Of a stretch of DNA of 64,000 nt, positions 1-64,000 are shown in pieces. The notes beneath the pieces are model-generated. The model had not been told where the DNA came from and searched no databases. It worked only from the letters and a program-made list of their open reading frames with translations. The position numbers and the translations under genes were made by a program. Source of the DNA: Candidatus Multivoradales bacterium (GTDB lineage: Bacteria; Acidobacteriota; Thermoanaerobaculia; Multivoradales; J023); contig CBDFLE010000006.1 in NCBI GenBank assembly GCA_965248925.1, positions 832,001 through 896,000 on the forward strand. The letters are read 5' to 3'. Positions within the stretch are counted from its first letter, which is position 1. Each line of letters begins with the position of its first letter.

Positions 1-467
1 ATCTGACCGGCAAGATCGATCCAGGGCGTCTCGCGCCCTTCTCGAGGATCCCAGGCGTTGCCAACAAATGCCGCGACCTTCGCTTGCGGCGCTTGCGAGA
101 GACCGGCACCTTGCAGCAGGTCAGCGACCCCGTCCAGACCGTTCACGTCATGGCCGGAAGTGACCAGATGATAGAGGGCTGTCAAGGTGTGCGTCTTGCC
201 GCCGCCAAACTGAGTCACCAGCATCATCACCGGCGACGTGTTCGCCGTTTTCCCGGCCAATCGGCGCAGCACCATCCCAGAATGTTCACGCAGAGCCCGG
301 GTAAAGCAGGTGCGGGCGAAGAATTGGGTCGGGTCGCGATAGTCTTCCGGCGCCGTCCCGCCCACCACCTGTTCCAGATGGATGGCGAACTCGTCGGGAT
401 TGAAGGAGCGTCCTTCGCGCACCTCCTGGCGCGGTGTGGCGACTTTGTACCAGGGTTCGAGAGCCAT
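1..467 (-). CDS. DUF499 family AAA+ ATPase (N-terminal part, runs off window edge)
   Basis: Hand translation from ATG 467 (not in ORF track): MALEPWYKVATPRQEVREGRSFNPDEFAIHLEQV...TQFGGGKTHTL (Walker A typical of DUF499). Last visible gene of the minus-strand operon. Confidence 0.85.
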   Translation of the reverse strand, partial: MALEPWYKVATPRQEVREGRSFNPDEFAIHLEQVVGGTAPEDYRDPTQFFARTCFTRALREHSGMVLRRLAGKTANTSPVMMLVTQFGGGKTHTLTALYHLVTSGHDVNGLDGVADLLQGAGLSQAPQAKVAAFVGNAWDPREGRETPWIDLAGQ

Positions 468-471
468 AGGG

Positions 472-1467
472 TTACTCCATGGGCCAGCGCAGTTTGTCGA
501 AGAGCGCCAAAGATGACTTCTTTAGTCGGGCGAGATTCGCATAGGCGATCGGTGCGAAGCTTTGCTTGCAATCGAATGCACGGTAACGGAATCCGTCGGT
601 TACCACCACGTCTCGGGGAGTACCTAGTTTAGCTACATACGCTTCCGCTTGCTGACGTGCACCTTCGAGCCCGGTACCGAGGCGCTTGGCCTCGATCACG
701 AAGCAGCAGCTCTCCGGCCTGCGTGGCAGCGCTTCGAAAAGTGCCACGTCGATACGGCGCCATTCGATGGCGATGTTCTCTGGTGGCCAGCCGAGTGCTC
801 GCAAGAACGGCACGGTGAAGTGGGCTACCATCTCATTCTCGTTGGGGGCGGCACCCATGCGCTCCTCGTCACCATACAGTCCGGCCAAGTCCCGCGCCAA
901 GCCCACCACGTTGCGCAGATTCGCCGGCACCTCGTCCAACGGCGCTTCCACCGCCGGCAGAACGGGCAGTGGCGCCTCTTGCCAGCGAGTGAGGCCAGAA
1001 GCGAGGAAGCTATGAGCATAATCCAGCACCTCGGCACTCTGCACTCGCGAGCAGCGCATCGGGCTAGCACCCAAGACGGAGCCTTCAAAGCGGTACGTTT
1101 CCGGCAACGGGCACCAGCGCACTCTCCTACCGTGCCGTAGATCCCAACCGTTGACGTCATCGAACGGCTTCAGGTACTCGTACCCACCGGCTACCAGGCC
1201 GACCGCGGCAATGGTGTCAACGGCGGTACGGAGGAGCAGAAGATCGTCGACCTCGAGGTCTTGCGCAAAGCGGCGCAAGAAACCGTACTTCTTGCCGTGA
1301 CCATGTTCTGGTCGCCAGGGGCCATCCCCACCCGGGCCGAGCAGCGCCACACCGTATTTCAGAAAGACCTCGGCATATGGGCGGCCCACCGGCCCGCCCG
1401 AGATCTGCCAGACGGCGGGAGTGCGCGCCCCCCTCATCGGCCTGCCCTCATCCGCGCCGCCTTCCAA
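472..1467 (-). CDS. Putative restriction nuclease with C-terminal HsdR_N-like PD-(D/E)XK domain
   Basis: C-terminus has NENEMVAHFTVPFLRALGW...RIDVAL...VIEAKR...VVTDGFRY; N-terminus resembles a DNA-reader domain (VDDLLLL...VGLVAGGYEY...RRVRW). Alternative ATG at 1437. Confidence 0.65.
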   Translation of the reverse strand: MEGGADEGRPMRGARTPAVWQISGGPVGRPYAEVFLKYGVALLGPGGDGPWRPEHGHGKKYGFLRRFAQDLEVDDLLLLRTAVDTIAAVGLVAGGYEYLKPFDDVNGWDLRHGRRVRWCPLPETYRFEGSVLGASPMRCSRVQSAEVLDYAHSFLASGLTRWQEAPLPVLPAVEAPLDEVPANLRNVVGLARDLAGLYGDEERMGAAPNENEMVAHFTVPFLRALGWPPENIAIEWRRIDVALFEALPRRPESCCFVIEAKRLGTGLEGARQQAEAYVAKLGTPRDVVVTDGFRYRAFDCKQSFAPIAYANLARLKKSSLALFDKLRWPME

Positions 1468-2584
1468 TCAGCAGATCTCACCCCGTCCTGCCCCATCGGC
1501 TCTGGACGAACTTGACTGCCTCGTTGATCGGGAGGGCCCGGGTGGCGTTGCCTGAGCGAAGGAAGAAGGTCGCGCTCGGACCCTCCTTAACGTACACCGC
1601 GTGATCACACGCCTCGATGGTGATCTGACAAACGTCCTGGCCGTCGATCGCGTGAAAGGTGACCGTGAGAAACGGCGCCACGGCCTCGCCCAAGTCTCTC
1701 CCCGCGAGTTGCCTCAGGTGCAGCTCGAAGCCGTCCCGGTCCTTCTTCCTCAGAGAGTCGTAGTCCGTGCCGATCCCAACGGCCTTGCCGTCGTCATCGA
1801 CACCGATGAGCAGGGTGCCGCCGTTCTTGCTGTTCAAGAACCCGGCCGCTGTCTTGATGACGACCTTCTCCAGCGCCTTGTTGACCTTGCCCTCCCTGCG
1901 GTCCCAACGCAGGCTCGACTTGAACTCGAAGGTGTCGCTCTCACCGGCAGCCATGCGCTGCCTCACTGCCGCCTCGTCGGTGGGATCGTCGGAATCGACC
2001 GGCGACCAGCTGGCGATGAAAACATTCATCGCTTCGGCGAGCTGATGGCGGCGTGCGGCCAGGAAGTCGAGGTAGTTCTCGGGATCCCAGAGCGTGCGGT
2101 CCATGGGGACGCACTGGGCGCGCAGAGCGCCAGGCTGGTTGTCCTCCACCTGCGGCAGGTACTTGTCGGGCGGGGTCGACGAGATCGACCGGTTCGCTTT
2201 TCGGGTGAGGAAGGCTCGGTTGGCCAGCTTGCCTATTCCGACGAAACTGACCAGCCATTCCGATCGAAACCGACCACTTGTCGGAGCGAAGCGACGCTGG
2301 CGCTCTCCTCAGTTGTAAGTGTCCACTTTCGCTGTAGCTGGAGCCCTCCTTCCGGCTCTTCTTCTTGATTGATTGTATTCAAATAACCCGTCGTCGGGGC
2401 TGTGCGTAGCTGTGGGAAACGCAGGTTGGGGGGCAGGGGGGCGTTTTCCAAGCGGTTGTGGGAATCGCAGAGCGATTTCCACAACCGCGGCAGCTTCCAC
2501 AGTCCATCTTGGGTCGGGTCCGGATCGGGCCGCAGGCCCGCTGATGGGTCAGGATCGGCGATCGCTTCAGCATGCTCTTGGATC

Positions 2585-3349
2585 TCACCTTGCCTCTCGC
2601 TGGGCGGCCTTGCGAATACCGCCGGCTCTCTTCGCCCGCATGGAGTCACCGTCCACCGCGAGCTTGTAGGCGCCGTGGACAATGCGATCGAGGATGGCGT
2701 CGGCCAAGGTCGGATCGCCGATGACCTCGTACCAGCTCTCAACCGGTAGCTGGGAGGTCACCAGCGTGGAGCGGTTGCCGTAGCGGTCCTCAAGAATCTC
2801 GAGCAGGTCGCGCCGCTCGCTGGCCCCGATCGGCGCCAGCCCCCAGTCGTCGAGGATGAGCAGGTCTGTGCGAGCATAGCTCTTGAGCAGCTTCTCGTAG
2901 CTACCATCACCCCGCGCGATGGCGAGCTGGCGAAACAGCCTCGGCACCCGCAGGTACAAAGCGGTGTAACCCTCCCGACATGCCTTGTGCGCGAAGGCGC
3001 AGGCGAGAAAGGTCTTGCCCACCCCGGCCTTGCCGGTGATCAGCACGTTGAGATGCTCGGCGATCCACTGGCACGAGGCCAGGCGCAGGATCTGGCCTTT
3101 GTCCAGGCCCCTCTTGGCTCGCCAGTCGATGTCTTCGATGGCCGCCTGCTCGCGCAGCTTGGCTTTTCGCAACCGCGCTATCAAGCGGCGGCTGGATCGC
3201 TCGGTCGCTTCGCGCTCGACCAGCAGCCCGAGGCGCTCTTCGAAGGAGAGCTCTGAGACATCGACCATCGACAGCTGCTCCTCAAAGGCTTTGGCCATAC
3301 CGTGGAGCTTGAGCGCGGCGAGTTGATCGAGCGTCGCGTGCCTCAGCAT
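2585..3349 (-). CDS. istB: IS21 helper ATPase IstB
   Basis: GKAGVGKTFLA Walker A, LLILDDWG Walker B, TSQLP, ADAILDRIVH; ATG 3349 overlaps the istA stop. Confidence 0.95.
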   Translation of the reverse strand: MLRHATLDQLAALKLHGMAKAFEEQLSMVDVSELSFEERLGLLVEREATERSSRRLIARLRKAKLREQAAIEDIDWRAKRGLDKGQILRLASCQWIAEHLNVLITGKAGVGKTFLACAFAHKACREGYTALYLRVPRLFRQLAIARGDGSYEKLLKSYARTDLLILDDWGLAPIGASERRDLLEILEDRYGNRSTLVTSQLPVESWYEVIGDPTLADAILDRIVHGAYKLAVDGDSMRAKRAGGIRKAAQREAR

Positions 3350-4917
3350 GGCGGCGTCTCCTCGCGGCGCGCGGCACTGTAGTAGCTGGCGCCGCGGACG
3401 TTGCGGTGCTCGATCGGCGCCGTCACTTCGGTGGGCTCGGGCGCTGCTTGCTGGTCCAGGCCGCTCTTCAGGATCGACTTCACGCTCTTGTAGGACAGGC
3501 CGTGAATGGCGAGCGCGCGGCGGCACGCAGCCTCCAAACGATTGGCACCATAGGTCTTGCCCAGGCGCATCAGCCCCAGACACGAGCGAAAGCCGTGCTG
3601 AGGATGGGAGCGGTTAAGCATGATGGTCTCCACCAGTTCGGCCGTCGCCTGGCCTGTTTTCGCCGCCCAGCTGATCAGCCGTGTCGGTGTCCACTCCAGG
3701 TACGCCTGGTGCGCTTTGGGCATGTGCTCGCTTTGGGTCGTGTGCCGGCCCCGACACCGATTCCGGCGATGAGCAGCCACACGCTTGCCGCGATCGAGCA
3801 CCTCCACCAGTTGCGCCGTCGCCCGCAGATCGAGCTGCTTCTTGATCAGCTGGTACGGCACACTGTAATAGTGGCCCTCGAACTCGACGTGGTAGTCCGG
3901 GGCAACGCGTACCTTCTTCCATTCGGCAAGCTCGTAGGGCTGGAGCGGCAAAGCACCCAGAGCAGGACGATCGACCTGCTCGAACAGCGCTCGGCGCGAG
4001 ACGCCCAACACCTTCAGCGGACGGTCGTTAAGCTCGACCAGAAGCTTCGCGATGCTCTCGTTGAGCTCTCGCAGGCTGAAGAACTGCTGGTTACGCAGCC
4101 GGGCCAGAATCCAGCGCTCCACTTGCAATACACCGTTTTCGACCTTCGCCTTGTCTTGGGGCTTCCTCACCCGCGCCGGCACCACCGCCACGCCGTAGTG
4201 CTCGGCCAACTCCGCGTAGGTGCGATTGATCTCCGGCTCGTAGCGGCACGGGCTGGTCACGCCGCTCTTCAGATTGTCCGGCACCACCAGCTCGCTCACC
4301 CCGCCCAGAGCCGCGAAGGTCCGCACATGAGAGCCGAGCCAGTCCTCCAGGCCCTGGCTCCACGTTGCCTCGGCATAGGTGTAGTTGCTCGCCCCCAGCA
4401 CCGCCACGAAGATCTGCGCTTCGCGCTCTTTGCCAGTCGCCGGGTCGATCACCCTCACGGTCTGTCCGGCGTAGTCGACGAACAGCTTCTCGCCCGCCCG
4501 GTAGGCTTGGCGCAGGCACACATCCAGGCGACCTTCCCAGATCCGGTACAGCTGACAGAAGCGGCTGAAACCGTAGCCGTCGGGATGGTCCTCCCGGTAC
4601 TCTTGCCACAGCAGCGACAGGGTTACGCCCTTCTTCTTCAGCTCGCCATGCACCTTGGTCCAGTCGGGCAAGGCTCGCTGACTACCCCTCCGAAGCGGCT
4701 GCGGCCGAGGGTACAGGCGTTGCTCCAGCTCAGCGTCGCTCAAAGCTGCTACTTGCTCCCAGCTCAGGCCTTCAACCTTGGCTCGCAGCAGGTAGTTGCA
4801 CACCGTCCCGTGGCCCAGCCGAACCGACCGTCCGATCTGGCGGTGCGACAGGCCATGCTGCCATTTCAGTCTCAGTACCTCGCGTATCTTGCGCATCGAT
4901 GTCCTCACTCTCGGCAT
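3343..4917 (-). CDS. istA: IS21 transposase IstA
   Basis: N-terminal HTH; GEKLFVDYAG, VPDNLKSGV, PQDKAKVENGV DDE motifs. Confidence 0.95.
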   Translation of the reverse strand: MPRVRTSMRKIREVLRLKWQHGLSHRQIGRSVRLGHGTVCNYLLRAKVEGLSWEQVAALSDAELEQRLYPRPQPLRRGSQRALPDWTKVHGELKKKGVTLSLLWQEYREDHPDGYGFSRFCQLYRIWEGRLDVCLRQAYRAGEKLFVDYAGQTVRVIDPATGKEREAQIFVAVLGASNYTYAEATWSQGLEDWLGSHVRTFAALGGVSELVVPDNLKSGVTSPCRYEPEINRTYAELAEHYGVAVVPARVRKPQDKAKVENGVLQVERWILARLRNQQFFSLRELNESIAKLLVELNDRPLKVLGVSRRALFEQVDRPALGALPLQPYELAEWKKVRVAPDYHVEFEGHYYSVPYQLIKKQLDLRATAQLVEVLDRGKRVAAHRRNRCRGRHTTQSEHMPKAHQAYLEWTPTRLISWAAKTGQATAELVETIMLNRSHPQHGFRSCLGLMRLGKTYGANRLEAACRRALAIHGLSYKSVKSILKSGLDQQAAPEPTEVTAPIEHRNVRGASYYSAARREETPPC

Positions 4918-7806
4918 CCAATCCTCCTTTCAAGGAGGCTGGAATACCCCAATTGTGAGGAGCGCGCTACCGTCGAACTCCGCCGTGGCCAGGATTCCGA
5001 TCCAATCTGACCACCCATTCCGATCGACCCGGAAAAGTGGTCACTTTCGATCGGAATCGATGGTCAGATTCCGTTGGAATCACTGGTCACTTTCAATCGG
5101 AATCGGTGGTCGGTTTCCGTCGGTGCAGGCAGCCAGCTCGTTGATCACCTTCTTGTCTTCGGTCCCGTCATACCCCTCTTTTCGGAGCACCGCCTTGGGA
5201 ACGATGTGGTGAGATTCAAGCCCGTTCTTCCTCCCCACTGCCTTGTCGTAGAGACGGATGCCGGTGAACCAATCCCGCGCCTCGCGGGCCCGGGCCAGGA
5301 CATAGCTGAACTTGGCCAGTGGGGTGCCTGCGCCTCCCACGGCCAGATCCGAGGCTTCAAGCTCTATGCGCCCACGCTCACGCAAGATTGCGCTCTCCAG
5401 CTCCGGGGTCGGATCCGGATCGCGTCCAGCAACCAGCGCCACGTCCTGCTGCAGCTTGGTTTCGGTCGAGCCGGAATAGCGCGCCCAGATCCCCGCCAGG
5501 TACATCCAGCGGATGAACCGGCGCTTGATGGCAGCCGTGGGGAAGGCGCCATCCTGTCGCGCCAGGTAGATCGTCATTGGTACCAGAACATAGTTCGTAG
5601 GCAGGTCCCGGAGATCGTCCACAAAGGCGTCGTGACGCAGGACGTTGACAAGGTGTTCGAAAGCGGTCTGCATCTTCTTCCACCCAGCCTGCAGGTCTTC
5701 CGCTGCGACGTGAATGAACGCGCCTTCCAGCATCACCGAGCCGGTGGCGACGCCGGCAAGGCAGCGCACAATGAAGTTGAAGTCGACTCCGAATCCGTGG
5801 CCGCGCATGGCGCCCTGGAACGTGCGCATCTCTTCGCGGGCCTCAGGCCAGATGCTACAGATGTGGGCAAGGGCAAGGTCGGCTTTGGTCAGGGTCGTAC
5901 CCGCCTTGTTCACCCGATTGAAGATGTCGACCACTTGCTCGACCGTGAACTCGTCACCGGAGACCTGGTCGACGGTGTAGGTGTAGTCGCGGATCTGATC
6001 GAGCCGACTCAAACGGCCTAGGTTCTGCTGGATGAGCTCGCGCTGCGCCTCCCCGAGCTTGCCCAGGTTCTCAAGCATTAAGCTCAGCCCCTGGCGCAGG
6101 AATTCATGGACGCTCATCCAGGCCGGGTTCTTGTTCATCAGCGTTTTCTGCCAGAACCGAAACTCCTCCGTCTGGATATTGAAATAGAGATCGAAGAAGA
6201 GGGATTCGCCCTCGTAGAAGGGTGGCGCCTTGCCTTCGAAGAGCACATGCAGGCTGGTCAGACGTTGCTGCCCATCAAGAAGCAGCAGCGAGTGACCATC
6301 CCCGCGCACCTCTCCGCCGCGAACCGCAGACGGCTTGTAGGTCTTCCAGATGAGCAGGTGCCCGGTGGGGTGCTTGCGGTAGAGGGACTGAGCGAGACCT
6401 CGGACCTGAGCGCGACTCCACACGTAGCCGCGCTGGAACTCGGGCAGCAGAATCTCTCCGCGGCGAATCTGACTGAGCAGATCCTGGATCGATCTCACCT
6501 CGTGCATGGGTTTTTCCTCGCCTCAATGATCATGGCCTCTAACTCCCTCATCGCGGTACCGCCAGGAGCATGGCGTCGAGGAGGCGTTTTTCCTCGCAGC
6601 CCTTGGGATAGAGCGCCGAGAGCGCGTTGGCGAGACGCAAGAAGTCCGGACCGCGGTCCTGCTCAGCACTGAGCAGACGGCGGAGTGCGTTGGCCTGACC
6701 GCTCGCTTGTAGCAACATCGCCGCATGCACGCGGTCCAGCGTCGTGGCGTCAGGGGACTGGAGCTCGGCGTCGCCGCCGAGGATCGCTTTCTTTGTACGG
6801 CTGCGGGCTTTCTTCTTTGGCGCGGCTGCCATCTCGGGGAATAGTTTGCCTTGCAGGTCGCCACTGGCATCGCTCTCTATCCAATCTGCAGCGGCGCGGG
6901 TACCGTCCTCGCCGAAAAGCGCCTTGGCCCGCTCAGATACAGGTAGAAGGCGCACCACACCCTTGTCTTGGACGATGATGCGATCGGTCCAGACGTCGAG
7001 ATCGATGCCCATCGGCTGAGCAATGCGGCGCACTACGTCGAAGGGGAGACTGAAGCCCTTGGCGGCGACCTTGGCGATTGCTTCGTCGTCGCCATCTCCT
7101 TGCTTGCCGTTCTCCTCACCTGCCTCGGTACTTTCAAACGTCCAGAGGAAGAGCGCGGTTAGCCGCGCGTCCTCTTCCAGCGCTCCGGTCGTGGTATCGC
7201 CGTTGCCGAGCACCTGCCCCAGCGCGGCGCGGCCCACCACCTCCCAAACCTTCTCCAGGTACTCGGGGAGGCCAACCTCGCGACCCTCGGGGGTCTCCAC
7301 CGTCCGGTAACGACTGAAGATCTCCAGCGCCGGCCCAATGCAGGCAAAGACCAGATCCGCGCCGCGGATGCCCTCACTCTGCAAGCGCTCGATCCAGGCG
7401 GCGACGCGGGGTGGAAGCTCACGCAGAACCTCGGCCCAGTCGCCGATCCGCGCGTCGTCGGGCCGCGGTCGGCAGATGAGGTGGACGCTGGTGGCGAGTG
7501 CAGCGGAGTTGCGGGCGCGCAGACGCGTTGCCATCTCGGTAGCGATAGGCCAGGATCCGGTGATGGTCCAGCCGCCGCGGATCATGCCTGAGAGGAGTGC
7601 TTCCCAGCCCTCCGTGGTCTTGTGGGCAAAGACTACCGACCCAATACCGTCTTCGCGAAGGATTCGGCGACCTTCCGCAAATGCAGCAGCCATACCGTCC
7701 TCGAAAAACTTTTGATCCTTGTCGCTATATCGCTCCGAATCCCAATGTGACATCTCACACAGTTCCCCAGCCTTTGGAGTCCAGAACTCCTGACATACCC
7801 TTTTTC

Positions 7807-10200
7807 TCAAATGTCCGGTTGAGCCTCTCCGGAGGTGTTCCGAGGCCCTGGGAAGGCCAGGCTCCGGGGTGGCGCCTTCTTGATCGCGAACCGCATCCGT
7901 AGCTCGGTGCCGGGGAAGTGGGTGGCGGTAGCGTTGAGTTCTTCGCAGACGGCGGCGATCGCCGCCGTCTTGTGGGGAGAGCTGAGCGGGTCGATGGAAA
8001 GGAGCAGCACGGTGTCGGTAACCTCCATATCGCCGCCGGCCGCGAAAGCGCTTTGGATCAGGGTGCGTCCCTCCTGCTCGGTGCGGCGGTAGTGGGGTGA
8101 TAGGAGCCGGAGAAGATCACCTTCGGCCTGGTAGGCGACCATCTTGAGAATATCGGTGAGGTGCTTGCGCTCGACGGACAGCTTGATGACATCCGCTTCG
8201 ACGACCTCTTGGACGGGGACGCGGACGGGGAGGGTCGCGCGCTGGTTCTCGAGTTCGGTGATCTGCTCTATCGCTGCCCGGACCCTGGCGGAGATGGCGG
8301 CGTTGGCGATCTTGAATCCGCGCATCGTGCGCCGCCGATCCTCGCGGTTTTCAAGAGCAGCGATCCCGATGTGGGCCCGGAGCTGCTCGAGATGTGCGTG
8401 AGCTTTGCGCAGCTCTGCATTGATCTTGCCGCGCTCGGGATTCGGCACATCGCGGGCAGCGTCCGCTGGCTCGGTGCCATAGTCCACCAGGGCATCGAGT
8501 GCGAATTCTTCGCGCAGGTATTTGAAGAAGTTCTCTTGCCTCCAACGATCGAACATGCGGTAGGCGACCTCGAGTGTGGAGAGGTCGCGGCGGGAGGTGA
8601 TGATGGACGTCTGGTGGCCGTTGTCGCAGAGGCGGGTGACCTGGCGCAGGTACAGCCGCTTGCGCTTCTTCCTCGGGCCATACTCGAGGTAGATACGCTG
8701 ATCGGCGAGGAGGTACTCGAGCTTCCGCCCGTGGATCGTGTCCTTGATCTGCCCGAACTTGCTCAACGGCACCGGACGAAAGGGGGCCTTTCGGTATGTG
8801 AGGATGTCGAACTTCTTGGCGATGAGCTTCGCAAACAGCTTCGGGCTCCAACCCCCACGGTCGAAGACGACGGTGACTCGCCGGTCTCCGAGTAGCTTTC
8901 GTACCTCTTCGAGAATGAGGGGAAGCATCGTCGCAAGCCCCTTGTTGGCCTCGGTGGGGACCACGAAGAGAGGCTCGCTCTCAGCATCGTTGACCCAGTA
9001 GTCGGTGGTGGCCGGCATCGCGATCCGCATCCGCGCTACGTGTGTCTTGGGAATCTCTCGGCCACCGTGGTAGGCGCGCACATGCCCGTCCACGTAGAGG
9101 AAGCCCATGGCATGGCCCCTGGTGGCGACCCGGCGCTGAGCGAGGGCGCGACCGAGATCCGCGGCCAGGCCATGCGCGGCCAGCCGAGCGAGCTTGTTGC
9201 GCAAGGTTTTCACTTCCGGCGCTCGGTCGAGCCCGAGAAGCTGACCCAAATGCCGGGGTGAGCGCTCCTTGAGCCCTTCGGGTCGCTTGACCCGCAACAG
9301 TGCCATCAGCAGCAGGGTTACCAGAGTGGTGCGCAGCCCATAGAAGGCCGGCCCGATGCTGCCGTACAGCTCCTGCGCGATGGAGAGCACGCCGCTGTCC
9401 ACCAGGGCGGGAATCGCCAGCAGAGCACCGGCGCCCGGTAGCTGGGTCGCCGCTCCGAAGATCGGCGCCGCATCATCGAGGAATCCCAGCCTCGCCAGCA
9501 GCCGATCGCTGGCGCGATCCGCTGGATCGAGGTCCAGCGAGAGGGGAACCTGATCTTGCTCGGACGCAGAAGCGGACAGTTTTGGGTCCGCAGCCGCTGG
9601 GTCACCGCCACCCTCAGCGTCGAGCGCAAGATCCGCAGTTTTCAGGGGGCCGTCGACCTGCTGCTCATCAGAGGCGGACAGTTTTGGGTCCGCACTCTCG
9701 AAGGGCATCGTCATCTGCACTACCGACCGCTCTTTCCAGCCCAGGCGCTTGGCGAGCTTGCGAACGGCCTTCTCATCGATGCCCAGCCGCCGGCCAATCT
9801 CGCGATTCGACACACCCTCGGCCTTCCAGCCGTTGACCGCGTCCAGGCGGCCCTGCGCTACCCGAGACTGACCCCGGGGAAAACCGCGCGGCCGGCCCAG
9901 AGCAGCCAGCCCACCTTCTTCGAAGCGGCGCTGATTCCGGCGCACAGTCCGCACATCACAAGCGAACGCAAGGGCCACCTCGCGTTGCTGTGCCCAGCCC
10001 AATTCAACGAGACTCACCATCGCGTGGGCCTCGCCTGTCCTGTCGCCGGCAGCGAAGTGAGCGAGCGGCATGCCGCTGACCACCACCACCCGATAGCCGC
10101 CCCTCTGCTGGAGGCGGCAGCGGTCGTTGATCACCACAACCCCATCGGGGACCCCGGCGTGGTCTGGGAACAGGACGGTGTGCTCGCTCGTCAGTGCCAT
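7807..10200 (-). CDS. DDE transposase, 797 aa, with two N-terminal HTH motifs
   Basis: FLYVDGH, VFDRGGW, RWRQENFFK catalytic-type motifs; HTHs QREVALAFACDVRTVRR and SNREIGRRLGIDEKAVRK. Confidence 0.85.
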   Translation of the reverse strand: MALTSEHTVLFPDHAGVPDGVVVINDRCRLQQRGGYRVVVVSGMPLAHFAAGDRTGEAHAMVSLVELGWAQQREVALAFACDVRTVRRNQRRFEEGGLAALGRPRGFPRGQSRVAQGRLDAVNGWKAEGVSNREIGRRLGIDEKAVRKLAKRLGWKERSVVQMTMPFESADPKLSASDEQQVDGPLKTADLALDAEGGGDPAAADPKLSASASEQDQVPLSLDLDPADRASDRLLARLGFLDDAAPIFGAATQLPGAGALLAIPALVDSGVLSIAQELYGSIGPAFYGLRTTLVTLLLMALLRVKRPEGLKERSPRHLGQLLGLDRAPEVKTLRNKLARLAAHGLAADLGRALAQRRVATRGHAMGFLYVDGHVRAYHGGREIPKTHVARMRIAMPATTDYWVNDAESEPLFVVPTEANKGLATMLPLILEEVRKLLGDRRVTVVFDRGGWSPKLFAKLIAKKFDILTYRKAPFRPVPLSKFGQIKDTIHGRKLEYLLADQRIYLEYGPRKKRKRLYLRQVTRLCDNGHQTSIITSRRDLSTLEVAYRMFDRWRQENFFKYLREEFALDALVDYGTEPADAARDVPNPERGKINAELRKAHAHLEQLRAHIGIAALENREDRRRTMRGFKIANAAISARVRAAIEQITELENQRATLPVRVPVQEVVEADVIKLSVERKHLTDILKMVAYQAEGDLLRLLSPHYRRTEQEGRTLIQSAFAAGGDMEVTDTVLLLSIDPLSSPHKTAAIAAVCEELNATATHFPGTELRMRFAIKKAPPRSLAFPGPRNTSGEAQPDI

Positions 10201-10249
10201 GCTCGATCATGCCTCGGCACCGAAAAAAGCGGACAGTTTTGGGTCCGCA
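9572..10249. repeat. Three identical 21-bp palindromic motifs GCGGACAGTTTTGGGTCCGCA
   Basis: Copies at 9572-9592, 9674-9694 and 10229-10249; arms GCGGAC/GTCCGC around an 8-nt spacer. Confidence 0.9.
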
Positions 10250-12023
10250 CCACCTCTGAGGGGCGGTCCTGTGTTTTCAGAGGGTTAGGAGGGGTAGGTC
10301 AGGAGGTCTGGAGTCAGCCCGTTCATTGGATCAAAGGGGTCGCGCAGCAGAGGATGGCCGGGCAAGATGCGCTTGAGCCATACGAAGAAGAAGTCGGAAA
10401 GGTCCGCGTAGGGAACCGCAAAGTAGTAAGGCGGATCCGTGAACCAAACCCCGGCGGACTGGTCCGGCAGCGGGTGATCCGTAGCATCGGCGAGTTGAAC
10501 TATCCCTTTTGAAGAGCGCGGTGACGCTTCGACGATTTTGGCAACGATGTCATAACCAGACTTCCAGTTGCCTGGCGCCTTGGCAATGGGAACGACCTCG
10601 GCAAAGTCCCACACCATCGGTAGGGCTTGGCGCCCAAATGTATGCTGCATTTTCTCGGCGGTCGCGTTCCAACGCGTGCAAGACATCCCACTCATGGCAA
10701 CGCGGCTCAACGCGCAGGCCAGTAGTTCCGACATTGCCTGTTCTTCAGTGTCCACCGCGAGTGCAATTATTCTTCCCAAGGTGATCAGTGCCACCTTTTG
10801 CCGTGCCGTGAAAAGGTCGCCCCAGGTATTCACTCCGTAGAGCGGCACGTTGAAGGTCCCGCTCATTAGTGGGAGTGTTTCATCCGGCACCGGGCACAAC
10901 CCCTGCTTACCACTACGTTCCCACTTTGCGAGGATCTCCGCAACACGCCCCTGCGCCTGGCACACTGCCGCGTAGTCACCTGCGGTCGGCAATCGAAAGT
11001 GCCGGCCCTTCTCGCCGGGCCTGAGCGTGACCACCGCCGATATCCTTGCCCCGCCTGTACGATTGCCTTCGGTGTCGAAGACTGCATCCGCGCCGCCGTT
11101 CTGGGCCGAGAGCTGTGCTCGCACCCGCTCCGGCGGAAGCACGCCACCACAGCAAGGGCAGCTCGCCTTGGCGCGGGTCACGGTGCCCGGCGCAACTTCC
11201 TTGTCGCTAGAGGGTTGGAAGATCTCGAATTCCACCCGCGGCGGCTGGCCCTTTGGTCGTACCGCCCTGATGCGTAGCGCCTGCCCACAAACAGCCTTCT
11301 TCTTGCATAGCCACAGCGAACGCAAGAGCGGAATCTCCGTCCCACAGTTGGGCGACTCGCACCGAACCGTCCGTGCCCAGAGATAGGCGATCGGCGTCGA
11401 ACCATCAGAGTCGGCCGGGTAGAGGGCACCCAGTTGCTTACCAGCAGCTTCGTTGATCTCGTCGCCTACTTTGCGCAGCTTCTTTGCCAGCTCTGGTCCA
11501 TGGTGTGGAATGCTCTTTAAGAGTACCTTGAGGATTAAGCAGGCTACGGGATTGAGATCGGTAGCGAAGGCCTCACAAGCAAGCCGCAATGCCTCCAGCG
11601 GGATCGATCCACCGCCGGAGAAGGGATCAACCACCAACGGTGTTTCCTCCGGGTGGGCGGCGCGGATAAGGTTGCGAGCGACCTTGAGATAGATAGGGTG
11701 AGAGGACATGTCCCAGCTGGCGAACGATCCGATGAACCAGAGTAGAGCTCTCTGAAGCTCTACGTCACCCGTGGGCGCCTGCCGCACTTCGCCCAAAACC
11801 CGCCGTGCCTGAATCTTGAACTCCTCCGGGCAGTGAGTGTCACACGGGTCGGGCAACAGTAGCGCCATTAGCACAGCCCGCGAAGACGCCAGTGGTCGCC
11901 GCGCCCACCACAGGTGCAACATCGAGGGATGTCCCTTTGGTCCCGACTTCCCCCGCGCCGCGTGCTTCGAAACCTCGGCGATCGGAAAGTCGACTTCGGC
12001 CAAGCGTTTGCACTGCTTGGGGA

Positions 12024-13169
12024 TCACTCGGCGTCTCCTTCAAGCAAGGCGGCTCGGCGCTCCTCGAGCACGGCCCGCGTCCGCTCGATCTCGGCGATCA
12101 GCTCGGTCTCATCGGGCAAGGCCGTGCGGTACTCCGCGGCCATGACTTGGTTGGGCAGACCCTCCAGTGCGTAATGTGCCACGGCGGCATCTCGTTCGGC
12201 GCACAGGATCAAGCCCACCGGCGGGTTCTCGCCCGCGTGGGTCCAGTGCTGGCGGGCGTAGTTGAGATACAGGTGCATCTGCCCCGCGTCGGCGTGGGTG
12301 AAGGCCCCAATCTTTAGGTCGATGACCACCAGGCAGCGCAGCCGCCGGTGGAAGAAGATCAGGTCCACGCGATACCAGGCAGCGCCCACCCGCAGGCGCT
12401 TTTGGCGCCCGATGAAGCAGAAATCGCTGCCGAGTTCCAGCAGGAAGGTTTCCAAATGCTGGATCAGGGCGGCTTCGAGATCGCTCTCGGAGTACTCGTC
12501 CTTGAGGTCGAGAAACTCCAAGACGAAGGGATCCTTGATCGCCTCCTGCGGAGTGACGGCTTCCTCGGGCAGAGCTTTCTGCCCCTTCCCCAGCATGGTC
12601 GCCTTGTCCTTCGACAGAGCCGTGCGCTCGTAGAACTGAGAGTCGATCTGGCGTTTCAGTTGGCGCACCGACCAGCCGCCGCGCAGGGCCTCGGTTTCGT
12701 AGAAACGGCGAGCGTTTTCGTTCTTGACCGAGAGCAGGCGCACATAGGCAGACCAGGGCAGAACAAAGCGGGATTCCTTGCCTGTGGGAGCCAATTCCGC
12801 AGACGACGTCGGCAGAATGTTCCTGGGCCGGGATTCTGCAGACGGTGTCTGCGCAATCCCGCGCCCCTCGGCCTCCGGCCAGGCCAGATAAAAGGCCTTC
12901 ATGTGCCAGAGGTTGCGGACCGAGAAACCCCGCCCATAGCGCGCCGACAAATCGGCGGAGAGACGCTCGACCAGCTGGTCCCTATAGCCGGCACGCTCTT
13001 GCCCACTCTGGTCATGCTCGACAATCCGTTGGCCGATGAGCCAGTAGGCCGTGGTCATGACCGAGTTGACCGTGTGGGCCACCGAGTTTCTGGCCTCTTG
13101 GACAACTCTTGCGAGATCAGCCAGAATCGCCTCGTAGCCATCCTGCTTCGACACGGGTTGGTTCGTCAT
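12024..13169 (-). CDS. YhcG/DUF1016 PD-(D/E)XK nuclease-domain protein
   Basis: YWLIGQRIV, GFSVRNLWHMKAFY, IKDPFVLEFL, FLLELGSDFCFIGRQKR, VDLIFFHRRLRCLVVIDLK. Confidence 0.92.
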   Translation of the reverse strand: MTNQPVSKQDGYEAILADLARVVQEARNSVAHTVNSVMTTAYWLIGQRIVEHDQSGQERAGYRDQLVERLSADLSARYGRGFSVRNLWHMKAFYLAWPEAEGRGIAQTPSAESRPRNILPTSSAELAPTGKESRFVLPWSAYVRLLSVKNENARRFYETEALRGGWSVRQLKRQIDSQFYERTALSKDKATMLGKGQKALPEEAVTPQEAIKDPFVLEFLDLKDEYSESDLEAALIQHLETFLLELGSDFCFIGRQKRLRVGAAWYRVDLIFFHRRLRCLVVIDLKIGAFTHADAGQMHLYLNYARQHWTHAGENPPVGLILCAERDAAVAHYALEGLPNQVMAAEYRTALPDETELIAEIERTRAVLEERRAALLEGDAE

Positions 13170-16100
13170 CCTCCGTCCCCGTAAGTCGATCGATCCTCGC
13201 AGACCTCCATCGGTTGGGTCATCGCATCCACTTTCAAGTAGTAGTGCTGCACCTTGCGGACCTCATGCCAGTCGTACTGAATAGGGTCCAGAATGGGCGT
13301 CTGCAAAGTGGGCTCAGTGGCACAGCTAGTGACGACGTAGAGCCAATAACAGTCGCGACGGTCCTCGGCCACACGCTTCTCGTTGGGCGACCAGAGGATG
13401 GTACCGGTGGCTGCGGCGAGGCCTTTGACCTCGATCAGGCGGATCTCGCCGGATCGCGTGTCGAGGCTGGTGATGTCGTAGCCAAGGTTCTTGGCGCTGA
13501 CGTCCTTCACTTGGCAGCCGCGGTCTCGCTCGTGCTCAATGACGACCGACATCGCGACAGCCTCGGTCTCGAGATTGGGGCGGAGATTCTTGACCTCGCT
13601 CGACTCGCGCTCAGGATGGGGCAAGACCAGCACGCAGGTGAGCCGCTCTACCGCCTGTAACGACAGCGCGCGCTGGCGTCCGAGCTCCTGGCGGCGACGC
13701 TCGCGGCGAGAGAGCAGCTCGGCGTGGCGATTCTCTGCCTTGACCAGACGGCCTTCGGCACCTTGTTTGCCTTCCTCCACCTCGCTAGCAGCGCGGCCAA
13801 TCTCATCGTCGGTGCGCTGCAGCAGCTCGGTGAGCGAGAGCTCGACGTGCTCAGCAATGCACTCGACCTCATTGAGACGCTCCGCTCGAGTCTCCTCGAG
13901 GAAAGGCGTCAGGGCGTTCTCTTGCAGCCAGTCAACGGGATCAGCGGCGGCGGCAATGGAGGGTAGCTCGGCAGGTGCTTCGGCGGGGCTGAAGTTGCCC
14001 AGCGCACTCGGCTCGCGGAGTTCTGGTTCGCCGTTGTCGCAGAGTTCCACGGCGAACAGGTTCTCATGCACGATCCGGCCCAGTCCGTCCACCACACGGG
14101 CGCGGTAGAAGTCGATGCGCGCCGGCTCGTCGTGGGAGAGTGAATGGAAACAGGCGCCGTGGGCGAAGGGTTCCATGGCGCACGCGCGGGTGTGGCGGCG
14201 GATCGACTCGAAGAGCGGGTGGCCGGGGGTGACCCACTCCAGATGGTGCTCGTCCGCGGTCTCGCGGTCGGTGGAGCAGCGGGGGTAGTGGTTGGCGAGC
14301 TCGGGGAGCTTCCAGTCCTCCTCGCGCTCGTAGCGGCGCAGAACGCCAGGCGTGCGGGACGGCTCGAAGGTGTGAGGCAAGCTCTCGATGGGTTTGAGAT
14401 TGAGCGGCACGAACTCGGCCGCCTCGCGGATGAAGCGGGCGATGCTCTCCGGCACCAGGCGGCGCTCCTGGGCACGGGCACGGCGCTCGACCAGCATCTC
14501 CAGGTTGAGCTTCTTGGCGGCGAGGCCCTCCAGGGCGCTTTGGCAGATGGCACGGAAGCGGCTTTCGTCCACGTCTTTCAGGAGCCGATCCTCGAGGTCC
14601 TCGTCGCCGAGCTTGCCTGCGTAATAGTCGCGCAGCACGCGCTCGACGTGGGATGCGGGCAGCACCTCGCCTACGACGTTGAAGACACTGTCGTCGTCCA
14701 GTGCGTCGCGGATCTCCTGCAGCTTGTCGAGCAGGCGCCGCAGGACCCTGCCCTCGATGGTGTTGGTAGCGACGAAGTTGAAGATCAGGCAATCCTCGAG
14801 CTGGCCGTAGCGATGGATGCGCCCCATGCGCTGCTCGAGGCGGTTTGGGTTCCAGGGGATGTCGTAGTTGAAGAGGATGTTGCAGCACTGCAGGTTGATG
14901 CCCTCGCCCGCGGCCTCGGTAGCGACCAGAACCTGGATCTCCCCTTCGCGGAACTGCTGCTCGGTGAAGATGCGCGTCCCAGGCTGGTCGCGCGAGCCGG
15001 GCTTCATACCTCCGTGGATGACGCCGACGCGGAAACCCCATGATTCCAGGTTCTCGACCAGGTAATACAGAGTGTCCTTGAACTCGGTGAAGAGCAGCAG
15101 GCGCCGGTCGGGATGGTCGAAGAAACCCTCGCTCTCGAGCAAGGCTCTCAACTTAACAAGCTTGGCCTCGGCGCCGCTCTGCTCGACGCCTTCGGCCTCT
15201 TCCGCCAGCTCACGTAGCTCGGCGATCTCCTGGTGAACCTGGTCGGCGTTACCTGCCAGGGTGACGGCCTCGAGTAGGCGTTCGAGCTGCTCGCGCTCGG
15301 CATCTTCCATCTCTTCGATCTCTTCCCAATCGGGCAAGTCCGGAGCAGCGGTGCTGGCAAGGCTCTGAGCCTCCTTCAACCCCTTGTCGAGCCGTTTGGC
15401 ACGGTTCTCGAGACTGCGCCGCATGGCGCGGGTGCTGGAGGCGAGGCGGCGCTGGTAGAGGGCCATCAGAAAGCCGACGGCCCGAGCGCGTGGGTCGTCA
15501 CTCTGGGCCGCGGCGCGGGCGCTCTGACGTTTCACGAAGCGGGTAATCTCGCGGTACAGCTCGAACTCTTCGCCATCGATGGTGAAGGCCACCGTGTGCG
15601 GGATGCGCCTGGTGAAGATCTTGCGGGCTTCCCAGGTTCCGTCGTCGCCTCGCTCGGGGAAGTAGACCATCGCCTCCTTGGTGCGGCGCAGGTAGAAGGG
15701 CGCGCGCTGGCGGCTCATGGCCTCGCGAATCGAGCGCACGTCGGCGTATGCATCTCGGTCGAGGAGCTGCAAGAAGAGGGTGAAATTGACCGGATCCCCC
15801 TTGTGGGGCGTGGCGGTGAGCAGCAGGTAGTGGTCGGATGTGTCGCGCAGCAGCTCGCCCAGCTTGTAGCGCAGGCTCTTATGCGTCGCGTCGCGGGCCG
15901 ACATGCGGTGGGCCTCGTCGACGATGACGAGATCCCAGTGGACCTGGCGTAGCCCGGGCAGGACGTCGTCTCGCTTGGCGAGGTCAAGGGAAGTGATGAC
16001 CTTCTTCTGCTCGATCCACAGGTTGACACCGAACTGATCGCGCAGGTCGCTGCCCTTGAGCACCAGGAACTTTTCGTCGAATTTCTCCTTGAGCTCGCGC

Positions 16101-16600
16101 TGCCACTGGAAGGCGAGGTTGGCGGGAGCGACGATGAGGATGCGCTCGGCGAGACCGCGCAGCTGCAGCTCGCGGATGAGGAGTCCCGCCATGATGGTCT
16201 TGCCTGCGCCCGCGTCATCGGCGAGCAGAAAGCGGACCCTGGCGAGCTTCAACAGATGGTCGTAAACAGCCTCGAGTTGGTGAGGAAGAGGATCGACCCT
16301 GGAAATCGACAGACCAAAGTAGGGGTCGAATTCCCAAGCAATTCCGAGGGCAAATGCCTGTAGGCCGAGACGCAGAAGCCTACCGTCGCCATCGTAGCCA
16401 AATCCCGGCTGGTAAATGGAAAGGGAGGCGAGATCCTCCGCTGTCAGCTTGACTTTGCGAAAAAGCTCAGTCCGGGTACCAACGAGGCCAGCCATCCAGG
16501 AACCATCGGCACACTCGCGCACGGTCTCTACTCGCATCGGTTCGCTGAATAGGGCCCCTTCGAGGATCTGGGATTCCTGGAGAAAGCAAGCAATACTCAT
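13166..16600 (-). CDS. SNF2-family helicase with C-terminal DUF3883-like nuclease domain
   Basis: LLADDAGAGKT, IVDEAH, LTATPH, ATEAAGEGINLQ, WNPNRLEQRMGRIHRYGQ; C-terminal GYDITS...RLIEVKG. Confidence 0.9.
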   Translation of the reverse strand: MSIACFLQESQILEGALFSEPMRVETVRECADGSWMAGLVGTRTELFRKVKLTAEDLASLSIYQPGFGYDGDGRLLRLGLQAFALGIAWEFDPYFGLSISRVDPLPHQLEAVYDHLLKLARVRFLLADDAGAGKTIMAGLLIRELQLRGLAERILIVAPANLAFQWQRELKEKFDEKFLVLKGSDLRDQFGVNLWIEQKKVITSLDLAKRDDVLPGLRQVHWDLVIVDEAHRMSARDATHKSLRYKLGELLRDTSDHYLLLTATPHKGDPVNFTLFLQLLDRDAYADVRSIREAMSRQRAPFYLRRTKEAMVYFPERGDDGTWEARKIFTRRIPHTVAFTIDGEEFELYREITRFVKRQSARAAAQSDDPRARAVGFLMALYQRRLASSTRAMRRSLENRAKRLDKGLKEAQSLASTAAPDLPDWEEIEEMEDAEREQLERLLEAVTLAGNADQVHQEIAELRELAEEAEGVEQSGAEAKLVKLRALLESEGFFDHPDRRLLLFTEFKDTLYYLVENLESWGFRVGVIHGGMKPGSRDQPGTRIFTEQQFREGEIQVLVATEAAGEGINLQCCNILFNYDIPWNPNRLEQRMGRIHRYGQLEDCLIFNFVATNTIEGRVLRRLLDKLQEIRDALDDDSVFNVVGEVLPASHVERVLRDYYAGKLGDEDLEDRLLKDVDESRFRAICQSALEGLAAKKLNLEMLVERRARAQERRLVPESIARFIREAAEFVPLNLKPIESLPHTFEPSRTPGVLRRYEREEDWKLPELANHYPRCSTDRETADEHHLEWVTPGHPLFESIRRHTRACAMEPFAHGACFHSLSHDEPARIDFYRARVVDGLGRIVHENLFAVELCDNGEPELREPSALGNFSPAEAPAELPSIAAAADPVDWLQENALTPFLEETRAERLNEVECIAEHVELSLTELLQRTDDEIGRAASEVEEGKQGAEGRLVKAENRHAELLSRRERRRQELGRQRALSLQAVERLTCVLVLPHPERESSEVKNLRPNLETEAVAMSVVIEHERDRGCQVKDVSAKNLGYDITSLDTRSGEIRLIEVKGLAAATGTILWSPNEKRVAEDRRDCYWLYVVTSCATEPTLQTPILDPIQYDWHEVRKVQHYYLKVDAMTQPMEVCEDRSTYGDGG

Positions 16601-16783
16601 CCAGAGTCTTCTTCTATCTTACTGCTATTCATGTACTCTTTCCGCGGAAGCTGAATAGGGTTCTTCGTACTCCAGCGCTGCAACAAGATCTGCGAGTCTC
16701 ATCTTACTGGAAACGCCAAGGATTCGATCTCGCGCTCCTGGGTCGGCCGTCGTCACCACCGTCTCCTCCACCACACCTCCACT

Positions 16784-17419
16784 GAAATCGACGGCAAAAA
16801 GCACGAGCCGATGGAAATGCTGGTAATCGACACTCCCGAAGAGCACATCGGCGTGCTGACCCAGAAGCTCGGACCACGCAAAGGCAAGATGCTGAAAATG
16901 GCCAGCTATGGCTCGGGCCGAGTGCGGCTCGAATTCCGGGTACCATCGCGGGGCCTGATCGGCTTCCGCACCGAGTTCCTCACCGACACCCGCGGCACCG
17001 GCATCATGAACCACCGCTTCGACGGCTGGGAGCCCTGGCAGGGAGACATCCCCCACCGCTCCACCGGCTCGCTGGTCGCTGACCGCGCTGGCAAGACCAC
17101 CTCCTACGCGATCGAAAACCTCCAGCCCCGCGGCACCCTGCTGGTCGGTCCCACCACCGAAGTCTACGAAGGCATGATCGTCGGCGAGCACTCCCGTTCC
17201 AACGACCTCGATGTCAACATCACCAAAGAAAAGCGGCTGAGCAACATGCGCTCCTCCACTTCCGACATCTACGAACGCCTGGTCCCCCACCGCCGCTTAA
17301 GCCTCGAACAGGCCCTGGAGATGATCCGCCAAGACGAAGCGGTCGAGGTGACGCCGAAGAGCTTCCGCCTGCGCAAGAAGCTGCTGCGAGCGGTGGATCG
17401 CAAGCGCAAGAATCGCTAA
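16784..17419 (+). pseudogene. typA: 3' fragment of translational GTPase TypA/BipA
   Basis: [11 protein letters not shown]...[26 protein letters not shown]...[19 protein letters not shown]...LSLEQALE...[12 protein letters not shown]; the G domain is absent upstream. Confidence 0.85.
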
Positions 17420-17449
17420 GGGTGGACAGGGCAGCGCCCACAAGACGCC

Positions 17450-17479
17450 TTGCCCATCACACAACGTCTTGTGTAAGCT
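17450..17479 (+). promoter_or_regulatory. Probable vapBC promoter/operator
   Basis: TTGCCC...TAAGCT overlapping the palindrome ACACAA-CGTC-TTGTGT (17459-17474); GGAGG RBS follows. Confidence 0.45.
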
Positions 17480-17497
17480 AATGCCGAGGAGGTCACC

Positions 17498-17704
17498 ATG
17501 GCGACGAACTTGGCTTTGGACGACACGCTGATTCAGGAGGCTGTTGAGGTAGGCCATCACCGGTCCAAGAAGGCAGCGGTCACCGCGGCGCTTGATGAGT
17601 ACGTCAAGAGCCGTCGACGGCTGGCCATTCTCGACTGGATGGGTCGCGTCGATTACTACGCCGACTACGATCACAAGCAGCTGCGCCGGGCCAGCTCAGA
17701 GTGA
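17498..17704 (+). CDS. vapB: VapB-family antitoxin
   Basis: MATNLALDDTLIQEA...SKKAAVTAALDEYV RHH-like; overlaps the downstream PIN gene. Confidence 0.85.
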   Translation: MATNLALDDTLIQEAVEVGHHRSKKAAVTAALDEYVKSRRRLAILDWMGRVDYYADYDHKQLRRASSE

Positions 17705-18117
17705 TTGTCCTAGTCGACACCACGATCTGGTCCCTGGCGCTTCGCCGGCGGCCTGGCGTTCTGGGGTCAGGCGAACGATTGCTGGTCGAGGAGTGGGTTC
17801 GGCTAGTGCGCTCTGGCGAGGCGGTTCTGATCGGCCCGATCCGCCAAGAGATCCTCTCGGGAATCCGCTCCCAGCGTAGCTTTGATGCGATACAAGAGAG
17901 CCTCGGCGATTTCAGATATGTCGAGATCCTAGCTACCGATTACGATCAGGCGGCCTGCTTTTTCAACCGTTGCCGCAGCCATGGCATTGCTGGCACAGCG
18001 GTCGATCTCCTGATCTGTGCCGTAGCTCACCGCGTCGACATCCCAGTCTTCACCACCGACGGCGACTTTCGCCGCTATGCACCGCATGTCGGGATCCGCT
18101 TGCACGGCTCGGCCTGA
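17701..18117 (+). CDS. vapC: VapC PIN-domain toxin
   Basis: VLVDTTIWS, QEILSG, VDLLICAVA, FTTDGDF PIN acidic motifs. Confidence 0.9.
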   Translation: MIVLVDTTIWSLALRRRPGVLGSGERLLVEEWVRLVRSGEAVLIGPIRQEILSGIRSQRSFDAIQESLGDFRYVEILATDYDQAACFFNRCRSHGIAGTAVDLLICAVAHRVDIPVFTTDGDFRRYAPHVGIRLHGSA

Positions 18118-18184
18118 TCTGTCTTTCGCTCCTGAGCCTGCGAAGGTCCTTGGGGGGCCCGAGGAGTCCAGAGAACTTCCCTCA

Positions 18185-18436
18185 TCACTCGAGGCCGAGC
18201 CGCCGCCTGGCCTCCTGGTGGGAGACGTGCAACCCACCCTTGGCCTGACGGCGAGCCTCTGTGAGGCCACCGTCAATGTCATCGTCATCAGACTCATCAT
18301 CGGCTGGAGCTGAACGCAGCGCGCGGAGAACCGGGTCCGTGGTAGTTCGAAGAGCCTCCGGGACGCGCTGCACCTTCGGCAGGTTGCCTTCCGGCAGATC
18401 GTCGGCGATTCGAAGAAGAACTTTTCGTGCAGTCAT
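18185..18436 (-). CDS. Small antitoxin-like protein (83 aa), paralog of 31881-32132
   Basis: MTARKVLLRIADDLPE...acidic tract...HVSHQEARRRLGLE; followed by a frameshifted RelE-like start. Confidence 0.55.
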   Translation of the reverse strand: MTARKVLLRIADDLPEGNLPKVQRVPEALRTTTDPVLRALRSAPADDESDDDDIDGGLTEARRQAKGGLHVSHQEARRRLGLE

Positions 18437-18486
18437 GACAGGTGGTCCGCGGGGACACTCGCCGGGCGAACCTGCATTACCACTCT

Positions 18487-21400
18487 TCAGTCCACTTCGA
18501 GGCGTAGCAGGTCGTTGGCCGCGACCGCCAGGCGACTGGCGATCTCTCCCACCCGAAGGGTGTACTCGCCCTCGGGCAGCCCGCCGATCACCAGCGGCAG
18601 CTCGGGACTCAACCAGGCTCCCACGCCGATGCGTTGGCGGAGAAGGGAGAGGTTCCAGCCGTCTGCAGAGATCAACTCCACCCAACCCTCCAGCTGCCGC
18701 GCTTCAAGCTTGACCGCTCCAGTCTCGCCAGACTCAAGATACAGCTGGCGAGTGCTGTCCAGATCCTCCCAGGCCCCTAGCACCCAACCACCATCGTCCA
18801 CCGCAGCCGCTCGCAAGCGCCGCGGATAGGGCGGCCGAAGCTCGACCCGAGCGACCCCAGCGGAGTCCAAGGTCAGGCGACGACTCTGGTGGTCGTCCCG
18901 CTCGAGAAAAACGAAAGCACCGGCAGCCGGCCCGCCATCTTGTCGGCCGACACGGATTTCCACCACTTCCCGGGCTTCTTCGGCCAGCACCAAGTACACC
19001 GGCTCACGGTCTTCGGGGGCCACCACCACGACTTCGCTACTGCGCGCTCCTGCAAGGGCGAAGAGCTGCTGGACGCCCATCTCAAGACCGGTCAGGGTGA
19101 AGGCTCCGGCAGCGTCGGTGCGCGCCACCGCGATACCCCCCACCGTCTGCACTCGCGCCCCAGGCACCGGCTGGTCGGCGCTATCCAGCACCACCCCCGC
19201 GATCCTGCGGCCAGGAAAATTCAACCGCACCGCATGCACAGCTACCGCCGGCAGCTCGACCCTCTGCGGGGCGCTGACCGCCCCGGATTCGAGCCATAGC
19301 ACGCTCCAGGTACCAGGCCGCAGACCCTCGCTGAAGAACTCTCCCGCGCCGTCGAGACTCACCTCCACCTGCGGCCGGCCAGCGCCGTAAATCTGCTGCG
19401 ACCGCGCTCCGAGCGCCGACCGGCGATGATTGATCAGCCCATGTACCGCGGTGTCCTCAGCACTCTGCCACAGCAGCCTGCCGCCGCTGGCGGGCTCGCC
19501 CCCGACGGTCACCGAGCCGGACACCCGCAGGGGCGATTGCTGACAATCTACCTCGCTCAATCCGGCCTCGGGGACCTCGACCTGCTGCTCGCAGAGCAGT
19601 TTGCGATCGAGCAAGACCGAGATGTTGGCCAGCCCCGGCGGCACATGCAGAAACTCAGCCTGGCCATCGACCACGGTGGCCGACAGCATGTCCATCTCCA
19701 TCCACCGGCGCCGCAGATCTAGACGCACGGTCGCACCATTGGCGACATCCTCGGCAAAGACCAGCACCCTGCTGCCGGCCTGCAAGTAGATCTCTCCCAG
19801 ATCAAGCAGCGACTCTTCGGTGTCGACCGTCAGGTGGCGACGGGCCAGGCCTGGAGCGTCGATGCGTAGCAGGGTTGGCTGCCGCGGCAGGCCGGTGAAC
19901 TCGAACTCACCCGTGGCGCCGCTCTGCGCCTGCAGCAGATCCCCCTGAGCCCAGGCGACCAGCGCCCCCTGCTCCCCCAAGCGCGGCGCCCACACCCTGG
20001 CGCCAGTGATCGCCGAGCCGTCAGTTTGGCGCAACAGCCGGCCCCGAACTTCGACGCCCTGCGGCGCCAGCAAGTCACCGAGGTCGCGAAGCTCCCCGCG
20101 GCGGCCGGATTGCAGGTGAACCGCCAGCTCGCGGGTTCTCAAGGAGCGCAACAGCAGGCGGCTCGGCAGGCCGGGCTGCAAGTCGAGTTCGAAACGCCCA
20201 TCAGATTGCAAATCGTAATCTTGATAGTGATGGCCATGCTCCACCCGCACGCTGCCGGCAGCGACCGCCACCCCCTCTGCATCCAGCAATCTGCCGGTGA
20301 CTCCAAAAGCCCGTTGCAACACCACCACCGGCGGCTCTTTGGGAAAGGGCGGCTGCACGGTGGGGCTGGCTGCGAGATGGCCGGCGGCGCTGACCTCCAG
20401 ACGCAGGGGCTCGCTGGCGGAGACTCCGGCGAGCCGCGCCTGGCCGGCGGCGTCAGTGGTGGCCGTACGTCCGCCCCCAGCGCTGAGGGCCGCGCCCGCC
20501 ACCGCCCGGCCCCTATCGTCGCGCACGATCAGCACCAGCGTTGCAGCGGATTGCAGCGTCACCTCGCCCAGGTCGGCGCTGCCCGCCGCCAGGTCGAGAC
20601 GAGTCTGGAAGGGCGCGAAGCCATCGCGGTGAGCCAACAGTCCGGCTTCACCAGCGGGCAAGCCGGCCAAGGACCAGGCCCCCGAGGGATCGCTGGTAGT
20701 CCCCCGTCCGGCCAAGGCAGCATCGCCCGCCAGCCACACCTCTGCCTTGACCTCCACCCCCTCCAGGCCCTCACCCGCCGGGTCTAGAAATCGGCCGCGG
20801 ACCGTGGCTCCGACTGGCAGCTGGACCCTCGGTGGTAAGGCTACCACCCGGCCGTCCCACGCCACCGAGGCGTGCTGCCGCTCACTGAGGATCAACTTCA
20901 GCGAGGCATGGTCCGGCAACGCTTGCAGCTCGACCGCACCCCCGGGCCCGGCGACCCACTGCGCCCACACTCCGCCACCCTTGCCAGTGCTGGCAACCGC
21001 CAATGCGGTCACCGCCGAGCTGGCCAACGGCTGGCGATCCGCACCGACAATCTGAAGGAAGTGATTTTCAGCCACCTCCGCCACGAGCACCGCCCGCTGT
21101 TGCCTCGGCCGTACATCCAGCCACCAAGATCCCTGATCCTCGCCCACCAGCCGCAGTCGCCAGGGGCGACCGTCACGAGGCAAACGAAGCACCGAACGAC
21201 CGCCCAATTGCCAGGCCGGCAACAGCGCTTCCGGCACCTGCTGCCACATCTCCAGCGGCGCCGCTCGCAGACTCAGCGCCGCCTCACCCTGCTGCGCCCC
21301 ACGGACCCGTACTTCCAGGGTCTGCGCCGCCGGGGCAGTCTCCCAAGCAGCCAGCTCTGCCGGCGCCAAGCGCACCGGCGGCGAGGCCTCGCTCCACAGC

Positions 21401-21567
21401 CAGACTTGCTCGAGCCCCGCCGGCAACTCACTCGGCAAGGTGTCGACCGCTTCAAAACGACCCTGCGAGAACACCAGGACCGCCGCCGCTTGCAGATCGC
21501 TGCAAGGGAGCAAGAACAAAGTCAAAGCCAAGGCGATGGGAAAGGTTACTTTGACAGATCCGTTCAT
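18487..21567 (-). CDS. Large secreted protein with carboxypeptidase-regulatory-like (beta-sandwich) repeats
   Basis: Signal peptide; repeated VxGrvlDxxGxpvaGAxV...TDaaGxF motifs. Confidence 0.75.
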   Translation of the reverse strand: MNGSVKVTFPIALALTLFLLPCSDLQAAAVLVFSQGRFEAVDTLPSELPAGLEQVWLWSEASPPVRLAPAELAAWETAPAAQTLEVRVRGAQQGEAALSLRAAPLEMWQQVPEALLPAWQLGGRSVLRLPRDGRPWRLRLVGEDQGSWWLDVRPRQQRAVLVAEVAENHFLQIVGADRQPLASSAVTALAVASTGKGGGVWAQWVAGPGGAVELQALPDHASLKLILSERQHASVAWDGRVVALPPRVQLPVGATVRGRFLDPAGEGLEGVEVKAEVWLAGDAALAGRGTTSDPSGAWSLAGLPAGEAGLLAHRDGFAPFQTRLDLAAGSADLGEVTLQSAATLVLIVRDDRGRAVAGAALSAGGGRTATTDAAGQARLAGVSASEPLRLEVSAAGHLAASPTVQPPFPKEPPVVVLQRAFGVTGRLLDAEGVAVAAGSVRVEHGHHYQDYDLQSDGRFELDLQPGLPSRLLLRSLRTRELAVHLQSGRRGELRDLGDLLAPQGVEVRGRLLRQTDGSAITGARVWAPRLGEQGALVAWAQGDLLQAQSGATGEFEFTGLPRQPTLLRIDAPGLARRHLTVDTEESLLDLGEIYLQAGSRVLVFAEDVANGATVRLDLRRRWMEMDMLSATVVDGQAEFLHVPPGLANISVLLDRKLLCEQQVEVPEAGLSEVDCQQSPLRVSGSVTVGGEPASGGRLLWQSAEDTAVHGLINHRRSALGARSQQIYGAGRPQVEVSLDGAGEFFSEGLRPGTWSVLWLESGAVSAPQRVELPAVAVHAVRLNFPGRRIAGVVLDSADQPVPGARVQTVGGIAVARTDAAGAFTLTGLEMGVQQLFALAGARSSEVVVVAPEDREPVYLVLAEEAREVVEIRVGRQDGGPAAGAFVFLERDDHQSRRLTLDSAGVARVELRPPYPRRLRAAAVDDGGWVLGAWEDLDSTRQLYLESGETGAVKLEARQLEGWVELISADGWNLSLLRQRIGVGAWLSPELPLVIGGLPEGEYTLRVGEIASRLAVAANDLLRLEVD

Positions 21568-22649
21568 AGCAGGAACTCCGCAAACACCAGCTTCGAGGGC
21601 GTGGCTTTAGTCTTATGAGGCAAGGTGGCACCACTTTGGTAGAGCAGAAATACCGCTTCCTTGCCTCTGAGATCGGCATGCAAATGCCCATGGTCGGAAG
21701 GAAAAGTCAGTGGCAGATCGAGCCACAGCGGTGGCTTACCGCGGTAGAGCACCACCAGCCGCCAAGACACCACCCCGGCGCCTGAGACCCGGCGAGTGAT
21801 CAGGCCGATCTCGCCACCGACCGGCAAGATCTCATCAACGATCTCAAATTGGTTGATCCAAGCACGACGGGCGAGCACGTCTCGCGACAGGAGGTCCCTC
21901 TTCTCTTCCGAGTGGTCGCAGCGCATGCCAATACCCAAGGGCTCGGTCTCCCAGGTGTAGACCTGCTTGGCGGATGCGTCGAGCAGAAAGACATCAGGTT
22001 CCGCGCCGGGCACCAGCACCAGGGAGCCATCGGCGAGGAAACGCAAGACTCCCAGCTCACTGACACGGCAGAAATCAAAGGCCCGTGCGCCAGGGCCGGT
22101 CTGCGAAAATTGAATTGGGCGAAACTCGACCGACTCTCGCCCCAGCCTGGCCAGCCAGCCGATGCCGCCAGTGGGTGCCAGCTGGCGGTCGTCATCACGG
22201 CGGATACCCAGCACTGCCAGCCGATCTCCGAACAGGGCGATGTCCTCAACAAACTCGAAGTACTGCTTATCCGCCAACCCCTCAGCCTGACCGTGACGCC
22301 GCCAACCGACCTCGTAGATCAAAGAGGCTACCCCCAAGTAGCTGTCAGAACGGGCCAGGAGACTGGTCATGACCACCTCCCCTGATCCGTGCCCAGTACG
22401 GCTGAGAATCCTCGGCGCCGCCTCGTCAAGAGAATAGTTCACTGCCCCAAACGGAGAGACTGCGAGAAAAACCGCCTTTCCCTCAGCCCAGCGGACATCC
22501 TGTGCCGCTGCAATATCGCCTCTGAGTAGCAACTCCGACTGGACTTTGACCTCCAGGCTTTGGAGGACGGTCGGGGCCAGCATTAGAGCCGAGAACTGAA
22601 CGAACGCCAGGACTGCCCGCCAGCACTCGCGTATACCGAGGATTCCCAC
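21564..22649 (-). CDS. Secreted hypothetical protein, probably beta-propeller
   Basis: N-terminal hydrophobic signal; beta-strand-rich pattern; overlaps the next gene. Confidence 0.6.
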   Translation of the reverse strand: MGILGIRECWRAVLAFVQFSALMLAPTVLQSLEVKVQSELLLRGDIAAAQDVRWAEGKAVFLAVSPFGAVNYSLDEAAPRILSRTGHGSGEVVMTSLLARSDSYLGVASLIYEVGWRRHGQAEGLADKQYFEFVEDIALFGDRLAVLGIRRDDDRQLAPTGGIGWLARLGRESVEFRPIQFSQTGPGARAFDFCRVSELGVLRFLADGSLVLVPGAEPDVFLLDASAKQVYTWETEPLGIGMRCDHSEEKRDLLSRDVLARRAWINQFEIVDEILPVGGEIGLITRRVSGAGVVSWRLVVLYRGKPPLWLDLPLTFPSDHGHLHADLRGKEAVFLLYQSGATLPHKTKATPSKLVFAEFLL

Positions 22650-22661
22650 CTTCAGCCCCCG

Positions 22662-22883
22662 TCAGGGCCTGCAGCTAGATCCGTTGGTGACGCAGTAGCC
22701 GCCGGTCTTGTTCTCGACACACTCCGTACAGCCGCCACCACTGCCCCCGCACCAGTAACTACCTCCAGCGCTCACGATCCCGGAGTTGGAATAAGTCTCA
22801 CAGCCAGCGCCTTCAAGGGTCAGGGCTCCAGTCACCAAGATCACCGCGGACAGTCCGGATAGAAGTACTTTTCTTGCGCGCAT
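22662..22883 (-). CDS. Small secreted Cys/Gly-rich peptide (73 aa, 6 Cys)
   Basis: GGAGG RBS; signal peptide MRARKVLLSGLSAVILVTGALTLEGAG, then CETYSNSGIVSAGGSYWCGGSGGGCTECVENKTGGYCVTNGSSCRP. Confidence 0.7.
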   Translation of the reverse strand: MRARKVLLSGLSAVILVTGALTLEGAGCETYSNSGIVSAGGSYWCGGSGGGCTECVENKTGGYCVTNGSSCRP

Positions 22884-23450
22884 AATCCAGCCTCCAAAAC
22901 AAAAGAGTTTTCTGCTTAGTGTTTCTCAAACAGGGCCAAGGAACGACAAGAGGCGGGCAAGGCGGCGCACGGCATTCGGGCAGGAGCGGACGAGTATTAT
23001 TTCGCAAGCTGCCTCCAACAACAATAGAGAGTCCAGCGTGGCTGCTCAAGGACCGACAAAAACCATTTGGTAACAAGAGAGCCGGACCAAGCGCCACTCG
23101 GCCCCCTCCTTGCCGAGGGCAGCCAGCACTTCTTGCATGCGCCGATCAAAAACTCTCAAAAAACGATTGCAACGTACCACAAGCGGCAGAGAGAGTCCAG
23201 GCCGGATCCGTGGCAGCGGAGGCAGCGCCGGGGTGGTGCCACTCATTTCTCGCCGATCAGCCGCCCGCACCCGATGCAGCGGTTGAGTCCATCCCTAATC
23301 GAGGCGTGCTCGCCGTCATTCAGCGCGCCAGACAGGCGCCCATAGTAGTTGCTCATCGCCGAAACGCAGCCGGCGGTCCGTCCCAGCCGCTCGGCGATGA
23401 GCCTGTCCGGTGCCGTACTGCCAAGGAGGTGCCAGTCATTTCATCGGCCG

Positions 23451-24677
23451 TCATTTCTTCGGGGCATGCTCGCCGCCATCAGGACGCCACAGAGGCACCT
23501 CATAGTAGTGGCGCATCGTCCTGATGTTGCCGACTGGCCGTCCCAGCCGCTCGGCGATGACCCGGTCCGGTGCCGTACCGAGCAGGGCGATCTCCTCGGG
23601 CTTCCACTTGCGCTGCTGACGCACGGCCGGAATCCCCATGGCGGACCGTATTGCGCCAACCCTTGTCTTCGACAAACCGACATCCTGGGCGATCTCTTTG
23701 TCGGTATCGCGGCCGAGCCGAGCCACCAGCTGAGGCGTCCAGCGCAGCTCCGGCTCGGAAGCCGCTGTGATGCCCTGCTCTGCTCGAAGTTTGGCGATGG
23801 TGGGCCTCGACAGACCGGTACGTGCGCGAACCTCTTTGCTCGGCAGCCCGAGCAACGCGTTCAGCTCGGGAGTTCTCACCACGGACAGCTTGGCATGCGG
23901 CTTGGCAGCGATGCCGAGTTCCTGGCGTTTCTTGCCAGCGCTCGCTGGCGACATGCCGTGCCGGTGCGCGATCGCGGTATCGCTCTCCTTGCCGAGCCGC
24001 TCGGTCATCTCGTCGCTCCAGACGATCGGTGGCCCCTTGGGGTTGTGTGCCTCGATGCCGAATTGCTGACGCTTGATGGTTACCGACGACGCGGCGATCC
24101 CAAATCGCTTGGCCGCCGCCCGATCTGTCATCGTGCCGAGCAGAGCCTTTCGTTTCTCTGTCCAACGAAAGCGGTTGGGGGATGAGTGCGGCGGAGGGTT
24201 GCAAGCAGCGATGCCAAGCACAATCCGCTTGCGAGTGACCGTCTCTTTGCACACGCCGAGCTGCTCAGCGACAGCGCGGTCACTGTCGGCTCCCAAGCTG
24301 GCGATCATCTCGTCGGTCCACACCACGTCAGGGCGCCGTGGGCGAAAGGCGGATATCCCGCGTCGAATCCGCTCGCGACGGACCTTGGTGCCGCTGATCC
24401 CGAATTTTTTGCCGAGCGTCTCGTCAGGGGCCTCGCCGAGCAGAGCAACCAGCCGCGCGGGACAACGAAACCGCTTCCTGGCAATTGGCTGGCGCTCGAT
24501 CTCCACCCGCCTGGCGGGCGCCGGCGGCCGGTCTTGCGCCGGCTGTTCGCGCATCCGTAGGAGGCCCTCGGTGAGGGAACGATGGCGCCCTGGTTCTGTG
24601 CGGCGGCGTGCTCTCGGAGGTGTGGAGGACTTGGACATCGTGGCAATCCGAAGGAGAGTAGAGAGAGAGGGTGACAA
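23451..24677 (-). CDS. Tandem HTH-repeat protein (7 repeats of ~45-50 aa)
   Basis: Repeat consensus WTxExxALLGxxxDxxIAxxLGxSxxTVxxKRxxLGIxA; start codon uncertain. Confidence 0.75.
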   Translation of the reverse strand: MSPSLSTLLRIATMSKSSTPPRARRRTEPGRHRSLTEGLLRMREQPAQDRPPAPARRVEIERQPIARKRFRCPARLVALLGEAPDETLGKKFGISGTKVRRERIRRGISAFRPRRPDVVWTDEMIASLGADSDRAVAEQLGVCKETVTRKRIVLGIAACNPPPHSSPNRFRWTEKRKALLGTMTDRAAAKRFGIAASSVTIKRQQFGIEAHNPKGPPIVWSDEMTERLGKESDTAIAHRHGMSPASAGKKRQELGIAAKPHAKLSVVRTPELNALLGLPSKEVRARTGLSRPTIAKLRAEQGITAASEPELRWTPQLVARLGRDTDKEIAQDVGLSKTRVGAIRSAMGIPAVRQQRKWKPEEIALLGTAPDRVIAERLGRPVGNIRTMRHYYEVPLWRPDGGEHAPKK

Positions 24678-24842
24678 GTCACTTCTCGGCTAGCTACGGG
24701 GAGAGTCTATCGCTTCATCCTGAAGTGCAGGCGGATCCGATCACGGCGACAGATCACCAGACTCGAAATCGTCAGCAAAGACCTCTTCACGGCTCGACAA
24801 AGACGCGCGAGAGCGCGGCCCTCAGCGTAAACTGGCCGCGAC

Positions 24843-25736
24843 ATGGGCGGAGACTCTAGCACTGGCGGCACGATTCTGGTGACCGGTGCCGCCGGCAAGA
24901 CAGGCCGGGCGGTGCTGCGAGCATTGCGCGACTGCGAAGCACCGGCTCGGGCACTGGTGCGGCGGCGCGAGCAGGAGGAGGTGGCGCGAGCCGCCGGCGC
25001 CAGGGACGTGATGCGCGGGGATCTCCGCGATCCGCAGGCGATGGTGCAGGCTACCGCTGGTGCGGCGGCGGTGTACCACATCGCTCCCAACATGAGCCCC
25101 GACGAAATCGAGATCGGTCGCACCGTTCTTGCCGCCGCGCACCGGGCGGGAGTGCGCCGGTTCGTCTTCCACTCGGTCCTCCACCCGCAGACCGAGGCCA
25201 TGTCACACCACTGGCGCAAGCTCCGGGTCGAGGAGCAGCTGCTCGAGACGGGCTTGCCCTTCACCATCTTGCAACCGGCCGCCTACATGCAGAACGTCCT
25301 GGCCCAGCGGCAGCGCCTGCTCGAGGAAGGCAGCTACTCGGTTCCCTACGACAGAGCGACCCGGATCGCCATGGTGGACTTGGTGGACGTGGCCGAGGTG
25401 GCGGCCAAGGTGCTGACGGAGGACGGCCACCTCGGCGCCACCTACGAGCTTTGCGCCGAGAATCTGACCCAGGACGAAGTCGCGGCCCAGCTGGGAGAGG
25501 CGCTCGGCCGCCCGATTCGCGCCGTCACTGTCCCCCTCGAGCGGTGGCGAGCGCAAGCGCGATCCTCCGGGCTGGACGAAGCGCGGTGTGAGGCCCTGCT
25601 CACCATGTTCCGCTTCTACCAGCGTCACGGTTTCACTGGCAACCGCAACGTGCTGCGCTGGCTGCTGGGCCGCGAGCCCACGAGCTTCCGCGATTTCGCC
25701 TCGAGGGCTGCTCAGTCCCGGACACCTGTGGGATGA
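24843..25736 (+). CDS. NmrA-family NAD(P)-binding protein
   Basis: ILVTGAAGKTGRAV, TILQPAAYMQN, VDLVDVAEVAAKVL. Confidence 0.88.
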   Translation: MGGDSSTGGTILVTGAAGKTGRAVLRALRDCEAPARALVRRREQEEVARAAGARDVMRGDLRDPQAMVQATAGAAAVYHIAPNMSPDEIEIGRTVLAAAHRAGVRRFVFHSVLHPQTEAMSHHWRKLRVEEQLLETGLPFTILQPAAYMQNVLAQRQRLLEEGSYSVPYDRATRIAMVDLVDVAEVAAKVLTEDGHLGATYELCAENLTQDEVAAQLGEALGRPIRAVTVPLERWRAQARSSGLDEARCEALLTMFRFYQRHGFTGNRNVLRWLLGREPTSFRDFASRAAQSRTPVG

Positions 25737-25820
25737 CTGGAGCGGTCTGAGATGCTGCTCGCCAGGACCTACGCACTACAGCTGCTGCAGGTGCCACTCA
25801 CTTCTTGGCAGCCTGAAGAC

Positions 25821-26582
25821 CTAGCTCGGAAGATAAGCCCGCATCTGCCCACTATCCACTAGGCTCAACCATTGCTCCGCCAACCGCCTGGCGAAGGTCT
25901 GATCTTCGATCAGCACCCCTACTTCGAGGTTGCGGTAGAGGCCGCGGTCGGTGAAGTTGGCGGAGCTGACCAGCACCCAGCGATGGTCGACGACGGCGCA
26001 TTTGGCATGCAGGCTGGCAAGGGCGCCGGGGGCGATGGTGCGGGGGTCGTAGTAGAGCGCCGGGCGGGGCAGGCCGAAGGGCCAGTTGTCGGCGTAGAAG
26101 CGTTCGCAGGCCTGGCTGGCGTGGCGTTGGGGATCGCTACCTCGGGGGGCACGTTCGATATCGAGGAAGAAAGTGGCCTCGACCCCTCTCTCGACCATCA
26201 CCCGATGCAGCGGCCGCAACAGCTCGGCGCCGTGGTCGAAGCGGTAGCCGCCGACCAACACCTGCTGCTCGGCCTTGCTGAACAGCTCGCGCACCACCAC
26301 CGCGCTGTCGCGGGCCGGGCGCAGACCGGCTTCAGGGCCGGTCCACACCAGCTCGAGGTGGGAGCTGGGGTGATGGCGGCGTTCGGCAATCACCGCCTCG
26401 AGGGCCGGCAAGGCCTGTTCCGCGGCGAGAGCCTCGAGGGGACCCAGGCGATCGGCCAGCTGGGCCAGGCCCAGGGTGGTCAGCGAGGCGGCGTCGAGTT
26501 GGCGGATCTTGCCGTGCCGCAGGGCTCGCCGCAGCAGCTCGAGGTCGGCGGTGGCGACACCGGTCAGACCGAGATCAGGCAC
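25821..26582 (-). CDS. drmC: DISARM phospholipase D-like nuclease DrmC
   Basis: ELVWTGP; single HKD motif LHAKCAVVD...SSANFT...NLEVG; last gene of the DISARM operon. Confidence 0.88.
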   Translation of the reverse strand: MPDLGLTGVATADLELLRRALRHGKIRQLDAASLTTLGLAQLADRLGPLEALAAEQALPALEAVIAERRHHPSSHLELVWTGPEAGLRPARDSAVVVRELFSKAEQQVLVGGYRFDHGAELLRPLHRVMVERGVEATFFLDIERAPRGSDPQRHASQACERFYADNWPFGLPRPALYYDPRTIAPGALASLHAKCAVVDHRWVLVSSANFTDRGLYRNLEVGVLIEDQTFARRLAEQWLSLVDSGQMRAYLPS

Positions 26583-28431
26583 CTAGGTCGGCCACCGAGA
26601 AGTAGGCCAGGTCGGCAGCCTGGCCCAGGGTGGGCACCAGCAGAGCGCGGTCGAGGAAGCGGTTGAAGCGCTCGCAGGAGGGCTCGGCGATGAACAGGCA
26701 GCCGTGGCAGGCAGCCCCTTCAAGGAAGCGTTCGGCGTAGTCGCCATCGGGGGAGTGGCTACCGCAGACCGGGTCGTTGGCGCACAGCGAGCCCAGGTCG
26801 AGCGCCCGCCTGAGGTGCTGGACAATCCGCCGGCCTTCCTCGACCAATCCTCCCAGAGTGCCCTCGGTGCCAGCCGAACCGGTCGACAGCAAGACCCCGG
26901 CCATCGGCCGCTCGCCGTCGTGAGCGGCGCAGTAGATGCGCTCGCGGATCGCCGCCGAGGGGTAGCCGCAGCGCAGTGAGATGGCGTTGATCAGCAGGTG
27001 GGAGAGGGAGTGCAGCAGGTAGAAACGGACGCCGGGATAGACTAGGTGGGAATCCGTGAGACCCCTGCTCCAGGCGGCAAAGCCGGCTTGCAGCTGGCGA
27101 TCTCGCTCGATCACCGCCGGCCGCTGCTCCCAGGCGTACAAGCGCTCCTCATCGAGCTCGATCAGCACCCCCTCGCCGCGGATCTCGCTAGCCGGCAGCC
27201 AGTCGGTGCTCAGGCCGAGGCGCTGGGATTGCACGCCGAGGTCGAACTCGCCTTCGAGGTCAGGGGTCACCGGCTCCAGGCGGGTGAACCCCACCTGCAC
27301 CCGCACCTCGCGCAGCTTGGGCGCCAGCACCAGGCTGGCAAGCCCTTCCGGCAAGCCCGCCGCAGGTAGAAAGCGACGGGCGAAGAAGTCCACTCCGGGA
27401 GGCGGCAACTCGCCGGGACGCTCATCGGGCTGGGCGCGGAAATGCTCGATCTCGGCGCTGCGCAAGGCCAGGCGTGGCATCGCCTCGCCACGACGAATGG
27501 CGGCAATGGTGGCCAGCACCTCCTGATCGGAACCAGCGACCGCCGCCCTGACCTTGGGCACCCTGCGCAAGGCCGGCAGATCCTCGGCGGTGGCCTCGGA
27601 CAGCACGTCCCACACCCCGCGGACCCGCTCTTCCAGCTGCCGCGCCGGATCGGGGATCGACAGGGCGCTGACGATCTGGGCAAAGTAGGCATTCGAGGCG
27701 CTGCGCACCAACAGTCGCTGGCGTTGATCGCAGGTCTCACGCCCCTCGACGCCGAGCCACGGACGGTGGCCGGGGCAGGGCAAGGCGAGATCGTGGATCA
27801 TTGCTCGCGACAGCCGCTGGCCGGCGCTGCAAGCGTCACAGACCACCCGGATCTCCGAGAAGTCGCCGGTGACGCCTTCGAGCAGCCGCAGCCGGGGCGC
27901 GGAACAGTGAGTCTTGGACTCGAGATGAGCGAAGCGGATCCAGGGAAAGTCTTGCAGGTGGCCATCGCTACAGGCGCTGAGGAAGCGCACCGGCACGGTC
28001 TCCGACGGCTTGTCCCGGCCGCAGTCGTGGACGTAGCGCTGGCGCTTCAGCAGCAGGGCATGCTTGCCGACCAGGGCGCGACAGCGGGGATTCTGGCAGA
28101 CGAACCAATTCGGCAGCTGCAAGGCCTGGACGCCATTCCACCGACCCGGCTCGCCATCGAGGCAGGCCGGCGGCAGGCGAAAGGGCTGATCTTCCGCCAA
28201 GTGGATCGGCGGCTCAATCTGGGCCAGGCGCTCCACCAGCTTGTCGCGCAGCCGGGGCTCGGCGACCGTCGGCAGAGGGCGATTGCCAGCATAGCTCCAG
28301 AAGTCCAAGCCACCGACCACCACCGCGTGGTCGAGCAGGTCCACCAACGAGCCAGGGCCATAGGTGCCGACCATCTGGCTACGGCGGATCTCGCCCTGGG
28401 GTGGCTCGCTGCGGCGCCGTCGGCGGCTCAT
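26575..28431 (-). CDS. drmB: DISARM DUF1998 protein DrmB
   Basis: GEIRRSQMVGTYGPGSLVD, LLHSLSHLLI, GTLGGL, CANDPVC, ACHGCLFIAEPSCE; ATGA overlap with drmA. Confidence 0.9.
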   Translation of the reverse strand: MSRRRRRSEPPQGEIRRSQMVGTYGPGSLVDLLDHAVVVGGLDFWSYAGNRPLPTVAEPRLRDKLVERLAQIEPPIHLAEDQPFRLPPACLDGEPGRWNGVQALQLPNWFVCQNPRCRALVGKHALLLKRQRYVHDCGRDKPSETVPVRFLSACSDGHLQDFPWIRFAHLESKTHCSAPRLRLLEGVTGDFSEIRVVCDACSAGQRLSRAMIHDLALPCPGHRPWLGVEGRETCDQRQRLLVRSASNAYFAQIVSALSIPDPARQLEERVRGVWDVLSEATAEDLPALRRVPKVRAAVAGSDQEVLATIAAIRRGEAMPRLALRSAEIEHFRAQPDERPGELPPPGVDFFARRFLPAAGLPEGLASLVLAPKLREVRVQVGFTRLEPVTPDLEGEFDLGVQSQRLGLSTDWLPASEIRGEGVLIELDEERLYAWEQRPAVIERDRQLQAGFAAWSRGLTDSHLVYPGVRFYLLHSLSHLLINAISLRCGYPSAAIRERIYCAAHDGERPMAGVLLSTGSAGTEGTLGGLVEEGRRIVQHLRRALDLGSLCANDPVCGSHSPDGDYAERFLEGAACHGCLFIAEPSCERFNRFLDRALLVPTLGQAADLAYFSVADLGA

Positions 28432-31400
28432 CGCCCACCCCCGCCGAGGGGCTGGCGCTCCAGCCACAGGTGGACGGTGGGCTCGACATCGCGCATCGAA
28501 GTCGGCGCCGCGAAGCGAGCCTCCTCAGGGCCGCGATCGGCCGCCGTCTCGTCGAGGACGGTGAAGAGCAGCGGCGGTCCGCCGGAACGGTCGAGATCAA
28601 AGGGGGAGTAGCGCCGGCCACCGGCGGCGCCGCGCGCCTGCTCCATCACCAGCTGCCAGCTGTCGAGCAGCGCCTTGCCGATCTGCTCCAAGTCCCCGGT
28701 CCGCTGGCGCAGCGCCGCCTGGTCGAGGGAGCGGTGGCGACTGGCCCGCTCCACCAGCACCGCCACCGCCGCTTCGCCGAGCTGGCGGTGATCTTCGAGC
28801 TTCGTAACCGCCGGCCCGGGGGTCATCAGCGGATCGAGATGCCTCACCAGGGCAACCAGCGCGCCGGCCAGGCCGCGCTCCAGCGCCGGGCCGGAGAAGG
28901 GGGTCAGGCTCGACGCCTCGACATTGCGGTAGAAGCTCTCGTGGTAGGCGGTGAAGTGCTCGTAGTGGGAGCGATCGCGGGGCCGGTAGACGTTGAAGCA
29001 AGTCACCACCAACCCCGGTCTATCCTCCGGTTGGCGGCCCACCCGGCTCGACGCCTGGATGTACTCCGCGGTGGTCTTGGGCTGGCCCGCCACCACCATC
29101 AGGCCGAGGCGGCTGATGTCCACCCCCACCGAGATCATATTCGAGGCCAGCAGCACATCGACGTGATCGCGCTCGGCGTGGCCCCGGTCGAGCCGCGCCT
29201 TGGCCTCGGCGATGCGGCCGGTCGCCTCGCGGCTGGTCAGCTCTACCGGCTCGGCGGCCAGCCGGCGATCGCGCCACCAGCACCGCGGATCGGCGCCCTC
29301 GGGATGGCGACCGGTCTGCCGCCGGCAGCGCGACACCACCTCGTCTTCCACCAGCCGGCGCATGCCGCCGAGCTCGCGCAAGCTATTGAAATAGCCCACC
29401 AGAGTCATGTAGGCGTCGGCGGTGCTGTCACCACCGCGCTCCTGCCACAGCCGCTGGGCGGCGGTCAGCAAGATCACGTAGGTGCGCAGCAGCAGAGCCT
29501 TCATCGGCCGCCCAGGCGCCGCCAGACCGATGTAGAGCCGGCCCGGACTCTGGCGATCGACGGTAGCGAAGAAGGTCTCGCCGTCGTCGATCCCCGGCGG
29601 CGGAAAGATCGCCGGCGGCGCGGTGCGGCCAAACAGCGCCCGCACCTGCTCGGTGGCCTGGCGGACGGTGGCGGTAGCGGCGATCACCTTCGGCAAATAG
29701 GAAGAGCCCTCGCCGTCGCTGCTCCGGCAGAGAGCCTCGACGACGGTCTCGTAAAGCCCCACCATGGTGCCCAGGGGACCCGAGATCAGGTGCAGCTCGT
29801 CTTGCACAATCAGCTCCGGCGGCCGCAGGCCCTCCGGTAGCTGTCGGGCGTCGCGGGGCGGCTGATCGAGGGGGCCGTAGAACAAGCGTCCGTGTCGCCA
29901 GCTGGCGCGGCCGAAGAGCAGACCGGTTTCGCCACGCCAAGGCAGCATCGCCAGCTTGTCGACCGTAGCCACCAGGAAGCAGGGCAGCTCGCGGTAGATC
30001 TGCTCGTCGACAAAGAGCACCGGCAGGCCCTCGGGGCTCTCGTCGACATGGAAGGGGCAGTCGTCGGCACCGCAGTGGACGTGTACCTCGGTGGGCTGCT
30101 GCTGCGGATGCACGCGCAAGCTGCCCGGTTCGAAAGGGGTCTTGCACCAGGGGCATTCACTGAGCGGGAAGGGCGAGCTGGCGGTGCGACCCCGGCTGTT
30201 CTTGTAGGCAGTGATCTGCCGCGCCACTTCCTTGATGGTGTTGGCCGTGGCGCTCCTGCCCACCCACAGGCCGATCGCAAAACGGGTCTGGCCGAGGCGC
30301 GCTGGCTGCTCGCGGCGCAGCAGCTCGAGGGCACAGATCAAGGTAGCGGCGCGGCCCAACTGATCGAGGGTTAGCAGGCGCAGGGTGTAGCGCAGCAAGA
30401 TGGCGACCCCATCGCCACCGTCGAGACGCCCAGTACCGCGCAGGCGGCGCAACAGCAGAGTGACGGCAATTACCCCCAGATAGGCTTCGGTCTTGCCACC
30501 ACCGGTGGGGAAATAGATCAGCTCCACCCGCTGGCGGTCGGGGTGGGCAGGGTCGGCGATCGAGGGCAGATTGAGCAGCAGGAAGGCGAGCTGGAAGAGG
30601 CGCCACTCAGGCACCATGCCGGGGCGGGCCGATCGCGCCTGCAGTGCCATCGCCCGGTTCATCCAGCCAAAGGCCAGGCGCGCCTCGGCATCGCCGGCCA
30701 GCAGCTCGATCCCCTGGCGAACACGCTGCGAGGCGCGCTGGGCGTCGGCCATCAGCTGATCACGGGTTCGGCGGCGGTTATCGCTGCCCGGATCGACTGT
30801 CGCCTGCTCGGCGATCCAGCTCTCGTAGGCCGCCGGCAGCGCTTCCAAGCCACGGCGCAAAGCCTCGGGATCGTCCAGCTCGGCGAGTTCCTCCATGCCG
30901 ATGGTCAGTCCCTGCACCTGGACCGACTGCACCCGCCGGACCTCAGCGCGGGGGATCCAGGTGGTGCGCACCCGCCGCACCGGCTGACCCGCTGGCACCT
31001 CCGGCACCGCCACCGCCACACCGTGGCCGACAGCGACCTCAGTGCAGTGGCGGAACTGCAAATCGGCGATCAACTCGTCGGCATCCTCGGCGCTCTCGCC
31101 GCGCCAATTGGGCCGCGGTACGAACCCGTCGCCACACTCCAGCTCGAGGCTGACCTGGAACATGTAGCGCTCGTCGGCACGCCCCTGCTCCCCTTTGCCG
31201 CGGCGGTTGACCACGAAGAGGGACAGGGCCCGCGTGCCGGCAGCCAGACCCGGCGCCGCGGCGACCTCCAGCCGCCCTTGCAACCAGACACCGGCCGCCT
31301 CGGGCAGCTCGATACCGCGCGCCAACTGCGGCCGATCGAGGGGCAGGTCGAGGCTCAGCGGCAGCCGCGGCTGGCGACGCCAGAAACGCCGCTGGCGGCT

Positions 31401-31805
31401 CTCGCCGGTGGTCGGGTCCGAGTCCTCATGGTCTTCAGCCAAGTAGTCGGCCCAGCGCAAGGTGACGCGGACTTGGTCGTCACTCCCCTCCTGCCTCGCC
31501 GGCAGCAGCACCGACAAGCCGAGCGAAGCCGGCAGCAGATGACGCCGCTTCGGCCCGGCGTCGTCACTGCCAGCGTCCTCGTCGTCCAGGTCCGAGCCGG
31601 CGGCAGCGCCATCATCCAGCGGCTCGTTCTCGACCTCCCGCGCTTCCATCGGCGCCAGAAAACCGGTCAAATACCAGCGCGATGGCGGCAGGGGCAGCAG
31701 CTCGTCGCAGCGGTCGGGGCCGGTGGGGAGGTCGTAGGGACCGATCAGGTCGGCTTCGAGGGCGCGGACCAAGTACTCGCGGCTTTGAGTCAAATCGTTC
31801 GGCAT
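28428..31805 (-). CDS. drmA: DISARM helicase DrmA
   Basis: FPTGGGKTEAYLG, RYTLRLLT, QDELHLISGPLG, ATAT, SNMISVGVDISRLG, YIQASSRVGR. Confidence 0.92.
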   Translation of the reverse strand: MPNDLTQSREYLVRALEADLIGPYDLPTGPDRCDELLPLPPSRWYLTGFLAPMEAREVENEPLDDGAAAGSDLDDEDAGSDDAGPKRRHLLPASLGLSVLLPARQEGSDDQVRVTLRWADYLAEDHEDSDPTTGESRQRRFWRRQPRLPLSLDLPLDRPQLARGIELPEAAGVWLQGRLEVAAAPGLAAGTRALSLFVVNRRGKGEQGRADERYMFQVSLELECGDGFVPRPNWRGESAEDADELIADLQFRHCTEVAVGHGVAVAVPEVPAGQPVRRVRTTWIPRAEVRRVQSVQVQGLTIGMEELAELDDPEALRRGLEALPAAYESWIAEQATVDPGSDNRRRTRDQLMADAQRASQRVRQGIELLAGDAEARLAFGWMNRAMALQARSARPGMVPEWRLFQLAFLLLNLPSIADPAHPDRQRVELIYFPTGGGKTEAYLGVIAVTLLLRRLRGTGRLDGGDGVAILLRYTLRLLTLDQLGRAATLICALELLRREQPARLGQTRFAIGLWVGRSATANTIKEVARQITAYKNSRGRTASSPFPLSECPWCKTPFEPGSLRVHPQQQPTEVHVHCGADDCPFHVDESPEGLPVLFVDEQIYRELPCFLVATVDKLAMLPWRGETGLLFGRASWRHGRLFYGPLDQPPRDARQLPEGLRPPELIVQDELHLISGPLGTMVGLYETVVEALCRSSDGEGSSYLPKVIAATATVRQATEQVRALFGRTAPPAIFPPPGIDDGETFFATVDRQSPGRLYIGLAAPGRPMKALLLRTYVILLTAAQRLWQERGGDSTADAYMTLVGYFNSLRELGGMRRLVEDEVVSRCRRQTGRHPEGADPRCWWRDRRLAAEPVELTSREATGRIAEAKARLDRGHAERDHVDVLLASNMISVGVDISRLGLMVVAGQPKTTAEYIQASSRVGRQPEDRPGLVVTCFNVYRPRDRSHYEHFTAYHESFYRNVEASSLTPFSGPALERGLAGALVALVRHLDPLMTPGPAVTKLEDHRQLGEAAVAVLVERASRHRSLDQAALRQRTGDLEQIGKALLDSWQLVMEQARGAAGGRRYSPFDLDRSGGPPLLFTVLDETAADRGPEEARFAAPTSMRDVEPTVHLWLERQPLGGGGR

Positions 31806-31880
31806 AATCTTCTGCGGTCAACTGAGTCTTTTACACTCTTTTGCGAGGCAGCAAGGCAGGAGTCCCTCGGGCTTCTCACA

Positions 31881-32132
31881 TCACTCGAGGCCGAGCTGCA
31901 ATTTGGCTACCTTGTGGGAGATGTGCAACCCTTTCTTGGCTTCACGGCGAGCCGCTGCAAGGCCTCCGTCAAAGTCGTCGTCATCAGACTCGTCATCGGC
32001 CGGAGCCGACCGCAGCGCGCGGAGAACCGGGTCCGCGGTAGTCCGCAGAGCCTCCAGGACACGCTGCACCTCCGGCATTTTGTCCTCCGGCAGATCGTCG
32101 ACGACTCGATGAATCGCTTCTCGTGCGGTCAT
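31881..32132 (-). CDS. Small antitoxin-like protein (83 aa) inside DISARM
   Basis: Close paralog of 18185-18436, same length. Confidence 0.55.
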   Translation of the reverse strand: MTAREAIHRVVDDLPEDKMPEVQRVLEALRTTADPVLRALRSAPADDESDDDDFDGGLAAARREAKKGLHISHKVAKLQLGLE

Positions 32133-32304
32133 ACTGGGTCTAGTCTACAACGTGAACACCCTCAGCTATGGGGGTGCGTTCGCTGGCGCCGGATTGCGAC
32201 GGCCTCGGCCATTCGCCAGCGGGACATCATCGCTGAGTCATCGCACCCACCCCCGGCGGGTGCAACCAGTCCAGCTTCGGCTCCTGAAGTACTGACTTGT
32301 CTGC

Positions 32305-35300
32305 CTAGAACAACCCCCCCTGCCCTGCATGCCCCTTCCCCCTCCCTTTCGCCACTGCTTTCTTCCCCCTACCCTTCTCCGCCGCCAGTCCGAGGCGCTT
32401 CTCTTCGGCTGCGCGGTCGGCGTTGAGCTGGAAAAGGCGGTCGATGATGTCGTCCTTGAAGGCTTCGAGGGCGCGGTGCTCGGCCGCAGTTTCGGGGGTG
32501 GTGAAGGGAGGTACGTCGATCTCGCCCCAGCCGTAGGCGGCGAGCACGGCACGGTCCATCTCGAGGTGTAGCTGGCGTAGCTCGGTGATGCGGGGGTCGG
32601 CTTCGCGGGGGTCTTTGAGGCGGTTGTAACATTGGGTGAGGCCCTGGCTGGTGTCTACCAGGTAGGTGGCGCGGGCCTGGTAGAGGCGCTGGCCGATGTC
32701 TTCCAGCTCGGGGATCTCGGCGCGCGGGTCGGGTTTTGGGAAGGGGAAGGTTTCGAAGCAGTCAGAGGCAGCGTATCTCAGGTCGGTTTTCATCGATGAG
32801 GATAGTAACCTGGCCCAGGCCTCATGGGGGCGAGATTGTAGAACCGCGAAAGCAGCAGAGCTTTCTAATGCGAACACATTCAGGGCTTCTGAAAAAACTC
32901 GATCAGTCGGCTGCGTCGAGAAAATTAAGTGTTTTGAGTGTCGCGAACTAACCAAGCAGAGACGCTGGCTCTTTATAGCAGAATAAAGCTCTCTACGAGA
33001 ACGCCAGTGATGCCACCAAGGCCAAGCTGCCATAGCTTTGGTCTTTCGAGCCCTTTCTGGTTTAACCCGCTCACCAAGAATTTCAAGGAGGTCAGGCCAG
33101 GTGCTGGCTTCGTCGAGACTCATCTCGCCGAAACTAATCACATACCGACGATGTGTTTGCCTTGGTCGTGTGTTTACCTCTTCGCCGCCGAGATAAGGAA
33201 AAATCCTGTCCTCATTTCTTGGGTCGCGGCCGATGAACTCTTGACGTTCATCTGGTTTCAACGTGAAGCCCATTCCTAAGACAATGGAGCCCTGGAAGCA
33301 TAAGTCTCGGTTTTGCCAGAGTTTCCTGGGGTCAGGCCGCTCAACTTTAGGGCGTAGTCGGGAGTTGATTGCCTTCACGTCGATGCCATCGAGCCGACTT
33401 GGCCCGAGGGTTTGGGCCGGACTTCCTTTGGCCAGATGCACGACCGAAACGATCACTGCAGCGGATCCGGGCCATGGCTGTGTGCGAGTGGCATCATAGA
33501 TCCTGAGTCCTTCCCTAGCGACCAACGGTTGCAGACCACTGGCCCGTGTATCACCTTGAGCAACAGTGTTCGTCGCAATGAGGCCGATCGTTCCGTGGGC
33601 CCCAAGTAGGGTATTGGCGCGCAGAAAGAAATGAGCAACTAGGTCTCCATTCTTGCCGGCTTGGTGCAACATATCGAGCCAATCACTGAATTCCGCTCCG
33701 TGATTGGTTGAGATCATCTTCCCACCCAAGAACGGCGGATTGCCGACGAAGCCATCGATGAAGGCGGCGTGGTTCACCCGGTCGCCATCCAGCGGATCGG
33801 GCCGGTCGGCGTAGAAGACTTCGGGGAATTCGAGCATCCAGTGGAAGACCGGCAGCCGCTGGCGGATCTGCGCTTGCATCTGCCGCAGCTCCTCGGGAGG
33901 GCGGCCGGTGTCGCCGCGCAACCATTCGTCGACCTGAACCAGGCGCTCGCCGAGCTCGCGCAGGCGGTCTTTCTTCTTGCCGTGGGCGAAGAAGGCTCCC
34001 ACCACCAAGTCGCCGATCAGCCGGGCGTGGGCCAGGGCGTCGTTGGCGTCGCGCAGCAGGCGGACTTTCTCGTGCTGCGCCGACTCGCCCTCGCCGGCCA
34101 AGTCGAGGATCTGCTGGCGCAGGGAGATGGCCTCGTCGAGGGCCTGCTCGAGGGCCTGTGAGGCCAGGGTCTGCTGCCCCTCCGGCTGCCAGTGGAAGCC
34201 GCGCAGCTGCTCGAAGTCGAGGCCGACCAGCGAGTCGCCCCAACGCAAGGCATGGTCGAGGAAGGTGAAGGGCAGGTCGCGGGCCAGGGTCTCGAGCCAT
34301 AGGGAGAGCTTGGCCAAGTCGACCGCGAAGCGGTTCTTGTCGACCCCGTAGAGGCAGCGCTGGGCCACCAGCCGGCGGGCGTGATTGAAGACGTCCCCGT
34401 GCGCCGCGGCGATCAGCTCCACCCTCCCCTCGCGAGTCCAGGCCGCCACTACCCTCTCGGCCAGCCAACGGCAAGTCTCGACCAGGAAGGCCCCCGAACC
34501 CATCGCCGGATCGCAGATCTTCAGCTGCAGCAGATGCTCGGCGGAAGGCTCTTCGCCGAGGGCCGCCACCAGTGGCTCCAATGTGCGGGCGACAATCGGC
34601 GCCGACAAGGAACGCGGGGTGTAGTGGCTGGAGGTGCGGCGGCGCTCGGGACCGGGTTGCAAGACCAGGCGGCCGGCCGGGGCGGGGGTGGTGCCCTTGA
34701 GGGCGAAGGCCCGGAGCCCGGCCAGCAGCTCGGCCGGGTCGGCGGCCTTCGACAACGCCTTGGCCAGCTTGTTGGCCGCCGCCCGCAACAACCCGGCCTG
34801 CTCTTGCAGCCAGGCGGCACGGCGCGGTGGCGGCACCTCGAAGAGGGCCGCCGACTCGACCCAGAAACGGCTCGGTCGCACGCACACCGCCGACGAATAG
34901 ACCCGCTCTACCCGGTAACCCATCAACGCCTCGTAAACACTACCGATCTGCTCGACATCGAGACTGCGATAGCTCAGTCGCTGGCCCTCGAAGATCACCA
35001 GCCGGCGCAGCAGCTGGAAGATGGCATGGTCGTCCACCGAAGGCACCCGCACCGCCGCCCGCTTCTCGACCACCTTGACCGGTGCCGAGCCACCCCGCGG
35101 CCAGCCCTCGAGGAAGGGGTAGGTGTTGGGGTCGAAGAGGTCGCCGCCGCGGGGCGGCATGCGGAAGTCACCGTGCTCGGCCCCCAACCAGACCATCCGA
35201 AAAAGAGCCAGCAAGCGATCCCAGGCGCCGAAGCGGCGATCCATCGAGTCGGGGTATTCGCCGGCATCGCGCTGCAGCTGTTCGAACAGGCCGAGCACCG

Positions 35301-36285
35301 AGTAGTGATTCTGGTAGACCGTGTGCTCCACCGGCACCAGGCTGCGATCTTCGGCGTAGAGCAGGAAGACCAGCCGCAGCAGCACGGTCAGCAGGCCGCC
35401 GTAGAGATGCTCGTCGTCGAGCCGCAGGGCGTCTTGCAGGCCATCGCTACCGTCGCGCTCGGCAGCGGCCTCGAAGCCGCTCAAGAGGGTCGCCAGGGCC
35501 TCGAAGACCTGCGCCGCCAGCGCCTCGGTGACGTTGGCCTGGCGCCGCCGGCTAGCGGCCAAAAGCGCCGGCAGCCGCGCCTCGGGGGGCCGGGTGCGGA
35601 AGCTCGGCCGGCCGAGCAACATCAACAGGGCGTCGAGGATCGGCCGGCCGCCGGTGGTGGCCATGTCGGCCACCTTGAAGGTCAGCCAGCCGCTCGACTC
35701 ACCGTGGGGGGCGTAGATCAGGCGCAGAGCCTGGCCATTGCAAAGCAGGCCGATCGGCACCTGGCAGTGGCGCAGCAGGCGGTCGAGCTTGGCGGTGGGC
35801 GGATACCGCCAACTGCCGCCGGCGTCGGGGCGGTCGAAGTCGAGACCGTCGGGCAGGCGCTGGATCAGCAGCTCGTAGCCCGCCCCGGCGCGTTCCGACG
35901 CCGACGCCTGCTCGCTGAGCTCGCGGGGCTGCTTGCAGCGCAGGGCGAGGGTCGGCGCGAGGCGCTCGCGGCCCTCGGGCACCCACAGGGAGAGGGCCTC
36001 GGGCAAGGCGTCGTCGCGGTCGAAGTCGGCGGCCTCAAAGGCCAGCAACTCGGCATCCAAGAGCAGGCCATCGAGCTCGATCCTCAGGCTCTCTGTGGCA
36101 GCTGGATCGCTGGTGGACGGCGAGGCGAGGGGGCGGCAGTGGGCGCGCAGCCGGTCGCGGATCGCCAGCGGTCGGCGCTCCAGGCATTGGGCCTCCTCCA
36201 GCACCGGAATCGACACCACCAACCCCTCGCTGGGCTGCACCATGCCCAGCCACTGCTGGTGAAATTCTTGAGCGGTGTCGCGCAT
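32305..36285 (-). CDS. drmMI: DISARM class I adenine methyltransferase DrmMI
   Basis: LGSVYE-like IGSVYEALM, HYTPRSL, ICDPAMGSGAFL, VGNPPF; ATG at 36285 after drmD. Confidence 0.88.
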   Translation of the reverse strand: MRDTAQEFHQQWLGMVQPSEGLVVSIPVLEEAQCLERRPLAIRDRLRAHCRPLASPSTSDPAATESLRIELDGLLLDAELLAFEAADFDRDDALPEALSLWVPEGRERLAPTLALRCKQPRELSEQASASERAGAGYELLIQRLPDGLDFDRPDAGGSWRYPPTAKLDRLLRHCQVPIGLLCNGQALRLIYAPHGESSGWLTFKVADMATTGGRPILDALLMLLGRPSFRTRPPEARLPALLAASRRRQANVTEALAAQVFEALATLLSGFEAAAERDGSDGLQDALRLDDEHLYGGLLTVLLRLVFLLYAEDRSLVPVEHTVYQNHYSVLGLFEQLQRDAGEYPDSMDRRFGAWDRLLALFRMVWLGAEHGDFRMPPRGGDLFDPNTYPFLEGWPRGGSAPVKVVEKRAAVRVPSVDDHAIFQLLRRLVIFEGQRLSYRSLDVEQIGSVYEALMGYRVERVYSSAVCVRPSRFWVESAALFEVPPPRRAAWLQEQAGLLRAAANKLAKALSKAADPAELLAGLRAFALKGTTPAPAGRLVLQPGPERRRTSSHYTPRSLSAPIVARTLEPLVAALGEEPSAEHLLQLKICDPAMGSGAFLVETCRWLAERVVAAWTREGRVELIAAAHGDVFNHARRLVAQRCLYGVDKNRFAVDLAKLSLWLETLARDLPFTFLDHALRWGDSLVGLDFEQLRGFHWQPEGQQTLASQALEQALDEAISLRQQILDLAGEGESAQHEKVRLLRDANDALAHARLIGDLVVGAFFAHGKKKDRLRELGERLVQVDEWLRGDTGRPPEELRQMQAQIRQRLPVFHWMLEFPEVFYADRPDPLDGDRVNHAAFIDGFVGNPPFLGGKMISTNHGAEFSDWLDMLHQAGKNGDLVAHFFLRANTLLGAHGTIGLIATNTVAQGDTRASGLQPLVAREGLRIYDATRTQPWPGSAAVIVSVVHLAKGSPAQTLGPSRLDGIDVKAINSRLRPKVERPDPRKLWQNRDLCFQGSIVLGMGFTLKPDERQEFIGRDPRNEDRIFPYLGGEEVNTRPRQTHRRYVISFGEMSLDEASTWPDLLEILGERVKPERARKTKAMAAWPWWHHWRSRRELYSAIKSQRLCLVSSRHSKHLIFSTQPTDRVFSEALNVFALESSAAFAVLQSRPHEAWARLLSSSMKTDLRYAASDCFETFPFPKPDPRAEIPELEDIGQRLYQARATYLVDTSQGLTQCYNRLKDPREADPRITELRQLHLEMDRAVLAAYGWGEIDVPPFTTPETAAEHRALEAFKDDIIDRLFQLNADRAAEEKRLGLAAEKGRGKKAVAKGRGKGHAGQGGLF

Positions 36286-36308
36286 TCGTCTAGCTTCCCT
36301 CGGCCGGC

Positions 36309-39300
36309 TCAGCGCGAAGCCGGCCAGAGATAGATCAGCCCCACCGGCTCGAGGCGCGGCTTGAGCACCCGGTAGAGATCTTCCAACTCGGCCGGCTCGT
36401 CGGCAATTTCGCGGTCGATTCGCTGCAGGCGCTCGGCCATGTGCTGGCGGTCGTTCTGCCACTGCCGGCGCTGGGCACGCTCGGCATCGGTGAACTCGAA
36501 GGCCAGCTGCACCTGGAGCTCTTTCTCGATCGCCCGGCGCTGATCCTGGAGCAGCTGGCGCAGCTCGGCAGCCTCTTTCTTGCCGCGGGCGGCAAGCTGG
36601 CCCTCGGCACGGTGGGCCAGGCTATCGGCCTCTTCGCGCAGCCGCGGCCAAAGGGCCGCGAAAGTGCCGGCGGCCCGATCGAGCAAGCGGTGGCGGACCC
36701 GCTCGGGCAGCTGATCGAGGCTCGGGCGCTCTTCGAGCAGCCGCCACAGACGCTCGACCAGGCGGCGCTCGGCGGTCTCCTCGAGCAGCTCGGGGGCGGC
36801 TTCCTCGGCGGCCGTGCCGGCGAGCACCGCCGCCACCTGGATCAGCTGATCGTGCAGCCGGCTGGCACGGCGGCCGAAGAGAGTCAGCCGAGCACAGGCC
36901 ACCACATGCAGCCGAGCGTCTTGCGGATCGAGCAAGGCGGTGACCCGCGACAGGTCGCCAGAGCCAAAGCCCTGGGCCAGAAAGCGTGACAGCAGGCGCC
37001 TGGCCAGAGGATGCTCGAGATGCATGTGGACCCGGTCGTCGCGGAGCCGGGAGGGGGCCTCGAAAACCAGCGGCAAGGGAGCCTGCTGGCGATGCTCCCA
37101 CTGCGGCTGGCCGCGCTCGCGGGGTGGTCGCAGAGTATCGACGGTGGCTTGCCAGGATTCGGGCAGCTCGGGCAGCAGATAGCTACCGTCGCCGGCCGGC
37201 CGCAGGGGCTCGGCGCCGGCCAGGTCGAGGGCCTCGTCGAGGACCCGGCGGAGCAGCTCGGGACGGAAGCCAGTGGTCTCGCGGGAGCGGTTGAGGATCT
37301 TCCCGGCGCCGTCGATCTGGCGCTCCAGGCGGCGCAGCTGGCGCTGACTCTCGAGCTCGTCGAGCACCACCTGGCGGCGGCCGGCGGCGGCCTCGGCCTC
37401 TTCCAGTCGCTCGGCGGTGTGCGCATCGATACCGTCGGCCAGAGTGCTCTCGATCTGGTCGAGGATCACCGTGCCCAGCGAGCCCATCTCCTGCTGGATC
37501 ACCTCGACCTTGCGCACCAGGGTGTCGAGCAGCCGATCTTCCGGCCGCTGGGGGTAGACGAAGTAGTGGCAGTAAACATCCTCGGCCGGTTGCAGGGTGC
37601 GGTCGATGCGGCCGTTGCGCTGCTCCAGCCGGGCCGGGTTCCAGGGCACGTCGTAGTGGAAGAGGTGGGCGCAGTAGCCCTGTAGATTGACCCCTTCGCG
37701 GGCGGCATCGGTGGCCAGCAAAACCCGCACCGGGTAGTCGCCGGGGGGACCGTTGAAAGCCCGTTGCAGGGCTTCGCGATGGCTATCGTCCATACCGCCG
37801 CGAAAGATCGCCAGCCGCTCAGAGCCCCGCTCGCTACCCTCGAAGGCGGTGCTCAGCAAGCGCTGGAGGAAACCCAGAGTGGCGGCGAATTCGGTGAAGA
37901 CGATCAGCCGGCGATCAGCCCAGCGCCGATCCGGTGCAGCGGCGTCCTCGGCTACACCGCCGAAGCTCGCCGCCGGGCAGAGATGCTGCTGGATGAAGCG
38001 CAGCAGCTCGCGCGCCTTGGCATCGGGGGTCGAACGATAGCGCTCGGCCAAGACGACCATCTCATCGAGCTGCCGGCGCGCTTCGGTCGAGGTCGAGAGA
38101 TGACGGGCGGCACCGGCGGCACGGAGGTCGAGCTGACGTTCGATCTCCTCCTCGTCCTGGCCGTAGGTGCCGCTGTCGACCTCGGCGGGGTCCTCGGCCA
38201 GGGCACTATCGAGGTCGAGCTGGTGGGTCGCAGCCTCGCTCTGGGCGATCCGCGCGACATGTTCGGCGTGCAGGCGCAGGGTGCGGCTGAAGGCCTCGAC
38301 GCTCGACAGCAACCGCTGCTGCAAGCGGATCAAGGCGATGCGGCCGGCTCGCCGACTCGGCTTTGCCAGCTCGGCATAGGTCTGTAGGCGCCGGGCCAGG
38401 TCGATCTCAAAGGGCTCACCGTTGCCCAGCGGATGACGGGTCGGCGGCTGATCGGCCAGCAGCGAATCGAAAGCCAGCGAATGCCAGCCGCCATCCTGGT
38501 GGTGGAGCTCCAGGCGCAGCACATGACGAAGCGGCAGCTGGCTACCGCCGAGCTTCTTCAAGTCGCTCTTCAGCCGCCGCACCATCACCTTGTCGCGCTG
38601 CTCGGCGGTCACCGGCACACCGCGGGTGAAGCGCTGGGGATCGAGCAGCTCGAGCAGCGCTGAGAAGCTGTTCGAGTGGCCATTGTGCGGCGTCGCCGAA
38701 AGGAAAAGACGGTTCTCGAAACGGGGTGCGACATCGCGAATCACCCGGGTGATGCCGGAATCGACAGCGTAGCGGGTGGCGGTGGCGGGCGCGGCGACAT
38801 GCGCCTCATCGAGGATCAACAAGCTCTTGCGGGCCCGCTCACCGAGGTGAGCCAGCAGCGGATCACGGTACTCGGGCCGGCGCAGCAGCTGGTGGGAGAT
38901 GATGAAGCGTGAGTGGGTGGCCCAGGGAATCACCCCGAAGCCGCGCTCCTGCCGGCGGCGGGCGACCAGCTCACGGTTCATGATCTCGAAGTAAAGTCCG
39001 AAACGGCGCCACAGCTCATCGCGCCACTGCAAACAGATAGACGCCGGACAGATCACCAGCACGAAATCCACCCGCTGGCGCAGCCGCAGCTCTTGCAGTA
39101 CCAAGCCGGCCTCGATGGTCTTGCCGAGACCGACGTCGTCGGCGATGAAGAGATTGGCCCGCGGCAGCCTGAGAGCCCGTTCGAGCGGCACCAGCTGGTG
39201 ATTCATCAGCTTGATGCCGGCGCGAAACGGAGCCTGGAACAGCCGTGCCTCGGTGGCGGTGACGCTGTGCCAGCGCAAGGCGGCGAGGTAGGCGCCAAAT

Positions 39301-39869
39301 CTCGACGGTGGATCGAGGTGCTCGGGCTGACCCAGGCCATCGGCCTCCTGCCGCAGCACTCGGGCGCCGAGTTCCAGCTCCCAGAACACCTCCAGACGGC
39401 GCCCCTGGGCGTCGTCGTCGAGCCCCACCAAACGCACCCGGTGAGCTGCCACCGGACCGCCGGAACGCGCCCCCGCAGTGGGTGGCACGACCTCTTCCAC
39501 CAGGTACTGGCGGTGCCGCACTCGCACCACGTCGCCCGCGCGCGGCACCTCTCCGGGCTCGATCTGCGGCTCGAAAATCGCCCGCGGCGCGCTACCCTCC
39601 TCACCCCTGGCGGTCAGCAGGCGCTTCGCCAAAGGTTGGCGGGCACGCCCCGAATCGTCGAGCCCAAAGGCCCGGCAAGCGGCCTTCAACTCATCCCGCC
39701 GCAGCGCCACGAGCAAGGCCGCGAAATCCAAGCCGCCGGCCCTTACCAACACCTCGACCTGCCGCTCCTTGCGAGCGCCGGCCGGCACCGAAACACCCGC
39801 CGCCCGCCCGAGTTCGATCAAGCGCTCCCGGGTCAGAACAGACAATAAAGATGAAGTGTCTGGATTCAC
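36309..39869 (-). CDS. drmD: DISARM SNF2-like helicase DrmD
   Basis: IADDVGLGKTIEAG, LDEAH, SATPHNGHSNSFSALLELLDPQRF, TDAAREGVNLQ, WNPARLEQRNGRIDRTLQ. Confidence 0.9.
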   Translation of the reverse strand: MNPDTSSLLSVLTRERLIELGRAAGVSVPAGARKERQVEVLVRAGGLDFAALLVALRRDELKAACRAFGLDDSGRARQPLAKRLLTARGEEGSAPRAIFEPQIEPGEVPRAGDVVRVRHRQYLVEEVVPPTAGARSGGPVAAHRVRLVGLDDDAQGRRLEVFWELELGARVLRQEADGLGQPEHLDPPSRFGAYLAALRWHSVTATEARLFQAPFRAGIKLMNHQLVPLERALRLPRANLFIADDVGLGKTIEAGLVLQELRLRQRVDFVLVICPASICLQWRDELWRRFGLYFEIMNRELVARRRQERGFGVIPWATHSRFIISHQLLRRPEYRDPLLAHLGERARKSLLILDEAHVAAPATATRYAVDSGITRVIRDVAPRFENRLFLSATPHNGHSNSFSALLELLDPQRFTRGVPVTAEQRDKVMVRRLKSDLKKLGGSQLPLRHVLRLELHHQDGGWHSLAFDSLLADQPPTRHPLGNGEPFEIDLARRLQTYAELAKPSRRAGRIALIRLQQRLLSSVEAFSRTLRLHAEHVARIAQSEAATHQLDLDSALAEDPAEVDSGTYGQDEEEIERQLDLRAAGAARHLSTSTEARRQLDEMVVLAERYRSTPDAKARELLRFIQQHLCPAASFGGVAEDAAAPDRRWADRRLIVFTEFAATLGFLQRLLSTAFEGSERGSERLAIFRGGMDDSHREALQRAFNGPPGDYPVRVLLATDAAREGVNLQGYCAHLFHYDVPWNPARLEQRNGRIDRTLQPAEDVYCHYFVYPQRPEDRLLDTLVRKVEVIQQEMGSLGTVILDQIESTLADGIDAHTAERLEEAEAAAGRRQVVLDELESQRQLRRLERQIDGAGKILNRSRETTGFRPELLRRVLDEALDLAGAEPLRPAGDGSYLLPELPESWQATVDTLRPPRERGQPQWEHRQQAPLPLVFEAPSRLRDDRVHMHLEHPLARRLLSRFLAQGFGSGDLSRVTALLDPQDARLHVVACARLTLFGRRASRLHDQLIQVAAVLAGTAAEEAAPELLEETAERRLVERLWRLLEERPSLDQLPERVRHRLLDRAAGTFAALWPRLREEADSLAHRAEGQLAARGKKEAAELRQLLQDQRRAIEKELQVQLAFEFTDAERAQRRQWQNDRQHMAERLQRIDREIADEPAELEDLYRVLKPRLEPVGLIYLWPASR

Positions 39870-40100
39870 AGCGGCGCAATTCTACCGCTAGAGTCAGGCA
39901 GGTGCGTCTTGGCTAGTAAATTAAGGCGGCGATCAGATACATCTGCCAGGTTCAGATCGAAACCAGCAGAGTCGATCCCCAGGCGAGGCGTGCTTGCCGT
40001 CACTCAGAGCGCCAGACAGGCACCCCATAGTAGTTGCGAGTCGATGACACGCAGTTGGCCTCGCAGAGGAGGTGCCCTCAGAGGGGGTGCCAGTCATCTC

Positions 40101-40787
40101 TCAGCTACCGCTGAAATCAAAACCGCGCTCGCGATGCCAGGCGGCGGGATCGGCAAAGTAGGCCTCGACCGAAAGCCGGTCCACATCCGTCAGGCGCCCG
40201 GCATCAAGCGCCACCGCCATCGCCGTCGCGCGGTCGGTGACCGCCGCCAGCCGCGCACCCCGCCCGGCGAGCAACTCGGCGCCGCCCTGCTGGCGATCGA
40301 ATAGCACAAGGGCCTCGGGAACAGTGGCTCCAACTTCCTCAAGAGCGTCGAGGAAGCCCAGCTTGCTGCCACCATCGGTGATCAGGTCCTCGACCAACAA
40401 CACCCGCGAGCCGGGCTCCAAATAACCCTCAACGCGGGTGCCAATGCCGTACCCCTTGGGCTTCTTGCGGACATAGACCAGGGGCTTGCCGACCGCTTGT
40501 GCCAAGACTGCGGCATAGGGAATCCCTGCCGTCTCGCCGCCCGCGATAGCGTCGATCTCAAAGCTCCGGGACTGCCACAGCCGCCGGGCCGACGCCAAGT
40601 AGAGCTGCAGGAAGGCCGGATCGGAAACAGCCCGCCGGCAATTGACGTAGATAGGGCTACGATTCCCCGAAGCGAGGGTGAAGGGCTGGTCTGAGTCGAC
40701 TCGCACAGCCTCCATCTCCCATAGGGCAAGAGCCGCAGCTTCGGAGAGTCGATCGAGAATCAGGTCGGGTGTAGGATGTTGGCTCAT
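40101..40787 (-). CDS. pyrE: Orotate phosphoribosyltransferase
   Basis: FTLASGNRSPIYVNCR, YVRKKPKGYG, VLLVEDLITDGGS PRPP-binding motif. Confidence 0.92.
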   Translation of the reverse strand: MSQHPTPDLILDRLSEAAALALWEMEAVRVDSDQPFTLASGNRSPIYVNCRRAVSDPAFLQLYLASARRLWQSRSFEIDAIAGGETAGIPYAAVLAQAVGKPLVYVRKKPKGYGIGTRVEGYLEPGSRVLLVEDLITDGGSKLGFLDALEEVGATVPEALVLFDRQQGGAELLAGRGARLAAVTDRATAMAVALDAGRLTDVDRLSVEAYFADPAAWHRERGFDFSGS

Positions 40788-40836
40788 TGGGACAGCGGAT
40801 CATATAGCGGATTCGACTCGATCGCATATGCTGTTG

Positions 40837-40845
40837 TGCTATAGT
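40837..40845 (+). promoter_or_regulatory. Possible extended -10 promoter (TGCTATAGT) for the TPR gene
   Basis: TGn-TATAGT in the divergent pyrE/TPR intergenic region. Confidence 0.3.
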
Positions 40846-40903
40846 CCTGCTCACTCAAGACTGCGGAACGTTGGGACCAACACCCTGGGAACCTGAATTC
40901 ACC

Positions 40904-41833
40904 ATGACGATTGACGCTTACCAACGGGAATACGAGAGGCTTCGCCTCTCAAGCATCGAGCAGATGGCGCAAGGTCGGGCTAAGGTGGCGGAGCAGACCT
41001 GCCGCCAAGCCCTCTCACTGGCCCAAGATCATAGGAATCAGGATCTCGCAGACCTCGCCATCTGCAACCTAAGCTATGTGCTCATTGAGCAGCATCGGGG
41101 GCATGAGACGGTAGGGCAGCTGCAACAGATTCTGATGCGCAGTAGTTGTCCCCGCAACAAGCATCTGGCCGCCTACAACATCTCCCTCTACTACGATCAG
41201 GCCAAGACTTACGCCAAGGGTCTTCGCTATGCGCGTCTCGCTCTGCAACACGCTCAACAACTTGACGTGGAAGAGTTGATCGCCCGAAGTCACAACCTCT
41301 TGGCCAACGCTTTGCTGATCGAGAGCTATTTTGACGAAGCTAGGACTCACTACCAGCAAGCCTTGGCTCACACTCTTTCGAGCCCTGCTGAAACTAATCA
41401 GCAGTTGCTCCATGAGAGAGGCTACATCCTGGCCAATTTGGGCTACTGCAATCTGTCCATCGGTGAGTTCGAACTCGGGTTCAGCCACTTGTTCCAATGC
41501 CTCAAAATGTCTCGGCGGATGAAACCACGGTGCGAGTCCATGGTTGGCCGAACCCATCTCAGCCTTTGCTACGGGTATCTGGAGATAGCTCGATTCCGTC
41601 GTGCCCGTCAACACGGTCAAACAGCGATGGAATGCGCTAGCGGGGCAAAGGATCAAGAAGCCCTGATGAAAGCGCTCTACCTGCTTGGGGAGACTGAGAA
41701 GCTGGCGGGCAACGACCAGCTAGCTTTCGAGTATTTCGACCAGCTCCAGCAAGACTTCCATCCTGAGAATCCGGCGCTGCCGGACCTGCTGATGGCGACC
41801 GACGCACGCAAACTGATCAATCTGATGGTCTGA
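40904..41833 (+). CDS. Tetratricopeptide-repeat protein
   Basis: Repeated helical units such as ARSHNLLANAL..YFDEARTHYQQAL and LANLGYCNLSIGEF. Confidence 0.75.
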   Translation: MTIDAYQREYERLRLSSIEQMAQGRAKVAEQTCRQALSLAQDHRNQDLADLAICNLSYVLIEQHRGHETVGQLQQILMRSSCPRNKHLAAYNISLYYDQAKTYAKGLRYARLALQHAQQLDVEELIARSHNLLANALLIESYFDEARTHYQQALAHTLSSPAETNQQLLHERGYILANLGYCNLSIGEFELGFSHLFQCLKMSRRMKPRCESMVGRTHLSLCYGYLEIARFRRARQHGQTAMECASGAKDQEALMKALYLLGETEKLAGNDQLAFEYFDQLQQDFHPENPALPDLLMATDARKLINLMV

Positions 41834-41835
41834 CA

Positions 41836-43251
41836 ATGAGCAACAAGACAATTTCGCTAGTCGTCCTATTCTCGGTTCTGATCTCCGGTCCACTGACCGC
41901 CGAGACTCAACCAACGCAGTCCTTGCTCGGGGCCAGTGGGCAGGTCTACGAGATTTATTCGGGCACCTTCGGCGAGCTGTTCCCAGGCGACCACAGTCGA
42001 GATCCTGATTTCCCAGTGCTAGCACTCGACACCCTCATCCCAGGAAGCACCGCCAGACGCCTTCTGGTACCGAGCACCGGCAGCTCGGTGCTCGAGTCTG
42101 CCCCAAGGCTGATCTACGACCGCGCTTCTGACCAGCTAAACGTGGTCTGGAACGCCGTCCGGCCAAGTGGCGAGCTACGTATCCACCTGACTAGCTATAG
42201 CGAGGGAGGCTGGGGAGCCGAAGTGCTTGAGCTCTATCGCAGCAGTAGCAGCCAGATCAGCGAACCGCAGGTGGCCCTGACCCGCGACGCTTACAACCTG
42301 TCCGCTGGCGAAGGCCAGGTGTTGAGCGCGGAGCGCGCCACCCTGCACCTTTTGTGGCAAGAGCGCGATGACAATTCGGTGGCGGTCAAGTACATGCCAG
42401 TGCTACTGGTTGCTGGCGACTACATCGGTTGGAGCGAAACCTTCGTCCTTGGTTTCAGCTCAACAGTCCTGCAAGCACCGGAGAACATCGATGGCCAAGG
42501 CGAGCCAGTAACATTTTCCGCTTTTCCTCACTTGTCGACTTCAAGTCGCTCAGGCGGCATTATCGTCAGCTTTTTCGACAGCGACTCTCTGAGTCTCAAG
42601 ACTCTTGATATCGGTATCCTGCCTCTAGAGTTGGTCTATCTCAGCGACGAGATCCAAGAGCAAGTACTCAATCTCGGCTCGGACTGGGTTGGGGGAGGCG
42701 ACATCAGTTCGTTCGCCGACGTGATGCGTCTCCAGATCATCGGTATGGGTAGCATCTATGGCTTCCACCCGGCGGTGATCGACTACGTTGCTGAACAGGT
42801 CCACGCCCACCTACTCGACGTAGGAGACGGCTACAGCGATATCGAGCACCTGTCCAGCGATCTACGGGACTACACCATCGACTTGACCACCTCGCTGTTT
42901 GGCACCGACCTGAGTTCGCCGGAGGCTGATGACGGTTCGGAGATCATCGAAATCGACTTGAGCGACCTACCCCTCGGCGATGAAGGCAATCAGCCGGCGC
43001 AGATCCTCGACCTCAAGGTGGCTTCGGAAGTGCCGCTGCCGACGATAGCGGGCGGCAACTCCAGCATCTACACCTCGCCGACAGGAGATGAGCTAATTGT
43101 CGCCTGGAGCGAGAGCGACCAGGCAGGGGAATGGCTGGTCTATGTCGAGTACACCGCCGCCGATGGCTGGGGCGAGCCCTTCAGCTTGGAGCTTGGCGAG
43201 CGCCTCGACCTGGACCGCGCCCACCAGCTGCTGGCGGCCCGACTGCGCTAA
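41836..43251 (+). CDS. Secreted acidic hypothetical protein
   Basis: Signal peptide; 2 nt downstream of the TPR gene; followed by a terminator. Confidence 0.7.
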   Translation: MSNKTISLVVLFSVLISGPLTAETQPTQSLLGASGQVYEIYSGTFGELFPGDHSRDPDFPVLALDTLIPGSTARRLLVPSTGSSVLESAPRLIYDRASDQLNVVWNAVRPSGELRIHLTSYSEGGWGAEVLELYRSSSSQISEPQVALTRDAYNLSAGEGQVLSAERATLHLLWQERDDNSVAVKYMPVLLVAGDYIGWSETFVLGFSSTVLQAPENIDGQGEPVTFSAFPHLSTSSRSGGIIVSFFDSDSLSLKTLDIGILPLELVYLSDEIQEQVLNLGSDWVGGGDISSFADVMRLQIIGMGSIYGFHPAVIDYVAEQVHAHLLDVGDGYSDIEHLSSDLRDYTIDLTTSLFGTDLSSPEADDGSEIIEIDLSDLPLGDEGNQPAQILDLKVASEVPLPTIAGGNSSIYTSPTGDELIVAWSESDQAGEWLVYVEYTAADGWGEPFSLELGERLDLDRAHQLLAARLR

Positions 43252-43283
43252 CTAAACGGTAGAGACCCGCGCCGCGAGCCTTC

Positions 43284-43309
43284 AAAGCCCTCCGACAGGA
43301 GGGCTTTTT
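43284..43309 (+). terminator. Rho-independent terminator
   Basis: AAAGCCCTCC-GACA-GGAGGGCTTT followed by TT. Confidence 0.85.
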
Positions 43310-43386
43310 GCTTTCTGGATGCCGCCGCGCCAACAACGGTCGAGCTACCCTACTGTGCTAGTCTGCGCACCGGCGGAGGACCCAGA

Positions 43387-44343
43387 ATGGCCCATAAGAC
43401 CTTGTGCATCACCGGCGGCGCCGGCTTTATCGGCTCCCATCTGAGCGACGCTTTTCTCGCCGCCGGACATCGTGTGCTGGTGATCGACGACCTGTCGGGC
43501 GGCTGTCAGGACAATCTGCCGGCGGCCGCCGAATTCCACCAGCTGGACATCCGCGGCACCGAGGCCGCCGAGTTGGTCGCCCAGAGCGGCATCGACGTGC
43601 TGGTACATCATGCCGCGCAGATGGATGTGCGGCGCTCGGTCGCCGATCCTTCGTTCGATGCCGATGTCAATATCCGCGGCACTCTCAACCTGCTCGAAGC
43701 GGCGCGACGTGGTGGCGTCCAACAGGTGCTGTTCGCCTCGACCGGCGGTGCTATCTACGGCGAACAAGACTTCTTCCCGGCCACCGAGGACCACCCGCTG
43801 CGACCGGTGTCACCCTACGGCGTCGCCAAACTGGCGGTGGAACGCTACCTGTTCTACTACCACGCGGCCTACGGCCTCAACGCTACCTGCCTGCGCTATG
43901 CCAACGTCTACGGCGAACGGCAGAACCCCCACGGTGAAGCTGGAGTAGTAGCGATCTTTCTCGGCAAGCTGCTGCGGGGTGAGGCGCCGGTGATCAATGG
44001 CGACGGCTTGCAGACCCGCGACTATGTCCACGTCGGCGACGTGGCGCGAGCCAATCTGGCGGCCCTCGGCCGTCCCGGCTTCCACATCTACAACGTCGGC
44101 ACCGGCCTGGAGACTTCGGTGGTGGAGCTCTACCTCGGCATTGCCCGCGCTCTGGGCAGCGATGTCGAAGCCGGCTTCGGTCCGGGCATGAGCGGCGAGC
44201 AGCGGCGCTCGGTGATCGATTCCGGTCGCTTGCGGCAGGAACTCGGCACCGCCGCCCCAGCCGCTCTTGACAGTGGCTTGCGGCATACCGCCGAGTGGTT
44301 TCTCAAGCGGCACCAGGACTCTCTGGCGACGACCTCGGGCTAA
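43387..44343 (+). CDS. NAD-dependent epimerase/dehydratase (UDP-glucose 4-epimerase-like)
   Basis: ITGGAGFIGSH, STGGAIYG, YGVAK (YxxxK), LRYANVYG. Confidence 0.92.
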   Translation: MAHKTLCITGGAGFIGSHLSDAFLAAGHRVLVIDDLSGGCQDNLPAAAEFHQLDIRGTEAAELVAQSGIDVLVHHAAQMDVRRSVADPSFDADVNIRGTLNLLEAARRGGVQQVLFASTGGAIYGEQDFFPATEDHPLRPVSPYGVAKLAVERYLFYYHAAYGLNATCLRYANVYGERQNPHGEAGVVAIFLGKLLRGEAPVINGDGLQTRDYVHVGDVARANLAALGRPGFHIYNVGTGLETSVVELYLGIARALGSDVEAGFGPGMSGEQRRSVIDSGRLRQELGTAAPAALDSGLRHTAEWFLKRHQDSLATTSG

Positions 44344-44351
44344 GCTCGACA

Positions 44352-45509
44352 ATGCCCCGCTTTCCCGCCACCGTCGCTGGCCTCGAGCAAGTCGGCGGCT
44401 CGGTCTATTCGCGACTCGGCGAACGCGCCCGACAAGCCGCAGAGTTCTGTCCGCTCCATATCGGCGACACCTGGCTGCAACCGCCGCCGGGCTGCCACAT
44501 GCAGGATTTGAAGACCGCCGAGCACCCCGGCCTAAGCCGCTACACCACGCCCCAGGGAATGCTCGAGCTGCGCCAACGAATCGCCGAACGGGTTGAGCGC
44601 CGTAGCAGCGTCGCCACTTGCGCCGAGCAAATATTGATCAGTACTGGTGCCACCGGTGGCTTGGCGACCGCCATCGGCGCCCTGGTGGAGCCCGGAGACG
44701 AGGTGCTGGTCCTGGCCCCATATTGGCCGCTGATCAGCGGCATCGTGCGCTCCTTCCATGGTCGCCCGATCGACGTACCCGTCCACACCGGCGAGGCCCA
44801 GACCCTCGACGAGATCTTGGCCACGCTCACCAACAAGCTGAGTGAACGCAGCGTAGCGCTCTATCTCAACTCCCCTAACAACCCCACCGGACGAGTGCTC
44901 TCGCGATCTTTCTTGAGCGCCTTGGCAGAGTGGGCGCGACAGCATGATCTCTGGTTACTCGCCGACGAGGTTTACGAGGACTACGTCTACCAAGGCGAGC
45001 ACGTCGCCTGCCGCTCTCTCGCCCCTGAGCGCACCATTGCTGCCCACTCCTTCTCTAAAGCCTATGGCATGACCGGCAACCGCTGCGGTTACATGGTGGC
45101 TCCGCTCGAGGTGATCAGCGGTCTTTGCAAGGTCGGCACTCACACTTTCTATAGCACCCCGACTGCTTCGCAGTTCGCCTCCCTTGCCGCCCTCGGCCCG
45201 GACGGCGACCGCTGGCTAGCAACCACCCGGAAGAAATACCAACGGCTCGCCGAGACCACTGCCGAGTTGCTCGGGGTCGAGGCGCCGGCTGGCGGCACTT
45301 TCCTCTTTCTGAATGTTGCGGCCAGACTCGGCCCGGACGGCCTTTCAGGCTTGCTCGAAGACTGCGCCAGCCAGGGCTTGCTGCTAGCGCCGGGGAGCAG
45401 CTTCGGCCCCTATCCTGAGCATCTTCGGCTCTGTTTCACCGCTGCTGAACCGGAGCTAACCTTGCGCGGCGTGCGGCGCCTGGCGGCACTGCTCCAAACC
45501 CATCCGTAG
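44352..45509 (+). CDS. PLP-dependent aminotransferase class I/II
   Basis: NSPNNPTG, ADEVY, SFSKAYGMTGNRCGY. Confidence 0.9.
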   Translation: MPRFPATVAGLEQVGGSVYSRLGERARQAAEFCPLHIGDTWLQPPPGCHMQDLKTAEHPGLSRYTTPQGMLELRQRIAERVERRSSVATCAEQILISTGATGGLATAIGALVEPGDEVLVLAPYWPLISGIVRSFHGRPIDVPVHTGEAQTLDEILATLTNKLSERSVALYLNSPNNPTGRVLSRSFLSALAEWARQHDLWLLADEVYEDYVYQGEHVACRSLAPERTIAAHSFSKAYGMTGNRCGYMVAPLEVISGLCKVGTHTFYSTPTASQFASLAALGPDGDRWLATTRKKYQRLAETTAELLGVEAPAGGTFLFLNVAARLGPDGLSGLLEDCASQGLLLAPGSSFGPYPEHLRLCFTAAEPELTLRGVRRLAALLQTHP

Positions 45510-45589
45510 GACGAACTCCACCGCCCAGTGGACTGCCGCAGGTCTGATCTGACCCTGCTTCCGTATCTTAAAAGAATCTTCACAGGAGC

Positions 45590-45771
45590 TGCGGATATCT
45601 CTGTGGAAAAGGCTTCGGATAAAGCCGTTAAAACCCTATTTTCCAGCTTCGAACACAGTTTGCACAGAGTTCTGTGCAAATCAACCTAACCCCTTCTTTT
45701 AGAGCAATTAGCTAAGATCAGCCGAGTCTGAGAAAAAGCCGATGGCGGAAGGGCGGCGGTAGTTTTCCACA
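45590..45771. promoter_or_regulatory. Cluster of DnaA-box-like motifs in an AT-richer intergenic region
   Basis: TTTTCCACA (45763-45771) and its reverse TGTGGAAAA (45602-45610); near-matches at 45658-45666 and 45673-45681. Confidence 0.5.
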
Positions 45772-45802
45772 GCGCTGGAGGCTCGTTCTTCCTCAAGGCG
45801 GC

Positions 45803-46381
45803 CTAAGCCCTTGGATTGGCTAGGTTTTCGAGCTTCTTGAGCAGGGCGCGCCAAGCTCTACCACGATGGCCAAGGCGTTCTTTTTCAACCTCTCGAAGCT
45901 CGGCGTAGGTCTTGTCTGACGCCGCGGGAACGAACACCGGGTCCCATCCGAAACCTCGATCGCCCCGCGGCTCGACCACCAAACGACCCGCCACCGCTCC
46001 TTCGGCGATGACCGTTTGGTGGCCATCGCGATAGAGCAACGCGGTGCGGGCGGTGGCCGCTTGGTTGCCCAGGCTGGCCGCGGTGCGGGCCATGCCGGCC
46101 GGGCCGATCGCCTGCAACATCCACTTCACCAGGGGACCGGGAAATCCACCGAGGGCATCGAGTTCGAGACCAGTCTCTTCCACCACCAAGGGCCGCTCGA
46201 GCCGCCGCCAGGCCTCCTCAGCCTTGGCCCGCAGGACTTCGCCTAAGTCCAAAGACTGAATCTCTGGCAGATCGATGTCGGCATGCTCGGGAGTAAAGCC
46301 CAACACCTGCTCAGCCTCGCGCAATTTGCCACGATTGCCGGTGACCAAGACGAAACTTGGCAGCTTGAACGTGCCGCTCAA
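45803..46381 (-). CDS. rdgB: Non-canonical purine NTP pyrophosphatase (Ham1/RdgB family)
   Basis: VTGNRGKLRE, LGGFPGPLVK, GFGWDPVF, HRGRA. Confidence 0.88.
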   Translation of the reverse strand: MSGTFKLPSFVLVTGNRGKLREAEQVLGFTPEHADIDLPEIQSLDLGEVLRAKAEEAWRRLERPLVVEETGLELDALGGFPGPLVKWMLQAIGPAGMARTAASLGNQAATARTALLYRDGHQTVIAEGAVAGRLVVEPRGDRGFGWDPVFVPAASDKTYAELREVEKERLGHRGRAWRALLKKLENLANPRA

Positions 46382-48042
46382 TCCGCCACCACCCGAAAGG
46401 CGGCGATCGGTTGGCTGAGGCCCTTGAGGCGCAGCTCACCCAGAGGCTCGGTGGCGATCTCGCCGCCGAGCAAGCGGTGGGTTTCGCCGCCGATCACCAC
46501 CTGCCCCGCCTTGCTGACGGTTTCTTCCAATCGAGCCGCGATGTTGACTGTGTTGCCCAACACAGTGTAATCCACCCGGCGCTGACTGCCGATATCGCCG
46601 ACCACCACCGGGCCGCTGTTGAGACCGATGCGCACTTCGATCGAGGGCAGCCCTTGTTGCGCTCGGACTCCATTCCAACGACCGATGGCTCGCTGAATGG
46701 CGATCGCCGAGCGCACCGCCCGAGTGGCGTGATCGCTCTGCCACATCGGCGCGCCGAAGAAGGCCATTACCCCGTCGCCGATGAATTTGTCGAGAGTACC
46801 GCCGTTGGCGAAAATCGCCTCGACCGCATGGGTGAAATAGCCTTCGAGCACCTCGGCTACCGCCTCCGGCTCGGCCAGTTCTGAGAAAGCGGTAAAGCCC
46901 ACCAGATCGCAGAACATCACCGTCACCTCGGTGCGCCGCAGTCGCCGCACGCCGCTCTCACCAGCCTCGTCACCACGCATGACTTCTTCCAACACCGCGG
47001 GCGAGTGGTAACGCTCCATGCGGCTGCGCACCACCCGTTCACGCTCCACTTGCTCACCGTTGCGGATGCGCTCGATAGCCACCGCGCAGTAGTTAGCCAG
47101 GGCGGTCAGCAGGTCGACATCCTGTTCGGTAAAACTGCCCGTATGGTGCTGGCTATCGACCTGGAGGACACCGATGATGCGCTCTCCCGACCACAGCGGG
47201 GCGCACATCGCGGCGCGGATTTGGTGGATCCGCACCGACTCATTGCCGGCTAAGCGATCGTCGGTCAGCGCATCGTAGGTCAGCAGCGCCACTCGCTGCT
47301 CCATGACCGCCTCGAGAATACTGCTCGACAGGGGTACTCGCCGCTGCGGCCTGAACTCGACCCGGTCCAGCTGGCGCGCCAGCTCACAGCGTAACTCGCC
47401 TGAATCCGCGTCCCGCAGCAGCATGAAGCCGCGATCCACCGGCAGCGCCTCGAAAGCGATCTCGGTGACCCGCTGCAGCACTTCGTCCACCGATTCGGCG
47501 TCGATCAACAGCCGCGCCAGGCGGGTCAAGAAGCCGAAGACCTGGCTCGAATACGCCTGATCGAGGGCCTCCCGTTTTCGCTTGATGCGGTGCGACGCGG
47601 TCACCGGCCGATTCTCGGGGTCGAGCCCGTAAGCGGCGCTGAATTGCTCCAACGGTCGAACGATCGTGGCGTTTGACAGGGCTGCCCTAGCGGCCAACGC
47701 ACTTGCACTGACCGGCTTCGTCGAGGGGTCCGTCGAGAGGGTCGGAGGTGCGGCTTCCAACTTCTCTTCGACCCGCACCTTGAAGATGCCGATTTGCAAC
47801 TCATCGCCGGGTCGAACCGTAGCGCTGTCGACCCGAGTGCCGTTGAGCAGCACGCCATTGGTGCTAGCTTGATCGACCACTCGCCAACTATTGTGGTCGC
47901 GGCGCAGCGAACAGTGGCGGCGGGAAACCGAGAAGTCACTCAGCACTACATCGTTGCCGCTCCCCCGACCCAGGCGCACCTCGCCCCCGGCCAGCGGTGC
48001 CGACCGTTCCTCCCCCTCCACGGTGTAGCGCAAGAGCAGCAT
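46378..48042 (-). CDS. FHA-GAF-adenylate/guanylate cyclase
   Basis: FHA (LGRGSGND...VSRRH...STNG), GAF (AMCAPL...IGVLQVD), cyclase (FCDLVGFT, DKFIGDG, GNTVNIAARLE). Confidence 0.92.
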   Translation of the reverse strand: MLLLRYTVEGEERSAPLAGGEVRLGRGSGNDVVLSDFSVSRRHCSLRRDHNSWRVVDQASTNGVLLNGTRVDSATVRPGDELQIGIFKVRVEEKLEAAPPTLSTDPSTKPVSASALAARAALSNATIVRPLEQFSAAYGLDPENRPVTASHRIKRKREALDQAYSSQVFGFLTRLARLLIDAESVDEVLQRVTEIAFEALPVDRGFMLLRDADSGELRCELARQLDRVEFRPQRRVPLSSSILEAVMEQRVALLTYDALTDDRLAGNESVRIHQIRAAMCAPLWSGERIIGVLQVDSQHHTGSFTEQDVDLLTALANYCAVAIERIRNGEQVERERVVRSRMERYHSPAVLEEVMRGDEAGESGVRRLRRTEVTVMFCDLVGFTAFSELAEPEAVAEVLEGYFTHAVEAIFANGGTLDKFIGDGVMAFFGAPMWQSDHATRAVRSAIAIQRAIGRWNGVRAQQGLPSIEVRIGLNSGPVVVGDIGSQRRVDYTVLGNTVNIAARLEETVSKAGQVVIGGETHRLLGGEIATEPLGELRLKGLSQPIAAFRVVAD

Positions 48043-48091
48043 TGTGTCCCCCAAAGGTTGTTTGGACGCCGTCTCCTAGAGGTGCAGCCCG

Positions 48092-49021
48092 CTAGATTTG
48101 CACGCCCCCCAACAACCACAGTAGCACTGCCTTCTGTGCATGGAGTCGATTTTCGGCCTCGTCGAAGATCCGGCTGCGTGGACCATCGGCCACCGCCGCT
48201 GAAACCTCCTCGCCTCGGTGGGCCGGCAGACAATGCAGAAACACCGCGTCCGAAGCCGCCGCCGCCATCAACTCCTCATCGATCGTCCAACCGGCAAAGT
48301 CCGCCAGACGCTTGGCCTGCTGATCTTCCTGGCCCATCGACGCCCACACATCGGTGACCACCGCCGAGGCGCCGGCAACCGCCTGTTGGAGATCATTGGT
48401 GATCTCAAGTCGAGTGCCCGCCGCGACCGCATCCTGACGCCCTAGCTCAACGTACTCCGCCATCGGCTCGTAGCCGGCAGGAGCGGCGATAGTCACGTCC
48501 ATACCCACTTTGGCAGCCCCCAACATCAGCGAGTGGGCCATATTGTTGCCATCGCCGATGTAGGTCAGCTTGCGGCCGGCCAGATCGCCAAAGATCTCGG
48601 TGAGGGTGAAGTAGTCGGCCAGCACCTGGCAGGGATGCAGCTCGTCGGTCAAGCCATTGATCACCGGTACGCTACCGAAACGCGCCAGGTCCACCACATC
48701 CTGGTGAGCGAAGGTGCGCGCCATGATGCCGTCCAAGAAACGCGACAGCACCTGGGCGGTGTCCGAAATAGTCTCGCCACGGCCAAGCTGGATGTCACGG
48801 CTGGATAGAAACAGCGCGTGCCCTCCCAGCTGCACCATGCCGACTTCGAAACTGACCCGCGTACGAGTCGAAGATTTCTGAAAGATCATCCCCAGGCTCT
48901 GCCCGGCGAGGGCCTGACGATAGTCCTGCGGCCGGGCTTTGACTTGAGCGGCCAAACGCAGCAAACCAGCCATCTGCTCGCGGCTCAGATCGTGAACCGA
49001 AATCAAGTGTTCCACAGACAT
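48092..49021 (-). CDS. argF: Ornithine carbamoyltransferase
   Basis: SSTRTRVSFE, HPCQ, DVWASMGQE, HCLP, AENRLH. Confidence 0.95.
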   Translation of the reverse strand: MSVEHLISVHDLSREQMAGLLRLAAQVKARPQDYRQALAGQSLGMIFQKSSTRTRVSFEVGMVQLGGHALFLSSRDIQLGRGETISDTAQVLSRFLDGIMARTFAHQDVVDLARFGSVPVINGLTDELHPCQVLADYFTLTEIFGDLAGRKLTYIGDGNNMAHSLMLGAAKVGMDVTIAAPAGYEPMAEYVELGRQDAVAAGTRLEITNDLQQAVAGASAVVTDVWASMGQEDQQAKRLADFAGWTIDEELMAAAASDAVFLHCLPAHRGEEVSAAVADGPRSRIFDEAENRLHAQKAVLLWLLGGVQI

Positions 49022-49030
49022 GCTCTCTCC

Positions 49031-50299
49031 TCAGCCGCCCAGAGCTTCGCGCTCCAACGGCATGGTCATGCAGCGCGGCCCACCACGGGCCCGCGACAGT
49101 TCGTTATCGCGCATGGTCACCACCGTCGGCCCTTGGTCCAGCAGCGGCTCGCCGTCGAGGACCTGCTGCTCGGTGATCACCCGCCAGCCGCGCTGGTGCA
49201 GCTCTTCGGCGGTCAGGCGATTGCGCCGGTAGGTGACGATCACTCCTGGCGCAATAGCGAAAGCGTTGGCGCCATCGGTCCACTGCTCGCGCTGCTGATC
49301 GATCAGGCTCGAACCACCGCAAGGAACCAAATCGATCTCGATGCCAACCTCGGCCAAGGCCCGCGGCAGGTCGGCGCGCAGCGTGTAGGCCAGCTGCTCG
49401 GCCCGCAGATCGATGCGGTAAACCCGCCCAGCCTCGCCGCCAGCCGGAGCGATCACCGGCATGTGGGCCAGACAGTGGCGGTGATCGATGAAGGTGAAGA
49501 CCGTGTCGAGGTGCATGTAAGAACGCCGGGCAGGCAGCTCGACGACGATCAACCAGCGGAACTTGCTCTGCTCGCCAGCCGCCATGAGATTCTTCGCCAG
49601 CCTCTCGATGCCCCGCCGGTTGGTGCGCTCGCTAAGCCCCACCAGCAGGGTGTCGGAGCTGGCGATCAGCAGATCGCCGCCTTCCAGATGCGGCCGGCTC
49701 TCCATCTCGTCCTCGGCGTTGGCCCCCAGTTCAATAAAGCCCTGGTGATCGCTCAGTCGCGGATGGTGGGTAAACACAGAGCGTGACAACAGCGGTTCGC
49801 GACCGCGGGCTTCGGTGGCCATCGACGACACTAGGACCTGGTCACCGACCACCACTTGGGGGTCGCGCTGGAAAAAATAATTCGGTATCGGTGCCAAACG
49901 ATAGAAACCCGCCAGCCCACGCCCCTGGCGCTGCTGGAGGGCTTGCAAGCCGGTCACTAGCACCTTGCCAAGCTGTTCCGGGTCTAGCTGCTCAAGTTCC
50001 TTCAAGACAGAGGCGGAAAAGCCTCCCTGACCCTGCAACTCGCCGAGCAGCGAAGCCCGGGCACTGCTATCGACTAGCACTTCGGCCAGCAGGGTTTGGG
50101 GATCGAGAGTCTCGACCCCGGCAGCTTCGAGCACAGCGCGGAAAGCATCATGCTCGGCCCGCGCTTGGCGGCCGTAGAGGATGTCGTCAAACAGCAACCG
50201 CTCCATCATCGACGGCACCATCCAGTCGATCTCGAGCCCGGGACGGTGCACGAGGACGCGACGCAAACGGCCGATCTCGGAGTAGACCTGAAGCGACAT
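49031..50299 (-). CDS. arcA: Arginine deiminase
   Basis: VYSEIGRLRRVLVHRPG, LLFDD, FQRD, LEGGD, MHLDT, ELSRARGGPRCMTMP. Confidence 0.92.
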   Translation of the reverse strand: MSLQVYSEIGRLRRVLVHRPGLEIDWMVPSMMERLLFDDILYGRQARAEHDAFRAVLEAAGVETLDPQTLLAEVLVDSSARASLLGELQGQGGFSASVLKELEQLDPEQLGKVLVTGLQALQQRQGRGLAGFYRLAPIPNYFFQRDPQVVVGDQVLVSSMATEARGREPLLSRSVFTHHPRLSDHQGFIELGANAEDEMESRPHLEGGDLLIASSDTLLVGLSERTNRRGIERLAKNLMAAGEQSKFRWLIVVELPARRSYMHLDTVFTFIDHRHCLAHMPVIAPAGGEAGRVYRIDLRAEQLAYTLRADLPRALAEVGIEIDLVPCGGSSLIDQQREQWTDGANAFAIAPGVIVTYRRNRLTAEELHQRGWRVITEQQVLDGEPLLDQGPTVVTMRDNELSRARGGPRCMTMPLEREALGG

Positions 50300-50671
50300 T
50301 GGATGGGCTCCTGACGGCCCCACGAGGCCGGGAAGTAGTTTCGGCGTGGACCGCAACTCTCACAAATCGGGATTGACAATGACCCGATTTACCAACCATT
50401 GGGACGTAGTTAGAAAGAGGCTATCGAGCGGAACCGGCCACCGCGCTCCAACGTCGCGCGGGCATAGCCCGCAACGGTCCACCGCCGAAGCGCGGCACCG
50501 GTTCCCAGCGGATTGTACAGAAGTTCTTGATTGCAAACACCTCTACATGCATCGAACTGCCATGCTCCAAGGCACCAAGTTCTGGTTCGGGGTAGCCCCG
50601 TCCGGGCCACTCGCCGGCGGTGGCATGGGCTATCGCCGGCTCTTCGTTCGCAGAGCATTTGCAGCTAAGCT

Positions 50672-50818
50672 CTACGTAGGCGCTGCCCACCTAACTCGAC
50701 AGTCTAGCCATCGTCCTGGCCAATCAGACGCAGGGCCCGGTGACCGCATCAGATCGGCCAAAGCCTGCGAATCGCCGTTGCTCCACTCGATCAGGAGCTG
50801 GGTAACATCCTTCTTCAT
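50672..50818 (-). pseudogene. N-terminal remnant of an ECF-type sigma factor
   Basis: GGGAGG RBS, then MKKDVTQLLIEWSNGDSQALADLM; resemblance is lost after ~24 codons and the frame stops after 48 aa. Confidence 0.55.
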
Positions 50819-51007
50819 CCGTTGCTCTGCCCCTCCCTTGACGACGCTGGGAAACTCGAAGTCGATCCAATTCTAGGACCCCTCGCAGGGGGCCGTTTCT
50901 AGCTCCCATAATAGTTAGGTGCATGCGGCTGAGGATTGTTACAATCCCGGCCTCCAAAGTACCTCATCGACATTGGCAAATATCTCCAACCTACCGGGCG
51001 AGCGACG

Positions 51008-52441
51008 ATGAAAACCCCTGACGAGAATCGGCCTCAGAACCCGCTGCACGAGCGCTATGCCTCAGCCGAGATGGCGCGGCTGTTCTCCGCCAGCCACCGA
51101 CTGCGTACCTGGCGCCGGCTGTGGATCGCGCTGGCCGAGTGTCAGAGCGAACTCGGCTTGGAGATCAGCGCCGAGCAGGTAGCCACCCTACGCCGCGTCG
51201 AGCCGAAGATCGATCTCGAGCGGGTCGCCGAACTCGAACGCCAGACCAGGCATGACGTGGTTGCCCATCTGCGCCACTTCGCCGAGCAAGCCGGCGAAGC
51301 CGGTGGCATTCTGCACCTCGGCGCCACCAGCGCCTTCGTCACTGACAACACCGATGCCCTGCTCAGCAGAGACGCTCTGCGATTGCTGCGCGGCCAGCTG
51401 CTGGCGGTGATCGCCGGTCTGGCCGACTTCGCTCGCCGCCACAATAGTATCGCCACCCTGGCCTACACTCATCTGCAACCAGCCCAGCTGACCACGGTTG
51501 GCAAACGGGCCTGCTTGTGGCTGCAGGACTTCGTCTCCGACCTCACCGAGCTCGACCACTGCTTGGAGAACCTACGCTGCCGCGGGGTCAAGGGCACCAC
51601 CGGCACCCAGGCCAGTTTCCTCACCCTATTCGACGGTGATGACAGTCGCGTCCGGCGCCTCGACCTTCTGGTGGCGAAAAAACTAGGCTTCCAAGCGGCT
51701 TTCCCGATCACTGGACAGACCTATCCTCGCAAGCAGGACTCGCGCAGCCTGGCGGTGTTGGCGGGCATCGGCGAGAGCTGTCACAAGTTAGGCACCGACC
51801 TACGTCTACTGCAAGGTCTCGGCGAACTGGCAGAGCCCTTCGACGAACACCAGGTGGGCTCCTCGGCAATGGCCTATAAGCGCAATCCGATTCGTGCCGA
51901 GCGACTCTGCGGGTTATCGCGCCGCTTGCTCACCGACTCCCTCAACGGCCCCCTCAACGCCGCCACGCAGTGGCTTGAGCGCAGCCTGGACGACTCATCC
52001 AACCGCCGGCTGGTGCTACCCGATTCGTTCCTCGCCGCCGATGCCGTACTCAGCCTGGCGGCGCATCTAGCCAATGGCTTGAGAGTCCCCGAGGCTAGAA
52101 TTGCCCGCCGGGTCGAGCGTGAGCTGCCCTTCATGGCCACCGAGACCTTGCTGATGCACGCCGTCAAGCGAGGCGGTGATCGCCAAGAACTGCACGAGAG
52201 TCTCAGGCTGTACAGCCTGAAGGCCCAAGAAGAGATGGAAAGCGGCGGCAAAAACACCCTGGTCGAGCAAATCATCAGCGACGAAGACTTCAATCTCGAA
52301 CTCGAAGAGGTCCAGGGCTGGCTCGACCCGACCGCTTTTACCGGCCGCTCCGCAGCCCAGGTGGTGGAGTTCCTGGCCGAAGTCGTCGATCCGTTGCTCG
52401 AAAATGCCGAGCCAGCCGAGGTCGAAGAGCCGCGGATCTAG
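51008..52441 (+). CDS. purB: Adenylosuccinate lyase
   Basis: RHDVVAH, HLGATS, THLQPAQ, GSSAMAYKRNP signature. Confidence 0.95.
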   Translation: MKTPDENRPQNPLHERYASAEMARLFSASHRLRTWRRLWIALAECQSELGLEISAEQVATLRRVEPKIDLERVAELERQTRHDVVAHLRHFAEQAGEAGGILHLGATSAFVTDNTDALLSRDALRLLRGQLLAVIAGLADFARRHNSIATLAYTHLQPAQLTTVGKRACLWLQDFVSDLTELDHCLENLRCRGVKGTTGTQASFLTLFDGDDSRVRRLDLLVAKKLGFQAAFPITGQTYPRKQDSRSLAVLAGIGESCHKLGTDLRLLQGLGELAEPFDEHQVGSSAMAYKRNPIRAERLCGLSRRLLTDSLNGPLNAATQWLERSLDDSSNRRLVLPDSFLAADAVLSLAAHLANGLRVPEARIARRVERELPFMATETLLMHAVKRGGDRQELHESLRLYSLKAQEEMESGGKNTLVEQIISDEDFNLELEEVQGWLDPTAFTGRSAAQVVEFLAEVVDPLLENAEPAEVEEPRI

Positions 52442-52450
52442 GCGGTTGCG

Positions 52451-53125
52451 ATGGAGAAATCGATCATGGGAACCGTATTCGCTAGCTGGCCAGGTCGCGG
52501 CAGCCTACTCTGCCTGGCCCTCCTCGCCCTGAGCAGTGGTGCTTGCGCCGGTCGCCGGATCGAGCCGGTCAAAGGTGCCACCCAGCGGGGCATCGCCTCG
52601 TGGTATGGCGAACCGTTCCACGGCCGCAAGACCGCCAACGGCGAGACCTATGACATGCACGGCATCTCGGCCGCCCACCAGCACCTACCGCTGGGCAGCG
52701 TGGTGCGGGTCACCAACCTCGACAACGGCCGCCAAATCGAAGTACGGATCAACGATCGCGGCCCCTTCGTCGGCGGCCGTATCCTCGATCTGTCCTACGG
52801 CGCCGCCCAACGGTTGGGAATGGCCAAGGCTGGCCTGGCGAAGATCAAACTCGAAGTCTTATCGATCGACCGCAGCCAACTCAGCCGGCGGTACTACGGC
52901 CGCCAGAGCTGGACCGTTCAAGCTGGCGCCTTCCGCGACCTCGGCAACGCCGACGACCGACAGAGCCAGCTCGAAGCCGCCGGCTACACCGTCCAGCGGT
53001 CCACCGGACCGAACGGCGTGATCCGATTGCGAGTCGGTGAGTTCAACAAGAAGTCCCATGCCCAGCGGGTGCTGGTCAAACTACGCCAGCTGGGTATCGA
53101 GGGAGTGGTAGTGGCACGGCGCTGA
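52451..53125 (+). CDS. rlpA: Septal ring lytic transglycosylase RlpA with SPOR domain
   Basis: GIASWYG, TANGETYD, VRINDRGPF, LDLSYGAA; C-terminal VQAGAF. Confidence 0.92.
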   Translation: MEKSIMGTVFASWPGRGSLLCLALLALSSGACAGRRIEPVKGATQRGIASWYGEPFHGRKTANGETYDMHGISAAHQHLPLGSVVRVTNLDNGRQIEVRINDRGPFVGGRILDLSYGAAQRLGMAKAGLAKIKLEVLSIDRSQLSRRYYGRQSWTVQAGAFRDLGNADDRQSQLEAAGYTVQRSTGPNGVIRLRVGEFNKKSHAQRVLVKLRQLGIEGVVVARR

Positions 53126-53483
53126 ATAGCCTGCCCCCCCTAAGCTACTGGCCAGCTGGTCGATCAACCACTGAGGGGTTGCCGCTGAGAGATCTCTGCT
53201 GCATGTCCAGAGATGAGAGATCTCTGGCACGACGATTGGCGTATCTCCTCGTTGTTGAGGGTGAATCGAATGTTGAAATCCGATTCAGGATACGCCACCT
53301 GATTTTTCTCCCCACACACAAGTTTCGACACGGATTACCTTCTGCGGCAGCTGCCGCCTGAATCCGCAGTCCAGGACAATGCGAAGCAACCACCGCCGCC
53401 GTGAGGACCAGTATCTACTCGAAGAGATCATCGTGCTGGCTCTTACCCGATCGATCCATTGAAATTTCACTCTACTCGCGCCT

Positions 53484-54560
53484 TCAAGGGCTGAGTGACC
53501 CTATCCACCCCTTGATCCCCGCATCGAGCCGCTGGCGGTCGTCATAGCGATCAAAAGCGATTTGCAAAAGGCGGTCGACTAGATCCGGCAGAGCCACTCC
53601 GGAGAGTTCCCAGAGGCGGGGATACATCGAAATATCAGTGAATCCGGGCATAGTGTTCAACTCGTTGACATAGAGCTTCTGACTCTCTTGCTCGAGTAGG
53701 AAGTCGACCCGTGCCAGGCCATGGCCGCCGAGCGCCGTGAAGGCGGCAATGGCGGTGGCCCGTAGCTCTCCGGCAGTGGCTGGATCGAGTTCTGCCGGGG
53801 CGATCAGGCGGGCGCCGTCTTCGAGGTACTTGTCGGCGTAGTCGTAGAATTCCTTGCCCGGCACGATCTCGCCAATCGCCGAGGCTTCGATCTGGTGGTA
53901 CCCCAGCACCCCACATTCGAGTTCGCGACCCACAATGGCGCGCTCCACCAGCAGCCGGTCGGCGAAGCCAAATCCGTGCTTCAGCGCGGCTCCAAAGTGA
54001 TGCGGTTCCGAAACCTTGCTGACCCCGACACTCGAGCCGCCGAGCGCCGGCTTGACGAACAGCGGCCAACCAAGCCGCTGGCAACGTTCGAGCACCTTGG
54101 CGGGTTCCTCGCGCTGACGGCGATCAACGATCTCGGCGTCGACTACCGCGATCCCCGCCGCTGCCAGCACCTGCTTGCTAAGCACTTTGTCCATGGCCAG
54201 CGCGCAGGTGGTGACCTCGGCACCGACGTACGGTAGGTCTAGCATCTCGCACAGTCCTTGGAGAGTGCCGTCCTCGCCCCAAGTACCGTGAACCAGCGGG
54301 AAGACCACCTCGACCTCGGCGCCGCTCAGCCGATCGAGGGTAGCCGCGACGGGCAAGCCGGTGCTCGGCAAATCCTGGCGATGACCGGCGAGCAGAGCTG
54401 CCGAATCTCCGCGCGACGCCCACGAGCCGTCCATGGCGATGGCCAACGGCACCACCCGGTGGCCAGCCACCGCCAAGCCACGGGCCACGGTCCGCGCCGA
54501 GCACACCGAAACCCGGTGCTCAACACTCCGTCCACCAAATACCAAAGCCACTTGCAACAT
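53484..54560 (-). CDS. ddl: D-alanine--D-alanine ligase
   Basis: FGGRSVEHRVS, HGTWGEDG, GGSSVG, FYDYADKY, NELNTMPGFT. Confidence 0.95.
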   Translation of the reverse strand: MLQVALVFGGRSVEHRVSVCSARTVARGLAVAGHRVVPLAIAMDGSWASRGDSAALLAGHRQDLPSTGLPVAATLDRLSGAEVEVVFPLVHGTWGEDGTLQGLCEMLDLPYVGAEVTTCALAMDKVLSKQVLAAAGIAVVDAEIVDRRQREEPAKVLERCQRLGWPLFVKPALGGSSVGVSKVSEPHHFGAALKHGFGFADRLLVERAIVGRELECGVLGYHQIEASAIGEIVPGKEFYDYADKYLEDGARLIAPAELDPATAGELRATAIAAFTALGGHGLARVDFLLEQESQKLYVNELNTMPGFTDISMYPRLWELSGVALPDLVDRLLQIAFDRYDDRQRLDAGIKGWIGSLSP

Positions 54561-54638
54561 CGTGGGTGATCCTATCCGACCCTCAAGCCGTGGCGAAGCA
54601 GTGGCGACAGGCCGGCAATAGGTGGGAGGCGCGCCGCC

Positions 54639-54857
54639 GTGGTTCTGAAGCCTGAGTCCATTCGCGCCCGCTTGCTGAAGCTCTAAGAAGTCGTCTCCCG
54701 CCTGCAAAAGCTTCAAGATCTCTACCAGGAGCAACTTCGCCGCAGCTTCCGCGACACCTGGGCGATGGAGCGAGGCTTGCAACTCGGCGCCGAGATCCTA
54801 TTCGATGCCGGCAACCACATCCTCAGGGCCTATTTCGGCTCCAGCGCCGATAGCTAC
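54639..54857 (+). pseudogene. DUF86/HepT-like HEPN toxin remnant
   Basis: GGGAGG RBS, GTG start: VLKPESIRARLLKL*EVVSRL...ERGLQLGAEILFDAGNHIL; in-frame TAA at 54684; resemblance ends before any RxxxxH motif. Confidence 0.6.
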
Positions 54858-54885
54858 GGCGCCCCCGGCAACACCGCGAGCCCCG

Positions 54886-56466
54886 TTACACCGTACCTAA
54901 ATCCACCAACTGAGCGCTGTTGACCTCGACCAAATTACGGATCTCCGCCAGTACAGCGTCGCCAGGTGCTCCATCGAGCCGCACTACGGCCATCGCTTCG
55001 CCGCTGCCCGGCTGGCGCGACAGGTGGATAGCGGCAATATTCACCCCGGCACTGCCCAGTGAGGTACCAAGACGCCCCACCACACCTGGCACATCGTCGT
55101 TGCGCACCACCAGCAAGAAGCCCGTGGGCTGGAACTCCAGTGGATGATCCCCCAGGCGCACAATACGCGGTTCCTGATCATGAAATAGGGTGCCGGCGAT
55201 TTCGATCTCACCCGCGTCGCTGGACAGGCGCACGGCGATCAAGTTGGGGTGATTACCCGGCCCGCTGTGGCGGACTCGGCAGACCTCAATACCGCGTTCT
55301 GTGGCCAGATGCTCGGCATTGACGTAGTTCACCGCCTCCCCCAGCACCCGGCTCAGCGCCCCCTTGAGCGCCGCCACGGTGATCGGCACTTCGAGCTCGT
55401 CCTCAGTTCCCCAGAGGTCGACCGCCACACTGAGCGGCGCCCCTTCCAGCAGATGGCCGGCCAACATCCCGAGCTTCTCCGCCAAGCGCAAGAAGGGCTC
55501 ACTACTACTGCCCGCCGGGCGGAAGGGCAGATTGACCGCGGTGATCGCCAACGAGCCATCGAGCGCCGCCATCACCATACGCGCCGTGTCGGTCGAGATG
55601 CGCACTTGCGCCTCACGAGTCTGAGCACCGAGGTGGGGGGTGGCGACCACCCGCGGATGGGCGGCGAGGGTGAAGTCCTCGGGCGGCTCCTGGGCGAAGA
55701 CGTCGAGACCGGCAGCCGCCAGATGGCCGCTCTCCAACGCCTCTAGCAGCGCCTGCTCATCCACCACTCCGCCACGGCCACAGTTGATCAGGATGGCCCC
55801 TTCCTTAATCTTGGCGATGCGCTCGGCGGAAATCAGATTGCGCGTCTCGGCGGTGAGCGGGGTATGTAGAGTGATGAAGTCGCTGCGTTCCAAGAGTTCG
55901 TCCAGCTCCAGCGGCTCAGCGTCGTAACGCCGCACCACATCGGCGTCGAGAAAGGGATCGTAGGCGAACACTTCCATTTCGAAAGCCCGAGCCCGCCGCG
56001 CCACCCGCTGGCCGATGCGACCGAAGCCGATCACACCGAGGGACTTGCCCTGAAGTTCGACACCGACGAATCGTTTGCGATCCCAGTCCTTGCCTTTCAA
56101 TGCCGCATCCGCCTTTGGCACGTTGCGAGCGACCGCCAACAACAGCGCAAAAGTATGCTCGGTAGCCGATAGTAGATTAGCGGTCGGCGCGTTGACCACC
56201 AAAATACCGCGCTCGGTAGCAGCCTTGATGTCGACATTGTCGACGCCAATACCCGCTCGGCCTACCACCCGCAGCTTCTTGCCCGCCGCGAGCAACTCGG
56301 CGGTCACTGTGGTACCACTGCGCACCACCAAGGCGTCGTAGTCGCCGATCAGCTCGGCCAGCTTCGGCTTGTCTGCCGCCGGTAGCTCGAAAACCTCGTG
56401 GCCGGAGTCGCGCAACAGCGCCAAGCCGGTCTTCTCCAGCGGGTCGGAAACCAAGATCTTGTACAT
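54886..56466 (-). CDS. serA: D-3-phosphoglycerate dehydrogenase
   Basis: GRAGIGVDNVD, GFGRIG, TPHLGAQT; C-terminal ACT domain. Confidence 0.95.
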   Translation of the reverse strand: MYKILVSDPLEKTGLALLRDSGHEVFELPAADKPKLAELIGDYDALVVRSGTTVTAELLAAGKKLRVVGRAGIGVDNVDIKAATERGILVVNAPTANLLSATEHTFALLLAVARNVPKADAALKGKDWDRKRFVGVELQGKSLGVIGFGRIGQRVARRARAFEMEVFAYDPFLDADVVRRYDAEPLELDELLERSDFITLHTPLTAETRNLISAERIAKIKEGAILINCGRGGVVDEQALLEALESGHLAAAGLDVFAQEPPEDFTLAAHPRVVATPHLGAQTREAQVRISTDTARMVMAALDGSLAITAVNLPFRPAGSSSEPFLRLAEKLGMLAGHLLEGAPLSVAVDLWGTEDELEVPITVAALKGALSRVLGEAVNYVNAEHLATERGIEVCRVRHSGPGNHPNLIAVRLSSDAGEIEIAGTLFHDQEPRIVRLGDHPLEFQPTGFLLVVRNDDVPGVVGRLGTSLGSAGVNIAAIHLSRQPGSGEAMAVVRLDGAPGDAVLAEIRNLVEVNSAQLVDLGTV

Positions 56467-56496
56467 GTCGAAAGTCCTCTTCGATATTCAACCAGA

Positions 56497-57651
56497 TCAG
56501 CGCAGCTCTTCGACCGCTGCATCAATAGCTTCAAACAGCCGACTCAGATCTTTGGAGCGCACCTCACCCATGTGACCAATGCGAATCGTGCTCGGCTTCC
56601 AATCCCCATAACCACCACCCAAGGTGATGCCTTGCTCGGCAAGTTTGGCCACCAAGGCCGGGGCTTCGATCCCCGCTGGTGGGCGCAAGCAGCTGACCGT
56701 CGGCGAAGCCGCGGTGGCGGCCGAGGCGTACGCAAAACCGCGCGCAGCCGCCCATGCTTCGGTCTCGGCGCGTAGATCAAGGTGGCGCTGCCAGCGGGCT
56801 TCGAGCCCCTCGGCCATGATGTGGCCTAGCTGCACCTCGGCGGCACGGATCTGCGGCACCGCCGGAGTGGTGACGGTCATCCCAGCCCGATGCTTGTCCA
56901 CGTAGCGCACCAGATCGGTGTAGTAGCCCCGGTGTTCGATTCCTGCGGCCCGTTGCAGAGCGCGCTCAGAGGCGCTGATAAAGGCCAAGCCGGGCGGCAG
57001 AGCGAGTGCTTTCTGAGCGCCAGTAAACATGTAGTCAATCCCCCACGCTTCAGTCTCGGCGCGGGCGCCAGCGATCGATGATACCCCGTCGACCAGGATC
57101 AACGCATCGCTCTCTTGTCGCACCACTTCAGCGATTTCCGCCAACGGATTGAGCACCCCGGTGGAAGTCTCGTTATGAGCCAAAGTGACGACTTCGTAAC
57201 GCTTGCGGCGCAGGGCCTGACGCAGCAAATCGGGATCGATCGACTGTCCCCACGGCACCGAGACTTCGTCGACCTCGAGACCGAGGGTGGTAGCGACCAG
57301 GCGGAAACGCTCGGAGAACGCCCCGCAAGTCAGGCACAGCACTTGCGAACGCACCAGCGAACGCAGCGCCACCTCCCAGGCCAGCGAACCGCTGGAAGTC
57401 AACGCCACAACATCGCCAGAAGTACGGAATACCGACGGCAGTAGCGCCGACAAACGACCGTAAAGCGCCTTGAAATCAGCCGAGCGGTGGCCGATCGACT
57501 GCGCCGTCATTGCTTGGCGAACATCTTCACGAACATAGGTCGGACCGGGCAAAAAGAAACGGATCTCTTCGCTGGCGCGGGTGTTTGACAAACTAGTCAA
57601 GGAAACCTCCTGGAAGTGCCGACGCGGCGTTGCTGCCTCAGGTTCAATCAT
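56497..57651 (-). CDS. Class V PLP aminotransferase (possible phosphoserine aminotransferase by context)
   Basis: LPGPT, HNETSTG, VDGVSS, GAQKALALPPG, RIGHMG; directly upstream of serA. Confidence 0.85.
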   Translation of the reverse strand: MIEPEAATPRRHFQEVSLTSLSNTRASEEIRFFLPGPTYVREDVRQAMTAQSIGHRSADFKALYGRLSALLPSVFRTSGDVVALTSSGSLAWEVALRSLVRSQVLCLTCGAFSERFRLVATTLGLEVDEVSVPWGQSIDPDLLRQALRRKRYEVVTLAHNETSTGVLNPLAEIAEVVRQESDALILVDGVSSIAGARAETEAWGIDYMFTGAQKALALPPGLAFISASERALQRAAGIEHRGYYTDLVRYVDKHRAGMTVTTPAVPQIRAAEVQLGHIMAEGLEARWQRHLDLRAETEAWAAARGFAYASAATAASPTVSCLRPPAGIEAPALVAKLAEQGITLGGGYGDWKPSTIRIGHMGEVRSKDLSRLFEAIDAAVEELR

Positions 57652-57663
57652 CTAGCCTAGCTG

Positions 57664-58104
57664 CTAAGTGGTCACCGGCAATCCCGCTCCCGGCCAGGGC
57701 CGAGGCTTGGTCAAGGCACTGAGCAGCCGCTCGGTCGTCCAGACCTCACTGACCGGCTTGCCGATTGGAAAGGTGAGTTTCCAGCTCTCGCCGCGCTGCG
57801 TCAAGAGGGGAGCCGATAAGTTTCCCTGTACCAGCACCAGCCGACAACCCAAGAAGTGCTCCCGCAGCAAGTCGCGAAATACCACCGCACCACGCAACGG
57901 CTTGACCACCACGCTGCGTCCGCCATCTACCGCCACTGCCCGCAAGGCGCCGGCCGCGGCGGCGGCTTCGAGTTCTGGATCGCAGGTCGCCGGGCTCTCC
58001 AGCTGCAACCAACCCACCCGCAGCCCGGCATTCTTGGCGGCAGTGATCAGCTCGCTGAAGATCGCCGCCTGCTCGGTGACTCGCAGTAGATGAATGGTCT
58101 TCAT
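57664..58104 (-). CDS. Hypothetical protein (weak MobB-like resemblance)
   Basis: Overlap-coupled to the upstream gene; no P-loop seen. Confidence 0.5.
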   Translation of the reverse strand: MKTIHLLRVTEQAAIFSELITAAKNAGLRVGWLQLESPATCDPELEAAAAAGALRAVAVDGGRSVVVKPLRGAVVFRDLLREHFLGCRLVLVQGNLSAPLLTQRGESWKLTFPIGKPVSEVWTTERLLSALTKPRPWPGAGLPVTT

Positions 58105-59279
58105 GTCTTCTCCTCGGGATAGAGCAGGATCTGCCGCCGCTCAGCGCGGAATTCAGCTTCATCGGCACCCCAGCTTGCCACCCACTCAGCCACCGAAGTG
58201 TCCGCCTCGAGCGCCAGTCGCAACTCCGTGCCGCCACTCAGCAAATCGATCGCCGGCCGATCAGAGACAAACTCATAAGGCGCCTCTCGCCAGGCAAAGC
58301 GGGCGCCGAGTTCAGCCCGCAGAGCGACCAGAATCTCGACCCCACAGCGGTAGGGCTCGAGCACAGCGGCATCATCCACCAGCAGCTCGACGCCACCGCA
58401 GAGCGCCCCGGCATGTTTTTGAAACTGGGTACGGAAATAGGTCGGAACCGCGCTCAGCCCCGGCAGATCTCGCAACCGCCTGGCCAGCGACGGCGGGTCG
58501 ATCCGCGGCTCACCAAGAAGCAGGAATGGGCGAGTCGTGCCACGGCCCTCAGAGATCTCGGTCGCCTCCAAGAGACACAGACCGGGATAGACCAGGGCGG
58601 TCAGAAAGCTGGGCATGTTGGGCGACGGCGCCAACCACGGCCGGCCGGTCTCGGGCCACAGCATCGAGCGCCGCCAGCCGCGCAGCGGCCACACCCGCAG
58701 CCCCTCTCCCCAACCTCGCCGCTCAGCCTCCAGGCGGACCAATTCACCAAGGGTCAAGCCGTGGCGCACCGGGGTGCGGAAAGCACCGACGAACGACTCA
58801 AAACCCGGCCGCGGCAAATCACCCTCCACCTCCTCACCACCGAGCGGATTGGGTCGATCCAACAGCCACACCTCGACCCCGGCGGCAAGCGCCTCTTCGG
58901 CCGCCCAAACGGCGGTGGCGGCGTAAGTGTAGTAGCGGCTGCCGACATCTTGAAGATCGATCAACAGCAGGTCGAGTGAGTCGAAGGCCTCGGCGCTGGG
59001 CCGCAATGAACCTTCGTCGGCACCGTAGAGGGAGCGGATCGGTGCCCCGGTCCAAGGATCGCGCTCATCGGCGCTAGCCACCATGTCCTGTTCGACGCCA
59101 TAGTAGCCATGTTCCGGACCGAATAGAGCCATCGGCGGCCCACTCGACGAAGCAGCCAAAGCGAGATGCAGCGGCCGCCGCCGCGCATCCACCGAAGCAC
59201 CGTGGGCGAGCAATCCCCAGCGCCGACCGGCGAGTTCAGCAGAGCGCTCGAGCAGCAGGTCGCAGCCGGTCGAAATCAC
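58101..59279 (-). CDS. DUF1343 / NamZ-like exo-beta-N-acetylmuramidase
   Basis: LFGPEHG, DLQDVGSRYYTY, LDRPNPLGG, PSPNMP, SEGRGTTRPF; GTGA overlap with moaC. Confidence 0.9.
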   Translation of the reverse strand: MISTGCDLLLERSAELAGRRWGLLAHGASVDARRRPLHLALAASSSGPPMALFGPEHGYYGVEQDMVASADERDPWTGAPIRSLYGADEGSLRPSAEAFDSLDLLLIDLQDVGSRYYTYAATAVWAAEEALAAGVEVWLLDRPNPLGGEEVEGDLPRPGFESFVGAFRTPVRHGLTLGELVRLEAERRGWGEGLRVWPLRGWRRSMLWPETGRPWLAPSPNMPSFLTALVYPGLCLLEATEISEGRGTTRPFLLLGEPRIDPPSLARRLRDLPGLSAVPTYFRTQFQKHAGALCGGVELLVDDAAVLEPYRCGVEILVALRAELGARFAWREAPYEFVSDRPAIDLLSGGTELRLALEADTSVAEWVASWGADEAEFRAERRQILLYPEEKT

Positions 59280-59797
59280 TCCCCTTCCTCCGCGCCGTGC
59301 CGCCGTGGGTCGCGACGCCACTGGCCGCTGCGCCCACCGCTCTTGCCTTCGAGTCGCAGATCGGTGATCACCGCGCCACGCTCAACCGCTTTGACCATGT
59401 CGTAGAGCGCCAAGGCGGCGGCATGGCAAGCCACCATCGCTTCGAGTTCGGCACCGGTGCGAGCGGTGACCACCACCCGGCTGCGAATCTCGACCCCCTC
59501 GCTGCTCGGCAGCAGCTCGACCTCGATTTGGTCGAGGGGCAAGGTGTGGGCCAAGGGGATCAGCTGATCGACCCGCTTAGCCGCCTGAATGCCGGCGATT
59601 CGCGCCACCGCCACCGCGTCTCCCTTGGCCATCTGGCCCAGCCGATCGACGGTAGCGGCCGACATCGACACGCGGCACGAGGCACTGGCTTGGCGACGGC
59701 TGATCGGCTTGTTGGAAACATCGACCATCTGCGCTCGACCCTCGCTATCGAGATGGCTGAAGGCGGCTGCGGATTCGGGCTGATCTGGCTCTGACAT
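59276..59797 (-). CDS. moaC: Cyclic pyranopterin monophosphate synthase
   Basis: HLDSEGRAQMVDVSNK, KGDAVAVARIAGIQAAK, LIPLAH, YDMVKAV, KSGG. Confidence 0.93.
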   Translation of the reverse strand: MSEPDQPESAAAFSHLDSEGRAQMVDVSNKPISRRQASASCRVSMSAATVDRLGQMAKGDAVAVARIAGIQAAKRVDQLIPLAHTLPLDQIEVELLPSSEGVEIRSRVVVTARTGAELEAMVACHAAALALYDMVKAVERGAVITDLRLEGKSGGRSGQWRRDPRRHGAEEGE

Positions 59798-59902
59798 TGG
59801 GCTGCCCCCCCATCCATATGGGTGGAAAAGGTTGTGGCTCGGATCGCGGGCCGCCATTATGCTACGATCCGCGCCTCTCGCAACCCGCTTTCCCACTACC
59901 TC

Positions 59903-59957
59903 ATGCGTCTAGTGATCGTTATCCCGACGCTCAACGAACGGCCCCGTTTAGAGCGCC
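59903..59957 (+). pseudogene. N-terminal stub of a family 2 glycosyltransferase
   Basis: MRLVIVIPTLNERPRLERL is a typical GT2 start and is cut off at the repeat array. Confidence 0.5.
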
Positions 59958-60063
59958 TTTCAGGGTGCTTTCAGGGTGCCACCCAAGTCGTGTTCCTTTC
60001 AGGGTGCCACCCAAGTCGTGTTCTTTCAGGGTGCCTTTCAGGGTGCCACCCAAGTCGTATTCC
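59958..60063. repeat. Stuttered REP-like tandem repeats TTTCAGGGTGCCACCCAAGTCGT
   Basis: Three full and two truncated (TTTCAGGGTGC) units; each full unit has the GGGTG-C-CACCC palindrome. Confidence 0.85.
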
Positions 60064-60182
60064 CTTATTTTCAACAGCTTACACTCTGCACAAGATGTAG
60101 CGTGCCAGATCTTCTGCAGAGGCTTCTAAGTTTCTCTCCCGAAACCGCAAGATTGGCGTCCCTCCTGTCGTCTCTGGGGGGT

Positions 60183-61151
60183 ATGGGAAGACAACTCCGA
60201 CACATTCGCCCCGGCGGCGCCATCTTCGAAGTCACGACGCGCTGCCTCCAAAGCCGATACCTGCTACCTGCTGGCGAGCACTTCCGCAGCATTGCGATCG
60301 GCATCATCGCCCGCGCCCAGCAGCTCCATCCGGTGGAGATCTACGCTTTCGGTGGCCTCCTCAACCACCTCCATTTCCTGATCGGAGCCGCCAACGTCAA
60401 AGATCTATCCGGCTTCATGGAGTACGTCAACGGCAACCTTGCCCGCGAAGCAAATCTCATTGTCGACTGGCCGGAGAAATTCTGGGGCCGCCGCTTCCGA
60501 GCTATCGAAGTCAGCAACGAAGAGGCGGCGTTGGTTTCCAGACTGCGCTATGTGATCAGCCACGGCCCGAAAGAGAATCTGGTGCTCCGCTGCCGGGAGT
60601 GGCCAGGGCTGCAGTGCATCGAAGCTCTCACCCAGGGCAAACCTCTAGAGGGGATTTGGCGTGACCGCAGTCTCGAGTACGAAGCCCACCGCCGTTACCA
60701 GAAGGTCGACCTTGAGACCTTCACCAAACGCCATACCCTGCGGCTGGATCCGCTGCCCTGCTGGCGGCACCAGCCGTCTGATGAAATTCGACGGCGTCTT
60801 ACCGAGATGGTCGCGGAGATCGATGCTGAAAGCGCCCGACGGGTGGTACTCGGCGGCCCCGTGCCCCTGGGTGCGGCAGTGATCCGCAAGCAGCACCCAC
60901 ACCAGCGGCCTGCTCGCAGCAAGAAATCTCCAGCCCCAGCTGTCCATGCAGCATCGAGAGCGGTCCGCAAGCAGTTGAAGGAGGCTTACCGCCTCTTCGT
61001 CGAGGCATACCGGCAGGCGGCCGTCCGCTTGCGGGCAGGCGACTACTCGGTAGAGTTTCCGCCGAGCTGTTTTCCGCCCCCACGGCCCTGTGTTTCGAGT
61101 GACTTTGAGCGACCAGGTAGTAGAGCAGGGCCGACCCGGGTGCCTGGATAG
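60183..61151 (+). CDS. RAYT-like Y1 HUH transposase
   Basis: FEVTTRC, NHLHFL (HUH), FWGRRF, RYVISHGPKENLV, WPG; adjacent to REP-like repeats. Confidence 0.8.
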   Translation: MGRQLRHIRPGGAIFEVTTRCLQSRYLLPAGEHFRSIAIGIIARAQQLHPVEIYAFGGLLNHLHFLIGAANVKDLSGFMEYVNGNLAREANLIVDWPEKFWGRRFRAIEVSNEEAALVSRLRYVISHGPKENLVLRCREWPGLQCIEALTQGKPLEGIWRDRSLEYEAHRRYQKVDLETFTKRHTLRLDPLPCWRHQPSDEIRRRLTEMVAEIDAESARRVVLGGPVPLGAAVIRKQHPHQRPARSKKSPAPAVHAASRAVRKQLKEAYRLFVEAYRQAAVRLRAGDYSVEFPPSCFPPPRPCVSSDFERPGSRAGPTRVPG

Positions 61152-61662
61152 GCTGCTACTTCACGAGGGTCTCTGCTGCCAAGAGAAATAGCAAACCATC
61201 GGACTCAATCTCTCATTCAGGAGGAGAGGTGTGTGCCGATAGCACCCGAAGGCAATGACGAGCGGTTGGCAACCTCGGTCGACGGACACTTCTAGGCCAA
61301 AGACCACGATTCCTCGTCAATGGGCACCCGATAAGAGCGCCAATCGACGAGAGAGAGAGAACATCGCGGAGCTGAGAATCAGCGGTTGTAGTGAATTTTG
61401 CCGAGGTGGGTGGCACGCTGTTGGGCACGCTGTTGGCACAGCGGTTAGTAGCTTCGCTGGTCTCTTTTGCGACGGTTGTAGCCGACCTCCGTACCACGGG
61501 GCCCGCGAAAGAAATACCTTCCGGTATTCGGCCACTCATGCAACGCCACGAGCGACGGGCCCGAACGGCCTCAGTACTCGGAAGTTATTTCTTCGCGGAC
61601 CTTTAGCCCGGCAGCGGCGACTGTAAATGTCACCGTGCTGCTCGGGGGTTCAGGCCAGGTCC

Positions 61663-62472
61663 TTACTGTATCTGACAGCTACTGCAGCTGCTGGAGACGC
61701 AGTGCTGGTGGCCGCACACTGAATACTCGCAGTGGCAATCGACCGAGGGGACGATACTGCTGTACGCCTTTCCGTCGCCGACCACGCCGGCGTTGGCGAT
61801 GAAGTTCGAGGTGCCCGGCAGGTAAGTGTCAGGCTGACCATCGGCGTTGGTGTCGACCTGCACGAAACCCTTCGCCGTTACCTGGCCTTCGAGCGGAGTA
61901 GCGGTCCAGCGGCCGTTGCCCATCGGCGCGAAGTCGAGCCGGCGGCTGATCTCGAGCGGCTGGTGCCGGCTACCATCGGTGTTGCTGAAGATCATCTTCA
62001 CTATGACTGAGATCGGCGAGAAGAATCTGCCGCCCTCGGCGCTGTCGCGCAGGATCTGCATCTTGGTGATGGGCTGTTCGCCGTCGAGCACCACGGCGAC
62101 ATCGAAGGCGCCGCAGGTGGTCTTGACCGGTTCGATACTCTCGAAGGCCAGCGCCCGCACCTGGACGCGGGTGTGAGCTACGCCCTTTTCGTCGAAGGCA
62201 GCGTCGTCGAGGCGGTGGACGATCGTGTCGGTGTTGCCCAAGGCGTTCGCTGGCTGGGTGGCCAGGGGTGCGCCGCGGAAATGAATGGTGCCATCGAAGG
62301 TCGGCGAACCGCTGCAGAAGAAGTCTGCCGGGATCCGCTCATCGGCAAAGCTGGAGCGGGTGGTACCGTCGCTGGTGCTGGTCCACAGGTCGACACCGCT
62401 GTAGATTGTGTCAGCGGCGACCGGTATGGCGAGCAACAAAGCAACCGCGATCAGAAAGAAAGATTTACGCAT
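61663..62472 (-). CDS. Secreted hypothetical protein with Cys/His-rich C-terminal tail
   Basis: Signal peptide MRKSFFLIAVALLLAIPVAA; tail DCHCEYSVCGHQHCVSSSCSSCQIQ. Confidence 0.75.
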   Translation of the reverse strand: MRKSFFLIAVALLLAIPVAADTIYSGVDLWTSTSDGTTRSSFADERIPADFFCSGSPTFDGTIHFRGAPLATQPANALGNTDTIVHRLDDAAFDEKGVAHTRVQVRALAFESIEPVKTTCGAFDVAVVLDGEQPITKMQILRDSAEGGRFFSPISVIVKMIFSNTDGSRHQPLEISRRLDFAPMGNGRWTATPLEGQVTAKGFVQVDTNADGQPDTYLPGTSNFIANAGVVGDGKAYSSIVPSVDCHCEYSVCGHQHCVSSSCSSCQIQ

Positions 62473-62742
62473 GCTGGGACTCCTCATCAGTTCTGGTTTC
62501 TGTACGCCCGAGACAGAGCAGAATTCCCCCCGCAACGGCTCAGGCGAGGGCCAAGAGCGGTCGGTGGGGCCGCCCACTCGGAAACGGGATGCACTCGATC
62601 AATGAGGACTCAGCTTATGTGGGCAGCCGGCGGCGTGCTTCTTCCATCTTGCGAATTGTTCAGCTGTTGAATCAAGTAATGTCTGAAGCTGAACTCGTCC
62701 GGCAGGGTACGTCCTAGGCGTGCCATCATAGCGCGCTGATTC

Positions 62743-64000
62743 CAGACCTCCTGAACTACCCCCCTCGGGAAATGTCCGGTTGAGCCTCTCCAGAGCTACC
62801 CGGAAGGCCTGGAAAGGCCAGGCACCGGGGTGGTTCTGGCTTGATCGCAAACCGCATCCGTAGCTTGGTGCCAGGGAACCGAGTCGCTGTTGCGCTGAGT
62901 TCTTCGCAGATGGCGGCAAGCGCCGCCGTCCTGTGTGGGGAGCTGAGCGGGTCGATGGAGATGAGCAGCTCGGTGTCGGTGACCTCGATATCACCAGTGG
63001 CCGACAAAGCGCTTTGTATCAGGGTGCGTCCCTCCTGTTCGGTGCGTCGGTAGTGGGGTGCTAGGAGCCGTCGAAGATCACCTTCCGCTTGGTAAGCGAC
63101 CATCTTGAGAATGTCGGTGAGGTGCTTGCGCTCCACCGACAACTTGATGACATCCGCTTCAACGACCTCCTGGACCGGGACCCGTGCGGGGAGGACCGCC
63201 CGTTGTTTTTCGAGTTCGGTGATCCGTCCGCACGCCGAGCGGATCCTGGCGGAGAGCCCTGCATTGGCGATCTTGAATCCACGCATCGTGGGCCGCCGAT
63301 CCTCGCGGTTCTCAGAAGCTGAGATCCCGAAGTGGGCCAGGAGCTGCTCGAGGTGTGCGTTGGCTTTGCGCAGCTCCGCGTTGATCTTGCTGCGCTCGGG
63401 GTTCGGCACCTTGCGGGTGGCGTCCGCCGGCTCCGTGCCGTAGTCCACTAGCGCGTCGAGTGCGAATTCCTCGCGCAGGTATTTGAAGAAGTTCTCCTGC
63501 CTCCAGCGGTCGAACATGCGGTAGGCGACCTCGAGTGTGGAGAGGTCGCGGCGGGAGGTGATGACGGGGGTCTGGTGGCCGTTGTCGCAGAGGCGGGTGA
63601 CTTGGCGCAGGGACAGCCGCTTGTGCTTTCCCTTGCGACCATACTCGAGGTAGATACGCTGATCGGCGAGCAGGTACTTGAGCTTCCGCCCGTGGATAGT
63701 GTCCTCGATGCCCTCGAACTTGCTCAATGGCACTGGGCGAAAGGGGGCCTTGCGGTAAGTGAGGATGTCGAAGTTCTCAGCGACGAGCTTTGCAGACAGC
63801 TTCGGGCTCCAACCGTCGCGGTCGAAAACGACCGTGACTCGTCGGTCTCCGACTAGCTCTCGAACCTCTTTGAGAATGAGAGGGAGCATCGTCGCGAGCC
63901 CCTTGTTGGCCTCGGTAGGGACCACGAAGAGAGGCTCGCTCTCGGCATCGTTAACCCAATAGTCCGTGGTGGCCGGCATCGCGATCCACATCCGTGCTAC
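62743..64000 (-). mobile_element. Second, diverged copy of the large DDE IS (partial at window edge)
   Basis: End CAGACCTCCTGAACTACCC at 62743, preceded by GATTC; ORF 62756->64000 is highly similar to the C-terminal half of 7807-10200. Confidence 0.9.

Follow-up and report, generated by a model that had tools for sequence, protein, structure and literature searches.

TALE proteins are built from near-identical repeats of 33-35 aa that differ at two residues, and positive selection at the contact face is a feature of the KRAB zinc-finger and PRDM9 arrays. Cbp1 of Sulfolobus is a small basic protein whose only domains are three imperfect helix-turn-helix (HTH) repeats, joined by flexible linkers. 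In Myb/SANT arrays, each repeat contacts the major groove to read a few base pairs. According to the available text of PMC5887438, the DNA-binding domain (DBD) of GcrA binds the major groove as a monomer through its α2-α3 HTH, covers about 7 bp, contacts all seven consensus positions, and prefers m6A-methylated sites. Free-standing GIY-YIG endonucleases have, in the accessible part of PMC1564403, a modular and extended DNA-binding region for a long target. The accessible part of a recent preprint (10.64898/2026.10.19.760177) describes rapidly evolving poly-wHTH arrays, in which at least six HTH domains are strung in one polypeptide or spread over tandem genes; they are suggested to coat invader DNA and to have long DNA targets that diverge, and some are effector-less.

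The window, the whole 64,000-nt stretch of DNA that was analysed, carries a gene for a protein made of seven small HTH modules. Below, we compare this array protein with the systems above and discuss how it may act.

The array gene and its modules

The gene lies on the reverse strand at 23451..24554 and codes for 367 aa from ATG 24554, as given by the ORF list and by a database protein (P0001, 367 aa) that is 100% identical. The open frame as such is longer (23451..24677, reverse strand; 408 aa from TTG 24677, with a further ATG at 24638), and P0001 begins at its M42. The alignment of homologs also begins near ATG 24554, which is probably the start of the gene. The stop codon occupies 23451-23453, the GC3 is 0.74, and the protein has a pI of 10.9. 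Of the sequencing runs listed as containing the sequence, none is RNA, and the four listed come from one study and one sample. A paralog in the same genome has an intact ORF of 371 aa, in which TAG is a normal stop. According to the AF2 model and the HMM described below, the array protein is filled by seven modules and a disordered N-terminus of ~30 residues. Neither the Pfam scan nor the AF2 model revealed an enzymatic, ligand-binding, sensor, oligomerisation or effector domain. The NCBIfam scan gave nothing close to any cut-off, and the PDB sequence search with the whole protein returned one row, at chance level.

The earlier note had claimed seven repeats of ~45-50 aa, and both the alignment and an HMM from other genomes bore this out, with lengths of 45-52 aa. 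A gapless alignment over 45 residues placed the repeats at ORF residues 71-115, 119-163, 171-215, 219-263, 267-311, 312-356 and 357-401. Their periods are 48, 52, 48, 48, 45 and 45 aa, with pairwise identities of 9-19/45 (20-42%). The module HMM was built from 80 repeats of other genomes only, leaving out the window protein, its ortholog and the own-genome paralog. It found seven domains in the array protein, scoring 19.8-48.4 bits, and a single one of 200 shuffled array proteins attained 10 bits (best 10.2); the seven modules are far above chance. Tandem Repeats Finder returned 0 rows for 23000-25000 since the repeats are too diverged at the DNA level, and they are visible in the protein only.

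The modules, all encoded on the reverse strand, differ in their individual features. R1 (24333..24467; 36.3 bits; AF2 helices 33-38, 44-51 and 55-64 of P0001) has Cys in place of the leading Trp, and its helix 3 bears the family-wide R1 signature E-R-x-R-R-G-I. It is followed by R2 (24189..24323; 48.4 bits; helices 81-89, 92-99 and 103-113) and R3 (24033..24167; 45.3 bits). R3 is the only module to pass the Pfam cut-off of HTH_23 (PF13384), with 28.9 bits vs 24.6 over residues 183-210. R4 (23889..24023) scored 46.9 bits and has helices at 181-187, 192-199 and 203-213. R5 (23745..23879; 19.8 bits; helices 229-235, 239-246 and 250-260) is degenerate, having neither the Trp nor the LG-x3-D motif and carrying L-R at helix-3 positions 31-32; these oddities are also kept in the co-linear homologs. 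R6 (23610..23744) is where the model comes closest to the GcrA DBD. Behind R7 (23475..23609; 41.2 bits), the gene ends with a short C-terminal tail and the stop codon. The linkers between modules are 7-14 residues long and rich in Pro and Arg.

Predicted fold of the modules

In the AF2 model, each module forms three helices, with pLDDT of 80-90 within modules. The pTM of the whole model is 0.37, which leaves the mutual arrangement of the modules undefined; with the orientation unreliable, single modules were used for the structure search alongside the whole model. Module R6, folded alone together with 103 repeats, reached a pLDDT of 88.3 with helices at 4-10, 15-22 and 26-35. No strand, and hence no wing, follows helix 3 in the models. 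Among 48,161 chains, the top match of the whole model was the GcrA DBD 5yiu_A (Z 5.9, rmsd 1.8 Å, 43 residues aligned, model residues 265-308), and the single module again matched 5yiu_A best (Z 4.8, rmsd 1.5 Å, 38 residues), both Z scores lying in a range common for small helical domains. The identity in these structural alignments was 21-24%. The great majority of the other structural matches listed were HTH domains that bind DNA (resolvase, Mos1/Tc3 transposase, Reb1/Myb, homeodomain, LuxR-type, sigma region 4, Cbp1). Foldseek gave no row at E ≤ 0.001 for the whole model, with SNAPc and Reb1 among the top rows. The predicted three-helix models and the structural matches thus agree with the HTH fold that the earlier note had assigned to the repeats.

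At the sequence level, assignment to a specific HTH family failed, with one marginal exception. In the Pfam search with the protein and 103 modules from this and related genomes, the marginal HTH_23 match of R3 was the only one by which the protein could be placed; at E ≤ 0.01, HTH_23 matched 7/103 modules, and such membership is generic and marginal. The GcrA model (PF07750) matched neither the array protein at E ≤ 10 nor any of the 103 modules at E ≤ 0.01. A six-frame search of the whole genome with the same model gave 0 matches at E ≤ 0.01, the Caulobacter control being positive.

A fixed scaffold and a variable face

The scaffold consists of the nearly invariant W2, L10-G11, D15, A19, G23, V29, R33 and L36-G37-I38, columns that are 80-100% conserved in 71 co-linear homologs. 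In the same homologs, positions 25-28, 30-31 and 34-35 mostly show about 2-3.9 bits in every module. In the models, these eight positions fall on the turn and on the side of helix 3 that points outward; R, S, T, A, K and Q are frequent among them. The proposal of a fixed scaffold with a variable putative recognition helix is therefore upheld by the 71 homologs and the AF2 models, and all seven helix strings quoted for it were found, at repeat positions 25-32. The suggested check for variation of repeat number and helix residues in homologs likewise came out positive, with 3-19 modules and the eight hypervariable positions.

Recent tandem paralogs in one genome (G002), sharing 80% aa identity, gave a pN of 0.235 at the eight variable positions, vs a pS of 0.105 there and 0.11 over all sites, a signal that comes from one pair and 56 codons. 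Fisher tests yielded p = 0.003 with all synonymous sites as the reference, but only p = 0.048 when the reference was confined to those of the same codons. These positions, 20% of the total, hold 29.5 of the 59.5 non-synonymous changes, and only one in 20,000 random eight-position sets scored equally high. The site class was picked by its variability in the family, which inflates dN but cannot alone push pN above pS. In two older pairs, dS is saturated and the dN/dS at variable sites of 0.47-0.68 would fit relaxed constraint just as well. Between the window gene and its 62% ortholog, 36/56 variable-site residues differ (dN/dS 0.68, dS about 1); if putative reading residues are hypervariable even in orthologs, the protein might not recognise any specific target. 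Searches for further close pairs yielded none: genome contigs queried with the array protein gave one weak locus, metagenome contigs queried with the G002 paralog gave two distant loci, and plasmid blastn with a Pseudomonas five-module gene gave identical copies or unrelated short matches of no use for dN/dS.

Duplication at the 3' end

An out-of-frame copy of repeat 7 had been noticed past the stop codon, and it is indeed there: a 20-mer has exact copies at 23381 and 23541, the rest of the window contains none even with ≤ 2 mismatches, and two matches arose in 0/100 shuffles. The dead distal copy (23243..23440, reverse strand) comprises 65 codons from stop to stop in a frame other than that of the gene, with no start codon before codon 29. 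It aligns with repeat 7 and with the non-repeat C-terminal tail, and in a genome search it matched at E 2.2e-4, with 51% identity to residues 320-364. The duplicated tract spans 23299..23578 (distal 23299-23418, proximal 23459-23578) and contains two pairs of direct repeats, both with a spacing of 160 nt: 23341-23418/23501-23578 (78 nt, 82%) and 23299-23319/23459-23479 (21 nt, 86%). The downstream copy is a tandem duplication of the 3' end of the gene, and its register is not divisible by three. Because the copy includes the tail and the spacing is 160 nt, it is not an in-frame eighth repeat that later decayed, as the earlier note had supposed. Frameshifting or read-through into the distal copy was considered and rejected, since TGA 23441-23443 closes its frame just upstream and the other frames soon stop. 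At the locus of the 62% ortholog there is no distal copy, and tblastn of the 65-aa frame matched only the last module of the ortholog gene. In the homolog alignment, it is the C-terminal modules that vary in number.

The family and its mobile setting

The array belongs to a large family that has no name of its own, with 3002, 1062 and 218 cluster representatives at E ≤ 1e-3, 1e-10 and 1e-30, respectively. The 168 family proteins inspected have 3-19 modules (mode 6-7) and a median pI of 11.3, above 9 in 166 of them. A literature search for tandem or multi-HTH repeat arrays found no paper describing the family; PMC12931631 and 10.1101/2025.10.09.681413 deal with TPR/Sel1 and PglZ and have no bearing on it. 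Non-repeat stretches of at least 100 aa occur in 8/168 proteins, and a recognised domain (DUF4379 zinc fingers) in only one of these. A search for longer fused forms returned one protein, with HTH modules only, which is weak evidence. We did observe fusion in two Vibrio-phage endonucleases, in which a GIY-YIG domain at residues 1-85 is followed by 4-5 copies of the array module (HMM E 8e-34 and 2e-39), which make up the DNA-targeting part; these enzymes are encoded beside the terminase gene.

The association of the family with mobile elements is qualitative. Array modules are present in 84 plasmid records, 46 of them conjugative, at up to 10 places per plasmid. The 62% ortholog adjoins TrbI, CagX, TrbL and TraG genes and a ParB_N gene; another member lies beside a Tn3-family transposase, and others form tandem paralog clusters. 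The distribution is patchy, with the array gene in 6/60 other relatives and, at E ≤ 1e-10, in 0/400 other genomes of a phylum sample. Several homolog loci sit amid ordinary metabolic genes. When the modules of 167 proteins were labelled by their best match to R1-R7, the order 1234 was seen in 8 and a 12 start in 41, and positional orthology was recovered for the closest ortholog only. Our claim is therefore limited to the overall layout, which on alignment is conserved in homologs in its linker lengths, R1 signature and degenerate R5.

Genomic neighbourhood

The gene had been described as standing beside DISARM. PADLOC did find a complete class 1 operon (DrmD, DrmMI, DrmA, DrmB and DrmC) at 25821-39869 on the reverse strand, but an NmrA-like gene at 24843-25736, oriented opposite to the array gene, separates the latter from drmC. 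A functional tie to DISARM lacks support on three counts. PADLOC assigned 0 families to the array protein; Pfam analysis of 10 homolog loci (11-20 kb each, 91 ORFs) showed no set of MZB (DrmB), PLD, MmeI-type methylase and SNF2 helicase; and the 62% ortholog lies by conjugation genes. Near the arrays of these loci, 2/62 ORFs match PADLOC at E ≤ 1e-10. At one locus the divergent neighbour is SoFic-like, one homolog has a TIR gene at a distance of 3.6 kb, and another directly adjoins a PIN gene.

Downstream, on the strand of the array gene, a Cys/Gly-rich peptide of 73 aa is encoded at 22662-22883, with a gap of 567 nt between the array gene and the downstream same-strand genes. A 361-aa protein and a 1026-aa CarboxypepD_reg protein are also encoded downstream on this strand. 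Directly downstream of the array gene there is no effector gene of the Tox-RelA (with ParA), HEPN, TIR, HKD or cyclase kind.

Proposed function and alternatives

We consider it reasonably probable that the gene encodes a stand-alone, strongly basic seven-module HTH protein that occupies DNA, that it belongs to a mobile family, and that it rides independently in a variable part of the genome and is not a component of DISARM. From the fold, the charge and the relatives of the protein, we infer DNA binding and specificity. Each module would set its helix 3 into the major groove, as the GcrA DBD does, with the basic linkers tracking the backbone or the minor groove, and several modules would jointly cover a long DNA stretch, or many sites. 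Having neither an enzymatic nor a ligand-binding domain, the protein would exert its effect through occupancy, e.g., by silencing, excluding or marking DNA. The scaffold residues would build the fold and leave the eight positions of the turn and helix 3 free, or driven, to change, and through this face the members of the family would come to differ in the DNA that they prefer. The arrays may expand and contract at the 3' end through module-sized tandem duplication, and the frame-shifted copy of R7 and the tail would be the trace of one such event that took in the stop codon.

The extreme pI across the family would also suit a non-specific DNA-coating or architectural, nucleoid-associated-like protein that binds the backbone through conserved basic residues and linkers, with the helix-3 face unconstrained. 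The basic K32/R33 and the Arg/Pro linkers are conserved, vs reading positions that are not, even between the 62% orthologs; moreover, sensor, oligomerisation and effector domains are absent, and no conserved neighbour indicates a specific regulon. A profile search also gave a weak summed match to the backbone-binding (HhH)2 repeats of topoisomerase V (E 1.9e-5), its best single stretch having an E of 14 and none being significant. Nevertheless, we hold this explanation to be somewhat unlikely. The excess of pN over pS in the one unsaturated pair is more than relaxed constraint alone would produce, the same module array occurs in homing endonucleases, which need a defined long target, and the fold matches are sequence-reading HTH domains. 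The diversifying signal at helix 3 and the tandem paralog clusters could also belong to an immunity factor against mobile elements, i.e., a fast-evolving array that coats or silences invader DNA and whose place in a defence island is meaningful. The poly-wHTH arrays, as proposed in the available part of 10.64898/2026.10.19.760177, would be a precedent; the gene lies between DISARM and other restriction-like genes, and SoFic-like, PIN and TIR genes were seen at or near single homolog loci. We find this improbable, given the few PADLOC matches near the arrays and none for the array protein itself. In addition, the modules as modelled show no wing, whereas the domain of the preprint, compared by its description only, is winged. 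Plasmids, transposons and phages are the carriers of many members, which a function on the side of the element fits at least as well.

HTH proteins are usually regulators, and the array protein might be an ordinary local transcription factor for the 73-aa peptide, the 361-aa protein and the 1026-aa CarboxypepD_reg protein, which are encoded on the same strand beyond a 567-nt gap that could house a promoter. Large CarboxypepD_reg or other surface-type proteins lie < 20 kb from several homologs, though such proteins may simply be common in genomes of this kind. The prospects of this explanation are poor: in tblastn against the 10 homolog loci, neither the peptide nor the 361-aa protein was matched and the 1026-aa protein had one weak domain-level match (E 4e-4), and the flanking intergenic DNA contains no repeats or iterons except the gene-derived duplication. 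A DISARM accessory that reads methylation, recognising N6-methyladenine deposited by DrmMI in a GcrA-like manner, appears highly improbable. DrmMI is 7.8 kb away, and the nearest fold match, GcrA, favours m6A sites in the available text of PMC5887438. Against these stand the intervening NmrA gene, the 0/10 homolog loci with DISARM-type Pfam domains, the conjugative-element context of the 62% ortholog, and the GcrA Pfam model, which matches nothing in the genome at E ≤ 0.01.

If the preferred reading of a sequence-reading DNA occupant holds, it defines a widespread unnamed family of thousands of sequence clusters. As many as 19 small HTH modules would be combined into one long surface for binding DNA; plasmids, transposons, conjugative elements and phages spread the family, and natural coupling to a nuclease has already occurred. 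It would put a name to common "hypothetical proteins" of Pseudomonas megaplasmids and environmental genomes, and the diversification of recognition surfaces in bacterial DNA-binding arrays could be tested on it; a candidate modular DNA-targeting scaffold would be gained as well. Nothing changes for the DISARM locus, to which the array gene is a neighbour only.

Comparison with known systems

The closest single-module counterpart is the GcrA DBD of Caulobacter (5yiu), which is likewise a compact domain of ~45 aa with a leading Trp and gave the best structural match. GcrA works as a monomer with helix 3 in the major groove, as the available text of PMC5887438 has it, and we propose the same for the array modules. 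Unlike GcrA, which combines one N-terminal DBD with a C-terminal sigma-70-interacting domain, the array protein has seven modules and nothing else, and it is not matched by the Pfam GcrA model. With GIY-YIG homing endonucleases it shares the module itself, as in the two Vibrio-phage enzymes, but it has no nuclease domain according to Pfam. NUMOD1 was not among the Pfam matches of the array protein, the 103 modules or the two phage enzymes. The binding regions of such enzymes are built from modular HTH and NUMOD-type units, although I-TevI itself relies on a zinc finger, a minor-groove helix and one HTH.

Myb/SANT arrays (c-Myb R1R2R3, Reb1, SNAPC4) are also tandem tri-helical modules that open with Trp, with fold Z scores of 3.6-4.6. 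However, neither the array protein nor the 103 modules match Myb in Pfam, and each module has one conserved Trp and not three; moreover, the array modules are bacterial or borne by mobile elements and number up to 19. Cbp1, the CRISPR repeat-binding protein (2lvs), resembles the array in its HTH repeats on linkers, albeit with a weak match (Z 4.1, rmsd 10.1 Å over 89 residues, profile E 0.2), and is archaeal with three modules against seven here. The array shares with the poly-wHTH proteins a high number of fast-evolving HTH domains. By the description available in 10.64898/2026.10.19.760177, those are winged and in most systems have a downstream effector gene (Tox-RelA with ParA, HEPN, TIR, HKD or cyclase), whereas here the models show no wing and we saw no consistent effector neighbour.

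As in TALE and C2H2 zinc-finger arrays, a fixed scaffold carries a few variable putative contact residues and the number of modules varies, and the positive-selection signal at the contact face is reminiscent of KRAB zinc-finger and PRDM9 arrays. The TALE comparison of the earlier note is not supported in the strict sense of one repeat per base, given identities of 20-42%, lengths of 45-52 aa and ~8 variable positions; as one module would span several base pairs, such a code is not to be expected. The array modules also lack the Cys/His ligands of zinc fingers. By analogy, and as a rather unlikely extension of the above, the family might be a bacterial and mobile-element counterpart of the fast-evolving zinc-finger arrays, a portable poly-HTH scaffold that could be re-targeted were module-to-DNA rules derivable, e.g., from the phage GIY-YIG enzymes, whose targets can be mapped. 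In it, GcrA-like modules would each read several base pairs through ~8 residues under diversifying selection, be gained and lost by module-sized duplication, and in the course of evolution track long targets in rival elements or, if fused to a nuclease, homing sites.

Repeat anatomy, family and fold

The array gene is a real coding sequence at 23451..24677 on the minus strand (408 aa counted from a TTG codon), with a GC3 of 0.74 against a GC content of 0.64 for the window. In public databases, the protein (P0001) has 367 aa and starts at ATG 24554, which is where its homologs begin aligning. A gap-free alignment of the seven repeats spans 45 residues. Their periods are 48, 52, 48, 48, 45 and 45 aa, and any two of them share 9–19 of the 45 residues; at the DNA level they have diverged so far that Tandem Repeats Finder did not detect them. 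A profile built on 80 repeats from other genomes, excluding the window, its ortholog and its paralog, recovered all seven repeats claimed in an earlier note as domains of 19.8–48.4 bits, and just 1 of 200 shuffled versions of the protein reached 10 bits or more. The eight-residue helix strings quoted in that note were located at repeat positions 25–32.

The poly-HTH family is large and unnamed, and no oddity of the window locus. An exhaustive search returned 3002, 1062 and 218 cluster representatives at E ≤ 1e-3, 1e-10 and 1e-30, respectively, with source labels reading "hypothetical protein" or generic HTH names, and a full-text literature search found no description of such an array family. 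The earlier note had proposed looking for variation in repeat number and helix residues among homologs, and both were found. Module number ranged from 3 to 19 (mode 6–7) in 168 retrieved proteins, whose median pI was 11.3 (above 9 in 166 of them); 71 of the 76 proteins sized 320–410 aa aligned co-linearly with 85% or more of the query. The scaffold residues W2, L10, G11, D15, A19, G23, V29, K32, R33, L36, G37 and I38 were 80–100% conserved in most modules. Positions 25–28, 30–31 and 34–35 were variable in every module (mostly about 2–3.9 bits) and are placed by the predicted helices in the turn and on the outward-facing side of helix 3. A conserved signature, E-R-x-R-R-G-I, is specific to module 1, and the degeneracy of module 5 is a form shared across homologs.

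In the AlphaFold2 model (13 homologs in the alignment), each repeat formed three helices with pLDDT 80–90 inside the repeats. The pTM of the whole array was 0.37, so the modules resemble beads on a string with an undefined mutual arrangement. A lone repeat folded with 103 repeats gave pLDDT 88.3 and helices at 4–10, 15–22 and 26–35, with no strand after helix 3. Searches of 48,161 PDB representatives with either model returned the GcrA DNA-binding domain (5yiu_A) as the top match, at Z 5.9 and rmsd 1.8 Å over 43 residues for the whole array and Z 4.8 and rmsd 1.5 Å over 38 residues for the single repeat, scores that are modest for small helical domains. The matches ranked below were overwhelmingly DNA-binding HTH domains, among them resolvases, Mos1/Tc3 transposases, Reb1/Myb, homeodomains, LuxR-type domains, sigma region 4 and Cbp1. 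At the sequence level, one module only passed Pfam HTH_23, and the Pfam GcrA, Myb and NUMOD1 models did not match the modules. A profile search of PDB sequences gave weak rows only. In the best of them, helices 1 and 2 of the module ("..E..LLG..D..IA..LG") matched the tandem (HhH)2 repeats of Methanopyrus topoisomerase V by summed score, with no single repeat or stretch reaching significance.

Possible selection on the helix-3 face

The sole unsaturated pair available consisted of two tandem paralogs (80% aa identity) from genome G002. At the eight variable positions, pN was 0.235 and pS 0.105, compared with a pN of 0.06 elsewhere and a pS of 0.11 over all sites. The variable 20% of positions held 29.5 of the 59.5 non-synonymous changes (Fisher p = 0.003 against all synonymous sites and 0.048 against those of the same codons), and 1 of 20,000 random eight-position sets scored equally or higher, in a result that comes from one pair, with a site class picked from family variability and with gene conversion between the tandem copies possible. 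For the window–ortholog pair and one other pair, dS was about 1 or more, and dN/dS was 0.68 and 0.47 at variable sites and 0.06 and 0.11 in the scaffold; these values are compatible with relaxed constraint. An unconstrained helix-3 face is what the main rival explanation proposes, namely that the array coats DNA without specificity, and the 2026 preprint 10.64898/2026.10.19.760177 suggests that fast-evolving "poly-wHTH" arrays serve immunity by coating. We lean slightly towards sequence reading by several modules together.

Distribution and genomic context

Besides the remnant described below, the window's own genome carries a second intact array of 371 aa and a divergent three-module ORF on another contig. 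The two lie at G000:C4:128468-130406 (locus L016 8978-11021), where the array gene (40% identity) is 338 nt from the 196-aa three-module ORF, which is divergently transcribed. Array matches occurred in 6 of 60 other relatives' genomes and, at E ≤ 1e-10 with five candidates scored per genome, in 0 of 400 other genomes sampled across the phylum. G002 had 14 matched places. Among the contigs examined, three carry array ORFs, at least five in total, and three of these ORFs stand in tandem. In this tandem (contig 82, locus L019 7814-12043), genes 2 and 3 are 80% identical, with differences concentrated at the helix-3 face; the three genes are followed, on the opposite strand, by a PIN-domain gene and a small partner ORF.

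Among plasmids, 84 records had matches (64 Pseudomonas, 10 Bacillus), 46 of them conjugative, with a maximum of up to 10 array places in pQBR103. A 361-aa five-module gene adjoining a Tn3-family transposase recurred at ≥ 99% identity in 16 plasmid records, 12 of which carry at least 80% of the gene. It lies at 6755-7840 of locus L026 in the Pseudomonas plasmid pPAMH19; this and the 15 further records are from Pseudomonas and Stenotrophomonas, an outer-membrane transport gene is a further neighbour, and the first ~110 nt of the gene show ~76% identity to the start of IS66-family transposase genes. Ten phage records had family matches. In two Vibrio phages, four to five modules follow the GIY-YIG domain of a homing endonuclease of 333–346 aa and match the repeat profile at E = 8e-34 and 2e-39. 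In both (1.187.O and helene 12B3; loci L028 and L029), this gene is immediately upstream of the terminase large-subunit gene, annotated in 1.187.O as three separate ORFs.

The ten homolog loci compared had no shared neighbourhood. The 62% ortholog adjoins TrbI, CagX, TrbL and TraG-type conjugation genes and a ParB_N gene; neighbours elsewhere were Fic, PIN, TIR, RHS or ordinary metabolic genes, and only 2 of 62 ORFs near arrays had PADLOC matches at E ≤ 1e-10.

The earlier note had placed the array beside DISARM. PADLOC did find a complete class 1 operon nearby, at 25821-39869 on the minus strand (E 5e-62 down to 0), comprising drmD (36309-39869), drmMI (32305-36462), drmA (28428-31805), drmB (26575-28467) and drmC (25821-26582). 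It returned no match for the array protein, an NmrA-like plus-strand gene (24843-25736) separates drmC from the array gene, and DISARM-type domains were absent from all 10 homolog loci. The most plausible reading is that the array gene and the operon are neighbours only as passengers of a variable region. Much of the operon has a GC content of about 0.69–0.71, against 0.64 for the window.

Immediately downstream of the array gene, three ORFs follow on the same strand (18487-22883), encoding 73 aa that are hydrophobic at the N-terminus and rich in Cys and Gly at the end (22662-22883), 361 aa without a Pfam match, and 1026 aa with CarboxypepD_reg repeats. The window's flanking genes did not recur at homolog loci, save for one weak domain-level match of the 1026-aa protein (E 4e-4). 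A second island of restriction-like genes spans 7807-17419, with a Transposase_29 gene (7807-10200), a DUF1156 methyltransferase-like ORF of only 580 aa (10285-12027), a YhcG PDDEXK nuclease (12024-13169) and a SNF2 helicase with a NOV_C domain (13166-16600). The adjoining TypA/BipA GTPase gene (16811-17419, plus strand) codes for the C-terminal 202 aa only and therefore looks truncated at the island's edge.

Duplication at the 3′ end

Past the array gene's stop, a frame at 23243..23440 on the minus strand (65 codons stop-to-stop, first start no earlier than codon 29) lies out of the array gene's frame and resembles both repeat 7 and the non-repeat C-terminal tail. A 20-mer has exact copies at 23381 and 23541 and none elsewhere in the window, and two direct-repeat families around the gene's 3′ end share an equal spacing of 160 nt. 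The remnant is thus the distal copy left by a tandem duplication that took in "last module + tail + stop", and as 160 is not divisible by three, it lies in another frame. The decayed eighth repeat of the earlier note is this copy, which takes in the tail and stop besides repeat 7. The copies share 75–86% DNA identity; the scaffold part is near-identical (38/40 nt, counted by eye) and the helix-3 part strongly diverged. No counterpart was found in the 62% ortholog. Since module number varies at the C-terminal end of the homolog alignment, arrays likely grow by module-sized duplication at the 3′ end; here, the event took in the stop codon and yielded a dead copy. Right after the remnant's stop, 23156-23242 (minus strand) begins with GTGGCACCACC, resembling by eye only the remnant's own start, CTGGCACCTCC, and could be another, more heavily decayed fragment of this duplication.

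Proposed mode of action and comparison with known systems

The array combines seven tri-helical modules, extreme basic charge, an invariant scaffold and a hypervariable helix-3 face, and the family varies in module number, is carried by mobile elements and shares its modules with a homing endonuclease. We infer that the array protein probably binds DNA. Each module would enter one major groove via helix 3, by analogy with the GcrA domain, which PMC5887438 describes as a monomer in the major groove contacting seven base pairs. The Pro/Arg-rich linkers would run along the backbone or minor groove, and several modules would jointly read or occupy a long DNA stretch. As the protein has no other domain, it would act by occupancy. 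We suggest only tentatively that it takes part in conflicts among mobile elements or of an element with its host.

The family is widespread and has a clean modular anatomy, supported computationally, and the natural nuclease fusion makes its DNA-reading rules testable. Membership of the array protein in the GcrA, Myb, NUMOD1, TALE or zinc-finger families, or in DISARM, was rejected by the tests run. In its way of working, it can be likened to Myb-type repeat arrays, Cbp1 and the modular DNA-binding regions of homing endonucleases. The poly-wHTH arrays are close in concept but, as far as the preprint's description goes, their domain is winged and effector-linked. The TALE analogy drawn in the earlier note fails on repeat identity, repeat length and number of variable residues; a likeness to fast-evolving zinc-finger arrays survives as a hypothesis.
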